Shown piece after piece: positions 1 to 64,000 of a DNA stretch of 64,000 nt. The translations under genes were made by a program, and so were the position numbers. Numbering within the stretch: position 1 is the first letter of the stretch; every line of letters starts with the position of its first letter. The stretch spans positions 49,416 through 113,415 of the forward strand of contig JAADJD010000062.1 in assembly GCA_013150955.1 (NCBI GenBank), given 5' to 3'. The notes under the pieces were generated by a model, which was not told the origin of the DNA, did not search any database, and was given only the letters and a program-made list of their open reading frames with translations. The stretch comes from Calditrichota bacterium. GTDB taxonomy: Bacteria; Calditrichota; Calditrichia; RBG-13-44-9; J042.

Positions 1-528
1 CAGTTTCCCAAAAAGATTCCCCGCGTGGCCTGCATGGGCGATCACGACTTCTGGTTTGCGCCCCGGAGCATCCCGAAGGGACTGCGTGCCTGCGGGTGGC
101 ACTTTTTAAACGATGCTCATCATATCTTCCGCTGGAAGGGAGCTCGAATTCTGGTCACGGGCGTCACCAATATTTACAGCCGCCCCATTCCCCGGAAAGC
201 CGCCCGGACGTTATTCCGCGCGGCACCCGCTGCCGATCTAAAGATCCTGCTGGTTCACCAGCCCAGTGAATCCCTCATCGAATTGGCCCGAAAATTTGGT
301 TACCATCTGGTAGTGGCGGGTCACACCCACGGTGGCCAGATTCTCTTCCGTCCGTTCGGCATCCCATTGACCCCCACCCAGTACGAAAACCGATTCTACT
401 CCGGCGCATATCAACTTGGCTCCCTGCATGTGGTGGTCACCAACGGCATTGGACTGACATTTGCCCCGGTACGGTACCAGGCACCTGCCGAAATTTCCAT
501 CATTAAACTGCAAACCCAATCGGATTAA
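1..528 (+). CDS. calcineurin-like metallophosphoesterase, C-terminal portion; the 5' end lies outside the window
   Basis: The reading frame is open from position 1. It carries a GHTHGGQI-type motif (LVVAGHTHGGQI) typical of metallophosphoesterases. The stop is at 526-528. Confidence 0.6.
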   Translation, partial: QFPKKIPRVACMGDHDFWFAPRSIPKGLRACGWHFLNDAHHIFRWKGARILVTGVTNIYSRPIPRKAARTLFRAAPAADLKILLVHQPSESLIELARKFGYHLVVAGHTHGGQILFRPFGIPLTPTQYENRFYSGAYQLGSLHVVVTNGIGLTFAPVRYQAPAEISIIKLQTQSD

Positions 529-544
529 CAGGGGAGACCTGACG

Positions 545-1045
545 ATGAGTGAGCTGCTTTATTTAAGCTGGGATGAATATTTCATGGGAATCGCCATCTT
601 CACATCCCTGCGTTCCAAAGATCCAAACAGCAAAGTGGGGGCGGTCATCGTAAACCCGGAAAACCATATTGTGGGAACCGGATACAATGGCTTTGTGGCC
701 GGCGCCGATGAATCCCTGTTCAGCTGGGCACGTGAGGGGGAATGGCTGGCAACCAAATACCCTTACGTGGTGCACGCAGAGGCCAATGCCATCCTGAATT
801 CGACCACCAGCGATTTGCGCGGATGCCGCATTTACACCACCCTGTTCCCCTGCAACGAATGCGCCAAAAAAATTGCTCAGAAAAAAATGGCCGAGGTCAT
901 TTACCTGTCCGATAAATATCGCGGCGAAGATTTTCACCAGGCCTCGGAACTAATTTTTAAGGCCTGCGGAATCCAGACCCGAAAACTGCACATGCCTTCC
1001 CTTCATGAAATTTTAAAAAAGTTCGAAAATTATATCCCATTATGA
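545..1045 (+). CDS. comEB: dCMP (deoxycytidylate) deaminase, ComEB-like
   Basis: HAEANAI and PCNECAKKI zinc-binding motifs of the cytidine/dCMP deaminase fold. ATG at 545 follows the GGGGAG RBS; the ORF-track start at 461 is an upstream over-extension. Confidence 0.8.
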   Translation: MSELLYLSWDEYFMGIAIFTSLRSKDPNSKVGAVIVNPENHIVGTGYNGFVAGADESLFSWAREGEWLATKYPYVVHAEANAILNSTTSDLRGCRIYTTLFPCNECAKKIAQKKMAEVIYLSDKYRGEDFHQASELIFKACGIQTRKLHMPSLHEILKKFENYIPL

Positions 1046-1305
1046 AAGCAGAAGCGGAACTTTTAATGGCGAAAAACTAATAATCCCTGTTGGAACACGA
1101 AAGGGAAATGAGAGAACGGTCACTATCAGAACGGAAAAGAACAAAACATATCCGCTTACGCCATACGCGATGAACGAAACGGTGACCACAGCGATGCTCC
1201 AGAGCGGACCGATCCAATGTGGATTCCCAGTTCGGGCACCGGAATTCGGCTTGCAACCCGTCGTTTGTCCACTTAAATTGTGAGCCCCTAACAAACAAGG
1301 TGAAT

Positions 1306-3732
1306 ATGTTAAAATCCTGGTGGGAAAAATTTGTTGAATTCTTAAAAACGCGGGAAGTCCTCCACACCTCCCTGGAAGATTTTCTCATCAAAGCTACCTT
1401 TGCTGCCATTCTTATTCTGGCTATTGTCTGGTTACTCCCTTCCGAACGGCCGTTTGAATACCGCAATTTAACGGTGGGCAGCATTGCACGGGAAGAGATC
1501 ATTGCCCCGTTCACGTTTCCCATTTTAAAAACCGAAGATGAGCTGAAGGCCGAACGTCGGGAAGCCTGGTTGAGCGTGCCACGGGTATTCGAGTATCGTC
1601 CCAATGTGCCCAATAAACAGACCATTCTACTGAAGATTTTCTTCACCGAATTAAAAGACGTTTTTCAAAAGGCGGGCATTCCGGATACCATCACCACGGC
1701 TGCCCCCCCGGCTTTAGACCAGACCCTGGCCGACAGCATCCTGCAGGAAATTTTCCTGAAATATAACCTCAATCTAACCCAGGAGCTGTTAAACAAGCTG
1801 GCACTGCTGTATGCCCACCAGCGACTGGATTCGCTCCACTTCTATCTGGCAAAGGGCTTTGCCGAGGTTTACAGCCAGGGAGTGGTGGATCGGGCAAAAG
1901 ATCAGATTCCGGAACAGCAGGTCACCATCATTGAGAACGGGAAAGAACAGGTGGTGGCCACCAAGGAGGTTCTGGACGCCACCGAAGCGGCCACCCATAT
2001 TTACAATCTGCTGCAAAATGTTTACCCGGACGATGCCCCGGAAAACGAGATTGCCAGCTACCTCATCCCGGCCTTCCTGATGCCCAATCTGGTATACAAC
2101 GAAGAGCTGACCCAGGAACGCAAGGAAAAAGCCGTTCACGACGTACCCCAGACGCGAGGTTTTGTTTATAAAAACCAGCGCATTGTGGAAGAAAACGAGA
2201 TCATCACCGAAGAGATTTACCGGAAACTGCAATCGCTGGCCGTGGCGCTTCGGGAACGGGCCACGCTGACGGGAAAATGGCAGCGGGTTAAATTCTACAC
2301 CGGGAAATACCTGTTCGCCATCTTTGTGCTGCTCATCCCCACGCTGTTTCTCTTTTTCTTTCGGCGCCAGCTCATCCGGGATAATAAATTACTGGGAATG
2401 ATCACCCTGATATTCCTCATCCAGTTTGCCCTCACCTCCTTAATTGGCGATGTGCTGAAATGGCATCACTACAGCATTCCGGTAATTCTGGCGCCCATGC
2501 TGTTATCCATGCTGCTGGATGCCAGCGTGGCATTTGTGGGTACGGTCTCGCTGAGCCTGATTATGGGAGCCTATCAGGGAAATGACTACGCATTTGGATT
2601 TATGACCCTGATCGTGGGTACCATCGCCCTGTATTCGGTGCAGAAAATTCGCAACCGGGGTCAGATGTTCCGCGCCATTTTGATGATCGTCGTCAGCTAC
2701 TTTTTTGTGAACCTGACCTTTGGCATGCTGCATTTCGAATCCACCAAAAACATCCTGACCCAGTTTAGTTTCTACCTGTTGCCAAACTCCATCTTCACCC
2801 CCACGGCGGTATTCATGCTGATTGGCATTTTCGAGCGGCTGTTCGACGTGACCACCGATATTACCCTGCTGGAGCTGTCGGACATGAACCACCCGTTGCT
2901 GAAGCGCCTGTCTGTTGAGGCGCCGGGAACATTTCACCACAGCATTATCGTGGGAAACCTGGCCGAATCGGCAGCAAAAGCCATTGGCGCCAATGCCTTA
3001 CTGGCCCGGGTGGGGTGTTATTATCATGACATCGGCAAGATGCTAAAGCCGGAATATTTTGTGGAAAACCAGATGGGGGCCATGAATAAACATGAAACGC
3101 TTTCCCCCCATATGAGCACCCTGATTTTAATCAATCATGTGAAAGCGGGACTGGAACTGGCCGAACAGTACGGATTGCCCAATGCTGTTAAGCAGTTTAT
3201 TCCCGAACACCACGGCACCAGCCTGATTACCTACTTTTACCGGAAGGCACTCGAGATCAGTGATCCCAGCGAGATTAACGAAGACGATTTTCGTTATCCG
3301 GGCCCCAAGCCGCAGTCACGGGAAACGGCCATTGCCATGCTGGCGGACACGGTGGAAGCAGCCAGCCGCACCCTGCAGAACCCCACCCCCCAGCGCATAC
3401 GGGGACTGGTGAATTCCCTGGTTGAAAAGAAGATTTCCGAGGGCCAGCTGGATGAGTGCGATTTGACCCTGCGTGAAATTAAAATGATTAAGGAAGCATT
3501 CATCCACATTCTGATGGGTATCCATCACCTGCGGATCGAATATCCCGTGGAAGCTACCGCCTCGGAGACCCGTGAAAGCAAGGTGGAGGCAACGGCCACG
3601 GCCTCGGCAGCAACAACACCTCAAATTCTGAAGGCAAAAAAAGCCCGCGTGGCCAATCCCGACGGCGACAATATTCAAATTCAGGAAAATGCCAAAGCCG
3701 CCCAAAATGAGAACAAAAATCGACGTTCATAA
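1306..3732 (+). CDS. 7TM receptor with intracellular HD hydrolase domain (7TMR-HDED; PgpH/YqfF-like)
   Basis: It has an N-terminal extracytoplasmic region, about 7 hydrophobic helices, and a C-terminal HD domain (HDIGK...EHHG). The ATG at 1306 was chosen (MLKSWW). The C-terminal Ala/Thr/Gln-rich tail is low complexity. Confidence 0.8.
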   Translation: MLKSWWEKFVEFLKTREVLHTSLEDFLIKATFAAILILAIVWLLPSERPFEYRNLTVGSIAREEIIAPFTFPILKTEDELKAERREAWLSVPRVFEYRPNVPNKQTILLKIFFTELKDVFQKAGIPDTITTAAPPALDQTLADSILQEIFLKYNLNLTQELLNKLALLYAHQRLDSLHFYLAKGFAEVYSQGVVDRAKDQIPEQQVTIIENGKEQVVATKEVLDATEAATHIYNLLQNVYPDDAPENEIASYLIPAFLMPNLVYNEELTQERKEKAVHDVPQTRGFVYKNQRIVEENEIITEEIYRKLQSLAVALRERATLTGKWQRVKFYTGKYLFAIFVLLIPTLFLFFFRRQLIRDNKLLGMITLIFLIQFALTSLIGDVLKWHHYSIPVILAPMLLSMLLDASVAFVGTVSLSLIMGAYQGNDYAFGFMTLIVGTIALYSVQKIRNRGQMFRAILMIVVSYFFVNLTFGMLHFESTKNILTQFSFYLLPNSIFTPTAVFMLIGIFERLFDVTTDITLLELSDMNHPLLKRLSVEAPGTFHHSIIVGNLAESAAKAIGANALLARVGCYYHDIGKMLKPEYFVENQMGAMNKHETLSPHMSTLILINHVKAGLELAEQYGLPNAVKQFIPEHHGTSLITYFYRKALEISDPSEINEDDFRYPGPKPQSRETAIAMLADTVEAASRTLQNPTPQRIRGLVNSLVEKKISEGQLDECDLTLREIKMIKEAFIHILMGIHHLRIEYPVEATASETRESKVEATATASAATTPQILKAKKARVANPDGDNIQIQENAKAAQNENKNRRS

Positions 3733-4150
3733 CATTCATTCCCGCTACCGGATTCATCCCGAAATGGTGAAAAAACTGGTTCAATACGTGCTGAAACTGG
3801 AAAAAATGAATGCTCGCGAAATCAGCGTGGTGTTTGTGGATGACGAGTACCTGCGAAAGCTTCACCGGGAATTTTTCAATGACGATAGCTATACGGACGT
3901 GATGGCTTTCGACCTGTCGGAAAATGAAGGGCTGGAAGGGGAAATTTACGTTTCGCTGGATCGGGCTCGATATTTTGCTGGAAAATACCGGGAACCCTTC
4001 TCCCGCGAAGTCGCCCGGTTAATTATTCACGGCCTGCTGCACCTGAAGGGATACGACGATAAAACCACCGCCCAGAAGCAGGATATGCACCGGCGGGAAA
4101 ATCAACTGCTGGCAGACTTTCCCCACATCAGCAAAATACTGGACGAGTAG
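3689..4150 (+). CDS. ybeY: endoribonuclease YbeY (rRNA maturation factor)
   Basis: HGLLHLKGYDD matches the H-x3-H-x5-H metal motif. The gene follows the 7TM-HD gene as in conserved phoH-pgpH-ybeY clusters. The start may be 3707 (MRTKIDV). Confidence 0.85.
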   Translation: MPKPPKMRTKIDVHNIHSRYRIHPEMVKKLVQYVLKLEKMNAREISVVFVDDEYLRKLHREFFNDDSYTDVMAFDLSENEGLEGEIYVSLDRARYFAGKYREPFSREVARLIIHGLLHLKGYDDKTTAQKQDMHRRENQLLADFPHISKILDE

Positions 4151-4242
4151 GCCACGGGAAAGATGTGGATTTTTTTCCATTCAACGATTATATTTCTTAG
4201 TAAATGGATCAGTGAAACTAAGAGAGGAGATCATAAAAAGAG

Positions 4243-5547
4243 TTGATCAGCGAACTTATTCTCTACACAATTGTCTTCTTCATCTTACTCAGTCTCTCCG
4301 CTTTCTTTTCCGGTTCAGAAACAGCTTACTTCTCCCTGTCGCCGGCCACGGTGGATCGTTTTCGCAGTTCGCGGAAACGGGCTGAACAACGAGTAGCCAC
4401 CCTGTTAACCAATCCGCGGCAGTTGCTGATCACCATCGTTGTCGGGAACACGCTGGTAAACATCACCACCGCCTCGCTGGCGGCCATCCTGACCGAGCGC
4501 ATCTCCAGGGCCATGCAGGTCAGCCAGCACATTGGCCTCATCGTTGATGTGATTGTAGTAACCTTTGTCATACTGATTGCCAGCGAAATATTGCCCAAGG
4601 TGATTGCCGTCCGGGACGCCGAACGATACGCCCGCCTGAGCAGTCGCTTTCTTTCCTTTTTCTACTACCTGATTTTTCCCGTCAGCTATTTCCTGGCCCG
4701 ATTCACCCGATTCCTCCAGAAACGCCTGGGATTCACCGAGGACAAAACTTTCCTCTCCGAAGAGGAGCTGAAAACTCTGGTGGAAATGGGGGAAGAACAC
4801 GGGACGCTTCAAAAGGACGAGCGGGAAATGATCCACAGCATCTTCGAGTTTGGGGAAACTACAGTAAAAGAGATTATGGTTCCGCGAACAGACATGGTTT
4901 GCGTGGAGGCCAGCACCACCCTTACCGATCTTATGAAACTGGTGAAAACCAAATTGCATTCGCGCATTCCCGTCTATAAGGGGCGGATTGATAACGTCAT
5001 TGGAATACTGTATGTTAAAGACCTGCTGCCCTATCTCACCAAACGGCGCCGGGAACGGCTGGATCTGGAGAAGCTGGTTCGTCCGGCTTACTTTGTACCC
5101 GAACAAAAGAAGATCGACGAACTGTTGCGCGAGTTCCAGAAAGAACGCATCCACATGGCACTGGTGGTGGATGAGTACGGGGGCATTGCGGGACTGGTTA
5201 CCCTGGAGGACATTATTGAGGAAATCGTTGGAGAAATACAGGACGAGTACGACAAGGAAGCGCCATTGTACAAAAAAATCGATGAAAACACCTTCATCGT
5301 GGATGGCCGCATGCCGCTGGAAGAAATCAACGAGGAACTGCACCTGAATCTGCCCACAGAAGAAGGGTTCGAAACCATCAGCGGATTCATCCTGAGCAAG
5401 CTGGGAGCCCTTCCCAAAGAAAAGGAAAAAGTCGAGTACGATGGTTACGTGTTCATCGTCGAACGGGTAACCCGGAATCGCATCATCAAGGTGCGGATTG
5501 AAAAGATACAACCGGATGTGCGGGTAGAGGATGAAGTCCAGAGCTGA
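4243..5547 (+). CDS. HlyC/CorC-family protein (DUF21 membrane domain, CBS pair, CorC_HlyC C-terminal domain)
   Basis: The N-terminus has four hydrophobic helices with the GSETAY motif, followed by CBS domains and a transporter-associated C-terminus. A TTG start at 4243 sits 13 nt downstream of AGAGAGGAGA. Confidence 0.8.
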   Translation: MISELILYTIVFFILLSLSAFFSGSETAYFSLSPATVDRFRSSRKRAEQRVATLLTNPRQLLITIVVGNTLVNITTASLAAILTERISRAMQVSQHIGLIVDVIVVTFVILIASEILPKVIAVRDAERYARLSSRFLSFFYYLIFPVSYFLARFTRFLQKRLGFTEDKTFLSEEELKTLVEMGEEHGTLQKDEREMIHSIFEFGETTVKEIMVPRTDMVCVEASTTLTDLMKLVKTKLHSRIPVYKGRIDNVIGILYVKDLLPYLTKRRRERLDLEKLVRPAYFVPEQKKIDELLREFQKERIHMALVVDEYGGIAGLVTLEDIIEEIVGEIQDEYDKEAPLYKKIDENTFIVDGRMPLEEINEELHLNLPTEEGFETISGFILSKLGALPKEKEKVEYDGYVFIVERVTRNRIIKVRIEKIQPDVRVEDEVQS

Positions 5548-6922
5548 GCACGAGGTTGTACTTCGGGCCATTCCACCTGTAAAGGAATTGCTTGACCATC
5601 CCCTTTTCCAACTATTTCCGGTCTCTCGACCCTTTTTAAAACGCATCATTCAGCAGGAAATCGAACGCTTCCGCCAGCAGGTAGTTCAGCAACAGCTGGC
5701 CATCACGCCGGAATCTGTGGCCAGGCGGCTGCAGGAACAGATTACCAATCGGCTTCGTCGACTGGTATCGGCGCAACTCACGCGGGTCATCAACGCCACG
5801 GGTATCATCGCCCACACCAATCTGGGACGGGCCCCACTGGCACCGGCGGCCATCGAGGCCATCCGTCAGCTGGCGGGAGGCTATTGCAACCTGGAATTTC
5901 AGCTGGCCTCTGGAGGTCGCGGCCGCCGTGAATCCAATGTGGAAACCCTGCTCCAGCTGCTGACCGGTGCTGAAGCGGCGCTGGTAGTCAACAACAACGC
6001 GGCCGCGGTTTTGCTGGTCTTGCACGCCCTGGCCCGGCGACGCGAAGTGATTGTATCCCGCGGTGAACTGGTGGAAATCGGGGGCTCCTTTCGCCTGCCA
6101 GAAGTGCTGCAGACCAGTGGTGCCAGGCTGGTAGAAATTGGCACTACCAACAAAACCCGCCTGGATGATTACCGGAAAGCCATTGGTCCCCGCACGGCAG
6201 CCATTTTGAAAGTCCATCCCAGTAATTATCGCGTGGTGGGGTTCACCCAGTCGGTGGCGATCCAGGAACTTTCCCCGCTGTGCCGGAACCACGGCATCCC
6301 ACTGATTTACGATCTGGGCAGCGGAGCCCTGGTCGATCTGCAACAATGGCAACTCCCGGCAGAACCGGTGGCATCCCGGGCGCTGCAGGATGGCGCGGAC
6401 ATCGTCACCTTCAGCGGCGATAAGGTGCTGGGAGGCCCACAGGCCGGAATCATCATCGGCAAGAAGGCGTATCTGGATAAAATTCGCCGGCACCCGTTAA
6501 CCCGCGCCCTCCGCTGCGACAAATTGACCTACGCCGCATTGGAAGCCACCCTGCGATTGTATTTACAGCCGGAATCACTTCCACAACACCTTCCGGTCCT
6601 GCATTTGCTAACCACCCCGGTGGAACACCTGCGCCAACGGGCACAAACCATCGTCGATACGCTAACCACCCGGGCTGTCCAGGCACGCATTGTTCCCTCC
6701 ACGGCACAAATGGGCAGTGGTGCCCTGCCGCTGGAGACCATACCTTCCATTGCCGTGGAACTGACCCCGCGGAAATTCTCCGCTGCCACCATCGCCCGCA
6801 AACTGCGGCAAAACTCGCCGCCCATCATTGGCTACGTGCAGGATGAAAAAGTTTTCCTGGACATGCGCACGGTGGACGCTTCCGAACTGGCCGAGATTAT
6901 CAAAGCCATTAACCGGCTGTAG
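5531..6922 (+). CDS. selA: L-seryl-tRNA(Sec) selenium transferase (selenocysteine synthase)
   Basis: The PLP-lysine motif FSGDKVLGGPQAG is present. The protein is about 460 aa. It overlaps the preceding gene by 17 nt. Confidence 0.85.
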   Translation: MKSRAEHEVVLRAIPPVKELLDHPLFQLFPVSRPFLKRIIQQEIERFRQQVVQQQLAITPESVARRLQEQITNRLRRLVSAQLTRVINATGIIAHTNLGRAPLAPAAIEAIRQLAGGYCNLEFQLASGGRGRRESNVETLLQLLTGAEAALVVNNNAAAVLLVLHALARRREVIVSRGELVEIGGSFRLPEVLQTSGARLVEIGTTNKTRLDDYRKAIGPRTAAILKVHPSNYRVVGFTQSVAIQELSPLCRNHGIPLIYDLGSGALVDLQQWQLPAEPVASRALQDGADIVTFSGDKVLGGPQAGIIIGKKAYLDKIRRHPLTRALRCDKLTYAALEATLRLYLQPESLPQHLPVLHLLTTPVEHLRQRAQTIVDTLTTRAVQARIVPSTAQMGSGALPLETIPSIAVELTPRKFSAATIARKLRQNSPPIIGYVQDEKVFLDMRTVDASELAEIIKAINRL

Positions 6923-7029
6923 ACAATTGGACATACTCCCGGGTTTTTCCTTAGCCCGGCCTTGTCTCTCGATGCGTCCCCGAAGAAAGACCTCCTTATT
7001 TGCACCCGGAAAATGTTCGGCTTACATTT

Positions 7030-7235
7030 TTAACCCGGATTAAGCATAAACAACCTGCTACAGGGGGATTTAATATGCATTAGCCTACGAATTACACGAA
7101 TTAAAACAAATAAAAATACAAAAACACATTGGATGGCAGCCGGATTCAAATTTGTTTCGGGATTTATTCGCGATTTTGAGGGTATGGTTTGGATGCATTT
7201 GCATAATTCTTGGTTTGATGCATCACTTGGGTTAA
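7030..7235 (-). mobile_element. MITE-like TIR repeat element copy A (reverse orientation, with extra internal terminal copy)
   Basis: It starts TTAACCCGGATTAAGCAT and ends CATCACTTGGGTTAA. The core is similar to other copies. It sits between selA and selB. Confidence 0.6.
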
Positions 7236-7389
7236 CTATCCACCGATTCAAAAAAATTTCTTTCAGGTAGCTTTACGGAAACATTGTCTCTCAAAAATTT
7301 ATATTTATTTTTGCTCAATCGCGTCATTCGTGGTCCAAGGCTTGATTTGGGTTTATTTTATTTTAAGACCCGGCAACGAAGGGGTGGGA

Positions 7390-9318
7390 ATGCGGACAGG
7401 AAGACAATACGTCATCGGAACGGCCGGTCACATTGATCACGGAAAAACGGCCCTGGTAAAGGCTCTGACCGGTGTGGATACCGATCGGTTGCCGGAGGAA
7501 AAGGCGCGCGGCATTACCATTGATCTGGGATTTGCCCATTTAAACGATCGCATCACCATCATTGACGTTCCAGGACACGAGCGGTTGATAAAAAATATGG
7601 TGGCCGGCGTCAGCACCATCGATCTGGTGCTGTTTGTGGTGGCCGCCGACGATGGCCTGATGCCACAGACCCATGAACATCTGGAAATCGTTCGTTTATT
7701 AAATATTCCCCGGGGTGTTTTTGCCCTCACCAAAATCGACCTGGTCTCCCCGGAGTGGTGCGAGCTGGTGAAAAGCGAGCTGCAAAACCGCCTGAAAGGA
7801 ACCCCCTTTGAACAGGCACCCATCGTTCCCACCAGTGTGGTGACCGGGGAAGGCATCCAGACCCTGAGAGAAACCCTTTTGCAAATGCTACGAGAAATAC
7901 CGCCGCGAATGAGCCGGGACTATTTTCGAATGCCGGTGGATCGGGTGTTTACCCGCAAAGGATTTGGTACCATTGTAACCGGCACCGTGCTAAGTGGCCA
8001 GCTAACGACGGGCACCTTACTGGAGTTGCAACCTTCCGGGAAGACGGTGCGCGTGCGCGGACTGCAGACGCATGGACGGGACGTGGACTCCGTGGAAACG
8101 GGCGATCGTGCGGCGCTGAATCTGGCCGGCGTTGAGCAACAGGAGGTTAAACGTGGAATGGTGCTCATCACCCCGGACTATGCAGCACCGGCCGAATCTC
8201 TGACCGTCTACCTGCAGGTGCTTTCCGACTCCCCAATCCCCCTGAAAAGTCATCAGCGGATCCGCCTGCACATTCATACCGAAGAAGTCATGGGACGATT
8301 GGTCATCCCCGGCAACCAGGCACTGCCTCCGGGACGTTCCGCTTACATTCAGATCCGTCTGGAAAAGCCCATCCAGGCGTGCTACGGGGATCGGTTCATT
8401 GTGCGTCAGTACTCGCCCCAGGTCACCCTCGGTGGGGGCATGGTGCTCCAGGTCAATCCCCCGCGATTCCGAAAAAAGTGGGAATCCCTTTTTCTGGAAA
8501 CCGCCCGCCAGCTTCATCAGGGCACACCGGAGGAACGTATCCTGGCGTTGTTGAATCCCCTGACCGTGAAGCCGCTCTCCTTCCGGCAACTGCAGGTGGG
8601 GACGGATCTTCCCGCCGGGGAGTTGACCAGGCGGCTTCAGTCCCTCCTCTCCCGGAAGGACATTCACTCCCTTATCCTGGACGGCCACCCCCACTATTTT
8701 TCCCGGTTTCAGGCCCGGGTCATTTTACACGATTTGCAGCGAATCCTGGAAAAATACCATCACGACCACACTCTGCTCCCTGGAATGCCGCGGAAGGAGT
8801 TGCTGGCCGCCATGCCACATCGTTATCACCCGGATTTAATCGCCGCTGTTCTTGATCTGGGAATTCAGGGAAATCACATTCAGGTGGTGGGGAATCGACT
8901 GGCATTGCCAGCGCATGCGACCCGGTCGTCTGCCGACACGGAAGCCTGGCTGCAGCGCTTGCGTAACGCCATCGAATCTGCAGAGTGGCGTCCACAGCCG
9001 ATCGAATCCATTGGCCGGGAACTGGAAATTCCTCGCAAAACATTAAAGACGCTACTAACCCTGCTCATTGAGTCGGGAGAAATCTATCCCGTAAACCACA
9101 CCTATTACCTATCCCGAGATGCATACCAGAAGATGGTGCAACGGGTACGGGACTATTTTCAGAAAAAGGCACACATGCGGGTCAGCGATTTTAAAACGCT
9201 GCTGAACATCACCCGAAAACACGCCATTCCCTTGCTGGAATTTCTGGATGCCCGGGGCATTACCCGACGGGAAGGGGATGTGCGCCTGGCGGGAGACCGG
9301 CTACAGGCCGATCCCTGA
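7390..9318 (+). CDS. selB: selenocysteine-specific translation elongation factor SelB
   Basis: GTAGHIDHGKT is a P-loop, and DxPGH is present (IIDVPGHE). A long C-terminal extension of about 300 aa is consistent with the winged-helix SECIS-binding domains. ATG at 7390 follows GAAGGGGTGGG. Confidence 0.85.
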   Translation: MRTGRQYVIGTAGHIDHGKTALVKALTGVDTDRLPEEKARGITIDLGFAHLNDRITIIDVPGHERLIKNMVAGVSTIDLVLFVVAADDGLMPQTHEHLEIVRLLNIPRGVFALTKIDLVSPEWCELVKSELQNRLKGTPFEQAPIVPTSVVTGEGIQTLRETLLQMLREIPPRMSRDYFRMPVDRVFTRKGFGTIVTGTVLSGQLTTGTLLELQPSGKTVRVRGLQTHGRDVDSVETGDRAALNLAGVEQQEVKRGMVLITPDYAAPAESLTVYLQVLSDSPIPLKSHQRIRLHIHTEEVMGRLVIPGNQALPPGRSAYIQIRLEKPIQACYGDRFIVRQYSPQVTLGGGMVLQVNPPRFRKKWESLFLETARQLHQGTPEERILALLNPLTVKPLSFRQLQVGTDLPAGELTRRLQSLLSRKDIHSLILDGHPHYFSRFQARVILHDLQRILEKYHHDHTLLPGMPRKELLAAMPHRYHPDLIAAVLDLGIQGNHIQVVGNRLALPAHATRSSADTEAWLQRLRNAIESAEWRPQPIESIGRELEIPRKTLKTLLTLLIESGEIYPVNHTYYLSRDAYQKMVQRVRDYFQKKAHMRVSDFKTLLNITRKHAIPLLEFLDARGITRREGDVRLAGDRLQADP

Positions 9319-9446
9319 ATAAAAACCGGCCATTCCTCAATGCGCCCAACGGAAACCGGATTTCACGATCGCTGAAACCGACCGGGCCACCTTCCAATAT
9401 TCCTGCTCTCACTGCATCCCAAAACGGCAGTGGCAGATTCCAGGAT

Positions 9447-10076
9447 CTACTTTTTCTCTTTGGCCTTCTCTTCCTTGATGTGGAACGACTTCACGAATTC
9501 ATCGAAGCTGCTGCGCCAGTGATCCACCGTTTTCTGTGGCCCAACGGCCTTAAAAAACCAGGGGCCGTTCTTGGTTTCGGCAATCGCTGCCAGCATGGCG
9601 TAATCGGGCAATTCCTCCACCGGCCCGCCCATCATCATCATGGGATTTTTCGGCCGAATGTAAGTGCCGGTGACGTACACCAGCGTAACGGGAATGCCAT
9701 TAATGATGCGGTAAGATTTCTGCACGTGATAAAGCGTACTGGTGCTGTCTGGCTGCTTGAATTGCCCATACCAGCGGGTCAGATTGGCTTCTACCGAACC
9801 GCCGGTACCGGGGAAGAAAAAGACGGCCAGAACCGCATCATCCGCCCCTTCGTAACCCGGCCAGCGAAACTGTGCCAGCCGCATCTTGCTGCGGGGTGTT
9901 TCGGACACCCAACCTTTGGGCACCGTGTAGGCCACCTCTCCGTCCGGCAGCACCCGATCTTTCTTCTTCTGAAACACGGCATGGGGGGAAACCGCACCCT
10001 GCTGTCCATGGGCTTCGGGGAATGGAAAAATAAAAAAACTCATCCATAAAAGACCAAACCACAGGTTTCGCAACAT
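9447..10076 (-). CDS. hypothetical secreted protein
   Basis: MLRNLWFGLLWMSFFIFPFPEAHG reads as a signal peptide. A GGGAGA RBS lies 7 nt upstream of ATG 10074-10076. No recognised domain. Confidence 0.5.
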   Translation of the reverse strand: MLRNLWFGLLWMSFFIFPFPEAHGQQGAVSPHAVFQKKKDRVLPDGEVAYTVPKGWVSETPRSKMRLAQFRWPGYEGADDAVLAVFFFPGTGGSVEANLTRWYGQFKQPDSTSTLYHVQKSYRIINGIPVTLVYVTGTYIRPKNPMMMMGGPVEELPDYAMLAAIAETKNGPWFFKAVGPQKTVDHWRSSFDEFVKSFHIKEEKAKEKK

Positions 10077-10297
10077 ATTTTTTCTCCCAGATGGTTTTTT
10101 TATGGTAGGGCCCAAATGGCCACTTTCCTTTTTCTTTTGTCTACTAAATTATACGAACAATTCCATTCCCTCACAATCGGGAAAAATTCTTTATTTCAAT
10201 GAATTCTCTTTTAGTCTCATTTAATAATGAAGGGATTTATATTTGGCATTTGCTACGCCATAACCCATCATTAACTTTTTGTGTAAAGGAGGCGGAT

Positions 10298-11269
10298 ATG
10301 CAGGTACCGGATTGGGAAGACATTCGCCAGGCGGCAAAACGAATCGCGCCTTTTGTGAAGCGAACCCCCGTCTTCACCAGCGAAACACTGAACCGGTTAA
10401 CCGGCGCCCACCTGTTTTTTAAATGCGAAAACTTTCAGAAAGTGGGGGCTTTCAAGTTTCGGGGGGCCTGTAACGCCGTATTTTCATTGAACGATTCCGA
10501 AGCCCGAAAGGGCGTGTGCACGCATTCTTCGGGGAATCACGCCGCGGCCTTATCGCTGGCGGCCCGCCTGCGGGGCATCCCGGCGTATGTGGTAATGCCG
10601 GAAAATTCCCCGCGGGTGAAAGTGGACGCGGTACAACATTATGGTGGACAGATCACCTTTTGTGCCCCCACCCTGACTGCCCGGGAACAAACCCTGCAGA
10701 AAATTCAACAGCAAACCGGAGCGGTGTTCATTCATCCCTACAACAATTTTCTTGTAGTGGCGGGGCAGGGCACCGTGGCGCTGGAATTTCTGGAGGCCAT
10801 CCCTGACCTGGACATCCTGCTGGCACCGGTTGGTGGCGGTGGGTTGATGAGCGGTACCTGTCTGGCCGCTTCCGTGCTGCGGCCGGATATTCAGTTAATC
10901 GGTGCAGAGCCTGCGGCCGCCGATGATGCCTGCCGCTCCCTGCAAACGGGTAAAATTATCCCGCCCGAAAATCCCCGGACCATTGCCGATGGATTGCGCA
11001 CGTCCCTCTGTCCCCTCACCTTCCAGGTGCTCCAGCAGCATCTGGACAGCATTCTGACCGTCAGCGAGGAAGGAATTGTTCAGGCCATGCGCCTGATCTG
11101 GGAACGCATGAAAATTGTGGTGGAACCGTCTGCCGCCGTGCCCTTTGCAGCCGTTCTGGAACACAAAAATCGTTTTCGCAACCGGCGGGTGGGGATCATC
11201 CTGAGCGGAGGGAATGTGGATCTGGACAGGCTGCCCTGGTTTTCCCCGGCACCCGATGCCCGCAATTAA
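10298..11269 (+). CDS. PLP-dependent serine/threonine dehydratase family enzyme (serine-racemase-like)
   Basis: FKFRGACNAV is a PLP-lysine motif, and the SSGNHAAAL and GGGGL glycine-rich loops are present. An AGGAGG RBS precedes ATG 10298. The stop TAA 11267-11269 lies inside the TTAA terminus of the repeat element. Confidence 0.75.
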   Translation: MQVPDWEDIRQAAKRIAPFVKRTPVFTSETLNRLTGAHLFFKCENFQKVGAFKFRGACNAVFSLNDSEARKGVCTHSSGNHAAALSLAARLRGIPAYVVMPENSPRVKVDAVQHYGGQITFCAPTLTAREQTLQKIQQQTGAVFIHPYNNFLVVAGQGTVALEFLEAIPDLDILLAPVGGGGLMSGTCLAASVLRPDIQLIGAEPAAADDACRSLQTGKIIPPENPRTIADGLRTSLCPLTFQVLQQHLDSILTVSEEGIVQAMRLIWERMKIVVEPSAAVPFAAVLEHKNRFRNRRVGIILSGGNVDLDRLPWFSPAPDARN

Positions 11270-11440
11270 CCCAGATTACGTATTAAACCACCAATTGCAC
11301 GAATTAACACAAATTAAAAATAATCAAATACATTGGATCAAATCTGGATTAAAATTTGTTTTGGGGTATATTCGCGATTTTGTGGATATGGTTTGGTTTC
11401 ATTCGCGTGATTCGCGGTTTCATGCATTATCTGGGATTAA
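11266..11440 (-). mobile_element. MITE-like element copy B (reverse orientation, about 175 bp)
   Basis: TTAACCCAGATTACGTATTAAACCACCAATTGCACGAATTAACACAAAT ... TTCATTCGCGTGATTCGCGGTTTCATGCATTATCTGGGATTAA. Confidence 0.65.
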
Positions 11441-11518
11441 TTTTTCTTGCAGGCTGCGGGATTATATTGTAAAATCCAAAATGGAAAAATGATAAAGGTG
11501 TTTGGAGGCAATCAATCC

Positions 11519-12103
11519 ATGTTAAACATAAAAATTACCGATCCCGCACGACGCAAAATCGTTGAGCTGATGCAGCAAATGGAGCAGCCCGTTAAAGGTT
11601 TGCGCATCGTTGCCAATGCGCGTTCTCCCCTGAACGTGGAATACAGCCTGGCTTTTGTGTACGAGGACGAAATTTTTCCCGACGACACGGTTGTGGACAT
11701 TGGCGATTTCGAGGTGTACGTGGATGCGGAAAGCGTCCCTTACATGGATGGCGTGATCCTGGATTTCCTGGACAATCCCATGGGAGGCAACTTCCGAATC
11801 GATGCGCCGCCCCCACCGGCGCCCAAACTGGAAGGCCCCCTGGCAGAACGGCTTCAAAAACTCATTCAGGAGCAGATCAATCCCGCACTGGCTTCCCACG
11901 GTGGATTTGTCCATCTGGTGGACGTTAAGGACAATGTGGCCTACATTGAAATGGGAGGGGGTTGCCAGGGATGCGGGCTGGCCAATGTGACCCTGAAACG
12001 GGGCATTGAAATGATGATCAAACGGAACATTCCAGAAATTAAGGAAGTGCTGGATGTGACCGATCACGCCCGCGGTACCAATCCCTATTACAAACGTACC
12101 TGA
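11519..12103 (+). CDS. nfuA: NfuA-like Fe-S cluster carrier (degenerate A-type domain plus Nfu domain)
   Basis: The C-terminal GGGCQGCGLA is a CxxC Nfu motif. GGAGG lies upstream of ATG 11519. The ORF-track start at 11447 lies inside a repeat element. Confidence 0.7.
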   Translation: MLNIKITDPARRKIVELMQQMEQPVKGLRIVANARSPLNVEYSLAFVYEDEIFPDDTVVDIGDFEVYVDAESVPYMDGVILDFLDNPMGGNFRIDAPPPPAPKLEGPLAERLQKLIQEQINPALASHGGFVHLVDVKDNVAYIEMGGGCQGCGLANVTLKRGIEMMIKRNIPEIKEVLDVTDHARGTNPYYKRT

Positions 12104-12126
12104 AGCCCGGATAATTATCCCCGCGA

Positions 12127-15012
12127 TTACCCCTTCTGTGCGGAACCTTCTGCTTCCTGGCGAATCTCGAAAATTTCTTCCAGATCCTCACGGGTCAATT
12201 GCTTGACAAAACCCGTATCCGAGGTGATGAGTTCCTTGGACAGCTGGCGTTTGGCCTCCTGCAACAGACGGATCTTCTCTTCCACAGAATCTTTAATAAT
12301 GTATTTGTAGACAAAAACGCCCTTGTCCTGCCCAATCCGATGCGCCCGATCGGTGGCCTGTTGTTCCACCGCCGGATTCCACCAGGGATCCAGATGAATC
12401 ACGTAATCGGCAGCCGTCAGGTTCAGTCCCAACCCACCAGCCTTTAACGAGATCAAAAACGCACCGATTTCGGGATTTTCCTGGAAATTGCGAATGTGCT
12501 TGGCCCGATTCCGCACCCGTCCATCCAGATACTCGTACTTCCAGCCTTTCTCATCAAACAACCGCCGCACCAGCGATAAAAAGCGCACAAACTGGGAAAA
12601 GATCAACACCTTATGGCCCCGCCCCAGTATTTCTTCCAGCATATCCTCCAGCAATAGAATTTTCCCGGACTGATACAGATCCATGTCCGGTTTCAAAATG
12701 GCGGGGTGACAGGCAATCTGCCGTAAATAGGTCAACGCCTCGATAATCTTCATCCGCACTTTGTTGATTCCCAGTTCGTCAATCTGGCTAAAAATCTGCT
12801 GGCGGTAAGCCTCCAGCACCTGATTGTAAATGCGGCGCTGCTTCTCGGTCATCTCCACCACCTGGATAATCTCCGAAAGCGGTGGCAATTGCTTTTCCAC
12901 TTCCTCCTTCGTCCGCCGCAGGATAAACGGGTAAATTAATTTGCGCAACGTGTGCAGGGCATGTTCGCGTTCTTCCGGGGGAATTTCAACATATTTTGCG
13001 GTAAACTGCGGCAGCGTGCCCAGAAAACCCGGATTCACAAAATTGAACTGTGCCCACAAATCCTGCAGCGCATTCTCGATGGGCGTACCGGTTAGCGCCA
13101 GCCGATGCAGAGACTTCAACTTTTGCACGGCGCGGTAGGTTTTGGTCTGGGGATTCTTAATCTTTTGCGATTCGTCCAGAATCACATACTCAAACGTGCG
13201 TTCCGCAAGATGCTTCTGATCCTGCAAAACCACTCCGTAGCTACAAAGAATCACGTCATACTGATCGAACTTTTCCAGCATCCTGACCCGATCGACCCGA
13301 TTTCCGTAATAGCGCAAGACGCGCATTCCGGGTGCAAATTTCTGGAATTCTTCCCACCAGTTGAAAATCAGCGTTAACGGCACCACGATCAATGCCGGGT
13401 GTCGTAACCGGCCTTCTTCTTTCAGTTTGGTTAACAGGGCAATGACCTGAACCGTCTTGCCCAGCCCCATGTCATCGGCCAGGATGCCTCCAAACCGGAA
13501 TTCGTGCAGGAAATGCAGCCAATCCAGGCCTGCCTTCTGATACTCGCGCAACTGCCCTCGAAAACCGCCGGGCACCGAAACGGGCTCGATCTCCCGAAAC
13601 TCCCGATAGCGTTGAATTAACTGCCGGCTATCCTCATCAAAATTGATGTCCCCCAGGATTTCCTCCAGTTCCTGCAGCACCATCACGCCGGCATTGGGCA
13701 GGCGGATTTTCTCATGGCCATCGCGGATGTCCAGTATTTCGGCCACCCGCAGGATCTTTTCTCGCACTTCCTGAGGCACGTAAATGTGGGAACCATCCGA
13801 CAACTTGAGATAAGGCTTCCCCGATTTCAACTGCCGTACCAGCTGGGGGATGGCCACCGAGCGATTGCCCACTCGAATCTGAAAGCGCAGTTCCAGCCAG
13901 TCCTCCAGCGCCTGTACATCCACCCGAATGCGCGGCGTTCCCCGATGCACGCGGTAGTAATGCAGCCGATCCAGCCCGTAAATTTTAAACCCAAATGCTT
14001 CCAGCCGGGGAATTTCCAGGCGCATCCAGTCCAGGGGATGGTAATCGGCGGCAATGTGCCAGTAACCGCTGCGGTAGATCAACCCATGTTCTTCCAGGAA
14101 GTTCCGCGCCCGATCCTCTTCTTCGCGATCCCGGCGGATGATGAATAAATGACCGTTGTCGTTGGTTAAACTTTTTTCCGCCGGGGGATTGGCCGGGAAT
14201 TCGAAACGGCTGTAACGGAAAAACACTTCGATTTGCAGATGCTGATTTTCTTCCGTGAACACAATCGCTTTTTCTTCCAGTGGCAGTTCGTAAGCCTTTA
14301 AATGATCCGCCAGATTCTCCCAATCCAGGATGGGCAACAGATGGGACAGGTAAATCCGGATGAAGTCATCCAGTTCACTCTTGGGAATTTCAAATTTCTC
14401 GTATACCCGGAAATAATTATTCCAGAATATGGCCGGTAAATGCGATTCAATCTTATACAGCACCTTCTGGTACAGAATGTAGATGGGATTCGAGGTCAGC
14501 ACGGTTACCGGATGTTCCAGTTCCAGTGCATCGTCCTTGAATTTCAAGGTGGGTTGCAGATAGAACCCGGTTTTACCCTGTTTCAATCGCAACACAATGC
14601 TGGCCGTCTCCGGATGAAAGGTAACCGGTTCTGGATTCCGCTGCACCATGTCCTTGATCAGCACGCTGCTATTCCGCAACCAGTCCAGCAAAAATCCCAC
14701 CGGCTGAGTGTAAGTGAACACCTGGCGTCCGTCGTTACCAACGCTGGTTTGCAAATAAATCAGGCAATTCAGTTCATCTTCGGTGATGTTCACCTTGCTG
14801 CTATCAATAACCGCAAGCGAAAGGCGCACTTCCCTGCCGGGTGAACCATCCAGCCGGGTGTAGTTGGCATAAGGTAAAATCGTCCAGTTGGTAGCGCGCA
14901 ATTCAATCAAAAAATAAGGCTCGTACACTCCGGCTTTGGACTCAAAAGACTTGGGTTGCGGCGACTTTTCGATTAACCCTACCAGTTGTTCAATTTTGCC
15001 TCGCCAGCTCAT
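12127..15012 (-). CDS. SNF2-family helicase with N-terminal bacterial SNF2-associated region (YwqA-like)
   Basis: Motif I is DDMGLGKT, motif II is DESQKIKN, and motif VI is QATDRAHRIGQ. About 470 aa of non-helicase N-terminus precede the helicase. Confidence 0.85.
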   Translation of the reverse strand: MSWRGKIEQLVGLIEKSPQPKSFESKAGVYEPYFLIELRATNWTILPYANYTRLDGSPGREVRLSLAVIDSSKVNITEDELNCLIYLQTSVGNDGRQVFTYTQPVGFLLDWLRNSSVLIKDMVQRNPEPVTFHPETASIVLRLKQGKTGFYLQPTLKFKDDALELEHPVTVLTSNPIYILYQKVLYKIESHLPAIFWNNYFRVYEKFEIPKSELDDFIRIYLSHLLPILDWENLADHLKAYELPLEEKAIVFTEENQHLQIEVFFRYSRFEFPANPPAEKSLTNDNGHLFIIRRDREEEDRARNFLEEHGLIYRSGYWHIAADYHPLDWMRLEIPRLEAFGFKIYGLDRLHYYRVHRGTPRIRVDVQALEDWLELRFQIRVGNRSVAIPQLVRQLKSGKPYLKLSDGSHIYVPQEVREKILRVAEILDIRDGHEKIRLPNAGVMVLQELEEILGDINFDEDSRQLIQRYREFREIEPVSVPGGFRGQLREYQKAGLDWLHFLHEFRFGGILADDMGLGKTVQVIALLTKLKEEGRLRHPALIVVPLTLIFNWWEEFQKFAPGMRVLRYYGNRVDRVRMLEKFDQYDVILCSYGVVLQDQKHLAERTFEYVILDESQKIKNPQTKTYRAVQKLKSLHRLALTGTPIENALQDLWAQFNFVNPGFLGTLPQFTAKYVEIPPEEREHALHTLRKLIYPFILRRTKEEVEKQLPPLSEIIQVVEMTEKQRRIYNQVLEAYRQQIFSQIDELGINKVRMKIIEALTYLRQIACHPAILKPDMDLYQSGKILLLEDMLEEILGRGHKVLIFSQFVRFLSLVRRLFDEKGWKYEYLDGRVRNRAKHIRNFQENPEIGAFLISLKAGGLGLNLTAADYVIHLDPWWNPAVEQQATDRAHRIGQDKGVFVYKYIIKDSVEEKIRLLQEAKRQLSKELITSDTGFVKQLTREDLEEIFEIRQEAEGSAQKG

Positions 15013-15092
15013 GCTTCACGTGTCTTTCATTGACTAAGTTTCACTTATCCATTATGAAAATGAATTTACGGTGTTCCTTGTTCCTGGCAATT

Positions 15093-16463
15093 TTAAATTG
15101 GTTGCAGTCCCTCTTCCACAATCTTCTTTTGATACAGATACAAAAACCAGGCCACAACCAATCCGGCACTCAGGAAATTCCCCAGCAACATGCCATACCA
15201 CACCCCCACCAGTTGAAAAATAATGCTTCCCAGAAAAATGAACGGTATTTGAAAAACATACAGGCGTACCAGATTGGCCCACAAATACTGGCGTCCCAAT
15301 CCCAATCCCTGAAAACTGGCAATAATGCAAATATAAAAACTGAAAAAAACATAGCCAAACACGGAAATGCGCAATGCCTGTGCGGTAATGTTTAATACCG
15401 ATGGACTTTCCGCAAACACGCCGGCAAACACCCGCGGCGCCAGTGCCACCACCACCGCTGCCAGTAACATCATGGTAAACGCCACCTGAATGCCCCGGAA
15501 CAGGATGGTTTTCAACCGATCCAATTTCCGCGCCCCAAAATTATGGCCGGTCAGAATGGTTACCGCCTGTCCCACCCCCAGGATGGGAAGGAAGGCCACC
15601 ATCTCGTAGGTGAACACAATGGTGTAAGCGGCCTGAGCATCTTCGCCAAAGCGCTTAAGAATGGCAAAAACAATGCCCATGGCGATGCTGGTTAAGAACT
15701 GACTGAGCGAGGAGGGAACCCCCACCTGAAAAATGCCTTTGACCGATTTCCAGGACAGGCGGAGCTTTCGGAAACTCAGGGAAACCGGGATTTTTTTACC
15801 GAACAAAACCGCCAGTGTTAAAAGCACCGCCAGCACGCGGGCAATACCGGTTGCCAGTGCCGCGCCCCGGATGCCCATCTCCGGAAATGGCCCCAGACCA
15901 AAAATCAACAGGGGATCCAGTAAAATGTTCAAAACGGTTCCCGTCACCATGAAGACCATGGGATAAACCGTATCCCCCCAGCCGCGAAACACATTGTTTA
16001 AAAACATGCCCAGTAAGACGACCGGAGCAAACAGGAGAATAATGGTAAGATAATCCAGAATCATCTGCAGCAGTTCTTCCCGGGCCCCCATGGCCTCGAA
16101 CAACGGCCGCTGAATCCACAATCCCCCCAGGGTTAGCCCCAGACCAATCACCCCCGCAAGGACAAACGCATGCAGTGCTGTACTGATGGCCTGATCCACC
16201 CGGCCGGCTCCCAGATTCCGGGCAATGTAGGAATTGATGCCCACCCCGATGCCGGATCCCACCGCGATTAAAAACAACTGCACGGTAAAGGCCATTCCGA
16301 TGGCCGCCGTGGCCGTATCCCCCAAACGACTTACAAAATATCGATCCAGAAAGTTGTAACTGGTCTGAAATGCAAACGCAATGATCATCGGTAATGCCAG
16401 TTTCAGAATCAGAGGCAGGACTGCCCCTTCCAGCAATTCTTTTTCGTCAATTTTATGAATCAT
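15093..16463 (-). CDS. MATE-family multidrug efflux transporter
   Basis: It has 12 predicted TM helices and the characteristic MATE length and repeat structure. Confidence 0.85.
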   Translation of the reverse strand: MIHKIDEKELLEGAVLPLILKLALPMIIAFAFQTSYNFLDRYFVSRLGDTATAAIGMAFTVQLFLIAVGSGIGVGINSYIARNLGAGRVDQAISTALHAFVLAGVIGLGLTLGGLWIQRPLFEAMGAREELLQMILDYLTIILLFAPVVLLGMFLNNVFRGWGDTVYPMVFMVTGTVLNILLDPLLIFGLGPFPEMGIRGAALATGIARVLAVLLTLAVLFGKKIPVSLSFRKLRLSWKSVKGIFQVGVPSSLSQFLTSIAMGIVFAILKRFGEDAQAAYTIVFTYEMVAFLPILGVGQAVTILTGHNFGARKLDRLKTILFRGIQVAFTMMLLAAVVVALAPRVFAGVFAESPSVLNITAQALRISVFGYVFFSFYICIIASFQGLGLGRQYLWANLVRLYVFQIPFIFLGSIIFQLVGVWYGMLLGNFLSAGLVVAWFLYLYQKKIVEEGLQPI

Positions 16464-16697
16464 GGTTTATTTTGTCCCCTTAAACGAGAAATATAAATAA
16501 AAAAAAAGAATTTAGAAGCCAAATTTTAAGAAAAATGCACCTTTGCAGGATGCCGCGGGAAACAACCTTTTTTTCGGAGCGTACTGCCGACTTCCCGAAG
16601 CCATTCTGTCCCCGGTTTCTTCCCGAACCTTGACGCTGTAAAAAACTTCCCTAAGAAAAACCCTGCCTTTAAAAATGCATTTTAATTCCATCGAAAC

Positions 16698-16726
16698 TTG
16701 CGTCCTTATCCCCGGCAGTCTATATT
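16698..16726 (+). promoter_or_regulatory. candidate sigma70 promoter (-35 TTGCGT, 17 nt spacer, -10 TATATT) with an AT-rich upstream region
   Basis: TTGCGT is at 16698-16703 and TATATT at 16721-16726 with exactly 17 nt between them. It lies about 250 nt upstream of the REC-GGDEF gene. Confidence 0.45.
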
Positions 16727-16837
16727 TTGAAAAAGGAAACCGACGGAAACGGGTAACCGGGAACGGTCTCGAATAGAAAAGCGTTTCGCCACTTCAGGGA
16801 AGACGAACCCGAGGCAGACGAGGGATGTAAAAAAATG

Positions 16838-16892
16838 GGATGGGTGTGTGGGGAAAAATAAGGGATCGAGGCACCCATCCTTTCTCAGTTCC
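16838..16892 (+). terminator. 9 bp stem hairpin (GGATGGGTG...CACCCATCC) followed by a T-rich tract inside the long leader; candidate attenuator or sRNA terminator
   Basis: A perfect inverted repeat spans 16838-16846 and 16872-16880, followed by TTTCTCAGTT. Confidence 0.35.
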
Positions 16893-16974
16893 GGAAAAAA
16901 AGATTTGATGAATCCGGCAGGTAAATGCGATGAATAAACCCGAAATCACGATCACACAAACCTGAACAATCAGC

Positions 16975-18675
16975 ATGGAAAAGAAGGCATACAAAGTTTT
17001 ATATATCGAGGACGATTACGCGTCCCGCCTGCTGATCCGCAAGATATTGCGTTCCGGGGAATTCGATGTCCACGAGGCCAGCACCGGAATGGAAGGCCTG
17101 AAAAAGGCACAGGAACTGCAACCGGACATTATTTTAATGGATTTAAACCTGCCGGATATCTCTGGAACCAACCTGACCACCAAAATTAAAAGCATGCCCG
17201 AATTGAAGGACACAGTGGTGGTCGCCATTACCGCTCGCAACAGTGTGGAAGCCCGCCAGCTCTCGCTCATTGCTGGATGCCACGGCTACATCAGCAAACC
17301 CATCGATCCCCACACCTTCCCCGACCAGATCCGTCAATTCCTGCGCGGAAAGCGGGAAGAAATTGAATTTGAGAAACGGGACTACTACCATCAACTTTAC
17401 GAAGAAGCCCTGGTCAATAACCTTACCATCAAACTGCAGGAACTGCAACGATCAAACAGTTTACTTAAGCAACGCACCAGCACGCTCAAGGACTATTCCC
17501 GAAAGCTGGAAAAGCTGTTAACCATCATCAATGACCTCCAACTCTGCCATTCTTCGGAAAAACTGAAAGAAAAGTTGATCGATTATCTCTGCGAACTGTT
17601 TGCATTTGACCGATGCCTGTTTCTGGATGTGGACTTCGAGAACCTGACGCTAAAGGTCGCCGTTGGCAGGGGACTGGAAAAATCGCGCTGGGAAAATTTT
17701 CATCTGCCGTTTCAAACCCAACTCTTTCGCCGGCTGTTCAAGGAGCGGCAAATCCTCCCCAATCTCACAATTCAGCAAATTGAAAATCCTCAGATTCGGC
17801 AGTTATTGGAGGAGCTGGGCAGTCAACATTTTACTCTGGCCATTCTGGGCATTCCCGCCGATGCCGCCATCCAGATGAGCAGTAAGGAGAACCTGAAGGA
17901 ATTTATGAAACCCTTCCTGACCACATTAACCGCTACTGCGGATATTGACGTCCAGAACATCGAGGATCATTTGAGAGAATTCCTGCTCTCGGAAGTGTTC
18001 TACATCGGTGGCTATTTGTTTATGGACTATACCCATCCCACAAAAAAACTGTCCAGCCATGACCTGCGCATTCTGGATATGCTGCTGCGAACGTCCACTT
18101 TAATTTATCAGAATCTTCAGCTGCGGGAACATCTGAAAAAACTATTCATTCGTGCCGAGAAGGATGCCATCACCGATTACCTGACCAATCTTTACAATCA
18201 TCGCTACTTTATTCAGCAGCTGAGCCGGGAGTTCAATCGGGCACGGCGGCATAATTCTCAGTTCGCTCTGATCATGATCGACATTGATCATTTTAAGGAT
18301 TTCAACGATACATTCGGTCATCAGGCAGGCGATCTGGTCTTACAAAAAATTGGTCGGATCCTGCGGGAAAACACCCGCAAAAGCGATATTGCCGCCCGCT
18401 ACGGGGGTGAGGAATTTGCCATCATCTGTCCGGAGCTAAACAAGCGCCGGGGTCAGATCCTTGCCGAAAAATTGCGGAAAATTATCGAGGGAACGCGCCT
18501 GCCATTTTCTCAGGATACCCGGATTACCATTTCTGCCGGTGTTGCTGCCTTTCCGGAAGATGCGGACAATCCCCAGGATCTCATCCGCTGTGCCGATGTG
18601 GCCCTTTACGAAGCCAAACGGAAGGGACGCAACAGGGTACAGGCGTTTTCACCCGCGCTTCAAACCACCCCCTGA
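16975..18675 (+). CDS. response-regulator receiver plus GGDEF diguanylate cyclase (PleD-like)
   Basis: An N-terminal CheY-like REC domain (DD...D...K pattern) is followed by a central GAF-like region. The C-terminus has GGEEF and upstream RxxD-like residues. Confidence 0.8.
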   Translation: MEKKAYKVLYIEDDYASRLLIRKILRSGEFDVHEASTGMEGLKKAQELQPDIILMDLNLPDISGTNLTTKIKSMPELKDTVVVAITARNSVEARQLSLIAGCHGYISKPIDPHTFPDQIRQFLRGKREEIEFEKRDYYHQLYEEALVNNLTIKLQELQRSNSLLKQRTSTLKDYSRKLEKLLTIINDLQLCHSSEKLKEKLIDYLCELFAFDRCLFLDVDFENLTLKVAVGRGLEKSRWENFHLPFQTQLFRRLFKERQILPNLTIQQIENPQIRQLLEELGSQHFTLAILGIPADAAIQMSSKENLKEFMKPFLTTLTATADIDVQNIEDHLREFLLSEVFYIGGYLFMDYTHPTKKLSSHDLRILDMLLRTSTLIYQNLQLREHLKKLFIRAEKDAITDYLTNLYNHRYFIQQLSREFNRARRHNSQFALIMIDIDHFKDFNDTFGHQAGDLVLQKIGRILRENTRKSDIAARYGGEEFAIICPELNKRRGQILAEKLRKIIEGTRLPFSQDTRITISAGVAAFPEDADNPQDLIRCADVALYEAKRKGRNRVQAFSPALQTTP

Positions 18676-18678
18676 TTG

Positions 18679-19323
18679 CTACACCCCAAAATACCGATCA
18701 CCCGCATCCCCCAGCCCCGGAAGGATAAATCCCCGCGAATTCAGCTGACGATCCAGCGCCGCGGTGAAAATGGGCACTTCTGGATGATGCTCCTGCATGA
18801 CCGATACCCCTTCCGGTGCGGCGATAACCGCCAGCATCACGATCCGTTCCGCCCGATGCCGTTTAAGCTTCTCCACCGCGGAATGGGCACTGCCACCCGT
18901 GGCCAGCATAGGATCCAGTAAAAACACGTCCATCCCGCGAATGTCATCCGGCAATCGCAAATAGTAATCCACCGGCTGCAGGGTGGTTTCGTCCCGATAC
19001 ATCCCCAACACACCGATGCGTGCTTCGGGGAATACCTTCACAATGCCGTTTGCCATGCCCAGGCCCGCCCGTAGAATGGGCACCAGCAAAATGGGGTGCT
19101 GCAACCGGCGAACGGTCATTGATTCCAGCGGGGTTTCGATGGTTTCGTCACGGGTGGACAGTTTTCGGGAGGCTTCGTAAAATAGCAACAGGCTGATATC
19201 TTCCAGCAACGTACGAAAATCAAAAAATGGTGTGGCCTTATCCCGCAAGCGGGCCAGCTTGTCCTGAATGATCGCATGCTCAACCACGGTGAGATTCGGA
19301 AACGACTGCATGGTGCGCCTCAT
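18679..19323 (-). CDS. upp: uracil phosphoribosyltransferase
   Basis: The PRPP-binding motif VFLLDPMLATGGS is present, with the UPRTase-specific C-terminus GLGDAGDRYFG. Confidence 0.85.
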   Translation of the reverse strand: MRRTMQSFPNLTVVEHAIIQDKLARLRDKATPFFDFRTLLEDISLLLFYEASRKLSTRDETIETPLESMTVRRLQHPILLVPILRAGLGMANGIVKVFPEARIGVLGMYRDETTLQPVDYYLRLPDDIRGMDVFLLDPMLATGGSAHSAVEKLKRHRAERIVMLAVIAAPEGVSVMQEHHPEVPIFTAALDRQLNSRGFILPGLGDAGDRYFGV

Positions 19324-20026
19324 ACCCTTTAATGATAATGTTTCGAACCACTTCCACCAGTTGATCGCGCGTATCGAAAGTGTAGCCCGATGGATCCACC
19401 GGCGGATGGATGATCAAGGTGACCCGTCCCGGCCGGATCCACAAGCTTTTCTTCGGAAGCACCCGATTGGTGCCAATGATGGTCAGGGGTAAAATGGGGA
19501 GCCCCGTTTTGATGGCCACCACAAAAGGGCCTTTCTTAAAAGCCCGGATGGTGCCATCGGGACTGCGGGTGCCTTCGGGGAATGCCAGAAGCGAGAGATG
19601 TTTTTCCTTCAGCAACTGCTCCCCCTGGTTCAACACCTTAATGGCCTGACTGCGATCCTGCCGATCCAGCCGCAGGATTCCCGCTGCCCGAATCGCCCAG
19701 CCAAACACCGGCACCCGAAACAATTCCTTCTTCGCCACCACGGTCAAATGCAGGGGAATGTAACTGAACACCACTGGTATGTCCATGTGACTTTGATGAT
19801 TCCCCACCACCACATAATTCTGACCGGGCCGGATATGCTCGCGCCCCTTTACGGTGACGCGAACCCCGGCGGCAATAAGCAGTAAACGCGACCAGGCACG
19901 GGCAATTTTGCTGATGATCGATGCGTAGGGATTGAACATCCCGATTAAAATCACGAAGATGGCCCCCACCACGGTGGAAACCACCAGAACGGTAACAAAA
20001 AGAATCTGGTGTAAAAAACCCAGCAT
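19280..20026 (-). CDS. plsC: 1-acyl-sn-glycerol-3-phosphate acyltransferase (PlsC family)
   Basis: NHQSHMD is the HX4D acyltransferase motif, and PEGTRS is present. An N-terminal TM helix is present. Confidence 0.75.
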   Translation of the reverse strand: MLGFLHQILFVTVLVVSTVVGAIFVILIGMFNPYASIISKIARAWSRLLLIAAGVRVTVKGREHIRPGQNYVVVGNHQSHMDIPVVFSYIPLHLTVVAKKELFRVPVFGWAIRAAGILRLDRQDRSQAIKVLNQGEQLLKEKHLSLLAFPEGTRSPDGTIRAFKKGPFVVAIKTGLPILPLTIIGTNRVLPKKSLWIRPGRVTLIIHPPVDPSGYTFDTRDQLVEVVRNIIIKGYEAHHAVVSESHRG

Positions 20027-21303
20027 CAGTATTCCCGCTTAATAATATGAAACCCGGTATATTTTCGTAACACTTCGGGAACAATCACCGATCCTTCATC
20101 GGTTTGATAGGTTTCCAGCAGTGCCACCATCAATCGCGGTGTGGCCAGTCCGGATCCATTCAACGTATGCACAAACTCGGGTTTCGATTGTGAAGTTCTC
20201 CGGAACCGAATGTTCATGCGCCGCGCCTGAAAGTCCTCGAAGTTGCTGCAACTGGATGCTTCCAGCCAGCGCTTTTCAGCCGGCGACCAGACCTCGATGT
20301 CGTAGCACTTTGCCGCCGCAAAACTGAGGTCGCCGGTACACAATTCTACTACCCGATAGGGGATTCCCAGCAGTTCCAGAATGCGACACGCATCCTGAAC
20401 CAGCAAATCCAGCTCCTGATAAGACGTTTCTGGTAGAACAAACTTCACCAATTCCACTTTATTGAATTGATGCAAGCGCAAGAACCCGCGCGTCTCCTTG
20501 CCCCAGGAGCCTGCCTCGCGCCGGAAACAGGCCGAATAGGCACAATATTTCAGAGGAAGGCTGTCGCCATACAGAATCTCATCGCGATGGAGATTGGTTA
20601 CGGGGACTTCTGCTGTGGGGATCAAGAATAGCTCATCCCTTTCCAGGAAATACATGTCTTCTTCCATTTTGGGCAATTGCCCGGTGCCCCGCATGCTCTC
20701 CCGATTGACCAGGAAGGGTGGGAAAATTTCCTTGTAACCGTGCTCCTGAATATGAACATCCAGCATGAAATTAATTAATGCCCGTTCCAGCTGGGCTCCC
20801 TTTCCCTTATACACCGGGAACCCGCGTCCCGCCACCTTGCTGCCCCGCGGAAAGTCGATGATATCCAGCCGCTCACCAATTTCCAGGTGATCGGAAATCT
20901 TGAAATCAAACTCCGGCAATTTCCCCCACGCCTTGACCACCACGTTGTGGGAGGCATCCTTGCCCACGGGCACACTGGGATGGGGCAGATTGGGTATCCG
21001 ATCCAGTTCCTGTGCCAGTTCGGTTTCGATGCGTCGCAACCGCTCATCCAGCTGTTTAATCTGCTGACTGATCTGGCGCGTTTGTTCAATCACCTCGCTG
21101 GCATCCTGCCCGGCTTTCTTCAATTGACTGACTTTCTCGGACAGGACCCGTCGTTCGTGCTTCAACGCATCGGATTCCTGTAAAAGCTTCCGACGTTCCG
21201 CATCCAGGGCCAGGATTCGATCCACATTGCCCGTTTCGCGCTTGGCTTTAATGCCTTTCTTGACCCGTTCCGGATGTTCTCGAATAAACTTCAGATCTAA
21301 CAT
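20026..21303 (-). CDS. serS: seryl-tRNA synthetase
   Basis: An N-terminal coiled-coil arm is followed by a class II core (FRRE, GTGQLPK). Length 425 aa. Confidence 0.9.
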
Positions 21304-21315
21304 ATGCGCCTCTCA

Positions 21316-22440
21316 TTATCCTGCCAGTTGGTTAAAAAACTGTTCAATGGTGTTCACAACCAGGTCAATTTCCGAATCCCGCAAATCCGGGTGCATGGGC
21401 AGGCTCAGAACCTCCCGGGCCACCTTTTCGGCCACCGGAAAATCCCCTTCGTGAAAACCATATCGTTGTTTAAACGCGGGTTGGAGATGCACCGGGATGG
21501 GGTAATGAATGGCCGTGGGAATGCCGCGTGCATTCAGAAACGCCTGCAGGCGATCACGGTGCCGCGTGCGGATGACAAACTGGTGGTAAATATGGGTGGA
21601 ACCCTCCTGCGGCTGCTGGAAGGTAACCCCCAGTTTCTGCAAACGCTCGCGGTACATTTGTGCAATCTCTTCCCGGCGACGATTCCACGCATCCAGGTAC
21701 GGCAACTTCACTCGCAATATGGCGGCCTGCAGGGCATCCAGACGACTGTTCATTCCCACATATTCATGAACATAGCGCCGACGGGATCCATGATCGGCCA
21801 GCATGCGCACCTTTTCGGCCAATTGATCGTCATGGGTCAACACCACGCCCGCATCCCCATAGGCACCCAGATTTTTTCCCGGATAAAACGACACCGCGGC
21901 CAGATTGCCCCAGGTGCCCACCTTTCGCCCCCGATATTCCGTCCCCAGTGCCTGTGCCGCATCCTCAATCACATACAGCCCATGTCTTCGGGCAATTTCC
22001 AGGATGGATTGCAAATCGGCCGCCTGTCCGTAAAGATGCACGGGAATAATTACCCGGGTGCGGGGACTGATGGCACCTTCCAGCAAATCCGGGCGCATTG
22101 TCAGGGTTCCCTCGTCGATGTCCACAAACACGGGCACCGCACCCAGCAGGGAAATGGCCTCCGCGGTGGCGATGAACGTAAACGGAGTGGTGATGACCTC
22201 GTCCCCGGGTTGAACATCCAGCGCCATCAGGGCCAGGATGAGGGCATCGGTGCCACTGGCGCAGGGAATGGCATGGGTCACGCCAACATAGTCCGCCAGC
22301 TCCCGGGCAAAGTGCTGAACCTCTGGCCCATTTATAAACTGACAGGACTCAATGACCCGAAAAATTGCGGCGTCGATCTCTTCTCGCAATTGTAAATACT
22401 GGCGCCGCAAATCCACCATGTGCATGTTCATGGAAACCAT
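21316..22440 (-). CDS. DegT/DnrJ/EryC1/StrS-family PLP aminotransferase (sugar aminotransferase)
   Basis: This is a fold-type I aminotransferase with conserved lysine context (SFYPGKNLGAYGDAG) and Dxxx(V)IED. Confidence 0.8.
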   Translation of the reverse strand: MVSMNMHMVDLRRQYLQLREEIDAAIFRVIESCQFINGPEVQHFARELADYVGVTHAIPCASGTDALILALMALDVQPGDEVITTPFTFIATAEAISLLGAVPVFVDIDEGTLTMRPDLLEGAISPRTRVIIPVHLYGQAADLQSILEIARRHGLYVIEDAAQALGTEYRGRKVGTWGNLAAVSFYPGKNLGAYGDAGVVLTHDDQLAEKVRMLADHGSRRRYVHEYVGMNSRLDALQAAILRVKLPYLDAWNRRREEIAQMYRERLQKLGVTFQQPQEGSTHIYHQFVIRTRHRDRLQAFLNARGIPTAIHYPIPVHLQPAFKQRYGFHEGDFPVAEKVAREVLSLPMHPDLRDSEIDLVVNTIEQFFNQLAG

Positions 22441-22844
22441 CCCGATTTAAAATGAACGTTTCAACCCACTTCTGACTACCCAACACTTTCCCTTCGCCGG
22501 CTCAAGCCCCCCAACAACCCTGTGGGTTGATCTTCAGCGCTGGAGACACGTTTCGACGTTTGATGTCTCTCCAAATCAAAAAAATATAATAAATGGGCCT
22601 ACCCAAATCAAAAGCCAAAACCAGAACCCTGTGGACGCGATTCTATCCCCGCACAAATTTAGCCAAAAATACCCATCAAATGCCACCGGTGAATGCAATG
22701 CCAACATTAATTTTGGAAAGGAAAATCGTTAATCCATGAGGAAAGGGATAGCATTGAAGATCGGGTATCTGTCGGGTTCGGAACGATCCCGTATCGGCAA
22801 GTTCTTGTTCCCCCATTTTTCTTTGATGAAAACTTGCCCCGTAT

Positions 22845-23062
22845 CAGGTATGAAACCACGAATCACACGGATAAAACCAAAAATATCCACAAAATCACGA
22901 ATAAACACCGAAACAAAATTCCGTCCAGATCTAATCCAATGTACTTTTTTATTTTATTTGTGTTCATTCGCGTCATTCGTGGTTCTAATGCATAATCTGG
23001 GTTTATTATTTTTATTCGTTTTAATTCGTGTCATTCGTAGGCTATTGCATAATCTGGGTTAA
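22845..23062 (+). mobile_element. MITE-like element copy C (forward, duplicated right terminus)
   Basis: GAAACCACGAATCACACGGAT ... TTCATTCGCGTCATTCGTGGTTCTAATGCATAATCTGGGTTTA plus a second copy ...CGTAGGCTATTGCATAATCTGGGTTAA. Confidence 0.6.
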
Positions 23063-23242
23063 AAAACGCTTCTCTGAAGAGGCCATTCACGTCGCATTAC
23101 TGGATCAGGAAGAATATGGGGATAAAAACGGGATTCTGGTGATCACGGCAGAGCGGTTTCTTGAGAGATTCATTTAATTACCGGGGAAAATCATTATACT
23201 TTTTCCAGGGCTAAAAGCGCTGGATCCGATGCTCCATCGCGA

Positions 23243-23626
23243 TTAATATTCCAGCTCCTCTGCCTGATGAAAATATTCATAAAATCCCATCTGCTGGAGG
23301 GGTTCTTTTAAACTCTCGGTGAGAGATTCGATCTCGATCTTCTCCAGACCAATCATGAAGTGCTGAATTTCCTTTAAAAACTGTTGCATCCAGACGGCAA
23401 AGCTCAGCAATTCCTTGTCCGTTAAAGTGTTCTTTGCAATATTCAAATGGGCGGTATCGTTAAGCTTGAAATGTTTCAGTACATGAAAATAGGGCAGGAT
23501 CTTGCGGTAACTATCCTTTAAAAACTGGGTGGTCAATTCCGTTCCCAGGATGTTTAAAGCAAAGGAACGACAAAGATCAAATGTTTTTTTGATGATTTCG
23601 GGGTCAATTTCAGGATTTTTTGCCAA
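23243..23626 (-). CDS. hypothetical protein (127 aa)
   Basis: A clean ORF 20 nt downstream of the cNMP/REC gene on the same strand. No recognised motif. Confidence 0.4.
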   Translation of the reverse strand: MAKNPEIDPEIIKKTFDLCRSFALNILGTELTTQFLKDSYRKILPYFHVLKHFKLNDTAHLNIAKNTLTDKELLSFAVWMQQFLKEIQHFMIGLEKIEIESLTESLKEPLQQMGFYEYFHQAEELEY

Positions 23627-23645
23627 ACGCTCCTCCAGCCGGTAT

Positions 23646-24731
23646 TCATCCTAATGCCGATTCAACGATTTTAACAATCTCTCCCACCTCGTGGGAATTG
23701 GTCAGGTACACATTCTCGGAATTACCGACCTGAGCCTGAAATTCCTCTTTGTTGGAGGCTTCGGTAAGCAGCACAAAGGGCGCGGTGCTCACCTCGCGCA
23801 CCATTTTGAGGAATTCCGTTCCCGATCCATCGGGGAGTTTGGTATCGGATATAATCAAATGGGGTTTCAGGCTCTGCACCAGATTTTTCCCCTTGGCGGC
23901 ATTGTCCACCACATACACTTCATATCCCATGCTCTCGAAGGTGCGCTGCAGCATTTTTTGAACCACCAGACTGTTGTTCACGATGACAATGCGATTGGCG
24001 GGTTGACTTTCCGGTTCCTCCACGGCTTCGGTATTTTCCAGCTGAATGGGTCGGGGTTTGATGATGAATTCTCCCTCGTCCCAGTTCAACATCTGATCCA
24101 GCGCCTCATCCTCGCTCAAATCTCCCAGGATCACCTTTTGCAAAACGCCTTTTTCGTAATGGAATTCCCCTTCCTCATCCCCGCGGCGCACGATAACCTT
24201 GCCATTCAGCGAGTTACTTTCACAGAACTTCAATACATCCACCAGCTTTTTGTCCGCCAGGCTCCCCTTTACTGCCGGTGCAATCTGCGATTTACTGCCC
24301 TTCGCTGCCTGCTGCAACGTGTCCCGCAGGCGCTGGCTCATGATTTTCCCCATGCTCAGGGTAATGGAAGGAAAACGCTCGATAATTACTTCAAAATCAG
24401 ATTTGTGCAGAATGAACATCTCCGAAGGTTCGGTGGTAATCACCGTGGCCGAACGGGGTTCACCGGTCAACAGTGCCATTTCGCCAAAATAATCTCCGCT
24501 CCCCAGGTAGGCAATGACGTGCTCCTCATCGCTATCTTCCGGGGTAACCACAACTTTCACTTTGCCATTGATGATGATGTACATTTTATCCCCGGGATCG
24601 CCTGCCTTGCAGATCACTTCGTTGGCTTCAAAGGGTTTAAATTTCAATCGTTCCACAATAAAATCGATACCATCTCTTCCCAGGGTTCGGAAAAAAGGAA
24701 CCCGTTTCAATACCTCGCTAATCTGGAACAT
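23646..24731 (-). CDS. cyclic-nucleotide-binding domain protein fused to a C-terminal response-regulator receiver domain
   Basis: cNMP-binding signature GEMALLTGEPRSATV is present. The C-terminal REC has IVIVNNS...ISDTKLPDGSG. Confidence 0.7.
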   Translation of the reverse strand: MFQISEVLKRVPFFRTLGRDGIDFIVERLKFKPFEANEVICKAGDPGDKMYIIINGKVKVVVTPEDSDEEHVIAYLGSGDYFGEMALLTGEPRSATVITTEPSEMFILHKSDFEVIIERFPSITLSMGKIMSQRLRDTLQQAAKGSKSQIAPAVKGSLADKKLVDVLKFCESNSLNGKVIVRRGDEEGEFHYEKGVLQKVILGDLSEDEALDQMLNWDEGEFIIKPRPIQLENTEAVEEPESQPANRIVIVNNSLVVQKMLQRTFESMGYEVYVVDNAAKGKNLVQSLKPHLIISDTKLPDGSGTEFLKMVREVSTAPFVLLTEASNKEEFQAQVGNSENVYLTNSHEVGEIVKIVESALG

Positions 24732-24749
24732 ATGCTTCTCCTATCTTCA

Positions 24750-24950
24750 TCACTTTCCGATTTGCGACAATAAGTACATCACGTAGAGCACAAACGCCAG
24801 CATGGCGATCATCCAGACCAACGAACGTCCTTTTGCCCGTTGCCGTTGGCGACGGATGCGAATTCGTTGTCTGATGCGGTCTTCACCTTCGGGTTTGTAG
24901 TAATGAGGGGTGTACTCGAATTTTCGATGTTTGGCCAGTTTAATAAACAT
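24750..24950 (-). CDS. small basic membrane protein (66 aa, single TM helix)
   Basis: An RQRIRIRRQRQR basic stretch is followed by one hydrophobic helix. It lies 19 nt upstream of the cNMP/REC gene. Confidence 0.35.
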   Translation of the reverse strand: MFIKLAKHRKFEYTPHYYKPEGEDRIRQRIRIRRQRQRAKGRSLVWMIAMLAFVLYVMYLLSQIGK

Positions 24951-25107
24951 AAACTCCCTGAATCTATGAATTTGCCAATCAATTTAAAAAAATTTCTAAT
25001 GTGAGTCAACCGAACAGGTGGCAATTGACCGATATTTTATACACCCTTCCTCCAGCGAAGAATTTGCATCCGCCTTGGTAAAATGTTTATCGGTTCCTGA
25101 ACCGAAA

Positions 25108-25276
25108 TTTTAACCTAAATAAAGCATCAACCACGAATCACGCGAATGAATCCAAAAAAATTTCAACAAAATAACGAATTAACCCTGGAACACATCCAGT
25201 TATAAAAAAATTTATTTTGTTATTGTAATTCAGGTGAATTCGTGTGATTCGTGGGCAATGCACAATCTGGATTAAA
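25108..25276 (+). mobile_element. MITE-like element copy D (forward)
   Basis: TTTTAACCTAAATAAAGCATCAACCACGAATCACGCGAATGAA ... GTGAATTCGTGTGATTCGTGGGCAATGCACAATCTGGATTAA. Confidence 0.6.
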
Positions 25277-25438
25277 AAGAAAAATGTTCGGATATTCCTG
25301 GCGGATCCAATCAATTTAAGGAAGGTTTCAACGGAAAATGATCGAAATATGAATGGGAAGCCAGCCCTTGCAAATGAAAAGTATTATCAGACAGCGAAAC
25401 CAGGCTTTTTGCCTGGTTCCGCCAATCACAAATGAGGG

Positions 25439-26848
25439 TTATCTCTGTTGTTCCTGTAAGACGTGACTATTCACCGGAAAACCTGTCTGAATCCAGTCCA
25501 GAATACCGCCTTGAACATTGTAGATTTTCTGGAAGCCATGCTGTCCCAGGACAGCGGCCGCGGCCTGACTCCGGTTCCCGCTATTACACATCACCGCCAC
25601 CGGTTTTGTGGGATCCAGTTCAGCGAGCCGATGGGGGATCTCGCCAAGCGGAATCAGGATCGCACCGGCCACATGCGCCTGAGCAAATTCCCAGGGCTCT
25701 CGCACATCCACCAGTTGCAGCGATTCCGACTGTTCCAGCTGCTGGTACAATTCCTCCACGGAGATTTCTTGAATATCCCCGCTGTTGACCGGTAATCCCA
25801 TCGCCTGCCAGGCCTGTAGCCCGCCTTCCAGATATCCCAGAATGTTGTCAAATCCCACCCGGGCCAGCTCCAGCACCACTTCTGAATAATCTTCCGGATC
25901 CTCCAGTAAAAGCACGATGGCCTCTCCTGGCTCCAGTACATATCCCGCCCGCTTGCTGATGCCTTCGTCCAGTGGCAGGTGAATGGATCGATGCGCATGC
26001 CGCTGGATAAACGCCTCCCGTGAGCGGGTATCCACCAGGGCTGCCCCGCGCACCAGATGGGGCACGGCTTCCTGCACCGTCAGAGATCGAGGCTCAATTG
26101 TACCCAGAGGACGGGGGCCGTCCCGGTTCACGCGTTTAATGTACTGATGATTTCCGGGTTGCTCGGGTAATTCAGACGTAAAATAGTGAACAAAGGCGGA
26201 TTTTTCCCGATGCAGGAACGCCGGATTGGATTGCCTTTCGTATCCCAACGAGGAAACCGAAAGCGAGCCAATTCCCTTTCCACATAGTGAACCGGCCCCG
26301 TGTCCCGGATAAAGCACCACTCCATCAGGTAAGGACGCCAGCTTCTGGTGAATGGACTGGTACAGCTGCTCCGCAAAGCGGACAGCATCCTGGGAATTCA
26401 CCAGATCCGGGCGACCCGCATCCCCAACGAACAACAAATCTCCCGTCAAAGCCAGCCAGGGTTGGTCGCTTCGGGACAGATCATGAATAACCAAGGTGAT
26501 GCTTTCTGGCGTGTGGCCAGGGGTGTGTAATACCTGTACTGACACATTCCCCAGCCGCAACACTTCGCCATCCTTCAAAGGCTGATGCGGAAATCGGGCG
26601 TTGGCCTCCTCATGCAGATAAATTGTTGCTCCCGTACGCCGGGCCAGATCCGTATTCCCACTAACATGGTCTGCGTGCAAATGGGTCTCCACAATATGCG
26701 TAATGCGCAATCCGTGGGTGCGTGCAGCATCCAGATATTTTTCCACATCGCGATCCGGATCCACCACCATGGCAACCCCGGCGGAGGGACATCCCACCAG
26801 GTACGATTGGCAGCCCAGCGTATCTATCGAAAACTGTTGAACAATCAT
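25439..26848 (-). CDS. persulfide-dioxygenase-like MBL-fold hydrolase fused to two rhodanese domains
   Basis: HLHADH and TPGHTPES are MBL metal motifs. Two rhodanese modules follow, the second with CNSGNRS as active-site Cys. ATG 26846-26848 (MIVQQF) follows AAAGGAG. The ORF-track N-terminal 147 aa extension was rejected. Confidence 0.75.
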   Translation of the reverse strand: MIVQQFSIDTLGCQSYLVGCPSAGVAMVVDPDRDVEKYLDAARTHGLRITHIVETHLHADHVSGNTDLARRTGATIYLHEEANARFPHQPLKDGEVLRLGNVSVQVLHTPGHTPESITLVIHDLSRSDQPWLALTGDLLFVGDAGRPDLVNSQDAVRFAEQLYQSIHQKLASLPDGVVLYPGHGAGSLCGKGIGSLSVSSLGYERQSNPAFLHREKSAFVHYFTSELPEQPGNHQYIKRVNRDGPRPLGTIEPRSLTVQEAVPHLVRGAALVDTRSREAFIQRHAHRSIHLPLDEGISKRAGYVLEPGEAIVLLLEDPEDYSEVVLELARVGFDNILGYLEGGLQAWQAMGLPVNSGDIQEISVEELYQQLEQSESLQLVDVREPWEFAQAHVAGAILIPLGEIPHRLAELDPTKPVAVMCNSGNRSQAAAAVLGQHGFQKIYNVQGGILDWIQTGFPVNSHVLQEQQR

Positions 26849-27019
26849 TGCAAACTCCTTTCCGTTTAAAACAAAGTTTTTTGATGGACAAAACCGCGCC
26901 GGGTTACAGAAAAATCTGTAGTAATGGCGAAAATGTTCAGGGCTTCCTTTCGGGTGGATTTCCCCTTGCTTTCCTTCGAGCCCTCTCGTATACTTTCGGG
27001 GACAAAATGCGAGGGAATC

Positions 27020-27862
27020 ATGACCACGGCACTTTCCGATACCCAGATCGAAAAACTCCGCCAGACCGTCTGGAAGGCTCTGAAAAATGCCGGAATCTCT
27101 CCACACCCTCCTGAAGGAAAGTTCTGGCAACCAATCATTGTTCAGGAAAAAAATCGTCGCCAGCGGTTTCTTTCTGCATCCCAACCGGATGCTCGCACGC
27201 TGGCCACATTCATTGATCACACCCTGCTTAAACCCGAGGCCGGGAAATCCCGCGTCGAACAGCTTTGTCAGGAAGCGCAAAAGCACGGATTCGCCGCCGT
27301 ATGTGTGAACCCGGTTTACGTTCCCCTTGCTTCCCGGCTGTTACAAGATTCACCACCAAAGATTTGCAGCGTGGTGGGCTTTCCCTTAGGTGCCAATCTT
27401 TCGTCCATTAAAGCGCAGGAGGCCCGGCAGGCCATTTCCGATGGTGCAACGGAAATTGACATGGTGCTACACGTGGGAGCCCTGAAAGACCGGGATCTGG
27501 TGGCTGTGTATCGGGATATTCGGTCGGTGGTGGAGGTGTGTGATGAGCACGAGGTTCTCTGCAAGGTCATCCTCGAAACGGCGCTCCTGGAAGATGAGGA
27601 AAAAGTTCTGGCCTGTGAATTGTCCGCACTGGCCGGGGCGGCCTTTGTGAAAACATCCACGGGATTTGGCCCTGGCGGGGCAACCGAACAGGACGTGGCA
27701 TTGATGGAGCGCGTGGTGGCGCCCTACCGCATGGGAGTGAAGGCATCCGGTGGCATCCGCAGCTGGCAGCAGGCGGTAAACATGATCCATGCCGGCGCCA
27801 TACGGATTGGAGCCAGTGCCAGCGTGAATATCGTGACCGAAGTACAGATCAAACCCAAATAA
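27020..27862 (+). CDS. deoC: deoxyribose-phosphate aldolase
   Basis: DeoC signatures FIDHTLLKPEA, AAVCVNP, KVILET and VKASGGIRS are present. ATG 27020 follows GAGGGAA. There is roughly a 60 aa N-terminal extension relative to typical DeoC. The stop lies in a repeat-element terminus. Confidence 0.75.
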   Translation: MTTALSDTQIEKLRQTVWKALKNAGISPHPPEGKFWQPIIVQEKNRRQRFLSASQPDARTLATFIDHTLLKPEAGKSRVEQLCQEAQKHGFAAVCVNPVYVPLASRLLQDSPPKICSVVGFPLGANLSSIKAQEARQAISDGATEIDMVLHVGALKDRDLVAVYRDIRSVVEVCDEHEVLCKVILETALLEDEEKVLACELSALAGAAFVKTSTGFGPGGATEQDVALMERVVAPYRMGVKASGGIRSWQQAVNMIHAGAIRIGASASVNIVTEVQIKPK

Positions 27863-27963
27863 AGCGTTAAACCACGAATCACGCGAATGAATTCGAATCA
27901 TATCAACAAAATAGCGAATATATTCGGGATAAACATCTTCATCCAGATAGAATCAAGTACATT
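27857..27963 (+). mobile_element. MITE-like element partial copy E1 (left half; its terminus overlaps the deoC stop codon)
   Basis: AACCCAAATAAAGCGTTAAACCACGAATCACGCGAATGAATTCG... It lacks the right TIR and abuts copy E2. Confidence 0.5.
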
Positions 27964-28215
27964 TTAACCCAGATAATGCATTAAACCGCGAATCACGCGA
28001 ATGAACATAAAAAATATCAATAAAATCACTAATAAACCTCGGAGCGAATTTTCATACAGATCTAAATCAATGGATTTTATTGTTTTTATTTGTGTTAATT
28101 CGTGCAATTCGTGGTTTAAAGCATAATTTGGGTTTATAAAGCATAATTTGGGTTTAATATTTTTATTTGGTGTGAATTCGTGTAATTCGTAGGCTATTGC
28201 ATAATTTGGGATTAA
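27964..28215 (+). mobile_element. MITE-like element copy E2 (forward, full length with duplicated right terminus)
   Basis: TTTTAACCCAGATAATGCATTAAACCGCGAATCACGCGAATGAAC ... TTAATTCGTGCAATTCGTGGTTTAAAGCATAATTTGGGTTTA ... GTGAATTCGTGTAATTCGTAGGCTATTGCATAATTTGGGATTAA. Confidence 0.65.
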
Positions 28216-28238
28216 AAAAGGCGGCTTTGCAGCCGCCT
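28212..28238 (-). terminator. rho-independent terminator (GGCGGCT-TTGC-AGCCGCC plus T-run on minus strand)
   Basis: A GC-rich 7 bp stem at 28220-28237 is followed by T7 on the minus strand, immediately downstream of the 28269-28586 gene. Confidence 0.6.
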
Positions 28239-28268
28239 TCAATATATGGGGACGTGTTTGCGGAAAAA

Positions 28269-28586
28269 TTACTTCTGTTGCCCAACGGGCTTCACATCCA
28301 CAGACACCTTTGTCTCGGCCTTCTTTTCCAGATCACAGCTTTTTCCGGTTTTGGCCGCTTTCTGGACGGCAGCCTTCTTTTCACCTGCCGGGCAGGCGTC
28401 TTTCTTTTCTGCCGCAGCCTTCACGGCCTTATCGCCACAGGCGTCCCCAGCCTTGGCGGATGTTTTCTCCACGGCTGCCTTTGCCTTGCCATCCTTACCC
28501 TTGCCTTCGCAGGCAAAAGCGTTCACCGAAAAAGCGGCTAACACGGCCAGCGTGACCAGAAACACCAGAACTTTCTTCATAAACAC
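28269..28586 (-). CDS. small secreted Lys/Ala-rich protein with four Cys
   Basis: Signal peptide MKKVLVFLVTLAVLAAFSVNAFA is followed by a KA-rich low-complexity mature part with CEGKG, DACGDK, DACPAG and SCD. Confidence 0.5.
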   Translation of the reverse strand: MFMKKVLVFLVTLAVLAAFSVNAFACEGKGKDGKAKAAVEKTSAKAGDACGDKAVKAAAEKKDACPAGEKKAAVQKAAKTGKSCDLEKKAETKVSVDVKPVGQQK

Positions 28587-28909
28587 TCTCCTTTATTTTG
28601 GTTTAATCGCCTTATTTCCATTTCTTTGAAAAGAAGGATAGTGAAAATATTTTATTGGCGCAAGTAAATTTTTTACCTGGCTCAAATAATCGACCATCCA
28701 CACCCGAACCTGAATTTGAATAAACAATCCAACGGAAACATTCCGGGATTCCCTCCCGCATTTCGGACAAAATTCACTTCTTTATTGTTTATTGTAACTT
28801 TTTTAACAAAATTTTCATCTGTATTTGTGTAGAATTTCACTTGCTCAACTGCGAATGGAGGCGGGAAAGTTTCCGGTGTTCCGTTAACATAAATCAGGAG
28901 GCGTGCGTC

Positions 28910-29929
28910 ATGAAGATTGTTCGAAGCTTCATTCTTCTGGGGTTAACCCTGACCCTACTCTCCGTCTGGGGATGCACCAAGAAAGAAACTCCAGAAGTGG
29001 TTCGGGAGGAACCCATCCAGCCCATTCCTTTGAAAGTGGACTACGATCCCGAAAAAGTGGAACTGGGCAAGATGCTCTACTTCGATCCCCGACTTTCCAA
29101 ATCGGGCTTTATTTCCTGTAATTCCTGTCATAACCTGGCGACCGGTGGCGTTGACAACCTGCCGCGATCCATCGGGCACAAATGGCAATTTGGTGGCATC
29201 AACGCACCCACGGTACTCAACTCCCGCTACAACATTGCTCAATTCTGGGACGGCCGGGCGAAAGACCTCAAGGAACAGGCCGGTGGCCCGATTGAAAATC
29301 CCGTTGAAATGGCTTTTTCCCACGAGATGGCCGTCAAGGTGATTCAAAGCATTCCCCAGTACGTGGAGCGATTCAAAAAGGTGTACGGCACCGACCAGAT
29401 TGATATCGACAAAATCACCGATGCCATTGCCGCCTTTGAAGAAACCCTGATTACCCCCAATTCCCGTTTCGACCAGTGGCTGCGCGGCGATGACAACGCG
29501 CTGACGGCCGAGGAAAAGGAGGGCTATCAATTATTCAAAGAAAAAGGCTGCATTACCTGCCACAACGGAATCGGTGTGGGAGGCAACATGTTTCAGAAAT
29601 TTGGGGTGGTAAAACCGTACGAAAGGGACACCAAAACCCTGGGACGCTACGAAGTGACCAAGAATGAGGCAGATAAGTACGTGTTTAAAGTTCCCATTCT
29701 GAGAAATGTGGAGTTGACCTACCCCTACTTTCATGATGGGAGTACTTACAGCCTGAGCGAAGCGGTAAACATCATGGCTGAATATCAGCTGGGCATTGAG
29801 TTAACCCCGGAAGAGACGCGTAAAATTGTTGCCTTTTTAAAAACCCTGACCGGTGAACAACCCCGGATCGTCTATCCAGTATTGCCACCTTCGACAGAAA
29901 AAACGCCCAAACCCACACCGGCGGATTGA
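28910..29929 (+). CDS. di-haem cytochrome c peroxidase (CCP/MauG family) lipoprotein
   Basis: Two CxxCH haem sites (CNSCH, CITCH) and the conserved PIENPVEM loop are present. AGGAGG lies 8 nt upstream of ATG 28910. The signal ends in WGC. Confidence 0.85.
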   Translation: MKIVRSFILLGLTLTLLSVWGCTKKETPEVVREEPIQPIPLKVDYDPEKVELGKMLYFDPRLSKSGFISCNSCHNLATGGVDNLPRSIGHKWQFGGINAPTVLNSRYNIAQFWDGRAKDLKEQAGGPIENPVEMAFSHEMAVKVIQSIPQYVERFKKVYGTDQIDIDKITDAIAAFEETLITPNSRFDQWLRGDDNALTAEEKEGYQLFKEKGCITCHNGIGVGGNMFQKFGVVKPYERDTKTLGRYEVTKNEADKYVFKVPILRNVELTYPYFHDGSTYSLSEAVNIMAEYQLGIELTPEETRKIVAFLKTLTGEQPRIVYPVLPPSTEKTPKPTPAD

Positions 29930-29931
29930 CG

Positions 29932-29965
29932 CATGGATACGTCCCCTGCCACAGAAAGATTGGTG
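29932..29965. terminator. 12 bp perfect-stem hairpin between the convergent CCP and Bcp genes (possible bidirectional terminator)
   Basis: GTCCCCTGCCAC at 29932-29943 pairs with GTGGCAGGGGAC at 29954-29965, with a 10 nt loop. Confidence 0.4.
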
Positions 29966-30084
29966 GCAGGGGACATCCCTGCAAAACATCGCTCCAAACG
30001 TCCGTTACCACAAGCCAAAGCCAACCATGGCCTCCAAAAACCTCCTCCTCCACTCAACAGGGATTTCCATCAATGGCTTATGGT

Positions 30085-30639
30085 TTACCGGGAGTCTGAC
30101 TCTATCTGAATGCCAAACGCCTTCAGGACATCCCTGGCATGGTTGGTCACATCCACTTTTTCAAAAATGTGAACGATCTTGCCCTGTTCATCGATTAAAA
30201 AGGTCATCCGTCGGGGCACAAAGAATTTCATCACCCCACCGTAAGCGCCGTAGGCTTTTGCCACCTGCTTGTCGGCATCGGTCAACAAAATAAATGGCAG
30301 ATTGTACTTTTCCTTAAACTTCCGATGCGACTCGGGCGAATCGTAATTGATCCCGATGACAACAATATGGTTTTCCTCGTACAGATCGTAATTATCCCGA
30401 AAATTGCAGGCCTCTTTGGTACAACCGGGGGTGTCATCTTTGGGATAAAAATAAACCACCACCTTCTTTCCCCGGAATTCTTTTAACGACCGCAGGGTAC
30501 CGGTGTCGTCTTTCAATTCAAAATCCGGGGCGGGATCTCCCACCTTTAGCAGCGTTTTTGTCGCACCCGCCATTCCGGGATATATGAAAACATGCAGGAT
30601 GATCATCAACGTTCCCAGACCCAGATAACGCATACCCAA
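30085..30639 (-). CDS. bcp: thiol peroxidase Bcp/PrxQ-type peroxiredoxin with N-terminal signal/anchor
   Basis: TPGCTKEAC carries the peroxidatic Cys in a thioredoxin-fold context. The N-terminus is hydrophobic. Confidence 0.8.
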   Translation of the reverse strand: MGMRYLGLGTLMIILHVFIYPGMAGATKTLLKVGDPAPDFELKDDTGTLRSLKEFRGKKVVVYFYPKDDTPGCTKEACNFRDNYDLYEENHIVVIGINYDSPESHRKFKEKYNLPFILLTDADKQVAKAYGAYGGVMKFFVPRRMTFLIDEQGKIVHIFEKVDVTNHARDVLKAFGIQIESDSR

Positions 30640-30695
30640 TCCTCCTTTGTTTGATGGGTTCTCAGGAAAAATCTACGGAGCAAAACATTTTCTTT

Positions 30696-31341
30696 TTACG
30701 AATTGTTGGTAAGCGCATCTTCCTCCAGGAAGGATTCGAGCAAATGTCCCGATTTTCTGGCTTTGGTGGCCAGATAAAATTGATTTACAGGATGCGGCTG
30801 GATTTCCAGGGGTAATCGGTGAACCACCTCTATACCAAACGCCTCCAATCCCGATATCTTCCGGGGATTGTTGGTCAATAACGCCACCCGGTTCACATGC
30901 AAATGATGCAGCATGGCAGCGGCGATATCGTAGCGTCGTAAATCGTCATCGAAACCCAGGGCGTGATTGGCCTCCACCGTGTCCAGGCCCGATTCCTGTA
31001 AAGCATAGGCTCGAATCTTATTACCCAGACCAATGCCGCGTCCCTCCTGCCGTAAATACAGCACAATCCCGTAGCCCTGCCGATCGATATATTCCAGCGC
31101 TGCATGCAGCTGTTCCCGGCAATCACACTTCAGCGAACCCAACACTTCGCTGGTCAGGCATTCGGAATGAACGCGAACGGGCACCACCGAATGGACTTCC
31201 GGCCGTCCCTGAACCACCGCCAGATGTTCCCGATCATCCTGATCATTGCGAAACACCAGCACCCGGAATTGTCCAAAGCGGGTGGGTAGGTGGGCTTCTG
31301 CGTACACCCATACGCGGGGGTGACTTTCTGATCTATTCAAA
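30696..31341 (-). CDS. ribA: GTP cyclohydrolase II
   Basis: RVHSECLTSEVLGSLKCDCREQL is a zinc Cys cluster, and GRGIGLGNKIRAY and TVEANHALG are present. A TTG start 6 nt after GGAGAAGG aligns with the RibA N-terminus. The ORF-track extension to 31496 was rejected. Confidence 0.7.
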
Positions 31342-31645
31342 ACCTTCTCCTTTTCCCGGTTCTTCAACCAAAACGCTAAAACATTACGCTGTTGCCAGAT
31401 CCATGTTCCCGCTTTCAAAAGAATATCGGCACCCATTCCCCATCGGGCTGTAATGTTGCTTACATAAATCCGATGGATGAGATCCGCAAAAGACACACAT
31501 TCCGGAAAAATTTGAGTTGTGGATTGTGCGAATCCGGTTCTTTTTCTAACTTAAGCCGGCCTGGCGGATTGCCGATCACCCAATCCGCTAACGGATGAAT
31601 GATTGAAAAATTGTCCGCAATATCAAATACCACGGAATTTACCGG

Positions 31646-33400
31646 ATGAACGGCGAGAAATTGAGACAGATCCTGCACCGAATTGACGGTCGGGGATACA
31701 AAGCGTATAAAGACATTCAGGGAGCGTATCGCTTTGCCCGATACACGCTGTTTATTGATCACGTGCAGGGCGATCCGTTTGCTTCGCCTTCTAAAATCCG
31801 ATTGCGGGTGTCCGGGACGGTTGCAGGTTTCCCTGGTTCGCTCCACGACACCCCGGTTCGTCGCATGGCGCTGGCGGATTACCTGGCCCGTCAGGTTGCC
31901 CGAGCCATTCGTTCGGTCGCGCGGCAGCACCGTGGAAGCGGCAAAAGCGGCCTCATCGCCATCGATTCCGGTGGACAGGAAGTGCTGGAACGCACGGCGG
32001 TAAAAATCACCCCGGAATGGGTCGAAGCCCGGTTGTACGTGGGATTACCGGCGGCTGGGCGCACCGTGCTGGCCCGACAGGCTGAAGAGATTTTTTTCAA
32101 AGAACTGCCGGCCATCGTTCAACAAAGCTTATTCTGGGAATCGCTGAATCAATCGGAAGCCCGGCATTTTGTCCACACGGTGGAGAACCAGGAGTTTATC
32201 CGGGAACAACTTTCGGAACGAGGACTGGTGGCTTTTGTAGCCAATGGGGCCATCCTTCCCCGGGAAAGCGGTGCCAGCGATCGTCCCATGTCCCGGCGGG
32301 AAGCGGTGCCCTTCCAATCGCCGGCCAGCCTGGAAGTCACCTTCCAGCTGCCCCATCCGGTCGATGGCCCCGATGGGGAACAAACCATCCTCCGCGGCAT
32401 GGGCATTCCCGAAGGCATCACCCTGATTGTGGGCGGCGGCTATCACGGAAAATCCACCCTGTTGAATGCCATCGAACGGGGCGTCTATCCTCACATCCCT
32501 GGCGATGGCCGGGAATATGTGGTGACCCGAAGGGATGCGGTGAAGATTCGGGCGGAAGATGGGCGTCGGGTTGAGATGGTAGACATCAGCCCGTTCATCA
32601 GCAATCTTCCTTACGGTCGTAGCACCTCTGCCTTCTGCACCGACGATGCCAGCGGCAGCACCAGTCAGGCCGCCAACATTCTGGAAGCCCTGGAAGTAGG
32701 TGCCCGCGTGTTACTGCTGGACGAGGATACTTCCGCCACCAACTTTATGATCCGCGATGCGCGCATGCAGGCCCTGGTGCACAAAGATCGAGAACCCATT
32801 ACCCCATTCATCGATCGGGTGAAAGAACTGCATCAGCGGCTGGGCGTTTCCACCATTCTGGTCATGGGTGGCAGTGGGGACTATCTGGATGTCGCCGACA
32901 CGGTCATCCTGATGCATAATTACCTTCCGGAAGACGTTACCGAATCCGCCCGCGAAGTCGCCCGCGCCTATCCCACCCGAAGGAAAACGGAAATCCCCGC
33001 CCCGATGACCTCAGTGACCGAACGCATCCCGCTGGCCTCCAGCTTCGATCCCTCCAAAGGTAAAAAGGAGGTAAAAATTCAGGCCAAAACGCTGGATGCC
33101 ATTCAGTACGGGACACAGATGATTGAACTTCGGGCACTGGAACAGCTGGTGGACATCAGCCAGACCCGTGCCATCGGCTATGCCATTCATCTGGCCACGC
33201 GAAAGTACATGGACGATCGGCGAACGTTAAGGGAGGTACTGGATTTACTGGACAATTTTTTCCAGTCGGAAGGATTGGATGCGCTGGATCCCTTCCGACG
33301 GGGAGATCAGCATCCTGGCAGCTTTGCCCGCCCCCGTCGGTTCGAAATCGCAGCCGCCATTAACCGCCTGCGTACCCTGCGCATGAGACAAAAAACCTGA
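31646..33400 (+). CDS. ABC_ATPase-domain protein (COG3044-like predicted ATPase of the ABC class)
   Basis: GGGYHGKSTLL is a P-loop at about residue 255. The protein is about 580 aa with the typical soluble architecture. Confidence 0.7.
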   Translation: MNGEKLRQILHRIDGRGYKAYKDIQGAYRFARYTLFIDHVQGDPFASPSKIRLRVSGTVAGFPGSLHDTPVRRMALADYLARQVARAIRSVARQHRGSGKSGLIAIDSGGQEVLERTAVKITPEWVEARLYVGLPAAGRTVLARQAEEIFFKELPAIVQQSLFWESLNQSEARHFVHTVENQEFIREQLSERGLVAFVANGAILPRESGASDRPMSRREAVPFQSPASLEVTFQLPHPVDGPDGEQTILRGMGIPEGITLIVGGGYHGKSTLLNAIERGVYPHIPGDGREYVVTRRDAVKIRAEDGRRVEMVDISPFISNLPYGRSTSAFCTDDASGSTSQAANILEALEVGARVLLLDEDTSATNFMIRDARMQALVHKDREPITPFIDRVKELHQRLGVSTILVMGGSGDYLDVADTVILMHNYLPEDVTESAREVARAYPTRRKTEIPAPMTSVTERIPLASSFDPSKGKKEVKIQAKTLDAIQYGTQMIELRALEQLVDISQTRAIGYAIHLATRKYMDDRRTLREVLDLLDNFFQSEGLDALDPFRRGDQHPGSFARPRRFEIAAAINRLRTLRMRQKT

Positions 33401-33444
33401 ATCGATCACCCCGCCCATCCCGTTCGATTCATCGCAAATTAGGT

Positions 33445-33633
33445 TTTAGCTCATGAATGACACGAATTAACTCAAATACAGCGTTAAACCGCAAATCACG
33501 CGAATAAATTCGAAAAAAATCAACAAAATAGCGAATATGTCCGGGAAAACATTTTCATCCAGATAGAATCCAGTGCGTATTTTTATTGGTGTACATTCGT
33601 GTCATTCATAGGCGAATGTATAATCCGGGTTGA
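33445..33633 (+). mobile_element. MITE-like element copy F (forward)
   Basis: ...CAGCGTTAAACCGCAAATCACGCGAATAAATTCG ... GTACATTCGTGTCATTCATAGGCGAATGTATAATCCGGGTTGA. Confidence 0.55.
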
Positions 33634-33757
33634 TCATTCCCTCTTGAGCCAATCACAGGCAATTGGCATTGATTTTGAAATATTCATTCGGCGGAAATTG
33701 AAATCCCTGCAAAATTGACACATCAGGAAAAATTTAAAACCGAAAGGGGGTGACAAA

Positions 33758-34387
33758 ATGGTCATGGAAGTCAAACCTCGGGAACAGGTAGACGAAAAAG
33801 TGGATCAGATGGCATTGAGGATTTTCCTTAAGGCTCTGGAACTACTGGGAGGCCCCCGAAAACTGGTGGAATACCGCAATTTAACCTGGTTGCCTTCTTT
33901 GATGGAGGCGGCCTACACGGTGGTGCTGTTCAATGATTACATGAAAACGGAAGCCGAAATTGCCGAAATGCTGGGGTTGACCCGGAACACGGTGGCTCAG
34001 ATCTTGCGTGCGGTGCCCGAAATTGTAAAAGAAAAACTGGAAGGAACGATTAAGGACTCCGTCAAAACCCACACCGCTGGTGCTCTGGCCAAAATTGCCT
34101 ACCAGGAAATTAAGGAAGGTAGGGAAAACATTGATTTTCTCACTTACTTTTCTCAAAAAACCCTGGAAGCCGTGGGCTACACCTGGCCTATCGAGGTGCT
34201 GGTGCGACTGAAAGGTGTGGACTTCCCGGCCAATCGCGAGGTGCTACTGGAAAAACTATCCGATCTCTCTGTGGAAGGCAGGCCGCTACCGGAATTATTG
34301 CGCCAAATGGATGCTACCGTTTTTCCAGTTCAGAGCCCATCCCAACTGTTGCACCATATTAAAGAAATGCTGGCAGGTTCCCGCTAA
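33758..34387 (+). CDS. hypothetical protein with predicted helix-turn-helix (putative regulator)
   Basis: EIAEMLGLTRNTVAQIL is HTH-like. GGGGGTGA lies upstream of ATG. The gene is flanked on both sides by repeat-element copies. Confidence 0.5.
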   Translation: MVMEVKPREQVDEKVDQMALRIFLKALELLGGPRKLVEYRNLTWLPSLMEAAYTVVLFNDYMKTEAEIAEMLGLTRNTVAQILRAVPEIVKEKLEGTIKDSVKTHTAGALAKIAYQEIKEGRENIDFLTYFSQKTLEAVGYTWPIEVLVRLKGVDFPANREVLLEKLSDLSVEGRPLPELLRQMDATVFPVQSPSQLLHHIKEMLAGSR

Positions 34388-34510
34388 TTGACCGCGTCCC
34401 GGACACCGAAACCGGGATGGCATCAATCGGGTGTCCGGGACAACAATCTTTTTTCCGGGTAAAATTAACCTCCCACCTTTAGAAGCTGGCGCTTTTTCCA
34501 GGAGAACGGA

Positions 34511-34673
34511 TTAAACCCAGAATATGCATTAAACCGCAGATCACGCGAACGAATCCAAAAAATCTCAACAAAATAATGAATAAACCCCGGAACCTATTTT
34601 CATCCGGTTATTTTGTCAATTTTGTTCATGTGAATTCGTGTCATCCGTGGTTTACGTAAAATCTGGATTGAAT
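34511..34673 (+). mobile_element. MITE-like element copy G (forward)
   Basis: TTAAACCCAGAATATGCATTAAACCGCAGATCACGCGAACGAATCC ... GTGAATTCGTGTCATCCGTGGTTTACGTAAAATCTGGATTGAA. Confidence 0.6.
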
Positions 34674-34745
34674 TTTTATATCCCTTTCATATTCGATGCA
34701 TACGCGGTTAATTTCTTCATCGGAGCAAGACAGAGGGGATCACGC

Positions 34746-35942
34746 ATGGCGTCTTCTTCGTCCTCTTCGCAGGGCAAACATTCCCTTCCACGGAATGTCT
34801 GGATTCTGGGACTGGTCAGCCTGTTTAACGACATCGCCTCAGAAATGATCTATCCCATCGTTCCCATTTTTCTCACCCGCACGCTGGGTGCTTCAGCCGC
34901 GATTGTGGGAATCATTGAGGGTATTGCGGAAGCGACGGCCAGCGTTCTAAAGGTATTTTCCGGCTGGCTTTCCGACCGATTTCGCCACCGCAAGAAGTTT
35001 GTGATTGCCGGCTATGCGTTGTCCGCGCTGGCAAAGCTGGTGCTTTCGCTGGCCAGCATATGGTGGCACGTCCTGGGGGCTCGCTTTATTGATCGCTTTG
35101 GCAAGGGAACCCGCACCGCCGCCCGAGATGCCCTGATAGCGGATTCTACCGCCGAGCACCAGCGCGGGGCCGCGTTTGGCATGCATCGGGCCATGGATAC
35201 CCTGGGGGCCATCATCGGGCCGCTGCTGGCACTGGCCCTGCTGCATTTCCTGGGCGAACGTTTCACGCTGATTTTTCTGCTGGCTTTCTTTCCCGGACTG
35301 TTGGCCCTGGGACTGCTCTTCTGGGGCGTGAAAGAGCCTCCACGACGCAGCGACATCCAGCGGTTGACATTTCGCCTCTCCCTGCAACAATTCACCCGGC
35401 CGTTCAAACACTTTCTTCTGGTTAGCCTGGTATTTGCACTGGGCAACAGCTCCGATGCCTTCCTCATCCTGCGTGCCCAATCCATGGGCTATACCACCAC
35501 CCAGACGGTATTTCTTTACGTTCTTTTTAACCTCTTTTTTGCGGGACTGGCTTATCCCATCGGGCGACTGTCGGATCGACTGGGTGCACGGCGGGTTTTG
35601 CTGGGGTCCTTCTTCTTTTTCGGAACCATCTATCTGGGATTTGCCCTGGCTTCCGGCCCACGCCTGCTCATCGCCCTGTTTCCGCTTTACGGAATTTACA
35701 TGGCCATGAGCGAGGGCATCAGCAAAGCCTACATTACCCAGATTGTACCGGAAAATATTCGAGCTACGGCGCTGGGAACCTACTACACTTTGACGGGGCT
35801 CATCACGTTTTTTGCCAGCAGTCTGGCCGGTCTAATGTGGCACTACCTGGATGTTCGGGCTCCCTTTTATTTCGGTGCCGGTATGGCGTTTCTGGCAGGA
35901 ATTTTGTTTCTGCCGGCATATGGAAGGAAAACGAGGGATTAA
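34746..35942 (+). CDS. MFS transporter
   Basis: 12 TM helices. The ATG at 34746 (MASSSSSS) was chosen because the ORF-track start at 34638 falls inside a repeat element. Confidence 0.75.
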   Translation: MASSSSSSQGKHSLPRNVWILGLVSLFNDIASEMIYPIVPIFLTRTLGASAAIVGIIEGIAEATASVLKVFSGWLSDRFRHRKKFVIAGYALSALAKLVLSLASIWWHVLGARFIDRFGKGTRTAARDALIADSTAEHQRGAAFGMHRAMDTLGAIIGPLLALALLHFLGERFTLIFLLAFFPGLLALGLLFWGVKEPPRRSDIQRLTFRLSLQQFTRPFKHFLLVSLVFALGNSSDAFLILRAQSMGYTTTQTVFLYVLFNLFFAGLAYPIGRLSDRLGARRVLLGSFFFFGTIYLGFALASGPRLLIALFPLYGIYMAMSEGISKAYITQIVPENIRATALGTYYTLTGLITFFASSLAGLMWHYLDVRAPFYFGAGMAFLAGILFLPAYGRKTRD

Positions 35943-35949
35943 ATTATTT

Positions 35950-36315
35950 TCAAGGCAATAGCTCCCATCGATGAACCCGGATGCGATGGGTAGTGGAATC
36001 GAGGGTTCCATAGACGCGAACCCGTTTGTTCCGCAAAGATTCATCCTGCAGCAGGCGCCGGGATTCCGGTGTTTCCTCAAAATACCAGATGTCAGCATTT
36101 TCGGTCTGTAAAACCCCAAGGTGAGGATACTCACTGTCGGAACGATCGGCATCTACCGGGCAGCTCAGCGCACAGGCCAGGCAAATCAGTTTCCCTTCCA
36201 CCACGCCATCACCCGCAAACCCTTCTGACAAAAACAGGCCCATCAATCCCAGCAAGGCAATATGAATCATCCAGAGTTTAACAAAAATTGGCATCACGAA
36301 GCCATCTCCTTTCAA
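35950..36315 (-). CDS. hypothetical exported protein (121 aa) with CLACALSCP motif
   Basis: The N-terminus is hydrophobic. No recognised domain. Confidence 0.4.
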   Translation of the reverse strand: MKGDGFVMPIFVKLWMIHIALLGLMGLFLSEGFAGDGVVEGKLICLACALSCPVDADRSDSEYPHLGVLQTENADIWYFEETPESRRLLQDESLRNKRVRVYGTLDSTTHRIRVHRWELLP

Positions 36316-36325
36316 GTTAATTCCA

Positions 36326-36550
36326 GTTTTAATCCCTAATGATGCATTAGACCGCGAATCACACGAATGAACCTTAAAATATCTACAAAATCACGAATAA
36401 CTCCCGAAACAAAACTTCACACGGATATAATCCAATGTACTTTATTATTCTTATTTGTGTTCATTCGTGTAATTCGTGGTTCTAATGCATAATCTGGGTT
36501 TATTTGTGTTCATTCGTGTCATTCGTAGGCTAATGCATAATCTGGGTTAA
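36326..36550 (+). mobile_element. MITE-like element copy H (forward, duplicated right terminus)
   Basis: TTTTAATCCCTAATGATGCATTAGACCGCGAATCACACGAATGAACC ... TTCATTCGTGTAATTCGTGGTTCTAATGCATAATCTGGGTTTA plus TTCATTCGTGTCATTCGTAGGCTAATGCATAATCTGGGTTAA. Confidence 0.65.
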
Positions 36551-36595
36551 TTGGGGATTCCACGAATCCATTTTCACGCATCAGGACAAATCGGG

Positions 36596-37486
36596 TCATG
36601 GATTCATTCCCCTGGGTAAGGCCAGTTTGAGTTTATTGGCCAGCACCTCTATTTCCAATCGTCGCCCTTCCAGGTGGGGATCGCCGTCCGTGTGAATGTA
36701 ACCGGGATCTGCGCGTTCGACCACCACGGATTTGACCCGGTAAATCTCCATGGCATCCACTTCGTGGATGGTTCCCGTAAACAATCGGTGCAAATTGATA
36801 ACCGTGCGCCACAAAGGCAGGGGCGAAAGGATGCACAAATCCAGGAATCCGTCATCGGGAATGGCCTGGGGGGCAATGACCGCACCGTTACCGTACTGGG
36901 GCGCATTGGCCACCGAGAGCAGAAGGGGATGGCGTTCGCAACGGCGCCCATCAAAAAACAATTCCACCGGACGAGGCCGGTAACGAAAATATTCCCGTAC
37001 CCCCACAATGAAATAGGGTAACGGCCCTCGCATGCCGAACCGCTCAAAATTTGCGCTAATGACCGCATCCAGTCCCATTCCCGCCACATTCACAAAAAAA
37101 TGCGAATTGATCCGTCCCACATCTATCCAGCGATAATCCACCTGCAACAATCCTTCAATGGCCTTTTTCTGATTCAACGGAATGTGAAAATTGCGGGCGA
37201 ATCCGTTTCCCGATCCCGCCGGGACCACCCCCAGGGCCGTATCCGTATTCAGCAGACCGCGGGCCACTTCATTGATGGTGCCATCACCACCCACGGCCAC
37301 CACGATCCGGGCTCCCTGTCGGGCCCCCTCCCTTGCCAGTTTCACTCCGTGTCCCTGATACCGGGTCTTCTGGATCTGATAGTCCACCGACGCTTTCGAA
37401 AAAATCTCATGGATCCAGGCGATTAACTTTTCGGGCTTGCGATTGATCCCTGAAACGGGATTGACAACAAAGAGGATATGGCTCAT
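36596..37486 (-). CDS. diacylglycerol-kinase catalytic-domain lipid kinase (YegS/DagK family)
   Basis: GGDGT is present (VAVGGDGTINEV). Length and architecture fit this family. Confidence 0.75.
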   Translation of the reverse strand: MSHILFVVNPVSGINRKPEKLIAWIHEIFSKASVDYQIQKTRYQGHGVKLAREGARQGARIVVAVGGDGTINEVARGLLNTDTALGVVPAGSGNGFARNFHIPLNQKKAIEGLLQVDYRWIDVGRINSHFFVNVAGMGLDAVISANFERFGMRGPLPYFIVGVREYFRYRPRPVELFFDGRRCERHPLLLSVANAPQYGNGAVIAPQAIPDDGFLDLCILSPLPLWRTVINLHRLFTGTIHEVDAMEIYRVKSVVVERADPGYIHTDGDPHLEGRRLEIEVLANKLKLALPRGMNP

Positions 37487-38496
37487 AAATGTTCTTCCGT
37501 TTTTACCATCCGCTCCCGAAATTCAGCGTCCACTTCTTGAAGATACAAGTCTACGATCTTCCGGGCAACTGACGAAACATCCGCGGGATGCTCCAGGGTG
37601 AACCAGCGAATGTCCGGTTCCGCGCGGAACCAGGTGTACTGGCGTTTGGCATACCGACGCGTGTTCTGCTTCACCCGTTCCACGCAGGTATACAAATCGA
37701 TTTTTTCTTCCAGGAAATCAATGACTTCCTTGTAGCCTACGGTGTTCAGGGCATTCAATTTGGGGGAATATCCCATGGCCAGCAAACGCCGGACTTCCTC
37801 CACCAGTCCCTGATCGAACATCCACTCCACGCGGGCATTGATTTGTTCGTACAGGGCCTGTCGTTCCATGGTGAGACCGAATTTAACGCCCACGAATGGC
37901 GCGGGATCTTTTTGTGTGCGACGCACCTCCGAAGCCGGTCGCCCCGCGAGGTAAGTAATTTCCAGCGCCCGAAGGACTCGCTTTACATTGTGGGGATGAA
38001 TCCCGGCAGCGGTTTCAGGATCCCGCCTCTGCAATTCCCGATACAGGGCTTCCTCACCCTCTTCCTGTACCCGCTGCAACAATTGCTGGCGCAACTGGTC
38101 ATCCCGGTAATCCTTCCCCAGAAATCCCTCCAGCAACGCCCGAATGTATAATCCGGAGCCACCCACCACCAGCGGCACCCGATTGCGAGACAGGATTTGT
38201 AAAACCACCTTTCGCGCATCTCTGGCAAATTGACCGGCACTGTATTCCTGATCCGGATTCAATATGTCGATGAAATGATGGGGGATCTTCCGACGGACTT
38301 CGACCGGGGGTTTATCGGTACCGATATCCATGTAACGGTAAATCTGGCGAGAATCGGCAGAAATGATTTCCACTGGCAAGCGACGGGCAATCTCCAGCGA
38401 AACCCGCGTTTTTCCCACACCCGTCGGGCCAACCAGAACCAGAATTCTTGGTAAACGTGGGGTGGATTGCCGTATGTTGGAATCGTTCGTGGTCAT
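37483..38496 (-). CDS. miaA: tRNA dimethylallyltransferase
   Basis: GPTGVGKT is a P-loop, and ISADSRQIYRYMDIGTDKP is present. Confidence 0.9.
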   Translation of the reverse strand: MTTNDSNIRQSTPRLPRILVLVGPTGVGKTRVSLEIARRLPVEIISADSRQIYRYMDIGTDKPPVEVRRKIPHHFIDILNPDQEYSAGQFARDARKVVLQILSRNRVPLVVGGSGLYIRALLEGFLGKDYRDDQLRQQLLQRVQEEGEEALYRELQRRDPETAAGIHPHNVKRVLRALEITYLAGRPASEVRRTQKDPAPFVGVKFGLTMERQALYEQINARVEWMFDQGLVEEVRRLLAMGYSPKLNALNTVGYKEVIDFLEEKIDLYTCVERVKQNTRRYAKRQYTWFRAEPDIRWFTLEHPADVSSVARKIVDLYLQEVDAEFRERMVKTEEHL

Positions 38497-38571
38497 CCGT
38501 TCGAAATCATCTCTTTTTTAACCGAACATGCCACACGTTAATTTAACATATTTTCCCGAAACACTTCCATT

Positions 38572-38744
38572 TTAACCCCAATAATACATTAAACCGCGAA
38601 TCGCGCGAATGAAACCAAATCATATCCACAAAATTTCGAGTAAACCCTGAAACAAATTTTCATCCCGATATAATCAATGGGCTCTATTATTTTTTGTGTT
38701 CATTCGTGTCATTCATGGTCTAAAGCATAATCCGAGTTTAACCC
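38572..38744 (+). mobile_element. MITE-like element copy I (forward)
   Basis: TTTTAACCCCAATAATACATTAAACCGCGAATCGCGCGAATGAAACC ... TTCATTCGTGTCATTCATGGTCTAAAGCATAATCCGAGTTTAACCC. Confidence 0.6.
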
Positions 38745-38915
38745 AACTCCATCGGATGCTACCGGATGTAAACCGCCCATCGGATACAAACGATCTTGTG
38801 GTAATTGTTTTAACCTGAAATATTTCTATGGCAATTTGTGAACATCATCCAGGGGCGCAACGGCCCGCGTTAAACCGGATTTCCGTTTTGCCTTTTCCTT
38901 ACACGAAAGAAGGGA

Positions 38916-40712
38916 TTATTTGATCCGTTTAAACTTTTTATCCAGCTCTTCCAGGGTAAGATTGACAATCACCGGGCGGCCATGGGGACAGAAAAAGGGT
39001 TCCCGGGTGGCAAATAGCTGATCCACCAGGGCGTTCATTGCTTCCAGGCTTAATTTCTCGCCGGACTTGATGGCATTCTTACAGGCAAAAGCCGCGGCGA
39101 TCTTTTCGTGCGGCTGATAATTTTTGTCCTCATTTTCCCGGTAATAGTCCAAAATCTCCAGCAAAATTTTCCCCTCGTAGCCCACTTTCACATCCCCGGG
39201 AATGGCTTCGATTAAAATCGTTCGACCGCTGAGTTCGGTAATGGCAAACCCAATTTTCTCCAGCCACTCTTTCACTTCCGAGAATATCAAATAATCCTCC
39301 AGAGACAATTCCAGCGTTTGTGGAAATAGCAGCTGTTGCGAAGGCACCGATTGTTTCTTTTCCAGCGCATCCAGAATGCGTTCGTAAAGAATGCGTTCAT
39401 GCGCCACATGTTGATCGATAATGACCAGGCCGCTCTTGATCTGAGAAAAAATGTAGCGATTGTGCACCTGCCAGAGATTGGCCTGAACACCAGCCTGATC
39501 TTCCACCTCCACCTCTGACCGGGTAAAGGGTAGGAGGGACGGGCCGGACTCGGTGGTTTCCGGAACGGTGTAGCTTAATGTCAGCTGGGCGTCGGATTCA
39601 ACCGGAGACGATTGTCCACGAATGGGACGATTTACCGGCGGGCGATATCGCCGCATGGTCTGAAAATGCCGCTGAATTTCCTTCTTCTGCGGATCGCCCC
39701 CTGTCATGTCAAAATGGGGCACAATCTTTTGATCCTGAATGGCCTTCCTTACCGAAGACAGAAACAGGTGATACACCACCCGCTCGTTAGCGAAGCGCAC
39801 CTCCATTTTGGTGGGATGCACGTTCACATCGACCAGATGCGGCGGTATGTGCAGGAACAGGATGAACTGGGGATACCGGGAACGTTCAATCAAATTGCCA
39901 TAGCCCTGAAATACCGCGTGTGCCAGATTTCGGTTGATGATCGCCCGTCGATTCAGAAAGATGAATTGATTCTCGGTATTGCCCCGGGTGTGGTCGGGTT
40001 TGCACACGTAACCATCCAGACGAATGTCGTGGACTTCTTCGTTAATATAAACCAATCCCTGATAAAATTTTTCGCCAAAGACCTGGGTAATGCGTTGATC
40101 GATCTGGGTGCCTGGCAAATTGAAGACCTCTTCGCCGTTGTGAATCACCTCGAAATGTACCTCCGGATAGGCCAGAAAGAAGCGCTTAAGCACTTTCAAA
40201 ATGTGGTTAAATTCCGTGTTATTGGCTTTTAGAAAACTGCGCCGCGCCGGGGTGTTGTAAAACAAATTTTTCACCGTAATGGTTGTTCCCCGGTGCATGG
40301 CTTCCTGGCCTCGAAAAACAATCCGCCCTCCTTCCAGCCGCAACACTGTTCCCGCGCCGCTGGACTCTGTGCAGGTCTTCAGTTCCAGCCGGGATACCGA
40401 AGCGATGCTGGGCAGGGCTTCCCCGCGGAATCCCAGCGTGGCAATGCGATCCAGATCCTGGATGCTCTGTATCTTACTGGTGGCATGCCGTTCAAAGGCC
40501 AGCTCTGCATCCTTCTCATCCATTCCACACCCATTGTCGATCACCTGAATCAACTCCTTACCCGCCTGAGAAATAACGATGGTTAGCCGGGTGGCGCCCG
40601 CATCCAGCGAATTCTCCACCAGCTCTTTTACCACCGATGCCGGACGGTCAACAACCTCTCCTGCAGCAATTTTATTGGCAATGTTGGCGGGTAAAACACG
40701 AATTCGAGCCAT
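38916..40712 (-). CDS. mutL: DNA mismatch repair protein MutL
   Basis: The GHKL ATPase N-terminus carries the ELVENSLDAG, DNGCGM and GFRGEAL motifs. ATG 40710-40712 was chosen (MARIRVLP). Confidence 0.9.
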   Translation of the reverse strand: MARIRVLPANIANKIAAGEVVDRPASVVKELVENSLDAGATRLTIVISQAGKELIQVIDNGCGMDEKDAELAFERHATSKIQSIQDLDRIATLGFRGEALPSIASVSRLELKTCTESSGAGTVLRLEGGRIVFRGQEAMHRGTTITVKNLFYNTPARRSFLKANNTEFNHILKVLKRFFLAYPEVHFEVIHNGEEVFNLPGTQIDQRITQVFGEKFYQGLVYINEEVHDIRLDGYVCKPDHTRGNTENQFIFLNRRAIINRNLAHAVFQGYGNLIERSRYPQFILFLHIPPHLVDVNVHPTKMEVRFANERVVYHLFLSSVRKAIQDQKIVPHFDMTGGDPQKKEIQRHFQTMRRYRPPVNRPIRGQSSPVESDAQLTLSYTVPETTESGPSLLPFTRSEVEVEDQAGVQANLWQVHNRYIFSQIKSGLVIIDQHVAHERILYERILDALEKKQSVPSQQLLFPQTLELSLEDYLIFSEVKEWLEKIGFAITELSGRTILIEAIPGDVKVGYEGKILLEILDYYRENEDKNYQPHEKIAAAFACKNAIKSGEKLSLEAMNALVDQLFATREPFFCPHGRPVIVNLTLEELDKKFKRIK

Positions 40713-40794
40713 TCGAAGCTTGTCTTTCCTGATTTTCTCGTAAACAAAAAAATATAACCAACCCACTACAGGGTTTCAACTGCTTTCTGGATAT

Positions 40795-41067
40795 TTAACC
40801 CAGATTAGCTTTAGACCACAAATTGCACGAATTAACACAAATAAAAATAATAAATTACATTAGACTGCGTCTGAATGAAAATTGGTTTCCGGGTTTATCC
40901 CCGATTATACATTAGCCTACGAATGACACGAATTAACACGAACAAAATAATAAAATCCGTTTGATCATATTCGGATAAAAAATGTGCTCCAGGATTTAAT
41001 CACTATTTTGTTGGTATTTTTAGGATTCATTCGCGTGATTTGTGGTTTACTGTATGATTTGGGTTAA
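40795..41067 (-). mobile_element. MITE-like element copy J (reverse orientation, compound, about 270 bp)
   Basis: TTAACCCAGATTAGCTTTAGACCACAAATTGCACGAATTAACACAAAT ... ATTAGCCTACGAATGACACGAATTAACACGAAC ... TTCATTCGCGTGATTTGTGGTTTACTGTATGATTTGGGTTAA. Confidence 0.6.
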
Positions 41068-41243
41068 TTTCACGGGACTGGATATCCATTTCCTGCCACT
41101 CAAACTGTCCGCATTCGTCAGTGGCTAATCCGCTATTCTGTCGAAAAGTCCACGGGAAATATTCATGAGGTGTCGAAAGAAGATGAAAGAGGTATGTTCC
41201 CGGGAAATGGGGGAAGCCCCATCCCCGGGCTGAAGGTCATTGT

Positions 41244-42533
41244 TTAAAATCGAAAACGACTGGTCACCGCCAGGGTGAATCCTTTGCTCCCTCCCGGAGT
41301 AATGGCACCGCGATTCATAAATCCCACATCGATGAACCAGACTTTCAGGTCAATGCCGGCTCCGAATGCAAACGTAAAGCCGGTCTTCCCCCCCACGGAG
41401 ATTCCCGCACGCAGCGGGATAATGGGAAAACCGGTGTATTCCACACCAACCGCCAATCGTGGAGTGGTGGTACCGCCCATGGAACGGTTCAATCCCTGCT
41501 CGTATTCCCCGGTAATTAACAATTGATTGTTCCAGCGGTAGGCCACGGCCAGATCCAGCACCGCAGGCAGGCGACTGCTGAAAGCGCCGATGGTGATGCT
41601 GGTATCCGATTCGACAAACAGGCTATCAGCCATGCGATCGGGGAAGGAAAGGCTATCGGCCTTGATGGAAAAAATACGTTGAGTGGTTTCTTTATTCCAT
41701 CGAATGCTACCAATGGGATTGATCAGCGCCAGACTGACCATCCATTTTTCTTCATATTGCCCAACAAATCCCAGATCGAAGGCAATGCCATTGCCACCCC
41801 GTGCATAGCGGAGACGCATCTGGGAATCCAGTGCCAGAAAGTCGCGCCCGTTGTAAAATTCGCCGCGGGAGTCTTCCACCTCGGCGTAAACCAATCCGGC
41901 CAGATATTTAAACGCCACCCCCACCGCGAAAAAGTCAAAATAATCTTCCAGAAAATCCAGCTCCAGCGGTCGGGAAATTCCCAGCGTGGCAGCCATCCCC
42001 AACCAGGCCTCGCCGTCAAAATTTCCAATCTGGTATGTCCGGTCGATGTCGACATTCCCTTTTAACGGCAGTTCAAGCATGTCCTTGGGCGCCTCTAAAA
42101 ATCCATTTCCCACAACCGCAAGGGACAGGCTCAGATTTCGGGCATAAAACGCCAGCGTATTAAATTTGGCCCAGAAGAAACCCTTCAAACCGGATTCATC
42201 AATGGCATTTAGAATCTCATTCTTATCCGCTGCGGTCAGGGAATCGCCCGTGGTAAAATAACGGTCGTATAGTCCCTTGGAAAGGCTATTGTTGAACACG
42301 CTAATATTGGCTGTCAGCAAATTGAATTCAAAATTGAATGGGCGATACAACGCCAGGGTGGCTGGATTGGTGCCCACCTGCTCCAGTCCCTTGGCATCGG
42401 CCGTGTTGCTATTGGCCATCCCGGCCGATCGCGCATCGAAGGACAATTGCGCAAACACCCCAGGCACCAGCAGCAATACACTGATAATGGCAATTTTTCC
42501 ATACCGTTTCATGGGATACCTACTGATTTTCAT
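41244..42533 (-). CDS. outer-membrane beta-barrel protein, FadL-like (PorV/LptO-like family candidate)
   Basis: The signal peptide, the NPATLA motif and the C-terminal aromatic residue (...SRFRF) support the call. Confidence 0.6.
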   Translation of the reverse strand: MKISRYPMKRYGKIAIISVLLLVPGVFAQLSFDARSAGMANSNTADAKGLEQVGTNPATLALYRPFNFEFNLLTANISVFNNSLSKGLYDRYFTTGDSLTAADKNEILNAIDESGLKGFFWAKFNTLAFYARNLSLSLAVVGNGFLEAPKDMLELPLKGNVDIDRTYQIGNFDGEAWLGMAATLGISRPLELDFLEDYFDFFAVGVAFKYLAGLVYAEVEDSRGEFYNGRDFLALDSQMRLRYARGGNGIAFDLGFVGQYEEKWMVSLALINPIGSIRWNKETTQRIFSIKADSLSFPDRMADSLFVESDTSITIGAFSSRLPAVLDLAVAYRWNNQLLITGEYEQGLNRSMGGTTTPRLAVGVEYTGFPIIPLRAGISVGGKTGFTFAFGAGIDLKVWFIDVGFMNRGAITPGGSKGFTLAVTSRFRF

Positions 42534-44616
42534 TCACGATCACTGTTAATTTCACCTGACCATTGACGGTGATGTAATCCACCGTGCGCAGGGCAACCTC
42601 CCCCGGTGTATCGGCAATTTTCAATTCGTATGCCACCCGAATTGGCGGCTGGCTCAAGATCCGCATTTCCTTACGGGTCAAATTGAACAGAACCTCGCTT
42701 TCCACCTCCTTATTGACGAATCCCGTGGCGGGATCCACCGTTGCCGCCTGCAGCTCAATTTCCTTAATAAATTCTTTATTGGGATTGAAATAGGTGGTAT
42801 CGAACAAATCGTTGCGCAAGGAATCGCGGGTGACAATCATCCGAACTTTTCCACCCAGCGGGGTATGATTCTTGACCCGAAGCGTCAGCGTTGCCTCCTG
42901 AATATCATTCTGTAAGGCATCCCGTAACTCCTGATCAATATCCTGCTCAGTTAACGTATCCACGCGGCTCTGAACGGGTTCCATACCCTGAATGGAAAAC
43001 TTCAAGGGTGTGGTTAGCTCGTAATTGGCCCAGACCTGACTTCCCAGGATCACTTCCGCTTCGCCAGAGGCGGTAATTTCGCCCTGCCCGCGAATGGAGG
43101 TTGGTAGAATGTTCACAAAATCCACCACCTCCGGGCCGGTCAATACAAATTGGGTTTGTCCTGGATTCCCCGGACGGCCGGGATTGATCGGCTGATTTAA
43201 AATCTCTATCTTTGCCGAATCGGTTACCACACCATTCTCATCTTCGTGATACCCCCACAAGGTGAGGTTTAACCGCAAATCTTCGATATACAACTCGTTG
43301 AATAGATTAAGAATCAATTTCACATCGGCCAAACGAATTCCCCCGCCTTCCAGGCGATTGTAATCGGCAATGTTCTTTTCCTCAAAAGGCCCAAAGTCAA
43401 TGGTTTCCGGGGCCAGAATACCGGTAAAGGATTTGAAGAACAGCGAGTCGGAAGAAATCTCGGTTACAATGTTGTCACTGCTCCGAACGGTTACAAACTG
43501 ATCCGATTTGCTGGTCTTGGTAAAGATGAGCACCTCAATGCTATCCAGCGGCACATTGGGGTCGGTCGGATTCTGAATTTTGATACCATCCAGAACAATC
43601 TTCTGGTTGATCGGGTCTTGATCAATAAACAAACTATCCTGGAAAGGATTGCCGTCGGGGCGGATCAGGCTTGGGATGGTGTAGACAATTTTACCGGAAA
43701 TGGCTGTCTCGTTCCGAAATGACAGGTAGAAATTGCCGCGACTGACCACCCCGCTTTTTATTTTATGCCGGCCGTTCAGGGCAAACCGAACCTTGCGCTG
43801 AAATTCCTGGGATTCCAGCTTTGCCTTCACGGAGCTGGCTTCCATATTGGCCAGATCCACAATGATCTGAATTCCGGTTTGATTCAACACTTCATCGGTA
43901 ATGGTAATAGTATCCTTCCGGGCAATGGGCACATTGTATTCCAGACGCAGGCGGTCATAAACATACATTCCCCCGGCAACGATATCATCCCGCCCTTCAC
44001 CCTGATCGCCAGAAGCCACTACCTTGTCGATCAAAATATCGCTTACCTGATTACCCAGACTATCATTCTTCAAGGTGAATTGAATTCCCGAGGAGGAATT
44101 GTTGGGCCCCAGATCGAAAGGCAGGTTATTAATGACCCGGATGATGATCGTCCCCTGCTCCAGATAAATCCACCGGTAATCCTCTGCCGTCAGAATCTTT
44201 GCCGGTGGAACCAGGGTGGTTTCCGGGATGACCACCTGGGCTCCTGTTGGCAAACTGGCCAGTTCAGGGAAGATTTCGGCCAGGGTAATCATTCCGGTGT
44301 TCATGGCCTGCAAGGAGTCCAATCGCAGAATCCCAATTTCCAGTTGATTGGTGCTTCCCCGGGGCTGAAATGCCAGTTCACTTTCCGAAAGGGTTTCTGG
44401 ATCAACCTCACCATTGACCTGAAGGGTGAGTAGCGAATCGGGATTCTGGGCCACGATGTTGGAATCGCCCAGCACCTCACTCATCTTAAACGTTTGTTCT
44501 GACAGGGGAAGAATCAGTGGAACCGCCCATCGCGGGAGTACCGGTTCCTTAAAATCGCAGGTCAGGAAGAACAATAGCGGAACCAGTACGGGAATTAACG
44601 CCTTAATTTTTTTCAT
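42520..44616 (-). CDS. large hypothetical lipoprotein (698 aa)
   Basis: The signal ends in a lipobox-like FFLTC. No recognised domain. It overlaps the downstream OMP gene by 14 nt. Confidence 0.55.
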   Translation of the reverse strand: MKKIKALIPVLVPLLFFLTCDFKEPVLPRWAVPLILPLSEQTFKMSEVLGDSNIVAQNPDSLLTLQVNGEVDPETLSESELAFQPRGSTNQLEIGILRLDSLQAMNTGMITLAEIFPELASLPTGAQVVIPETTLVPPAKILTAEDYRWIYLEQGTIIIRVINNLPFDLGPNNSSSGIQFTLKNDSLGNQVSDILIDKVVASGDQGEGRDDIVAGGMYVYDRLRLEYNVPIARKDTITITDEVLNQTGIQIIVDLANMEASSVKAKLESQEFQRKVRFALNGRHKIKSGVVSRGNFYLSFRNETAISGKIVYTIPSLIRPDGNPFQDSLFIDQDPINQKIVLDGIKIQNPTDPNVPLDSIEVLIFTKTSKSDQFVTVRSSDNIVTEISSDSLFFKSFTGILAPETIDFGPFEEKNIADYNRLEGGGIRLADVKLILNLFNELYIEDLRLNLTLWGYHEDENGVVTDSAKIEILNQPINPGRPGNPGQTQFVLTGPEVVDFVNILPTSIRGQGEITASGEAEVILGSQVWANYELTTPLKFSIQGMEPVQSRVDTLTEQDIDQELRDALQNDIQEATLTLRVKNHTPLGGKVRMIVTRDSLRNDLFDTTYFNPNKEFIKEIELQAATVDPATGFVNKEVESEVLFNLTRKEMRILSQPPIRVAYELKIADTPGEVALRTVDYITVNGQVKLTVIVNENQ

Positions 44617-44744
44617 TGGGAAAAACCTTTATTTTAAATTGCCTCACTCGTTATCGGGAAAATAAATAAATCGACACAAACGACTTAAATATGAGATAAT
44701 TTTTAATTTGCAAACTTGACTTAGGTCACTCCCGGATTCGAAAA

Positions 44745-46997
44745 TCACCGTTGCAGGACAAACCGATGAACGGAACGATTGCCCACATTATCCACCACGA
44801 AAACCTCCAGGTGTCTGGCGCCGGAAGGCAGGTGGCGGGGGTCTACCCGGATGAATTTTTCCTCCGGATCGTATTCAAACAACACCCAGCGGCCATCCGC
44901 CCGAACGGTGATCTGTTTCTCTTTGTATATGCCGGCCATCTCATCGTACACTTCAAAAAACAACGGGCGGCGGGCATTCAACAGGGAATCGTTCCGTACG
45001 GCACTTAACACCCGAAACACCGGCGGGATGGTATCCTGAATCAGCGTAAATTTTTCCAGGCTGGTGATGCGCGCTCGTAATGTATTCCCCTCCCAGCGGG
45101 TAGGTAAAAACAGCCATCCTTTTTTGCGATCCCAGTAGTATGCGCCCAGCCCTTTCACCCCGCGGAGCGAATCGGGTACCCGAAAGCCCATCTCGGCTCC
45201 CCGGCGAAAGGGCTGATCGAACGGTTGAACGTCGTACACCGGCGCCAACATCCGGTACGGCGATGCAACGGCGACCGTTTCATCGGGGACAATCTGTTGA
45301 ATCCGGCAAAACAGGGTGTCGTATACACTCTCGCTTTCGAAACGAATCTCCAGTTGCCCATTCGACGATGCAACCCGCTGCACCTTTCCCGGCACCACCG
45401 GATGCCATTGCTGCAGCTCCGCCACCAGAAAAGGAAATTCATCCACCGGCAATTGGCTAATCCGGAAAAAATCCTCCACAGATAAAACCATCAATGCCTC
45501 TTCGCGCAGGGGATAAATGGGAATCGCCCTGAAGATGTCCGATTCCAGCAACCGGGGCACCAGATGAATGGGCACTTTTATTCCCAGCTGATTGCCACGG
45601 AAAACGATTCGTGGAGTAACACTGCTGCGGGTGGTTTGATCTTCTGGATCGACCGGATCTTCCAGTTGCGGATTCAGGTACACCGGCAACCCCGGCGATT
45701 GCGCCGTGTAGTAAGGGATGACTTTTAATTCCGGAATTTCCGGATTGGTCTTCAAGGGGATGGAAAGAAAATACCAGAAATCGCTGGCAATTTTTTGAAC
45801 ATCATCCAGAACGTATTGCGCGGGATCGCTAACTTTTCCAGACGCCGCCGGTTCACGAATCTCAATCCAGGTCAAGGGTTGCGGAGAGCGAACCGACAGC
45901 AGCAGTTTTTTTTGAACCACGCCCCGCGTCTCCACCTGCACCTGCAGATTTCGGTGAAAAATAATCGTCCCGCGGATCACCGTCTCATTCTGATGAAAAT
46001 CCCGCAAACGGATCTCCACCGTATTTTCCCCATCATTCAGCAATCGCTCATCCAGAATGCCACCTTCAGGAGGAGTATCGGGATAAACCGGCAGAACATT
46101 CGCGGGATGACGGAAGAGATTTTGAAACTTGCCCCATCCCTTTCGCCATAACGAGAAATTTTTATCCAGCTCCACCAGGTGGGTATGGCTGTAGCTGAAA
46201 CGATCATAGCGCACATGAAAGGCCGGTACCTGATTGACCAACAATTCGGCTTCATAAAGGCCAAATTTGTTGTGCACCCCGTTGCCCATATCATATGCAC
46301 GAATGGCCAGGTAGGCCGGCCCGGAAAGGTAGAGCGGTTCCGATAATTCAATGGTTTTACCTGCGTGAAGGGGAATGATGAGTGTATCCGGTTCAAAATT
46401 AATGAATGTGCGTACCTTCAGGGGAATCACGGCCAGAAAACGTGCCCGTGGCGGGATGGTATCTTCCACCTCACCCGGATAAAAACGCAACGGATTCATG
46501 GGACGGTTTTGCGGATCGCGAATTTCGAAATGCAGGTGGGGCACCCCGATTCCCGTTTCGCCGGTATAGCCAATGACCTGTCCCTTTTGCACCGGAAATG
46601 CAGAGGGCTCGGGGAAATAGTCCAGCACGTACTGTTGCCGCTTCATCCGCAATCGATCCGCAAACGCCTCGATTTCCGGAATGAACCGTTCCAGGTGGGC
46701 GTAAACCGCAATGTTGCCATCCTTTAATTTCACATACAGGGCCTTTCCGTAACCATTTGCAGAGACCCGAATCCGATAAATGTAGCCATCATCGATGGCA
46801 AAGATCTTGTACCCGGTTCGATTCCAGGTTTTAATATCGATGGCAGCGTGAAAATGGCGCGGACGAAATTCGCAGAAACTGCTGGTCAGGTGTTTGCTGG
46901 CATTGGTGGGCCAGAGGTAATCCCCGGCCATAAGCCCCACCGGAACCCCCAGAAAAAAAGTAAGAAGTATCCGTTGAACGCGTGAAAATATGTTCAT
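44745..46997 (-). CDS. M23-family metallopeptidase with N-terminal anchor and about 570 aa C-terminal region of unknown function
   Basis: The HxxxD motif (HFHAAIDI) and the HxH motif (VPHLHFEI) of LytM/M23 are present. Confidence 0.7.
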   Translation of the reverse strand: MNIFSRVQRILLTFFLGVPVGLMAGDYLWPTNASKHLTSSFCEFRPRHFHAAIDIKTWNRTGYKIFAIDDGYIYRIRVSANGYGKALYVKLKDGNIAVYAHLERFIPEIEAFADRLRMKRQQYVLDYFPEPSAFPVQKGQVIGYTGETGIGVPHLHFEIRDPQNRPMNPLRFYPGEVEDTIPPRARFLAVIPLKVRTFINFEPDTLIIPLHAGKTIELSEPLYLSGPAYLAIRAYDMGNGVHNKFGLYEAELLVNQVPAFHVRYDRFSYSHTHLVELDKNFSLWRKGWGKFQNLFRHPANVLPVYPDTPPEGGILDERLLNDGENTVEIRLRDFHQNETVIRGTIIFHRNLQVQVETRGVVQKKLLLSVRSPQPLTWIEIREPAASGKVSDPAQYVLDDVQKIASDFWYFLSIPLKTNPEIPELKVIPYYTAQSPGLPVYLNPQLEDPVDPEDQTTRSSVTPRIVFRGNQLGIKVPIHLVPRLLESDIFRAIPIYPLREEALMVLSVEDFFRISQLPVDEFPFLVAELQQWHPVVPGKVQRVASSNGQLEIRFESESVYDTLFCRIQQIVPDETVAVASPYRMLAPVYDVQPFDQPFRRGAEMGFRVPDSLRGVKGLGAYYWDRKKGWLFLPTRWEGNTLRARITSLEKFTLIQDTIPPVFRVLSAVRNDSLLNARRPLFFEVYDEMAGIYKEKQITVRADGRWVLFEYDPEEKFIRVDPRHLPSGARHLEVFVVDNVGNRSVHRFVLQR

Positions 46998-47215
46998 AAA
47001 CCCTTTTTATTCATGATGATCATCTCATTCCGATGGAAGGGCAAATATAATTGCCCAACCCCCTTCAGGCAAATTACTTTCGGCAGAACCCTTCCATTTT
47101 TAAGCCGGATTCGTTCTGCGCGGGCAAATGATTATTTTTACCGGCCCACCCATCTCCGACCATCACATCCTTTTCTTACTCCCAGGCCATTCGTGCTGGC
47201 AATCATGCTCCCACC

Positions 47216-49336
47216 TTAGCGCCCCAGCCATTCCATCCGCACATCCACTACAGTCAACCGACGCCCATCATCGGATAAAATGATCGGATTGAGGTCTAAC
47301 GAGGTGATCCCCGGAAAATCCACCACCAGCTGCGAAAGCCGCAACAGGATATCCACCAACCGGGATTCCTCCATGGCCTCCAGATGCCGGGTACGCTTTA
47401 GCCAGGTGCGCAACCGGGTTTCCCGAATCATTTCACGGGCATCGCGGGGTGTAAGGGGAGCCAGACGAAAGGCCACTTCTTCCAGCGTTTCCACCAGCAC
47501 GCCACCCAGCCCAACCATAATCATATGCCCCAGCTGCGCATCCTTTTGCACTCCCGCGATCAGTTCCCGACTTCCCGAGATCCATTCCTGCACCAGACAG
47601 ACAGCCGAGGTTGAGGCCGCCAGCTTTTCCTGCAATTCCTGCAATTGATCCCAGGCCTGACGGATGTCCGATTCGGTTTGCAAATTGACCCGAACCGCTC
47701 CCACATCCGATTTATGAACAATCTGAGGAGACAGCAATTTCAACACCAGCGGACAATGCCAGGTACGGAAGATGTCCAGAACCTCTTCCAGATCCCGAAC
47801 AATGGCAAATCGCGGAACGGGGAAGCCATACAACTCCAGCAACTTCCAGGCCTGTTGTTCGGCAAGGAATCCCCGGGGAGATAACTCGGCCTGCTCAAGG
47901 ATATGTTGCGCCTGATCCCGATCCACCGAAAGCGTTACCATTTCTTCCTCAGGAAGAGATTTCCAGCGGGCATATTCCCACATGGAGGCCAGTGCCCATG
48001 CGGCACCATCGGGATGAGAAAAGACGGGCATATTCAGGGAATGAAATATTTCCACGCCGGAATGCTCATCCCGGTGAGCCATCAGGACAATCATCACTGG
48101 CTTTTCGTGATCTTTGCCGATGAGTTGCTGAAATTCCCGGGCAATTTGTTCGGGAGTGGTGCTTACCGGCGGGCGCACGATGACGACCACCACAGCATCC
48201 ACGGATTCGTCTTCCAGCACAATCTTCAGCGTTTCCCGATAAGTTTCCTGAGTGGCGCTGGCGATCATGTCTACAGGATTTTCCACCGCCGCCTCTTCCG
48301 GCAGCAGCTGGCGCAACCGCTGACGGGTGGATTCCTGGAAAGGCCTAACCTGTAATCCCACCCGTTCCAGGGCATCCACGGTGAGGATACCCGGGCCACC
48401 GGCGTTGGTCACCACTCCCACCCGTGGTCCCCGGGGTAAAGGTGCCAGCGAAAATGCCAGTGCCGTCTCCACAAATTCCTGAACCCGCTCCAGAGAAATG
48501 GCCCCACATTGCCTGAACAGGGCGTCCACTGCACGGGTGCTACCGGCCAGCGCACCGGTATGGGAAACTGCCGCCCGCGCCGCCGATTGACTGCGACCCG
48601 ACTTCAACACCAGCACCGGCTTGCGGCGGCACAGCCGATACAACCCCTCTCGAAACCTGTCGGGACGATCCAGGCCCTCCTGATACAGCATCACCACCCG
48701 ACTGTCCGCATCTTCCAGCAGGTAGGGCAAAAAGTCGGTTTCCGTCAGATCCGCTTTGTTTCCCAGACTGACAAATTTGGAGAAACCCAGCCGCAGGCTG
48801 ATGGCCAATTCCATAATGGCCACCGCAAGAGCACCCGACTGGGACAGAAACGCCACGTTTCCGGGGATCGGCTGAGTGGGCGAAAAGCTGGCATTCAAGC
48901 GAATCTCTGGATGGGTATTAAAAAAGCCCATGCAATTGGGCCCAATAAAGCGGATGCCATATTTGTAGGCTATTTCCAGCAACTCCATTTCCCGACGCCG
49001 TCCTGCTTCCCCGGTTTCTCGAAAGCCCGCCGTAATAATCACGGCCAGATGGATTCCTTTCTTTCCGCAGGACTCCAGGATTTCGGCCACCTGCTCCTTT
49101 CGGACCATAATCACGGCCAGATCCGGGGTCTCCGGCAATGTATCCAGAGAGCGGTGGCAGGCAATCCCTTCGATCTGATCCGCCGTGGGATGAATCAGGT
49201 AAATTGCTCCCTGATACCCAAAATCCATCACCGCGCGCAGAAACATGTGCCCCAGGGAGCCGGGCTTGCGGGACACACCGAAAATCACCAGCGAACGCGG
49301 CTGGAAAAACTTGCGATCATTCCACTCGCTCTTCAT
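47216..49336 (-). CDS. acetyl-CoA synthetase (ADP-forming), fused alpha/beta (NDP-forming acyl-CoA synthetase)
   Basis: It has a CoA-binding N-terminus, a succinyl-CoA-synthetase-like ligase domain and an ATP-grasp C-terminus. There is no GNAT domain, so it is not Pat. Confidence 0.75.
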   Translation of the reverse strand: MKSEWNDRKFFQPRSLVIFGVSRKPGSLGHMFLRAVMDFGYQGAIYLIHPTADQIEGIACHRSLDTLPETPDLAVIMVRKEQVAEILESCGKKGIHLAVIITAGFRETGEAGRRREMELLEIAYKYGIRFIGPNCMGFFNTHPEIRLNASFSPTQPIPGNVAFLSQSGALAVAIMELAISLRLGFSKFVSLGNKADLTETDFLPYLLEDADSRVVMLYQEGLDRPDRFREGLYRLCRRKPVLVLKSGRSQSAARAAVSHTGALAGSTRAVDALFRQCGAISLERVQEFVETALAFSLAPLPRGPRVGVVTNAGGPGILTVDALERVGLQVRPFQESTRQRLRQLLPEEAAVENPVDMIASATQETYRETLKIVLEDESVDAVVVVIVRPPVSTTPEQIAREFQQLIGKDHEKPVMIVLMAHRDEHSGVEIFHSLNMPVFSHPDGAAWALASMWEYARWKSLPEEEMVTLSVDRDQAQHILEQAELSPRGFLAEQQAWKLLELYGFPVPRFAIVRDLEEVLDIFRTWHCPLVLKLLSPQIVHKSDVGAVRVNLQTESDIRQAWDQLQELQEKLAASTSAVCLVQEWISGSRELIAGVQKDAQLGHMIMVGLGGVLVETLEEVAFRLAPLTPRDAREMIRETRLRTWLKRTRHLEAMEESRLVDILLRLSQLVVDFPGITSLDLNPIILSDDGRRLTVVDVRMEWLGR

Positions 49337-49699
49337 TTACCGTTGCTCCAATACGTTCTCCACAATTCTTACCAGTTCCTGTATGTTTAATGGCTTCTTC
49401 AAAAAGGCTTCCACATCCAGACTTAAAACATCCTGAGGCCGGTACAGATGGGAATAGGCGGTGATTAAAATAATGGGGAAATCCGGCTTACGGTTTTTTA
49501 TTTCCCGGGTCAGTTCCAATCCATTCAGCCCTGGCATTTCCACATCCACCACCGCCACATCAAAGGCGCTTTGCTTAAAAAATTCCAGCGCTTCCAGACC
49601 GTTCACTGAGGTGGTTACCGTATGCCCAAACAAAATGAACGCATCTGCCAGGGTATGTAACAGATCGGTGTCATCATCAACAATCAAAACATTCGCCAT
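49337..49699 (-). CDS. single-domain response regulator (CheY-like receiver)
   Basis: DD...D(54-equivalent)...T...K pattern: LIVDDD, VVDVEMPGLNG and ILITAY. Confidence 0.75.
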   Translation of the reverse strand: MANVLIVDDDTDLLHTLADAFILFGHTVTTSVNGLEALEFFKQSAFDVAVVDVEMPGLNGLELTREIKNRKPDFPIILITAYSHLYRPQDVLSLDVEAFLKKPLNIQELVRIVENVLEQR

Positions 49700-49880
49700 G
49701 CTTCCATCCGAAATTTCGTGTCCACTAAAATCTGCCCCTGCATCTGCGGGGCAATGGGATTAACAATTATCGATTGTTTCCGGGCAATTTGCAAGGTGGA
49801 TTTTTTCTCGAATCAGAGGTTGCGTCATTCAATATTTTTTCCGGGGCATTCCCGGGCAATACGCGTGCATACCGTTTCGG

Positions 49881-51173
49881 TTATATTACCCGTTTCACAA
49901 TCAACAGGGTAACATCATCCTGATTGGCAGCGGTGCCGCAAAATTGAGCCACGGCGTCCAGAATTTTCTCTCCCAGCGCCCGGGCAGAAAGTTCGCCGTT
50001 GGATTTCAACAACCGGATCAACCCGTCCAGGCCAAACATGCTACCATCCGCACATTGGGCTTCCGTGATCCCATCGGAACAGATCACCAGCACATCACCG
50101 GGTTGCATTCTGGCCTGTCCTTCCCGATAGGTTAGCGGATGCAGAAAACCCAGCGGAAGACCACCGGTTTTTAGCTGGCGGATCAGGGGGTCACCGTTTC
50201 GGTAATGGAGTAAAAGCGGTGGCACATGTCCGGCATTGATGTATGTTAAACGGTGTTTGCGGGTATCCAGTTGCACCCAGACCACGGTCGCAAATTTGTC
50301 CTGTGCGGTGAAATCGAACAGATGCTGGTTAATCTTACGAAGCATGCGCGGGGCGGACATTCGGCTGCCCACCAGGGCATGAAAGGCTGCCTGCAAATTG
50401 GCCATCAGTAAGGCAGCGGGTATGCCCTTGCCGGATACATCCACCAGCACCAAACCCAGATTTTCATGTTGAGGGAAAAAATCGTAGTAATCTCCTCCCA
50501 CAAATTTGGATGGCTTTTGAAAGGCAAAGATCTCGTACTGCCGAAGCCGGGGCCATTGTTCCGGTAGCAGATGTTTCTGAATCTCAGCCGCCACCTGAAG
50601 CTCTTCTTCCAGGCGTTTGCGCTCCAGTGCCTCGTGATAGAGCTGAGCGTTCTGAATTGCCACGGCGATATGATCCGCAAAGGCGCGCAAAAACTGAACA
50701 TCACCCTCCCGAAACGGCCCCTCCTTTTTGTTCATAGACTCCACCACTCCAATGATGTGCCCATCCCGGTCCCGCACGGGCACACACAACACGGAACGGG
50801 TGCGGTATCCGCTGCGGCGATCCACTTCGGGATTAAACCGCGGATCCTGATACGCATCGGCAACATTCACGACCTCTCCGGTCCGGGCCACGTAGCCTGC
50901 CAACCCTCTGCCAATGGGCTGCCGGATCTCCAGGGATGCATCCCCCAGCAGCACCTTTGACCAGATTTCGCCCTTTTCCACATCCACTAAAAACAGCGTG
51001 CTGCGATCCGCATCCAGATTGCGGTTTACTTCCCGGACAATAATGTTCAACATTTCATCCAGGTTGAGGGTGGAATTGACCAGTTGAATGGCACTGAGCA
51101 GGGCCTGCAACTGGCCTGTGGTCAAAGGAATTTCCTGCTGCCCTGCCGGGAACGATTCCGTTGTCTCAGTCAT
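49881..51173 (-). CDS. GAF sensor domain plus PP2C-type Ser/Thr phosphatase (SpoIIE/RsbU-like)
   Basis: An N-terminal GAF domain is followed by PP2C motifs GGDYYDF, DVSGKG and DGITEA. Confidence 0.75.
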   Translation of the reverse strand: MTETTESFPAGQQEIPLTTGQLQALLSAIQLVNSTLNLDEMLNIIVREVNRNLDADRSTLFLVDVEKGEIWSKVLLGDASLEIRQPIGRGLAGYVARTGEVVNVADAYQDPRFNPEVDRRSGYRTRSVLCVPVRDRDGHIIGVVESMNKKEGPFREGDVQFLRAFADHIAVAIQNAQLYHEALERKRLEEELQVAAEIQKHLLPEQWPRLRQYEIFAFQKPSKFVGGDYYDFFPQHENLGLVLVDVSGKGIPAALLMANLQAAFHALVGSRMSAPRMLRKINQHLFDFTAQDKFATVVWVQLDTRKHRLTYINAGHVPPLLLHYRNGDPLIRQLKTGGLPLGFLHPLTYREGQARMQPGDVLVICSDGITEAQCADGSMFGLDGLIRLLKSNGELSARALGEKILDAVAQFCGTAANQDDVTLLIVKRVI

Positions 51174-51252
51174 GCTCTGACTCCCTTATGAACGAAGCTT
51201 CACACGGAAAGCAAACACTCTCCGCAACCAATGCTCTGATGATTCTTCCCTG

Positions 51253-51711
51253 TCAGGGAACCCGGTGCAGCATCACCCCGGAACCCGAAAGTTTCATGCG
51301 GCCCCGACCGCCCCATTTTTTACCGGAGCTGTGAAAACCTCCCGTCAGGACATCATTCGAATGATCGATCAGTACATTCAACTCTTTCCGAACAATGCCC
51401 TCATCCTTTACCAAGGGGCCTTCCAGGTGAACGTGAATCACATAATCCGGATTGCCCAGCAAACGCAGCCACCAGCGATTCCAGCGCAATGCGCCGTCCC
51501 GAATCACCGCATCCCCAATTCGCCCACTAACCGTACCATCGGCCTGAATGTACAGATCGAATGGCAGGCTATCCTGCTGACACCAGCTGACGATGATTTC
51601 TCCCTTCCCCTGCCAGTGACCGGCCAATTCGCGAAACGGCATGCGAGAATCCCCGGTACCTGCCATCACCCACTGTGCGATCAGGATCAAAAAGGTCATC
51701 TGTTTCAACAT
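51253..51711 (-). CDS. hypothetical secreted protein (152 aa)
   Basis: Signal peptide MLKQMTFLILIAQWVMAG. No motif. Confidence 0.45.
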   Translation of the reverse strand: MLKQMTFLILIAQWVMAGTGDSRMPFRELAGHWQGKGEIIVSWCQQDSLPFDLYIQADGTVSGRIGDAVIRDGALRWNRWWLRLLGNPDYVIHVHLEGPLVKDEGIVRKELNVLIDHSNDVLTGGFHSSGKKWGGRGRMKLSGSGVMLHRVP

Positions 51712-51771
51712 GATCTATCCTCCGTCAATGGATATGGCCAAATCAGAAGTTCCCAAACCCGTATTCAACCA

Positions 51772-52254
51772 TCAGAAAATCAAAAAATAAAGGAAAAGAA
51801 CGGCCATGATGAAACCAATGATCAATCGGAATACACTGCTGGCCAGAAATCCCAGGAACGCTCCCCAGCCGGCCTTCCAGGCCTCCTGTTGCGAACGTCC
51901 CACCAACATCTCGCCCACCACTGCGCCAACAAAGGGCCCCAGAATCAATCCCCAGATGCTCAGGATCATAAAACCCACCACCGCGCCAATGATTGCCCCC
52001 CAGACACCAGCGGATGTGGCTCCGAACTTTTTCGCCCCTACAGCACCTGCCAGATAATCCATCACATAGGTCAGTGTGGTTACAATTCCCAGCACGACCA
52101 TCGTCGTCCACCCGTAATCGCTCCAGCCGGAGACCAGTCCCCAGACCAGGTAGCCCACATAAATCAGCGCAATTCCCGGCAACAGGGGAATCAATGTGCC
52201 CACCAATCCCACCGCAATGCAGATGAGTGCAACGATCAACCCAAGGGTTTGCAT
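51772..52254 (-). CDS. DUF456-like small integral membrane protein
   Basis: Four hydrophobic helices with Gly-rich GAVVG repeats. Confidence 0.55.
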   Translation of the reverse strand: MQTLGLIVALICIAVGLVGTLIPLLPGIALIYVGYLVWGLVSGWSDYGWTTMVVLGIVTTLTYVMDYLAGAVGAKKFGATSAGVWGAIIGAVVGFMILSIWGLILGPFVGAVVGEMLVGRSQQEAWKAGWGAFLGFLASSVFRLIIGFIMAVLFLYFLIF

Positions 52255-52307
52255 GGTTATTTTCCTGTTAATTTGTTCGTTTCAATATGCATGAATTGTC
52301 CCGAAAA

Positions 52308-53141
52308 TCAAACGTCTATCTGGATGTTTATTACCGGCCCGGTGAACAACGGCAACTGCAGGTACAGGTCGGGTTGACCGGCAAGCCTTTCGAGCCAATC
52401 CTTAAGCAATCCGAACTGTAAAAACCACGGGAGCGGGTCGATGTACTCAAAGGCCAGGGCATATTTGCGACCGGGCGTGGGATTTTCCAGCAGGCGCCAG
52501 AATCGGGTGCGGGCGTCCTCGACCATGGCCGCTGCTCGTTGCTGCAGAAAGGAAGAGATGTCTGCCGTACTCGTTGACGCAGTGCTCTTCAACCACCGGT
52601 AGAAATCCTGCATAAAGGTGCTGGCCACATCGGTCATGATGTAATCCCCCAAACGCAGATTGAATTTGAGATCGGATTCATCGACCCGAACATTTTCCAG
52701 ATGAAAAATGGGGGCTTCGGTGGCAAATGTTTCCGGCACAAACCGATGGCCATAAACCGTGATAAGAGGTGCCAGATACAGGCTACACAGAAGAACCGTT
52801 TTTGACAGGAAAGCCGCGGTTTCCGAAGGAAAATGCGATTCCGAAAAGGGAATGGGAAACGGAAATGCCAGGCGGATGAACGGTTCTTTTTCCAATTGCG
52901 GATATTGTGCGACGGCTGTGTCGTCGGCAGCCACCACTCCAATCCGGCGATACCGAAACTTGCGCACCAGTAAATTCAGAAGGACTTCATTCACATAGGG
53001 ATCGGTAACGGCAATAACACCTTTTACGTTGGCCACCAGATACAGATACTGATTCCAGGGTACGAGCGTCATCCGTATTTCCTCTCCCGCTCTGTTAGAA
53101 TTTAACCAATAGTGAATATCCAGCAAACAGATAATGCACAA
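52308..53141 (-). CDS. hypothetical protein (277 aa)
   Basis: Clean ORF, no motif. The start could be internal (MTLVPW at about 53072). Confidence 0.4.
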   Translation of the reverse strand: MCIICLLDIHYWLNSNRAGEEIRMTLVPWNQYLYLVANVKGVIAVTDPYVNEVLLNLLVRKFRYRRIGVVAADDTAVAQYPQLEKEPFIRLAFPFPIPFSESHFPSETAAFLSKTVLLCSLYLAPLITVYGHRFVPETFATEAPIFHLENVRVDESDLKFNLRLGDYIMTDVASTFMQDFYRWLKSTASTSTADISSFLQQRAAAMVEDARTRFWRLLENPTPGRKYALAFEYIDPLPWFLQFGLLKDWLERLAGQPDLYLQLPLFTGPVINIQIDV

Positions 53142-53423
53142 CCACCATAGGATTTTTTCGAACCATTAAGGCAGCTCCGACTACCTAAGGACACGTGCGG
53201 GAGATGTCACAGCTTTCCAGACACCGCCTAACGTTTCCATTAAGCACCGTGGACAGCCACTCGATGAGCAATTTTCCTGTCGTTCTGACAAGGCATCGAG
53301 AAAAAACCATGCAAGCGTAATCCTTCGCATTTTTATCCCTCACGGAAAGCGTTTTTCCACAGGTTTTTCAAATCGTGGTTTCATTTATTCGATATCACCC
53401 CCTAAATTCGGCCTTCAGATAAC

Positions 53424-54980
53424 GTGAAACCATATATGGAAACACGCACACTGTACTGGATCGCTTTTGTTGCCTACAGCCTGCTGGTTCTGGGCATTGG
53501 TTACCATACCTGGCGGCGGCATCGACATCGGGGAAGCGCGGTTAGCAACCAAACATATTGGGCGGCAGACCGCCAGCTCTCTGGCTGGTCGGTGGGGCTA
53601 TCCATTTCCGCAAGTATGATGTCCATAAGCTGGTCCTGTGTGTATGGCGTTCAACTATTTTACTGGTATGGTGTGGGAGCCATCTGGCTGCTCATCATTC
53701 CCTGGTTACTGACGATGGCCGGGTTTTACCTTCTATCGCCGCGGTTTCGCCGGATGGCGGTTTTTTCCCAGCCAGAGCTTCTGGAAAAACGCTTTGGCAT
53801 ACGATCCCGGCAATTGCTTTCGCCGGCACTGATTCTGGTGTTCACCGTCTGGGGCGGTGCCGAAATTTATGCCGCAGGGATCACCCTGCAACCCTTTCTG
53901 GGACTCCCATTGCCCTGGACACTTCTGATCATCGCCTGCATCGTTGCGGCGTATTCCTTTCTGGGCGGGTTTGGCGCTGTGGTATCAACTGACAAAATTC
54001 AATTTTTACTGGTGGCCGGTTTTATTTCCCTGATGGCCTTTCTGGGTTTCAAGGGGTTGCAGACACACGATCAAGTGCTGGATGTGGTTCAATTAACCCG
54101 GCTGGCTCCGAAATCCCAAAGCGGCATTCCCTGGCTGTTTTCTCCGGGGCCGGCACTGATTCTCATCACCCTGTTCGTTTACCTGCCGGGATGGCTGGTC
54201 GAAACCGACGTATGGATTCGCCTGCAGGCCGCCCGCAGCAACCCCGAAGCCCGCAAAGGCATCTTTCTGGCCGCTGTGAATTCCCTGATTTTCGTTGGAA
54301 TCGTACCCATGATTATCGGCCTCAGCGCTCTGGCCATCTATCCTGCAATCAACGGCGAAATTCCTGCCCGATTACAGGATGGGGCCTTCATATTTGGCGC
54401 CTTCATGCAGGATTTCTCCTCCAGCTGGCTGAATCTGATTCTGGGGATTGGCCTGCTGGCTGCATCCATGTCCACCGTGGATACCTGCGGCAACGTGGTG
54501 GCCCTGTCCGCATCCTATGACCTGCTGGAACCGCGGTTAAAGCACCGCTGGTCACCCCACCGGTTAAACCTGCTGTCGCGCTGGATGTCTGCCGGGGCCA
54601 TCTTTCTGGCGTTCTTTTATGCCCTGTTTACGGAATCGCTGTGGGATATATTCTACCTCTCTTCTGGTATTTTAACCACCACCGTTTTCCTGCCGGTGGT
54701 GGCGGCATTTCATCCAGGAACCCACTCCCGAATGATTCACGGGGCCATCCTTTTCGGTTTTGCAGGAACCCTGATTTTCTACTTTTTAGAATCCCGGGGC
54801 CACCTGTCTGTTATTGAACCACAGTGGCTATCTCAAACCGGTCTGGGTTACATCATCTGGGGATTCCTGGCCTCCATCCTGGGATTCCTTATGGGTTCCC
54901 GGATTCCGCCTCATCCCGGAAACCTTGCCACTGAAAAAGACACCGTTCACCATTCATCCAAAGGGAGGAATCGTTCATGA
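53424..54980 (+). CDS. sodium:solute symporter family (SSF) transporter
   Basis: About 13 TM helices with an SSF-like pattern. The start is GTG 53424 or ATG 53434. Confidence 0.75.
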   Translation: MKPYMETRTLYWIAFVAYSLLVLGIGYHTWRRHRHRGSAVSNQTYWAADRQLSGWSVGLSISASMMSISWSCVYGVQLFYWYGVGAIWLLIIPWLLTMAGFYLLSPRFRRMAVFSQPELLEKRFGIRSRQLLSPALILVFTVWGGAEIYAAGITLQPFLGLPLPWTLLIIACIVAAYSFLGGFGAVVSTDKIQFLLVAGFISLMAFLGFKGLQTHDQVLDVVQLTRLAPKSQSGIPWLFSPGPALILITLFVYLPGWLVETDVWIRLQAARSNPEARKGIFLAAVNSLIFVGIVPMIIGLSALAIYPAINGEIPARLQDGAFIFGAFMQDFSSSWLNLILGIGLLAASMSTVDTCGNVVALSASYDLLEPRLKHRWSPHRLNLLSRWMSAGAIFLAFFYALFTESLWDIFYLSSGILTTTVFLPVVAAFHPGTHSRMIHGAILFGFAGTLIFYFLESRGHLSVIEPQWLSQTGLGYIIWGFLASILGFLMGSRIPPHPGNLATEKDTVHHSSKGRNRS

Positions 54981-55432
54981 AAAGCAGTCTCCTCTTCGCA
55001 ATCTTAGCCGGCACCTTCTGGGGTGTGGGTGGCTATTTCGAAAAAGCCGGATTGCAACTGTTGAAAATGCCCCCTATCGTCGGCATTACCATCCGTACCG
55101 GCATTGCACTGATCCTGCTGGGCATCATTTCCATACCCGCCTGGCAAACGCTGGAAAAAACGTCGGCCATTTCTGGATGGGTCATGCTGGTCATTGGCGG
55201 CGGCATCGTTGCAGGGACTCTGGGAATGTGGAGTTTTTATGCGGCGCTTTCACATTCTCAAAATCTTGGGGTAACGCTGGCCATCGCCTTTGCCTTTTCG
55301 CCCCTTGCCGGCACCATGACCGGACTTTTGAAAGGGACTCAACAGATGGACTGGAAAATTGCGCTGGGATTGATTTTTATTATTGGCGGAATGATTCTAA
55401 TCCAGCTGGCTCATCAGGGCACCCGATCGTGA
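54977..55432 (+). CDS. small EamA-like (DMT superfamily) 4-5 TM membrane protein
   Basis: Hydrophobic. A 4 nt ATGA overlap with the SSF gene suggests translational coupling. Confidence 0.55.
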   Translation: MKSSLLFAILAGTFWGVGGYFEKAGLQLLKMPPIVGITIRTGIALILLGIISIPAWQTLEKTSAISGWVMLVIGGGIVAGTLGMWSFYAALSHSQNLGVTLAIAFAFSPLAGTMTGLLKGTQQMDWKIALGLIFIIGGMILIQLAHQGTRS

Positions 55433-55524
55433 GAAATGAACAATCCCTTCCTGCGTCCCGGTGCAGGAAGGGATTCACCCATCCCAAAGTTTTCCCGATT
55501 CGCCCCATTAATCATCGGCTATCC

Positions 55525-55652
55525 AATAAACCCTCAACAAGTTTCCATCCAAGATATAATCTTTTTATTTGTGTTCATTCGTGTTATTCGTGGTCTCATG
55601 GATAAATCGCATTGTGTCGCGCTCATCGTGCTCAAAACAGAATCCAGATTAA
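55525..55652 (+). mobile_element. MITE-like element partial copy K (right half only)
   Basis: AATAAACCCTCAACAAGTTTCCATCCAAGATATAATCTTTTTATTTGTGTTCATTCGTGTTATTCGTGGTCTCATGGATAAATCGC ... CAGATTAA. Confidence 0.45.
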
Positions 55653-57019
55653 AATTTGTAAGAAAGACCGATCATGACCCGCGTTACCCGGATATCTTCC
55701 AGCGTTCCACCCGGCGTCAAGGCGTCTTCGGACTCCTGCTTCCAGGCACCATACAGATAGGTGATGTTTAACGATACGTACTGATCCAGTTTAAAGCCCA
55801 ATCCAGAGGTCAAATACACCCGATCCATCGTTTTGGGGGCACCCTGGTAAGGCGCGGGAATGTAAATGTAACCACCGCGCACACGAAGCATTTCCCCCAG
55901 TGCCCATTCACCGCCGATCTGATAGCGGATGGTCTCCCGATACTCCCGCCGGATAACGCGATTTTCATCCAGTAAAGCGGCATAATCGGGATCGTCCATG
56001 GAATTCTCCGGGATGACAAACCGGGTTTGCGACCAATCCCGATACCGGAAACTGGCGGCCAGGGTGAACGGCTTCACCCTCAACGAAATACCGCCATCGA
56101 AATAAAACGGCGTCTGGACTTTGTACTGGAATTCTCCTCGATCCAGTTCTTGCTGGTCACTAAAACCATCGTCGTAGACCAGTTCATCGGTTGCCAGATA
56201 GGATTCGGTTACCGTAAAGGTCACCGGCAATCCAATGGTAGCCCCCAGACGGGCAAATCCGCCCAGTTTAAACATACCCCCAATTTTCATCCCGATGGCC
56301 GAATACTGGGACTGGATGGACTCTTCGTATTTGTACGAATAAAAATCGGCTACCATTTTAGGTTCTGAGTATTCATTGTAAATATCTTCCTGGTAAAAGA
56401 ACAATTGATAATTTTCCCGTCCCCGCCAGATGTCCAGACTGACCCCGAGGTCAAAATTGGGGGACAACGCAATGGCCGCCGCAACGCTCCAGTTCCGTAA
56501 TCCACCTTCGTTGTTCACTTCCTCGGTCTGCTGGACATTCTTATCAAACGGGTAATAAACTTCCTGCCCATCTTCGATAACCGGGATTTCCAGACCATTG
56601 CTCTGGGTATTGAATCCCTCAAAGAGCAGGGAACGATCAAAATCTTTCACCCGGTTGTAACCAAAGCCAAGCACAAAGCTGCCTCGCGTGGTAGGAAGAG
56701 GCAGGGCAAATCCAATCGCCCGCACCTGGGTAAAGCCCTGACTTTGATCGGTGGTTACACCATAAAAGGTTGCCGAATTGTTGAAATTTATGTGAGACAA
56801 TTCTCCATAAAATTCCGATTGCCGCAGGGAAGCCAGTCCCGCTGGATTCCAGTAGATGGATAAATAATTATCCGTGGTTGCGGTGAAAGCACCGCCCATG
56901 GACAGGGCACGGGCACCAAAGCCCATCTCGTCCTGCACAATCCGAACCGCATCGAACGCACTTTGACCCCACAGGTTGACACCGAGCATCAGTAACAGAG
57001 AAACAACACCCCGCCACAT
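55649..57019 (-). CDS. outer-membrane beta-barrel protein, FadL-like (paralogue of the 41244-42533 gene)
   Basis: The signal peptide, the NPAGLA motif and the C-terminal ...LSYKF support the call. Confidence 0.65.
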   Translation of the reverse strand: MWRGVVSLLLMLGVNLWGQSAFDAVRIVQDEMGFGARALSMGGAFTATTDNYLSIYWNPAGLASLRQSEFYGELSHINFNNSATFYGVTTDQSQGFTQVRAIGFALPLPTTRGSFVLGFGYNRVKDFDRSLLFEGFNTQSNGLEIPVIEDGQEVYYPFDKNVQQTEEVNNEGGLRNWSVAAAIALSPNFDLGVSLDIWRGRENYQLFFYQEDIYNEYSEPKMVADFYSYKYEESIQSQYSAIGMKIGGMFKLGGFARLGATIGLPVTFTVTESYLATDELVYDDGFSDQQELDRGEFQYKVQTPFYFDGGISLRVKPFTLAASFRYRDWSQTRFVIPENSMDDPDYAALLDENRVIRREYRETIRYQIGGEWALGEMLRVRGGYIYIPAPYQGAPKTMDRVYLTSGLGFKLDQYVSLNITYLYGAWKQESEDALTPGGTLEDIRVTRVMIGLSYKF

Positions 57020-57047
57020 AAATATTCACTCCCTTCTTTAACCTTTT

Positions 57048-58328
57048 TTAACGCCGTTTAATCGTTGCCCGGGAAGACGTTCCCCGGCTGGAACTGGAAG
57101 AGCGGCTGCTTCCGCTCCAGCTGCTTCGCGAAGAGGAACTGGATGAAGACCGATAACTGGGCCGGCTGGACGATCGAGACGGCGACCGATAGCTGGGCCG
57201 ACTGGAAGAACTGGATCGGCTGGATCGATAGGATGGCCGGGACGAGCTGCTCTTCCGGGCAGGCGCTACCGACTCCTGACGTGACTTTCGATAGCTCCGG
57301 TACTTTTTAGTTTCGCTACTGCGAGTCCGTCGGATTTCCCGGGTGTGCGAAGATCCATTTTCCCGCGCGCGAACCACTTTCTTTTCCGTCCGCCGCGGGC
57401 TTTTAGTCCGAACCACCTTGCGCTCACTTCGCTTTGAAGAGCGGACGTCTTTCTTGACTCGCCTCTTTTCTTCGGTGCTCAATCGGGCGCGTTTGCGCTC
57501 CCGATCGTAAATCTTCCGGATAATGCGCTGCTTGTCCGCATTGCGATTGCCATTAGTTAACTCCTTCGGAACCCGGGTGCGGATAATTTCTGGCGTTCGG
57601 CGCCGATTCCGTTCGCGATCAGGAACCTCCCGCTCCACCACGGTACGCTGTTTCCGCTCCGCCACCTGGCCGCGCTTACCGTTGCTGACCACCGGACTGG
57701 AAGCGACCGGTCGGACACCCCCAACCAGCGTCCGATCCGACGGTTCTCGATCACGAATCAGTGGTTTACGGCGATCCCACTCACGCCGCTTGGTCGGCGC
57801 GCGATCCACCACATATCCATAGTTGATCCATCCGCCCCAGTAAAATCCATCCCAATAATACGGCGAATATCCATAAAACCCCCAATAGCCAGTGTAATAA
57901 TAATCCCACCAGTAGTACGGATAAGACCAATACGGATAATACACCACTACCGGAGGTGGGTAATACCAGAACGGTCGACCAAAATGCAATCCAATGTGAA
58001 CACTAACAAAGGGGCCATAGAAGGGATCATAAAAGAATGGATCGTAATAAAACGGATCATAGAAAAACGGATCGTACCAGCCGCCAACAATGTAATCACG
58101 ATTGTAAAAGTAATAATTTTTAACAATGGTACGACCATAGCCGTAGTCATCGTAAGCCTCTTCCTCGTAAACGGTGTCTACCTCAGCAGTGGTATACTCT
58201 TCATCCGAATACACCACTGTGGTGGAGGTGACACCCCTCGTGGTACCAAACGTGGTATAACATCCCTGAAAAAGTAACAGCGAAACAACCGCTGTTGTTA
58301 TCATCAAAATGGATCGCCAGGATTTCAT
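57048..58328 (-). CDS. unusual lipoprotein with an aromatic-rich (Y/W/F/P) block plus an Arg/Lys/Ser-rich repetitive tail
   Basis: MKSWRSILMITTAVVSLLLFQGC is a signal with lipobox Cys. YDPFF occurs four times and a WYYPPPVVVYYPYWSYPYYWWDYYYTGYWGFYGY block follows. The C-terminal 230 aa carry about 40% R/K/S with three SSSRPSYRS units. GAGGTG lies upstream of ATG 58326-58328. Confidence 0.6.
   Translation of the reverse strand: MKSWRSILMITTAVVSLLLFQGCYTTFGTTRGVTSTTVVYSDEEYTTAEVDTVYEEEAYDDYGYGRTIVKNYYFYNRDYIVGGWYDPFFYDPFYYDPFFYDPFYGPFVSVHIGLHFGRPFWYYPPPVVVYYPYWSYPYYWWDYYYTGYWGFYGYSPYYWDGFYWGGWINYGYVVDRAPTKRREWDRRKPLIRDREPSDRTLVGGVRPVASSPVVSNGKRGQVAERKQRTVVEREVPDRERNRRRTPEIIRTRVPKELTNGNRNADKQRIIRKIYDRERKRARLSTEEKRRVKKDVRSSKRSERKVVRTKSPRRTEKKVVRARENGSSHTREIRRTRSSETKKYRSYRKSRQESVAPARKSSSSRPSYRSSRSSSSSRPSYRSPSRSSSRPSYRSSSSSSSRSSWSGSSRSSSSSRGTSSRATIKRR
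57150..57250 (-). repeat. about 27-30 bp imperfect tandem DNA repeats (x3) encoding the SSSRPSYRS units
   Basis: CGATAACTGGGCCGGCTGGACGATCGAGA, CGATAGCTGGGCCGACTGGAAGAACTGGA and CGATAGGATGGCCGGGACGAGCTGCTCTT. Confidence 0.5.
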
Positions 58329-58363
58329 GTCGATCACCTCACTTTAGTTCTACCCTTTTCTAA

Positions 58364-58380
58364 CTCAATATATGTGCCAA
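58364..58380 (-). promoter_or_regulatory. candidate sigma54 promoter (-24 TGGCAC, N5, -12 TTGAG) upstream of the lipoprotein-OMP operon
   Basis: The minus strand reads TTGGCACATATATTGAGTTA. The -24 element and spacing are exact, but the -12 element is TTGA instead of TTGC. The site lies about 35 nt upstream of the ATG and next to the NtrC-family regulator. Confidence 0.35.
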
Positions 58381-58502
58381 AAGATTCTGTGGAAAAGGGA
58401 ATATCACAAAACGACCGATTTTTCTTGAAAAATCAACGGGTTTGCCCATGCTCCTGAATGGCGGGACGATCAGACCACTGTCAACTTTGTTGACACAAGG
58501 TG

Positions 58503-59951
58503 CTAATCCAGTTTATACTTTGCCAGATCGATCCGGTACCGCTGTAGTTTTTTATGCAGTCCCATGCGACTCAAACCCAATTCCCGTGCCGTCTGGCTGA
58601 TGTTTCCCCGATTTTTTTGCAATGCCCGCTCGATAAAATACCTCTCCATCTGTTCCACCCGTTCTTTTAACTGCAATGCCCCCTGACCATTAAAAGGTGC
58701 TCCGTCTGTCGTGTGGATCTCCGGAAATTCAATCAAATCAGGTGTAATGGCCATCCCATCATCCGCCAGCACAATCGCGCGTTCGATGATATTCTCCAGC
58801 TGACGCACATTGCCCGGGTAATCGTAATCCCGCAACCGTTGGAGCGCTTCCGGGTGGATGCCGGTGATTCGCTTGCCCATCTTCAAGGAATATTTCCGGA
58901 TAAAATGATACACCAGTTCGGGGATATCCTCCCGGCGCTCCCTTAAAGGCGGCAAATGGATGGGAAACACATTCAAACGATAGAACAAATCTTCCCGAAA
59001 TTTGCCTTCCTGCACTGCCCGAGCCAGATCCCGATTGGTTGCGGAAATGACCCGGACATTCACATGAATGGCTTTTTCGGATCCCACCGGGTGAATCTCC
59101 CCTTCCTGCAATACCCGAAGCAGGCGTTTCTGAAATTCCGGGGAGGTTTCTCCAATCTCATCCAGAAAGATGGTTCCGCCATCGGCCAGTTCAAACAATC
59201 CTTTTTTATCGCGAGTGGCCCCGGTAAAGGCCCCTTTTACGTGACCAAATAATTCGCTTTCCAGAAGGGTTTCCGGTAACGAAGCACAATTCTGACTGAC
59301 AAACATTTTATGTTTACGAGGGCCGTTGTAATGAATTGCCCGGGCGACCAATTCTTTGCCCGTGCCGGTTTCCCCGGTGATTAAAACCGTGACGTCCGTG
59401 GGAATCACCTTTTTTAGCAAATGAAACACCTTTTGCATGGCCGGACTTTTGCCAATGATATGGTCGAAGGTGTATTCGGCCTCCATCTCGCGTTGCAGCA
59501 GCAAGTTTTCCGCGGCCAGCCGTTCGTTGGCCTGACGCAATTCTTCCAGTAAGCGTTCATTGTCTTTTTTCAGCTGATAATGTTCAATGGCCCGACGGAC
59601 GATCAGTCGCAACTCATCCGGTTCCCAGGGCTTTTGAATGTAGTAGAAAATTTGCCCCTCATTAATGGCCCGGATAGTGGCATCGATATCGGAATACCCG
59701 GTAATCAGGATGCGCACCGCATCCGGCTGAATGTCTCTGGCCTGCCGCAGGAATTCCACTCCGGTCATTTCGGGCATCCGTTGATCCACCAGTAAAACGG
59801 CAACCGGTTGCTTGCGGATCACTTCCAGAGCCGATAATGGCGAAGAGGACAGGATCACCTCATAGTCCCGTCGTAAAATGCGCTGAATGGCGTGCAAGAT
59901 CCCCTGTTCGTCATCCACGGCCAGAACCGTGTACCGTCGATTCGTTGACAT
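58503..59951 (-). CDS. sigma54-dependent response regulator (NtrC family: REC, AAA+ and Fis-type HTH)
   Basis: The REC domain is followed by GETGTGKE (Walker A), the GAFTGA sigma54-contact loop, ESELFGH and a C-terminal HTH. Confidence 0.9.
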   Translation of the reverse strand: MSTNRRYTVLAVDDEQGILHAIQRILRRDYEVILSSSPLSALEVIRKQPVAVLLVDQRMPEMTGVEFLRQARDIQPDAVRILITGYSDIDATIRAINEGQIFYYIQKPWEPDELRLIVRRAIEHYQLKKDNERLLEELRQANERLAAENLLLQREMEAEYTFDHIIGKSPAMQKVFHLLKKVIPTDVTVLITGETGTGKELVARAIHYNGPRKHKMFVSQNCASLPETLLESELFGHVKGAFTGATRDKKGLFELADGGTIFLDEIGETSPEFQKRLLRVLQEGEIHPVGSEKAIHVNVRVISATNRDLARAVQEGKFREDLFYRLNVFPIHLPPLRERREDIPELVYHFIRKYSLKMGKRITGIHPEALQRLRDYDYPGNVRQLENIIERAIVLADDGMAITPDLIEFPEIHTTDGAPFNGQGALQLKERVEQMERYFIERALQKNRGNISQTARELGLSRMGLHKKLQRYRIDLAKYKLD

Positions 59952-62900
59952 TATTTCCTCTCCTCATCCCTGTTTTTCCCGGTTTCCCTGGAAAGTGGCA
60001 AATAGATCCGAAAACACGTCCCCTTTCCTTCCTGACTTTCAACTTCGATGCGCCCCCCATGATCCTGAATGATCCGGTAACTGATACTCAATCCCAGTCC
60101 CGTTCCCTGGCCCACAGGTTTGGTGGTAAAAAACGGATCAAAGATCCGCGAAAGCACATCGGCTGGAATGCCTTTTCCATCGTCGCGAATCTCCACGCAC
60201 ACTCGATCCCCTTCACTGCGTGTGGTGATCCAGATGTTTCCTTTCCCCTCAATGGCCTGAATGGCATTCAACAAAAGGTTCATGAATACCTGATTGATTT
60301 GCCCGGGCTGACAGACAATTCGGGGTAGCTCGCCATACTTTTTGTGAACCCGAATCCGATCCCGAATTTCGTGGCGCAGAAGGGTCAGGGTCGATTCCAG
60401 GCCTTCGTGTAAATCCACCGACTTGAACGCCGCTTCGTCCAGTCGGGAAAAATTGCGTAAGTTTTGCACCACTTCTTTCACCCGTCGGCTTCCATCCAGG
60501 CTTTCCTGAATCAAACCATTCAAATCGTTTAAAATAAAGTCCAGATCGTATTGATCCTGTAATTGTTGTACCGTTTCTTTTAACTTTTCGGGCAGATCCC
60601 TGGCATCCCGTTGTTTTAAAATGACCTCCAGCAATCGCGAGAGCGCCTCGACATATTCCTGCAGGGTCTTCAAATTGGCATACACAAAGCTAATGGGATT
60701 ATTTAATTCGTGGGCAACCCCCGCGACCAGTTGCCCCAGACTGGACATTTTTTCGCTCTGGATGAGCTGGGCCTGCGCCTCCTTCAATTCCTGATACAAT
60801 CGCCGCAATTCCCGGTTCTTCGCTTCCAGCTCCCGCACATATTTCTCCCGCACCTCGGCCTCAGTCACCTTCTGAATCAACCGCTTGGTCTCTTCGATAT
60901 AGCGATTGTTTTCCACGGCAATGGCGGCCTGATTGGCAATAATCTGCAAAATGCTTCGATCCTCCGCATTCAATTCCCGACGTCTCTCCCCGGTTACCAG
61001 AACAATCACTGCATACAGGTTATCCTCCCGGCCAATCGGGATCAGGTAATCGCAGGGAATTCGGGTGAACTCCGGCAACTGTCTTTGAATCTCATCACAG
61101 GCCAGAATGCGCCCCCCGCTCAGAAGCGCCTGTTTAGACGGGTCGAGCGAGATTTCCGGCATTTGTGGAAGCGTTTTTCCGGAACGGGCCACCTCACGAA
61201 ACACATCGCCCTGCTTTTCCATGACCAGACAGAGCGATATTTCCAGCGCCCGGTGAATGGTGGAAGCCAGCTGGGAGAACAGCTCCTGATTGGTTTTAAT
61301 TAAAATCAAATCCCGCGAAAATGCCTGCAGCAGACGGCGATAGCCAAACCGCTTTTCCTCCACCCGGCGAATTTTCTCCAGCACCACGGTGGCCGCCCCG
61401 ATCACCACCAGCAAAACCCCCAGCTGGGTGGTTAAAATTTTTCGTACCGGCTCTTCCCGATACATCCAGAACACCCCGTAAAGCAGCCCAATCATTAACA
61501 GAATGAAGGCATTAAAACTCACATTGCGCCAGTGGTAGCGCGAGCCAGCCAGGGAAAGAAAGGCCACAATGATGCCAAAAATCAATAACGACAATCCCAG
61601 ATTGATCCAGAAATCCAGTTGTTGAACCAGGCGACCCAGGGAATGCATCATTCGGTAGGACACCTTCCGCAGGCCGGTTTTTTCTTCCACGATGTACACA
61701 TTTCCCGGTTTCAGCCCGGAACGCCAGCGTTCGGTGCCGGAGGGGAAGACGATTCGCGCAGTGTATTGTCCCCCGGCGTCCACCCCAAAATGGGCCACCA
61801 GTTCGCTCAGGGATAAATAACCCTGTCCCCCACTGATTTCCCGAAAACCAACCAGCACCAGGCTGTCCCGCTCATCTCGTTTATACAACCACACCCGGGT
61901 GCCCACAGCATCGCGATTGCTCCCGACCCCTTCAAGGATCAGGCGGACATAATTTTTGTTATTTAACGGATTGAGATACAGAACGGAATGGGTGTCCTTG
62001 TTGGCCACAAATACGTCCAGATCACCATCGTCATCCAGATCCGCTACCGCCACCCCGGTGCTGTAATTCTGGTTTCGAACGGTACCCGGGAGCCGTTCCT
62101 CAAACACCCGTTCCAGCAGCTGCCCATTTCGATTCAAATAAAATTGATTGGGGCCAATGTTGGAGAAAAAAACATCCTGCCACCCGTCGTTGTTTAGATC
62201 AGCAATGATACCGCCATACGCCGGGTAGGGATTGGCCACCTGAAACGGCCGGGGAGCTTCCTCAAATTGCCAGTTCGTGTCCCCGGCCGCTGTATGATTC
62301 AGATACAGGCGACTGTGGCCATCGCGATCCGCAACCAGAAAATCGAGATCGCCATCATTATCCACATCGCCAAAAACCACGCTGTTGCTATTCACCGCGT
62401 GTTGGAGGTGAAACAACGGCAAAGAAACCGGACGGAAGGACATTCCCCCGCGATTTTCATAAAGCGTATCTGGAGCAAACCAATTGCAAACGTAGAGATC
62501 CAGATCACCATCCCCATCCACATCGGCAAAGGCCGCACCCTGACTTACCGCACGCGAAGCCACCCCATATGCCGACGCCCGATCGCGAAAATACCGCCCA
62601 TCGTAATTGATGAACAGATGATTGGCATGGTGCTCGTCCGTAACGAACAAATCCAGGTCACCATCGCCATCCACGTCTCCCCAGATTCCCATATTGCCAT
62701 CCAGGGGACGCCGCAACCCCATCTCTTCGGTCACATCCTGAAAACGAAAATGGGGCAACTGGCGAAACAATCGGGTACTGACCCCCCACCCCAGAATCAG
62801 CACATCCACCCGGCCGTCATCGTCAAAATCGACGGCCGATCCGCCAAGCTCCAGATTAACCTTTTTGCGCGGCATAAGGTTACCCCCCAGGCCGGTGGCG

Positions 62901-63211
62901 ATGGTTCGATCTTCGAAGGTTTGCCCTCCCTGGTTCACAAATAACCGGTTGAGATTCCGAAATCGCACCACATAAAGATCCGGATAACCATCATGATTCA
63001 AATCGCGAAACACCACCCCGTAACTGTCCCCAAACTCCGGTAATAGAGAATGACTCACCGGTTGGGCAAACATCCGGGCGACCCAGAGGGAATCTCCAGT
63101 TGCACCTGCAGAACTCATGAATAAAAAAATCAGGCCAATAGCCCCCAGCCAGCGCATGCTCCCGCACGGTGAAAAGCCTGGGGAACGCTCACAGTAGGTT
63201 ACTGTTTCCAT
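59951..63211 (-). CDS. sensor histidine kinase with extracytoplasmic seven FG-GAP repeats plus UnbV_ASPIC domain, TM, coiled coil, HisKA and HATPase_c
   Basis: Seven D-x-D/N-x-D-G-x-x-D FG-GAP blades are present (for example FGDVDNDGDLDFLV). The ASPIC/UnbV block is VGTRVWLYKRDERDSLVLVGFREISGGQGY. The H-box is HELNNP and the G-boxes are DDGKGIP and GTGLGL. The start is ATG 63209-63211, TTG 63214, or ATG 63157 if the signal peptide is cleaved. Confidence 0.8.
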   Translation of the reverse strand: METVTYCERSPGFSPCGSMRWLGAIGLIFLFMSSAGATGDSLWVARMFAQPVSHSLLPEFGDSYGVVFRDLNHDGYPDLYVVRFRNLNRLFVNQGGQTFEDRTIATGLGGNLMPRKKVNLELGGSAVDFDDDGRVDVLILGWGVSTRLFRQLPHFRFQDVTEEMGLRRPLDGNMGIWGDVDGDGDLDLFVTDEHHANHLFINYDGRYFRDRASAYGVASRAVSQGAAFADVDGDGDLDLYVCNWFAPDTLYENRGGMSFRPVSLPLFHLQHAVNSNSVVFGDVDNDGDLDFLVADRDGHSRLYLNHTAAGDTNWQFEEAPRPFQVANPYPAYGGIIADLNNDGWQDVFFSNIGPNQFYLNRNGQLLERVFEERLPGTVRNQNYSTGVAVADLDDDGDLDVFVANKDTHSVLYLNPLNNKNYVRLILEGVGSNRDAVGTRVWLYKRDERDSLVLVGFREISGGQGYLSLSELVAHFGVDAGGQYTARIVFPSGTERWRSGLKPGNVYIVEEKTGLRKVSYRMMHSLGRLVQQLDFWINLGLSLLIFGIIVAFLSLAGSRYHWRNVSFNAFILLMIGLLYGVFWMYREEPVRKILTTQLGVLLVVIGAATVVLEKIRRVEEKRFGYRRLLQAFSRDLILIKTNQELFSQLASTIHRALEISLCLVMEKQGDVFREVARSGKTLPQMPEISLDPSKQALLSGGRILACDEIQRQLPEFTRIPCDYLIPIGREDNLYAVIVLVTGERRRELNAEDRSILQIIANQAAIAVENNRYIEETKRLIQKVTEAEVREKYVRELEAKNRELRRLYQELKEAQAQLIQSEKMSSLGQLVAGVAHELNNPISFVYANLKTLQEYVEALSRLLEVILKQRDARDLPEKLKETVQQLQDQYDLDFILNDLNGLIQESLDGSRRVKEVVQNLRNFSRLDEAAFKSVDLHEGLESTLTLLRHEIRDRIRVHKKYGELPRIVCQPGQINQVFMNLLLNAIQAIEGKGNIWITTRSEGDRVCVEIRDDGKGIPADVLSRIFDPFFTTKPVGQGTGLGLSISYRIIQDHGGRIEVESQEGKGTCFRIYLPLSRETGKNRDEERK

Positions 63212-63360
63212 CAATGTGGACTTTTCCCCGTTGCATTAAGTGTTTAAGCATGTAACGACTCGAATTACCCTGAATACACAACGCTTAAGTAAAGATGTTC
63301 ACGCAGATAAAACGAACCGCGATTTGCAAAAATTCCTCTGAAACCATTCGATTTGAAGCC

Positions 63361-63525
63361 AAGTAATGCATTGAACCGCGAATCACGCGAATGAACACAA
63401 AAAATATCAATTAAAATCACGAATAAACCTCGAAGTGAATTTTCATACAGATCTAATCCAATGGATTTTATTAATTGGTATTAATCCGTGCAATTCGTGG
63501 TCTAACGCAGAATTTCGGCTAAATG
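63361..63525 (+). mobile_element. MITE-like element copy L (forward, diverged right terminus)
   Basis: AAGTAATGCATTGAACCGCGAATCACGCGAATGAACAC ... ATTAATCCGTGCAATTCGTGGTCTAACGCAGAATTTCGGCTAA. Confidence 0.55.
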
Positions 63526-63724
63526 ATAATTCGTGCCAACTCGCATGCATTTTCGGAATCTGAGTTAACAATTTGAATGCCCTGTGCAGGGCGTTCAAGC
63601 CGGGCAATAGAAACACCTCCCCGATCCATTCAGTGTTTTTTCTGAGAATGTCATCAATATAGACCGGAACGATGGGGGATTCAAGGGTAAACTGGAGTGA
63701 ATCAGGCGCTGTGGAGCGAACAGA

Positions 63725-64000
63725 CTATTCGCGAATGCGGGGCGGGGTGTATTCCCGGCAGGGATCCACCACCCGGGCATAGGGACTGTTCCAGCTTTTT
63801 AGAAAGGTGCGCGCAATGATCCGGACAATACCCTTGCTTCTTACCACCAGGCCCAGATTCCGGGAGCGGTGAAAATAACTCTCCGCCCAGTTGGAAGTGC
63901 CCACCCACACCCATTCATCATCCACAACCATAAACTTGCAATGCTCCACCCGGGCAAAGGGGATAAATCCACCGCTGTATTCGGGCAATTCGGTAAAGCG
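63725..64000 (-). CDS. phospholipase D-family (HKD motif) protein, C-terminal part; the N-terminus lies beyond the window end
   Basis: HCKFMVVDDEWVWVGTSNW matches HxKx4Dx6GSxN. Confidence 0.55.
   Translation of the reverse strand, partial: RFTELPEYSGGFIPFARVEHCKFMVVDDEWVWVGTSNWAESYFHRSRNLGLVVRSKGIVRIIARTFLKSWNSPYARVVDPCREYTPPRIRE

Follow-up and report, generated by a model that had tools for sequence, protein, structure and literature searches.

Results

A sensor kinase, a regulator and a lipoprotein-barrel gene pair lie in a row

The window, i.e., the whole 64,000-nt (64 kb) stretch of Calditrichota DNA that was analysed, contains on its minus strand the following features, given in the direction of transcription:

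59951..63214, minus strand: sensor histidine kinase gene (Pfam and translation)
58503..59951, minus strand: NtrC-type response regulator gene, with REC, Sigma54_activat (AAA+) and HTH_8 domains
57048..58328, minus strand: lipoprotein gene, 426 aa, first gene of the putative target operon
55649..57019, minus strand: FadL/TodX-like outer-membrane beta-barrel gene (Pfam Toluene_X), 456 aa
55442..55475, minus strand: strong hairpin with a 13-bp stem, in the interval that separates the OMP gene from the convergent EamA gene

The kinase ORF as listed comprises 1,087 aa and starts from a TTG at 63214; an ATG near 63157 (MRWLGAIG...) is the likelier start. The protein consists of a signal/TM segment, a periplasmic region of ~530 aa, three TM segments, and then GAF, HisKA and HATPase domains. 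The periplasmic region contains FG-GAP repeats and an ASPIC/UnbV domain, as identified with Pfam. The TAA stop codon of the kinase gene overlaps the ATG of the regulator gene (TAATG). The regulator matches the Pfam families Response_reg (1.4e-19), Sigma54_activat (2.9e-74) and HTH_8 (6.9e-14), and has both a Walker A motif, GETGTGK, and an intact GAFTGA, the loop that contacts sigma-54. A preliminary description of this DNA had classed the regulator as sigma-54-dependent and coupled to the FG-GAP kinase, and the GAFTGA loop and the TAATG overlap bear this out. The best NCBIfam matches of the regulator score 440 bits against an equivalog cut-off of 714 (AtoC), 402 against 559 (NtrC) and 365 against 760 (ZraR); since it stays below every equivalog cut-off in NCBIfam, no named regulator is its orthologue. 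Among orthologues of the regulator, the sigma-54 contact loop reads GAFTDA in six of the Marinimicrobia type (L009, L011, L032, L040, L088 and L090) and GSFTGA in two others (L012 and L014).

The ATG of the lipoprotein gene (58328-58326) is preceded by the Shine-Dalgarno sequence GAGGTGA (58340-58334). The encoded protein begins with the signal peptide MKSWRSILMITTAVVSLLLFQG-C, in which the lipobox LFQG-C is followed by YTT, and continues with an acidic stretch, a region rich in Y, W, F, P and D, an RREWDRR motif, and a long tail rich in R, K and S. It is a low-complexity, strongly basic protein, for which no family was found in Pfam or NCBIfam. The barrel gene begins 28 nt past the lipoprotein stop codon and has a Shine-Dalgarno sequence of its own. 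Its product shows weak, sub-cut-off matches to BamG and PorV in NCBIfam, and has homologues across Calditrichia, Marinimicrobia and other phyla. The hairpin at 55475-55442 is likely the terminator at which the lipoprotein-barrel operon ends. Elsewhere in the window, selA (5531-6922, plus strand) and selB (7330-9318, plus strand) are adjacent; because these genes for the selenocysteine machinery lie side by side, the organism probably makes selenoproteins.

A -24/-12 element precedes the lipoprotein gene

Two features are predicted in the spacer between the regulator and lipoprotein genes, immediately before the latter:

58364..58380, minus strand: predicted sigma-54 core promoter, TTGGCACATATATTGAG
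~58353 (58351..58355), minus strand: predicted transcription start, a G, from the distance rule of PMC4591121

Read directly, the minus strand at 58380-58364 is TTGGCACATATATTGAG. The -24 element, TGGCAC, occupies 58379-58374, with its GG at 58378-58377, and a 5-nt spacer, ATATA, separates it from the -12 element, TTGA, at 58368-58365. The GG-N10-GA spacing in TTGGCACATATATTGAG is canonical, and the site has the GG-N10-G that serves as the criterion of -24/-12 promoters. The consensus C right after the -12 G is absent from TTGGCACATATATTGAG; an A stands in its place. The 17-mer is intergenic and points at the lipoprotein gene. The preliminary description had reported a TGGCAC-5 nt-TTGA element with a non-canonical -12 at these minus-strand positions, about 35 nt from the lipoprotein ATG and about 120 bp after the regulator gene. 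The sequence proved correct when it was re-read, and the distances are 35 nt to the ATG and 122 nt from the regulator stop codon (TAG, 58505-58503).

The exact pattern TGGCAC-N5-TTG(A/C) occurs only once in the 64 kb, namely at 58380-58364; when one mismatch is allowed, the window holds 13 matches, versus 9.5 expected. We also scored the window with a generic matrix, derived from the list of sigma-54 ChIP-seq motifs that PMC4591121 gives for E. coli (135 sites). With this matrix the site reaches 12.0 bits, which ranks it 10th of 127,968 window positions and places it at the 20th percentile among the real E. coli sites. In random sequence with matching first-order composition, 6.6 equally good matches are expected per 64 kb. 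With the consensus C instead of A, the site would reach 16.2 bits. That is, the sequence match taken alone is no more than chance would give; the position and conservation of the site are far beyond chance.

The predicted start lies 24 nt 3' of the second G of the GG pair and 19 nt 3' of the motif centre, and would leave a 5' UTR of ~25 nt. This predicted 5' UTR folds no better than shuffled sequence (z = 0.04), and an Rfam scan of the regulator-lipoprotein spacer gave no match. An 8-nt perfect inverted repeat, CCCTTTTC / GAAAAGGG, lies around the -24/-12 element at 58353-58360 and 58392-58399; its arms are 31 nt apart, and it is only partly retained in two related loci (L081 and L083).

Three other candidate elements were rejected. 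The sigma-70-like sequence TTTCCA-17-TATATT, which overlaps the site, is discarded as the main promoter: it is weak (9/12), sigma-70-like matches in the region are not above those in shuffled sequence (5 vs 3.4), and its -10 bases vary among orthologues. A Bacteroidota-type -33/-7 promoter is discarded as well, since what is invariant is GG, A and TTG at sigma-54 spacing, and not TAnnTTTG/TTTG. Lastly, a hairpin at 58449-58436 is not taken to be a terminator, as it has only 5 bp, is weak, and is not conserved in L081. No convincing terminator was found between the regulator gene and the promoter, and read-through from the regulator gene may contribute to expression of the operon.

The element is retained in distant relatives

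Loci with homologues of the barrel were taken from genome and metagenome collections. The gene order kinase-regulator-lipoprotein-OMP recurs in about 20 of them, from Calditrichota and Marinimicrobia MAGs. The element GG[CT]A[CT]-N5-TTG is present, once per spacer, in all 18 independent regulator-lipoprotein spacers from these two groups. Invariant across the orthologous spacers are the GG, the A, the TTG and the 5-nt spacing. In dinucleotide shuffles the chance of such an element is 0.4-9% per spacer; the product over all regions is ~8e-30. The distance from the element to the lipoprotein start is 22-63 nt in most orthologues and about 225-247 nt in three. In these three (L006, L087 and L108) the distance is to the annotated start; the leader may be long, a small ORF may precede the gene, or the start codon may have been set wrongly.

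The site lies in a 28-nt block, AGAATCTTTTGGCACATATATTGAGTTA, that two close relatives share with the window at 100% identity; outside this block, spacer identity is 74% in one relative and 57% in the other (the OMP proteins being 90% and 81% identical, respectively). We then derived a second matrix from 17 distant orthologous sites, with neither the window nor its close relatives among them. With this orthologue matrix the site in the window comes first of 127,956 positions, at 20.6 bits versus 17.5 bits for the runner-up.

A scan with a sigma-54 matrix had been proposed earlier as a check on the site, with a score below background to count against it. Taken literally, the outcome with the E. 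coli matrix is of that kind, because the score is not above background, but that test is too weak to decide; the matrix trained on orthologues, in contrast, ranks the site first. Judged on the comparative evidence, which is decisive here, the element is very probably a genuine sigma-54 promoter.

A palindrome near the regulator stop codon co-varies with the regulator

Upstream of the predicted promoter, the spacer contains two palindromes:

58479..58495, no strand: putative enhancer (UAS), a perfect 7-3-7 palindrome, TGTCAACAAAGTTGACA
58417..58434, no strand: A/T-tract palindrome, GATTTTTC-AA-GAAAAATC, at ~-73, between the putative enhancer and the promoter

Inverted-repeat enhancer sites 80-150 bp upstream had been named in the preliminary description as a feature to look for, and TGTCAACAAAGTTGACA is indeed present at that distance: it begins 8 nt past the regulator stop codon and is centred at ~-134 from the predicted start. 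The palindrome is unique in the window, where a search for further copies returned only matches with 3 mismatches, at chance level. It is 100% and 82% conserved in the two close relatives. Most of the syntenic loci have palindromes of the same form between -102 and -162; in a few loci they are degenerate. The form is TGT-N11-ACA, or TGC-N11-GCA in some lineages. In loci of the Marinimicrobia type the palindrome is usually duplicated, at a separation of 23-24 bp (33 bp in a single case); many relatives have two palindromes, and the lineage of the window one clear one.

Across loci, the half-sites of the palindrome co-vary with the recognition helix in the HTH domain of the adjoining regulator:

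Recognition helix SRMGLHKK: half-site TGTCAAC
Recognition helix SRVGLQKK: half-site TGCTAAC/GTTAGCA (three loci)
Recognition helix SRAGLYKK: half-site TGTATAC
Recognition helix SRSGLYIK: half-site TGTCTAA

Of all the evidence on what binds the palindrome, this co-variation is the strongest, and it makes the adjoining regulator, rather than another protein, the likely ligand of TGTCAACAAAGTTGACA.

The A/T-tract palindrome GATTTTTC-AA-GAAAAATC is only partly conserved in the relatives. It may act as a bend that aids looping of the DNA. No IHF consensus was found between the putative enhancer and the promoter.

Other sigma-54-like sequences in the window

The top match to the E. coli matrix in the window, with 15.3 bits, is a second candidate sigma-54 promoter, TTGGCATTGATTTTGAA, at 33663-33679 on the plus strand. 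It is located between genes, 79 nt ahead of an ORF (33758-34387) that encodes a TIGR03879 'near_KaiC' regulatory domain; no EBP gene adjoins it. The candidate is conserved in three related loci, L167, L169 and L170, as TTGGCACAGAAATTGTA, ATGGCACGGAAATTGAA and TTGGCATCAATTTTGAC, with the -12 elements TTGT, TTGA and TTGA, respectively. The base after TTG in this second promoter family, which comes from the same lineage and is unrelated to that of the lipoprotein operon, is A, T, A and A in the window and its three relatives. A further sequence, CTGGCAGGAATTTTGTT at 35892-35908 (plus strand), scores 13.2 bits with the E. coli matrix and 17.5 bits with the orthologue matrix; it lies inside the 3' end of an MFS transporter gene, with no obvious gene on the same strand after it. 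Upstream of the kinase gene, TTGGCACGAATTATC at 63539-63525 (minus strand) has a perfect -24-like hexamer, without a TTG at -12. It is flagged by neither matrix and is probably a chance occurrence.

No apparent selection for C at the -12 element

In E. coli, C follows the -12 G in 125 of 135 bound sites. Among the 10 that lack it are confirmed promoters, namely those of pspA and pspG (TTGT) and of hydN (GTGA) (PMC4591121). In-vitro selection with the sigma-54 holoenzyme of P. putida yielded the -12 motifs TTGCAT and TTGAAT and the -24 motifs TTGGCA and TTGGTA (PMC11997794). This motif set covers both the TTGGCA/TTGA of the window and the TTGGTA variants of three loci (L002, L003 and L031), with the qualification that it was obtained on artificial templates with a proteobacterial holoenzyme, and not one from Calditrichota (PMC11997794).

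The base after TTG in the 18 syntenic loci is C in 3, T in 8, A in 6 and G in 1. Across 29 distinct promoters of lipoprotein-OMP operons the counts are C 11, T 11, A 6 and G 1; that is, 18 of the 29 have a base other than C. If the 18 syntenic sites are pooled with the four sites of the second family, C is found in 3 of 22, which differs from E. coli with a Fisher p of ~2e-14, a value weakened by the phylogenetic non-independence of the 22 sites. Since TTGA and TTGT variants are on record for E. coli and P. putida, and a base other than C is common in this operon family, the A at -12 is tolerable. Judging from these aligned sites, the consensus C appears not to be selected in the lipoprotein-OMP promoter family.

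The lipoprotein-barrel pair is found in several phyla

In a wider survey, 53 loci had a gene for a matching lipoprotein immediately before that of the barrel; they include Bacteroidota, Ignavibacteriota, Poribacteria and Latescibacterota. A -24/-12 motif lies within 300 nt in 37 of the 53. The family of lipoproteins is characterised by a G-C-Y-T-Q lipobox, an acidic stretch, a core rich in Y, W, F, P and D, and a disordered tail rich in R, K, S and G that ends in RR; a KR(D/E)W(D/N)RR motif is seen in the members from Calditrichota and Marinimicrobia. In about 50 loci with lipoprotein ORFs (e.g., L003, L026, L021 and L025), the next gene is always that of the FadL-like barrel.

In several of these loci, TGGCA(C/T)-N5-TTG(C/T/A) is found upstream of the pair with no orthologue of the regulator in the flanks that were fetched. 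These are L022, L025 and L029 in Poribacteria, L026, L033, L044 and L101 in Ignavibacteriota, and L020, L021 and L034 in Bacteroidota. Because the motif is present without a neighbouring regulator orthologue, sigma-54 control of the operon seems to be older than its linkage to the kinase-regulator pair. Our literature searches returned nothing relevant on sigma-54 in Calditrichota or Caldithrix, and no paper describing the lipoprotein-barrel operon.

Discussion

A probable local sigma-54 circuit and its alternatives

We consider it probable, with good confidence, that the element at 58380-58364 is a functional sigma-54 promoter of the lipoprotein-OMP operon, and that it is driven by the adjoining regulator. 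A local circuit of sensor, EBP and target operon had been suggested in the preliminary description, and three findings from the sequence comparison lend it support: the GAFTGA loop of the regulator, the retention of the element in 18 of 18 spacers, and a palindrome that co-varies with the HTH.

The circuit that we infer would operate as follows; this applies to the sigma-54 dependence of the promoter, the binding of the palindrome by the regulator and the start site as much as to the signal and to what the products do. The periplasmic FG-GAP/ASPIC domain of the kinase would sense a cue from the envelope or from outside the cell, and the kinase would phosphorylate the REC domain of the co-translated NtrC-type regulator. 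The regulator would then bind TGTCAACAAAGTTGACA at ~-134 through its HTH_8 domain and oligomerise. With possible help in bending from the A/T-tract palindrome at 58434-58417, it would loop to the closed complex of sigma-54 holoenzyme on TGGCAC-N5-TTGA, where the AAA+ ring and the GAFTGA loop, by ATP hydrolysis, would open the promoter. The resulting bicistronic lipoprotein-barrel mRNA would start near 58353 and end at the hairpin at 55475-55442.

A gene for sigma-54 itself, rpoN, was not found by Pfam annotation of about 39 ORFs of the window or by a tblastn search of the window and of 1.4 Mb of related loci with E. coli RpoN as the query, a search whose coverage makes it uninformative on the genome as a whole. 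We infer the presence of rpoN from the conserved, intact EBP and from the near-universality of sigma-54 and its activators in LPS diderms (PMC3162934).

Several alternatives to a promoter driven by its neighbour have to be weighed. The Bacteroidota, Ignavibacteriota and Poribacteria operons, which have the -24/-12 motif and no nearby regulator orthologue, imply that adjacency is not required for sigma-54 control of the operon, and only one clear palindrome is seen in the lineage of the window. One could thus suppose that sigma-54 holoenzyme does bind the site but is activated by a distant EBP, the palindrome being the operator of some other factor or an element of the 3' end of the regulator gene. 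This we regard as improbable: across lineages, a change in the recognition helix of the adjoining regulator is matched by one in the half-sites, a position of -102 to -162 is typical of enhancers, and about 20 loci have the kinase-regulator pair in synteny with the operon. Nor does the palindrome resemble a terminator, since it is AT-rich, lacks a T-run and has a 3-nt centre.

That the site is a chance look-alike of a sigma-54 promoter is very unlikely in our assessment. Transcription of the operon would then come from a promoter of the housekeeping type or from read-through out of the kinase and regulator genes, and the real target of the regulator would lie elsewhere. Such an account would explain why the score of the E. 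coli matrix is at background level, and it could draw on the sigma-70-like sequence that overlaps the site and on the weakness and non-conservation of the single hairpin (58449-58436) after the regulator gene. Against it stands the comparison with relatives, in which GG...TTG with a fixed 5-nt spacing is kept in every one of the 18 spacers while the bases of the would-be -10 hexamer vary freely, and in which a 28-nt block is perfectly identical among close relatives; sigma-70-like matches in the region, moreover, do not exceed those in shuffled sequence (5 vs 3.4).

Least credible of all is a holoenzyme that stays at the site without productive transcription and acts there as an insulator or roadblock behind the regulator gene. 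The site would then resemble the many non-promoter sites of E. coli, where numerous bound sites have no known transcript (PMC4591121), and its non-consensus -12 could affect isomerisation. On the other side, the site lies between genes in the right orientation, an enhancer-like palindrome is found at the expected distance, and the start-to-ATG distance, ~25 nt with a strong Shine-Dalgarno sequence, is as conserved as the motif.

Comparison with known systems

With a functional, regulator-driven promoter as the preferred reading, the locus resembles ZraS/ZraR-zraP and AtoS/AtoC-atoDAEB of E. coli, in which a kinase and a REC-AAA+-HTH_8 regulator are likewise encoded beside the sigma-54 promoter that they control. 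The inverted-repeat enhancer sites of ZraR- and AtoC-type circuits are found, as here, roughly 100-150 bp upstream, and AtoC, NtrC and ZraR are the best NCBIfam matches of the regulator. In contrast to ZraS and AtoS, however, the sensor has a large periplasmic FG-GAP/ASPIC domain, and the target is an uncharacterised low-complexity lipoprotein together with a FadL-like barrel, behind a -12 element that reads TTGA. With respect to this last feature, the pspA, pspG and hydN promoters of E. coli are comparable, in that they also lack the consensus C after the -12 G, but sites of this kind are rare there (10/135), whereas they form the majority in the lipoprotein-OMP family (18/29). PspF is without a receiver domain.

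The upstream activator sequence of NifA is TGT-N10-ACA, located >100 bp upstream of a -24/-12 promoter. The putative enhancer is similar in being a palindrome with TGT...ACA ends at more than 100 bp upstream. It differs in its spacing, TGT-N11-ACA within a 17-bp 7-3-7 palindrome, and in the TGC...GCA ends of some lineages; the regulator, too, is of the phospho-receiver type and not a GAF-NifA.

Sigma-54 has been described as the controller of the bacterial exterior, e.g., in the case of Borrelia Rrp2-RpoN and lipoproteins (Francke et al. 2011, PMC3162934). A sigma-54/EBP pair that goes with envelope components, i.e., a lipoprotein and an OMP, in a diderm would fit that generalisation, although both the lipoprotein-OMP operon and Calditrichota lie outside the survey on which it was based (PMC3162934). 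A cross-phylum survey of sigma-54 regulons from 2025 makes no mention of Calditrichota (PMC12316311).

Implications

The biology described here is that of a standard sigma-54/EBP circuit, and the surprise is modest. Two features go beyond the ordinary: the C at -12 appears not to be under selection, and the sigma-54-linked lipoprotein/barrel module spans several phyla. A testable regulatory wiring has been gained for an envelope module that is uncharacterised and belongs to mostly uncultured phyla, and the likely DNA site of its regulator is defined.

A wider proposal can be put forward only tentatively, as a possibility that we would not call probable: that the sigma-54 of Calditrichota, Marinimicrobia and possibly more of the FCB group reads a shorter -12 element, TTG(N), and that the GCY-lipoprotein and FadL-like barrel constitute an ancient sigma-54-controlled envelope module. 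If this were true, the interaction at the -12 element and fork junction would have changed, and a module spread over several phyla would so far have gone undescribed. Because the C at -12 is dispensable here, generic sigma-54 matrices would miss promoters of this type, and a class of promoters missed in this way would matter for the prediction of regulons in the FCB superphylum.

Follow-up and report, generated by a model that had tools for sequence, protein, structure and literature searches.

The window, that is, the whole stretch of 64,000 nucleotides analysed, contained four consecutive genes on the reverse strand, on which all features given below also lie. These were a sensor histidine kinase (59951..63211, stop included; ORF list, translation, Pfam and an identical NCBI protein), an NtrC/AtoC-type response regulator or sigma-54 enhancer-binding protein (58503..59951; Pfam, NCBIfam and sequence), a lipoprotein of 426 residues (57048..58328; translation, composition and position in 10 loci) and a FadL-fold outer-membrane barrel of 456 residues (55649..57019; Pfam, NCBIfam, AF2 and Foldseek). 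The kinase reading frame was open for 1087 codons (59951..63214; ORF list and translation), and translation from the ATG at 63211 gave 1086 residues. The identical NCBI protein (P0001; GXO78_15100, Calditrichaeota bacterium) begins with MRWLG at 63157 and has 1068 residues, close to the 1070 or so of the preliminary description. The start at 63157 places the signal peptide at the N-terminus of the kinase, and is probably the true one rather than 63211.

The product of 59951..63211 is a membrane sensor kinase with an extracytoplasmic CRTAC1-like module and a cytoplasmic GAF-DHp-CA region. Residues 40-430 (61922..63094) were assigned to a seven-bladed FG-GAP/VCBS beta-propeller from Pfam, loop motifs, AF2 and the match to CRTAC1. 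FG-GAP_3 matched over five stretches (E = 2.1e-39) and FG-GAP also matched (E = 1e-7; Pfam), and seven calcium-type loops of the form [DN]x[DN]x[DN]G (residues 70, 128, 179, 230, 282, 338 and 391) indicated seven blades, the number of calcium-binding blades counted in the preliminary description. The AF2 model of the propeller region had a pLDDT of 92.7. Residues 431-520 (61652..61921; Pfam PF07593 and CRTAC1 alignment) formed an UnbV/ASPIC beta-sandwich, also anticipated in the sensor, with UnbV_ASPIC matching residues 435-503 (27.6 bits; cut-off 23.4). The sensor module aligned with CRTAC1 through both the propeller and the UnbV/ASPIC domain (511 aligned columns), and was acidic (pI 4.9; family median 4.6). 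No EGF domain was matched in the kinase by Pfam, and neither Reg_prop (PF07494) repeats nor a YYY domain, the marks of HTCS-type propeller sensors of Bacteroidetes, was found in its periplasmic region.

Hydropathy delimited four hydrophobic segments (residues 21-39, 538-556, 564-582 and 592-610), from which residues 40-537 lie outside, and the GAF-DHp-CA region inside, the cytoplasm; the extracytoplasmic location claimed earlier for propeller plus UnbV/ASPIC thus agreed with the membrane topology. The first segment belongs to a signal peptide or first transmembrane helix (residues 19-39, MRWLGAIGLIFLFMSSAGATG; 63095..63157; hydropathy peak at 21-39 and AF2 helix), and the other three are transmembrane helices joining the sensor to the cytoplasm (61376..61600; hydropathy). 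Positively charged loops, read from the translation, followed TM2 (SRYHWRN) and TM4 (KIRRVEEKRFGYRR), and fit an out-in-out-in path.

In the cytoplasm, a GAF domain (residues 641-770; 60902..61291) was recognised by Pfam GAF, GAF_2 and GAF_3 (residues 642-768). It was poorly conserved across the family and missing from some relatives that keep propeller and kinase (P0152 and P0237). The GAF domain and the three-helix transmembrane bundle were both absent from the preliminary description. The HisKA/HATPase_c kinase that it named was recovered, with both Pfam domains above cut-off. The DHp/HisKA domain (60422..60745; Pfam HisKA and His position) matched HisKA at residues 825-926 (28.7 bits; cut-off 26.9), which cover profile positions 2-65 with some 37 extra residues inserted into the DHp hairpin, and contained the H-box histidine His834 (GVAHELNNP), nearly invariant among 86 homologues. 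The HATPase_c domain (59981..60319) matched at residues 970-1074 (E = 3.5e-30; 105 bits; cut-off 26.4) and had the N (NLLLNA, 978), G1 (DDGKGI, 1010), F (FDPFFTTK, 1024) and G2 (GTGLGLS, 1036) boxes of ATP binding. All catalytic motifs of the kinase were present. The best NCBIfam model, T2SS_HK, was rejected as a name (332 bits; cut-off 450), as it spanned the C-terminal kinase core only.

The last A of the kinase stop codon TAA is the first base of the activator ATG at 59951 (TAATG), which is the one-base overlap with a sigma-54 activator reported in the preliminary description. Translational coupling of the two genes, as read from this junction, was kept in 10 of 11 related loci with downstream DNA. 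The activator contained Response_reg, Sigma54_activat (248.8 bits), AAA_lid_14 and HTH_8 domains (Pfam), with receiver D55, GETGTGKE, Walker A and B motifs, GAFTGA and a Fis-type HTH. Autophosphorylation and phosphotransfer to the cognate receiver are predicted, the coupling observed being genetic, by overlap with the receiver gene. AtoS and AtoC were the top-scoring named equivalogs for the pair, but they, like every other named equivalog model, were far under cut-off (213 against 646 bits and 440 against 714 bits, respectively; NCBIfam).

Downstream of the activator gene, a 17-bp palindrome (TGTCAACAAAGTTGACA; 58479..58495; sequence) is a putative enhancer (UAS) for the activator, which we infer to be its binding site; analogous GTnnAC-N3-GTnnAC palindromes occupied the equivalent relative position in related loci. 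A weak terminator-like hairpin of 5 pairs only (58436..58449; given low weight) lay in the gap between the activator gene and a candidate sigma-54-type -24/-12 promoter (TGGCACATATATTGAG; 58364..58379; motif scan and sequence), 51 nt 5' of the lipoprotein ATG. This promoter reads TGGCAC-N5-TTGA, its -12 element being TTGA instead of TTGC. By inspection, TGGYAY-N5-TTGN occurred in the equivalent place 5' of the lipoprotein ATG in all nine other distinct loci (9/9), at 48-55 nt from the ATG in the four loci matched by script, with palindromes upstream of the motif; we estimated the chance expectation of TGGYAY-N5-TTG at about 0.004 per 250-nt region. Across the window, the sigma-54 consensus with two mismatches was not found above chance (42 found; 35.8 expected), so the promoter call is based instead on position and conservation across loci. 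No -24/-12 match indicating autoregulation was found in the 500 nt upstream of the kinase (63215-63724).

The lipoprotein has a lipobox (LFQGC-YT), then an acidic stretch, a core of 80 residues with 51% Tyr, Trp and Phe, a KREWDRRK motif and a Ser-, Arg- and Lys-rich tail of 239 residues (pI 11.9), which is of low complexity and fast-evolving. Pfam and NCBIfam searches gave no match, and a homologue search with the N-terminal 215 residues gave a single weak match. The family was recognised only through position, a GC-YTQ lipobox and composition; an equivalent type of gene was in the equivalent position in 10 loci.

The barrel belongs to the OmpP1/FadL/TodX superfamily, with PF03349 (Toluene_X; 50.9 bits; cut-off 29.7), the 14-strand fold, an N-terminal hatch and an NPA motif. 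In its WNPAG sequence N58 and P59 were invariant, and the NPA hatch motif is typical of true FadL transporters. The AF2 model (pLDDT 92.7) matched best, by Foldseek, BamG of B. thetaiotaomicron and F. johnsoniae (9hiv_F, E = 4.4e-20, and 9n2d_B), followed by FadL and TodX (TM about 0.6). Relatives are named OmpP1/FadL transporters by NCBI and JGI, and the family was small (177 matches). It covered the same taxa as the kinase family, and for several of its members the longest contig was identical in length to that of a kinase homologue. Identity with PorV was rejected, PorV structures matching far worse (TM 0.35-0.38) than BamG or FadL. A housekeeping BamG was rejected as well, the score against NCBIfam BamG (NF053685; 58.6 bits) being under the equivalog cut-off of 250; a position behind the candidate sigma-54-type promoter is a further argument against that role. 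A strong hairpin of 13 pairs 3' of the barrel gene (55442..55475; hairpin scan) is the likely end of the cassette.

The order kinase-activator-lipoprotein-barrel was found in 10 of the 11 related loci with downstream DNA (L002-L008 and L010-L012), and L009 was an orphan kinase with neither activator nor cassette. A search of genome contigs with two peptide patterns, one of them from the generic kinase core, gave at least 9 loci, which are a sample and not a census. No catabolic genes were in the cassette in any locus examined. The place of the kinase-activator pair in a conserved cassette of four genes, which recurs in several uncultured bacterial phyla, is new here. At 90% identity the kinase family formed over 120 full-length clusters, and its named carriers were Calditrichota, Neomarinimicrobiota/Fidelibacterota and a Balneolales relative. 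All carriers found were metagenome- or single-cell-derived, so none is genetically tractable so far.

The sensor domain matched 65,151 representative proteins; among the best 150, about two dozen were kinase-like, roughly 18 of these with a single N-terminal match and about 1000-1090 residues, besides shorter fragments. HisKA plus HATPase_c was present in 16 of the 22 kinase-like matches scanned. Fusion of sensor and kinase probably arose more than once, at least two events being suggested by P0216 (HisKA_3). Most bacterial relatives were secreted or giant multi-propeller proteins. The preliminary description had called the architecture uncommon as a sensor input; this calls for a qualification, as the best 150 matches to the sensor domain included only the two dozen or so kinases, yet the kinase family itself is large and the fusion probably arose more than once.

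In animals, CRTAC1 is secreted and has an EGF-like region at its C-terminus. CRTAC1/ASPIC, for which there is a mouse structure (PDB 9ETN), was among the closest known systems, together with the VCBS plus UnbV_ASPIC proteins of bacteria known as the "CRTAC1 family". CRTAC1 has no kinase, whereas in the present protein three transmembrane helices and GAF-HisKA-HATPase_c come after the module. Because these replace the EGF region, which had no match, the kinase has a module of CRTAC1 type but is no orthologue of CRTAC1. The next-best Foldseek matches to the sensor were fungal PVL/AAL2-type lectins (PDB 2BWR, 4TQJ and 5MB4; E about 1e-11, TM only 0.44, 15-19% identity), seven-bladed FG-GAP proteins which, unlike the kinase sensor, have no UnbV domain. 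Their sugar ligands, GlcNAc or sialic acid, are bound between the blades, so the FG-GAP propeller fold is able to read sugars. Propeller sensors of Bacteroides HTCS (BT4663, PDB 4A2L; 3OTT; 3V9F), from the FCB group as is the kinase here, likewise belong to membrane kinases with a seven-bladed beta-propeller followed by a beta-sandwich as periplasmic input, and their propeller module binds glycans. The literature search retrieved no bacterial study of the CRTAC1 fold as a kinase input, no study of the kinase family or the four-gene unit, and nothing relevant on UnbV or FG-GAP histidine kinases, on the paper of the 9ETN CRTAC1 structure, or on sigma-54, FadL and lipoprotein in Calditrichaeota.

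Columns conserved at 90% or more among the 86 homologues made up 29% of the propeller, or 113 columns, 35-37% of DHp/CA, and 5% each of GAF and transmembrane segments. Conservation near that of the catalytic core, with GAF and transmembrane segments at only 5%, speaks for a conserved role of the propeller. Beyond the calcium loops, the motifs RFRNLNR, GLGGNL..NLELG, CNW, IGPN and YSTG were conserved in the family.

What a two-component system senses is what defines it. The system here is of an ordinary kind, with an input domain and regulon that have no earlier description. NtrB-NtrC, AtoS-AtoC and ZraS-ZraR resemble the present pair in having a HisKA/HATPase_c kinase beside a Response_reg-AAA+-Fis HTH activator with GAFTGA. 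The candidate -24/-12 promoter and upstream palindrome at the target would be a further likeness; their input domains and regulons are unrelated to those here. Position and motifs suggest that the lipoprotein/barrel operon is under control of the kinase-activator pair. BamG, a FadL-fold barrel, grips the lipidated tail of a lipoprotein (PMC12611786). The barrel here shares with BamG and FadL/TodX the fourteen-strand FadL fold, N-terminal hatch and NPA motif, and by analogy with BamG, which partners with a lipoprotein, we propose that barrel and lipoprotein form an outer-membrane pair. The barrel differs from BamG in its place behind a candidate sigma-54-type promoter and in its proposed partner, a low-complexity lipoprotein with no relation to BamH.

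With good though not full confidence, the kinase is taken to be the sensor of a self-contained sigma-54-dependent two-component circuit driving the lipoprotein and barrel. The ligand of the propeller would be conserved and located in the periplasm or envelope, most likely a glycan or a protein partner, with calcium in its loops being structural, as in integrins and CRTAC1. Ligand binding would shift the transmembrane bundle and so set the kinase/phosphatase balance on His834. The activator, phosphorylated at D55, would then bind the palindrome and remodel sigma-54 holoenzyme at the 58364-58379 promoter; lipoprotein and barrel would be induced, and the lipoprotein would be held or exposed by the barrel, like BamH by BamG.

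It is unlikely that the kinase senses calcium or another divalent cation directly, occupancy of the DxDxDG loops tracking external Ca2+ and the regulon remodelling the outer membrane to cation supply. The seven conserved acidic loops and the acidity of the sensor (pI 4.9; family median 4.6) are compatible with this, and cation-sensing kinases such as PhoQ are known to use acidic periplasmic surfaces. However, FG-GAP loops in integrins and other proteins are known to hold Ca2+ tightly and structurally, the many conserved positions outside the loops, e.g., in RFRNLNR and CNW, suggest another binding surface, and many carriers meet a seawater Ca2+ of about 10 mM that hardly varies.

Feedback or envelope surveillance, in which the acidic propeller would monitor the basic lipoprotein tail or mis-assembled lipoprotein-barrel complexes in the manner of NlpE-Cpx or RcsF-Rcs, is quite improbable. 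Envelope sensing through lipoproteins is an established principle, sensor and lipoprotein are strictly linked genetically (10 of 11 loci), and their charges are complementary (pI 4.9 for the sensor against 11.9 for the tail), but the tail is of low complexity and fast-evolving and the propeller highly conserved. An equally low probability was assigned to uptake of a hydrophobic substrate, with the FadL-type barrel importing a lipid or hydrocarbon sensed by the kinase. The FadL fold with its invariant NPA hatch motif, the naming of barrel relatives as OmpP1/FadL transporters, AtoS/AtoC as top-scoring equivalogs, and the parallels of TbuX, XylN and TodX, which are under sigma-54 or two-component control, would agree with uptake. 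The cassette has no catabolic genes in any locus, though, one would hardly expect hydrophobic compounds to be received by a large hydrophilic calcium-loop propeller, the aromatic and basic lipoprotein, which is obligatory, would be left without explanation, and BamG rather than FadL gave the best structural matches. That the GAF domain, of a type common among small-molecule sensors, reads the signal and the periplasmic module only anchors or has an adhesive or enzymatic role is very improbable, as GAF is the least conserved part (5% of columns against 29% for the propeller) and P0152 and P0237 have propeller and kinase without it.

For the circuit with the propeller as input, a more specific form is speculative and rather doubtful: the four genes would make up an undescribed envelope module of particle-associated FCB-group bacteria, in which cues from a surface or matrix (glycan or contact) are picked up by a lectin-like, CRTAC1-type propeller, sigma-54 would induce a Tyr-rich, polybasic, mussel-adhesive-like surface lipoprotein, and the BamG-like barrel would export or hold it, as a sense-and-stick switch. 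Such a switch, if real, would open a bacterial route to the binding partners of the CRTAC1 fold. Should the propeller read glycans, the FCB group would have a second propeller-based solution to glycan sensing, independent of that in the Bacteroides hybrid systems. For most of the abundant lineages of sea and sediment that are still uncultured, e.g., Marinimicrobia and Calditrichota, it is not known what their two-component systems sense; the conserved kinase family defined here has an input fold with a solved animal counterpart (CRTAC1). The lipoprotein represents an unstudied type of protein beyond the reach of sequence searches, up to 51% aromatic over 80 residues and with a tail of pI about 12. 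The predicted output of the circuit can be read directly from the DNA as one promoter and two genes, which makes the system unusually testable, and one soluble domain (ligand), one palindrome with promoter (reporter) and one lipoprotein-barrel pair (localisation) offer handles for assays.

The minus strand of window positions 59951-63214 formed a single open frame of 1087 codons in the ORF list and the translation. From ATG 63211, the start chosen in the preliminary description, the kinase had 1086 aa; the identical NCBI protein ('hypothetical protein GXO78_15100', Calditrichaeota bacterium MAG) was called at 1068 aa from MRWLG at 63157, so that the N-terminus begins with a typical signal sequence, and this length agreed with the approximately 1070 aa proposed earlier. 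Residues were numbered from ATG 63211. Pfam matched FG-GAP_3 in five stretches (E = 2.1e-39), FG-GAP in the sensor region, UnbV_ASPIC at residues 435-503 (27.6 bits; cut-off 23.4), GAF, GAF_2 and GAF_3 at 642-768, HisKA at 825-926, interrupted by roughly 37 inserted residues, and HATPase_c at 970-1074, and no other repeat class at E <= 0.01. Seven [DN]x[DN]x[DN]G loops (residues 70, 128, 179, 230, 282, 338 and 391) were spaced 50-55 residues apart. The HisKA/HATPase_c kinase retained every catalytic motif, namely His834 and boxes N, G1, F and G2. Hydropathy peaked at residues 21-39, 538-556, 564-582 and 592-610, with positive charges following the second and fourth segments; on that basis, a signal peptide or anchor, about 500 extracytoplasmic residues including the propeller, three TM helices and a cytoplasmic GAF-DHp-CA portion were predicted. 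Pfam, loops, hydropathy and catalytic motifs thus confirmed the sensor kinase read at 59951-63211, to which the cytoplasmic GAF and the TM bundle are added here.

The 522-residue N-terminal part matched a single protein among all PDB sequences, cartilage acidic protein 1 (9etn_A, E = 1.3e-20). The AlphaFold2 model of the sensor, with 86 homologues as input, was confident (pLDDT 92.7, pTM 0.92), and its top Foldseek match was murine CRTAC1 (E = 6.9e-30, TM 0.74/0.71) over 511 aligned columns, a length that spans both propeller and sandwich. Next in rank were fungal FG-GAP lectins that bind GlcNAc (E ~1e-11, TM 0.44). Seven FG-GAP blades plus UnbV_ASPIC, as first described, were borne out by the Pfam matches, the seven loops and the CRTAC1 match over both domains; since CRTAC1 was the sole PDB sequence match and the top Foldseek match, the searches did not place the region in another repeat class already known to serve in sensors.

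At 59951, TAATG joined the two regulatory genes, the last base of the kinase stop TAA being common to the ATG of the activator gene (58503-59951, minus strand), so that the one-base overlap noted earlier held and the genes are translationally coupled. The activator contained Response_reg, Sigma54_activat, AAA_lid_14 and HTH_8 (Pfam), with D55, Walker A GETGTGKE and GAFTGA; AtoC/NtrC were its best-scoring models, yet it scored far under their equivalog cut-offs. Downstream of the activator, a perfect palindrome of 17 bp at 58495-58479 (TGTCAACAAAGTTGACA) came first and a weak hairpin second; after these stood a -24/-12 element at 58379-58364 (TGGCACATATATTGAG), followed by a Shine-Dalgarno sequence with ATG 58328. 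The roughly 500 nt of AT-rich non-coding DNA 5' of the kinase gene (63215-63724) had no -24/-12 match, and the kinase operon therefore does not look sigma-54-autoregulated.

The lipoprotein gene (57048-58328, minus strand; lipobox LFQGC) encoded, after the lipobox, an acidic stretch, an aromatic core of 80 residues (51% Tyr/Trp/Phe, with repeats such as DPFFYDPFYYDPFFYDPFY), a KREWDRRK motif and a Ser/Arg/Lys tail of 239 residues (pI 11.9; 74 Lys/Arg, 67 Ser/Thr) terminating in poly-Ser and RR, and had no match in Pfam or NCBIfam. The FadL-family barrel gene (55649-57019, minus strand; 456 aa; Toluene_X, 50.9 bits) was followed by a strong hairpin and convergent transporter genes. The barrel model (pLDDT 92.7) was structurally closest to BamG from the BAM complexes of B. 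thetaiotaomicron and F. johnsoniae, then to FadL/TodX, with PorV much more distant. The invariant NPA hatch motif was retained; the BamG family model scored the barrel at 58.6 bits, under its cut-off of 250. The barrel may be a regulated BamG paralogue serving one lipoprotein.

Kinase homologues formed more than 120 full-length clusters (41-87% identity), nearly all of those listed having FG-GAP_3, UnbV_ASPIC and HATPase_c. Named sources were Calditrichota/Calditrichia, Neomarinimicrobiota (Marinimicrobia), Fidelibacterota and Aliifodinibius, with a few bins labelled Deltaproteobacteria or Planctomycetia; all carriers in this analysis were metagenome- or single-cell-derived. The small barrel subfamily (177 matches) had the same taxonomic range, and for several members the longest contig was exactly as long as that recorded for a kinase homologue. 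The order kinase-activator-lipoprotein-barrel occurred in 10 of the 11 related loci with downstream DNA (L002-L008 and L010-L012, the near-identical L010 and L011 both being counted). Unrelated genes, a MazE/PIN toxin-antitoxin pair in L010 (12669-13243) and a 156-aa ORF in L005 (4843-5313), were inserted exactly where the activator gene ends and the promoter region of the lipoprotein gene begins, which confirms that the cassette units are separable and marks this junction as the operon boundary. In the eleventh locus (L009), an orphan family member (6653-9805; 39% identity) had no activator, lipoprotein or barrel gene adjoining it; downstream of it lay an NTase_sub_bind gene, a gene for an AraC/GyrI-like regulator and genes of TRAP-type transporters.

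In the printed sequences of every cassette locus, TGGYAY-N5-TTGN was visible at the equal place 5' of the lipoprotein ATG (48-55 nt in the four loci matched by script); with about 0.004 occurrences expected per 250 nt by our own estimate, chance does not account for its recurrence in every locus. Farther upstream lay one or two palindromes of the form GTnnAC-N3-GTnnAC, differing in sequence by lineage. Lipoproteins at the equivalent position in the 10 loci had in common a GC-YTQ lipobox, a KR[DE]W[DE]RR motif and a basic Ser-rich tail, with an aromatic core (36-51% aromatic); they were so divergent that the sequence search returned one weak match only.

In the proposed circuit, a ligand would bind the propeller, with calcium in a structural role, and the signal would pass via the three-helix TM bundle to phosphotransfer from His834 to D55; the activator would then bind the palindrome and activate sigma-54 holoenzyme, inducing the lipoprotein-barrel pair. 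Lipoprotein and barrel might form an outer-membrane complex by analogy with BamG, whose partner BamH is gripped by its lipidated tail (PMC12611786). As a sigma-54 two-component system this is of an ordinary kind; neither the input module nor the conserved regulon has been described. The finding would gain interest if a defined ligand were confirmed, or if the propeller detected a surface or matrix cue and the induced lipoprotein were an adhesive held or exported by the barrel.

Across 86 kinase homologues, columns conserved at 90% or more made up 29% of the propeller, 20% of UnbV, 35% of DHp, 37% of CA and 5% each of the TM bundle and GAF. The conserved positions included the Ca loops, and many conserved motifs lay outside the loops (RFRNLNR, TI..GLGGNL, NLELG, CNW, IGPN, YSTG); direct sensing of Ca2+ itself by the kinase was considered unlikely. 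Feedback of the polybasic lipoprotein tail on the acidic propeller, which the opposed pI values favour (sensor 4.9 vs tail 11.9), was slightly less probable, and no more probable was sensing of a hydrophobic substrate with the barrel as a true FadL transporter. GAF as the kinase input was very improbable, having 5% conserved columns and being absent from some relatives (P0152, P0237); these comparisons favour a conserved input role for the propeller and argue against GAF as the main sensor.

The sensor domain alone matched 65,151 representative proteins (3,727 at E <= 1e-30), most of them giant multi-propeller or secreted proteins. The best 150 of the 65,151 included about 18 single N-terminal-match proteins of about 1000-1090 aa, plus shorter fragments, and HisKA with HATPase_c occurred in 16 of 22 scanned matches. 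A metagenome representative of 1135 aa (P0216) combined an extra N-terminal propeller, an FG-GAP propeller, UnbV_ASPIC, HisKA_3 and HATPase_c; judged by its domains it is an independent fusion, HisKA_3 implying that the CRTAC1-like module was also joined to a NarX/LiaS-type kinase core. From these counts, the scanned kinases and P0216, the earlier term 'uncommon as sensor input' applied in part: propeller-kinase fusions are rare among FG-GAP proteins, yet they make up a sizeable, recurrent kinase family. Database names for its members were generic only, and full-text literature searches found no paper on it.

Elsewhere in the window, the gene end at 63725-64000, with an HxK-type motif in the printed translation, was read as phospholipase-D-like. 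A three-gene run at 41244-46997 (minus strand) encoded a 429-aa DUF5723 protein, a 698-aa protein with no Pfam match and a 750-aa M23 peptidase-domain protein; it may represent a further module of the outer membrane or cell wall. Other signalling genes encoded a 7TMR-HDED/7TM/HD receptor (1219-3732, plus strand), a receiver-GGDEF diguanylate cyclase (16975-18675, plus strand) and a GAF-SpoIIE (PP2C) phosphatase (49881-51173, minus strand). The genes selA (L-seryl-tRNA selenium transferase) and selB (selenocysteine elongation factor) were close together at 5531-9318 (plus strand), indicating that the organism makes selenoproteins.
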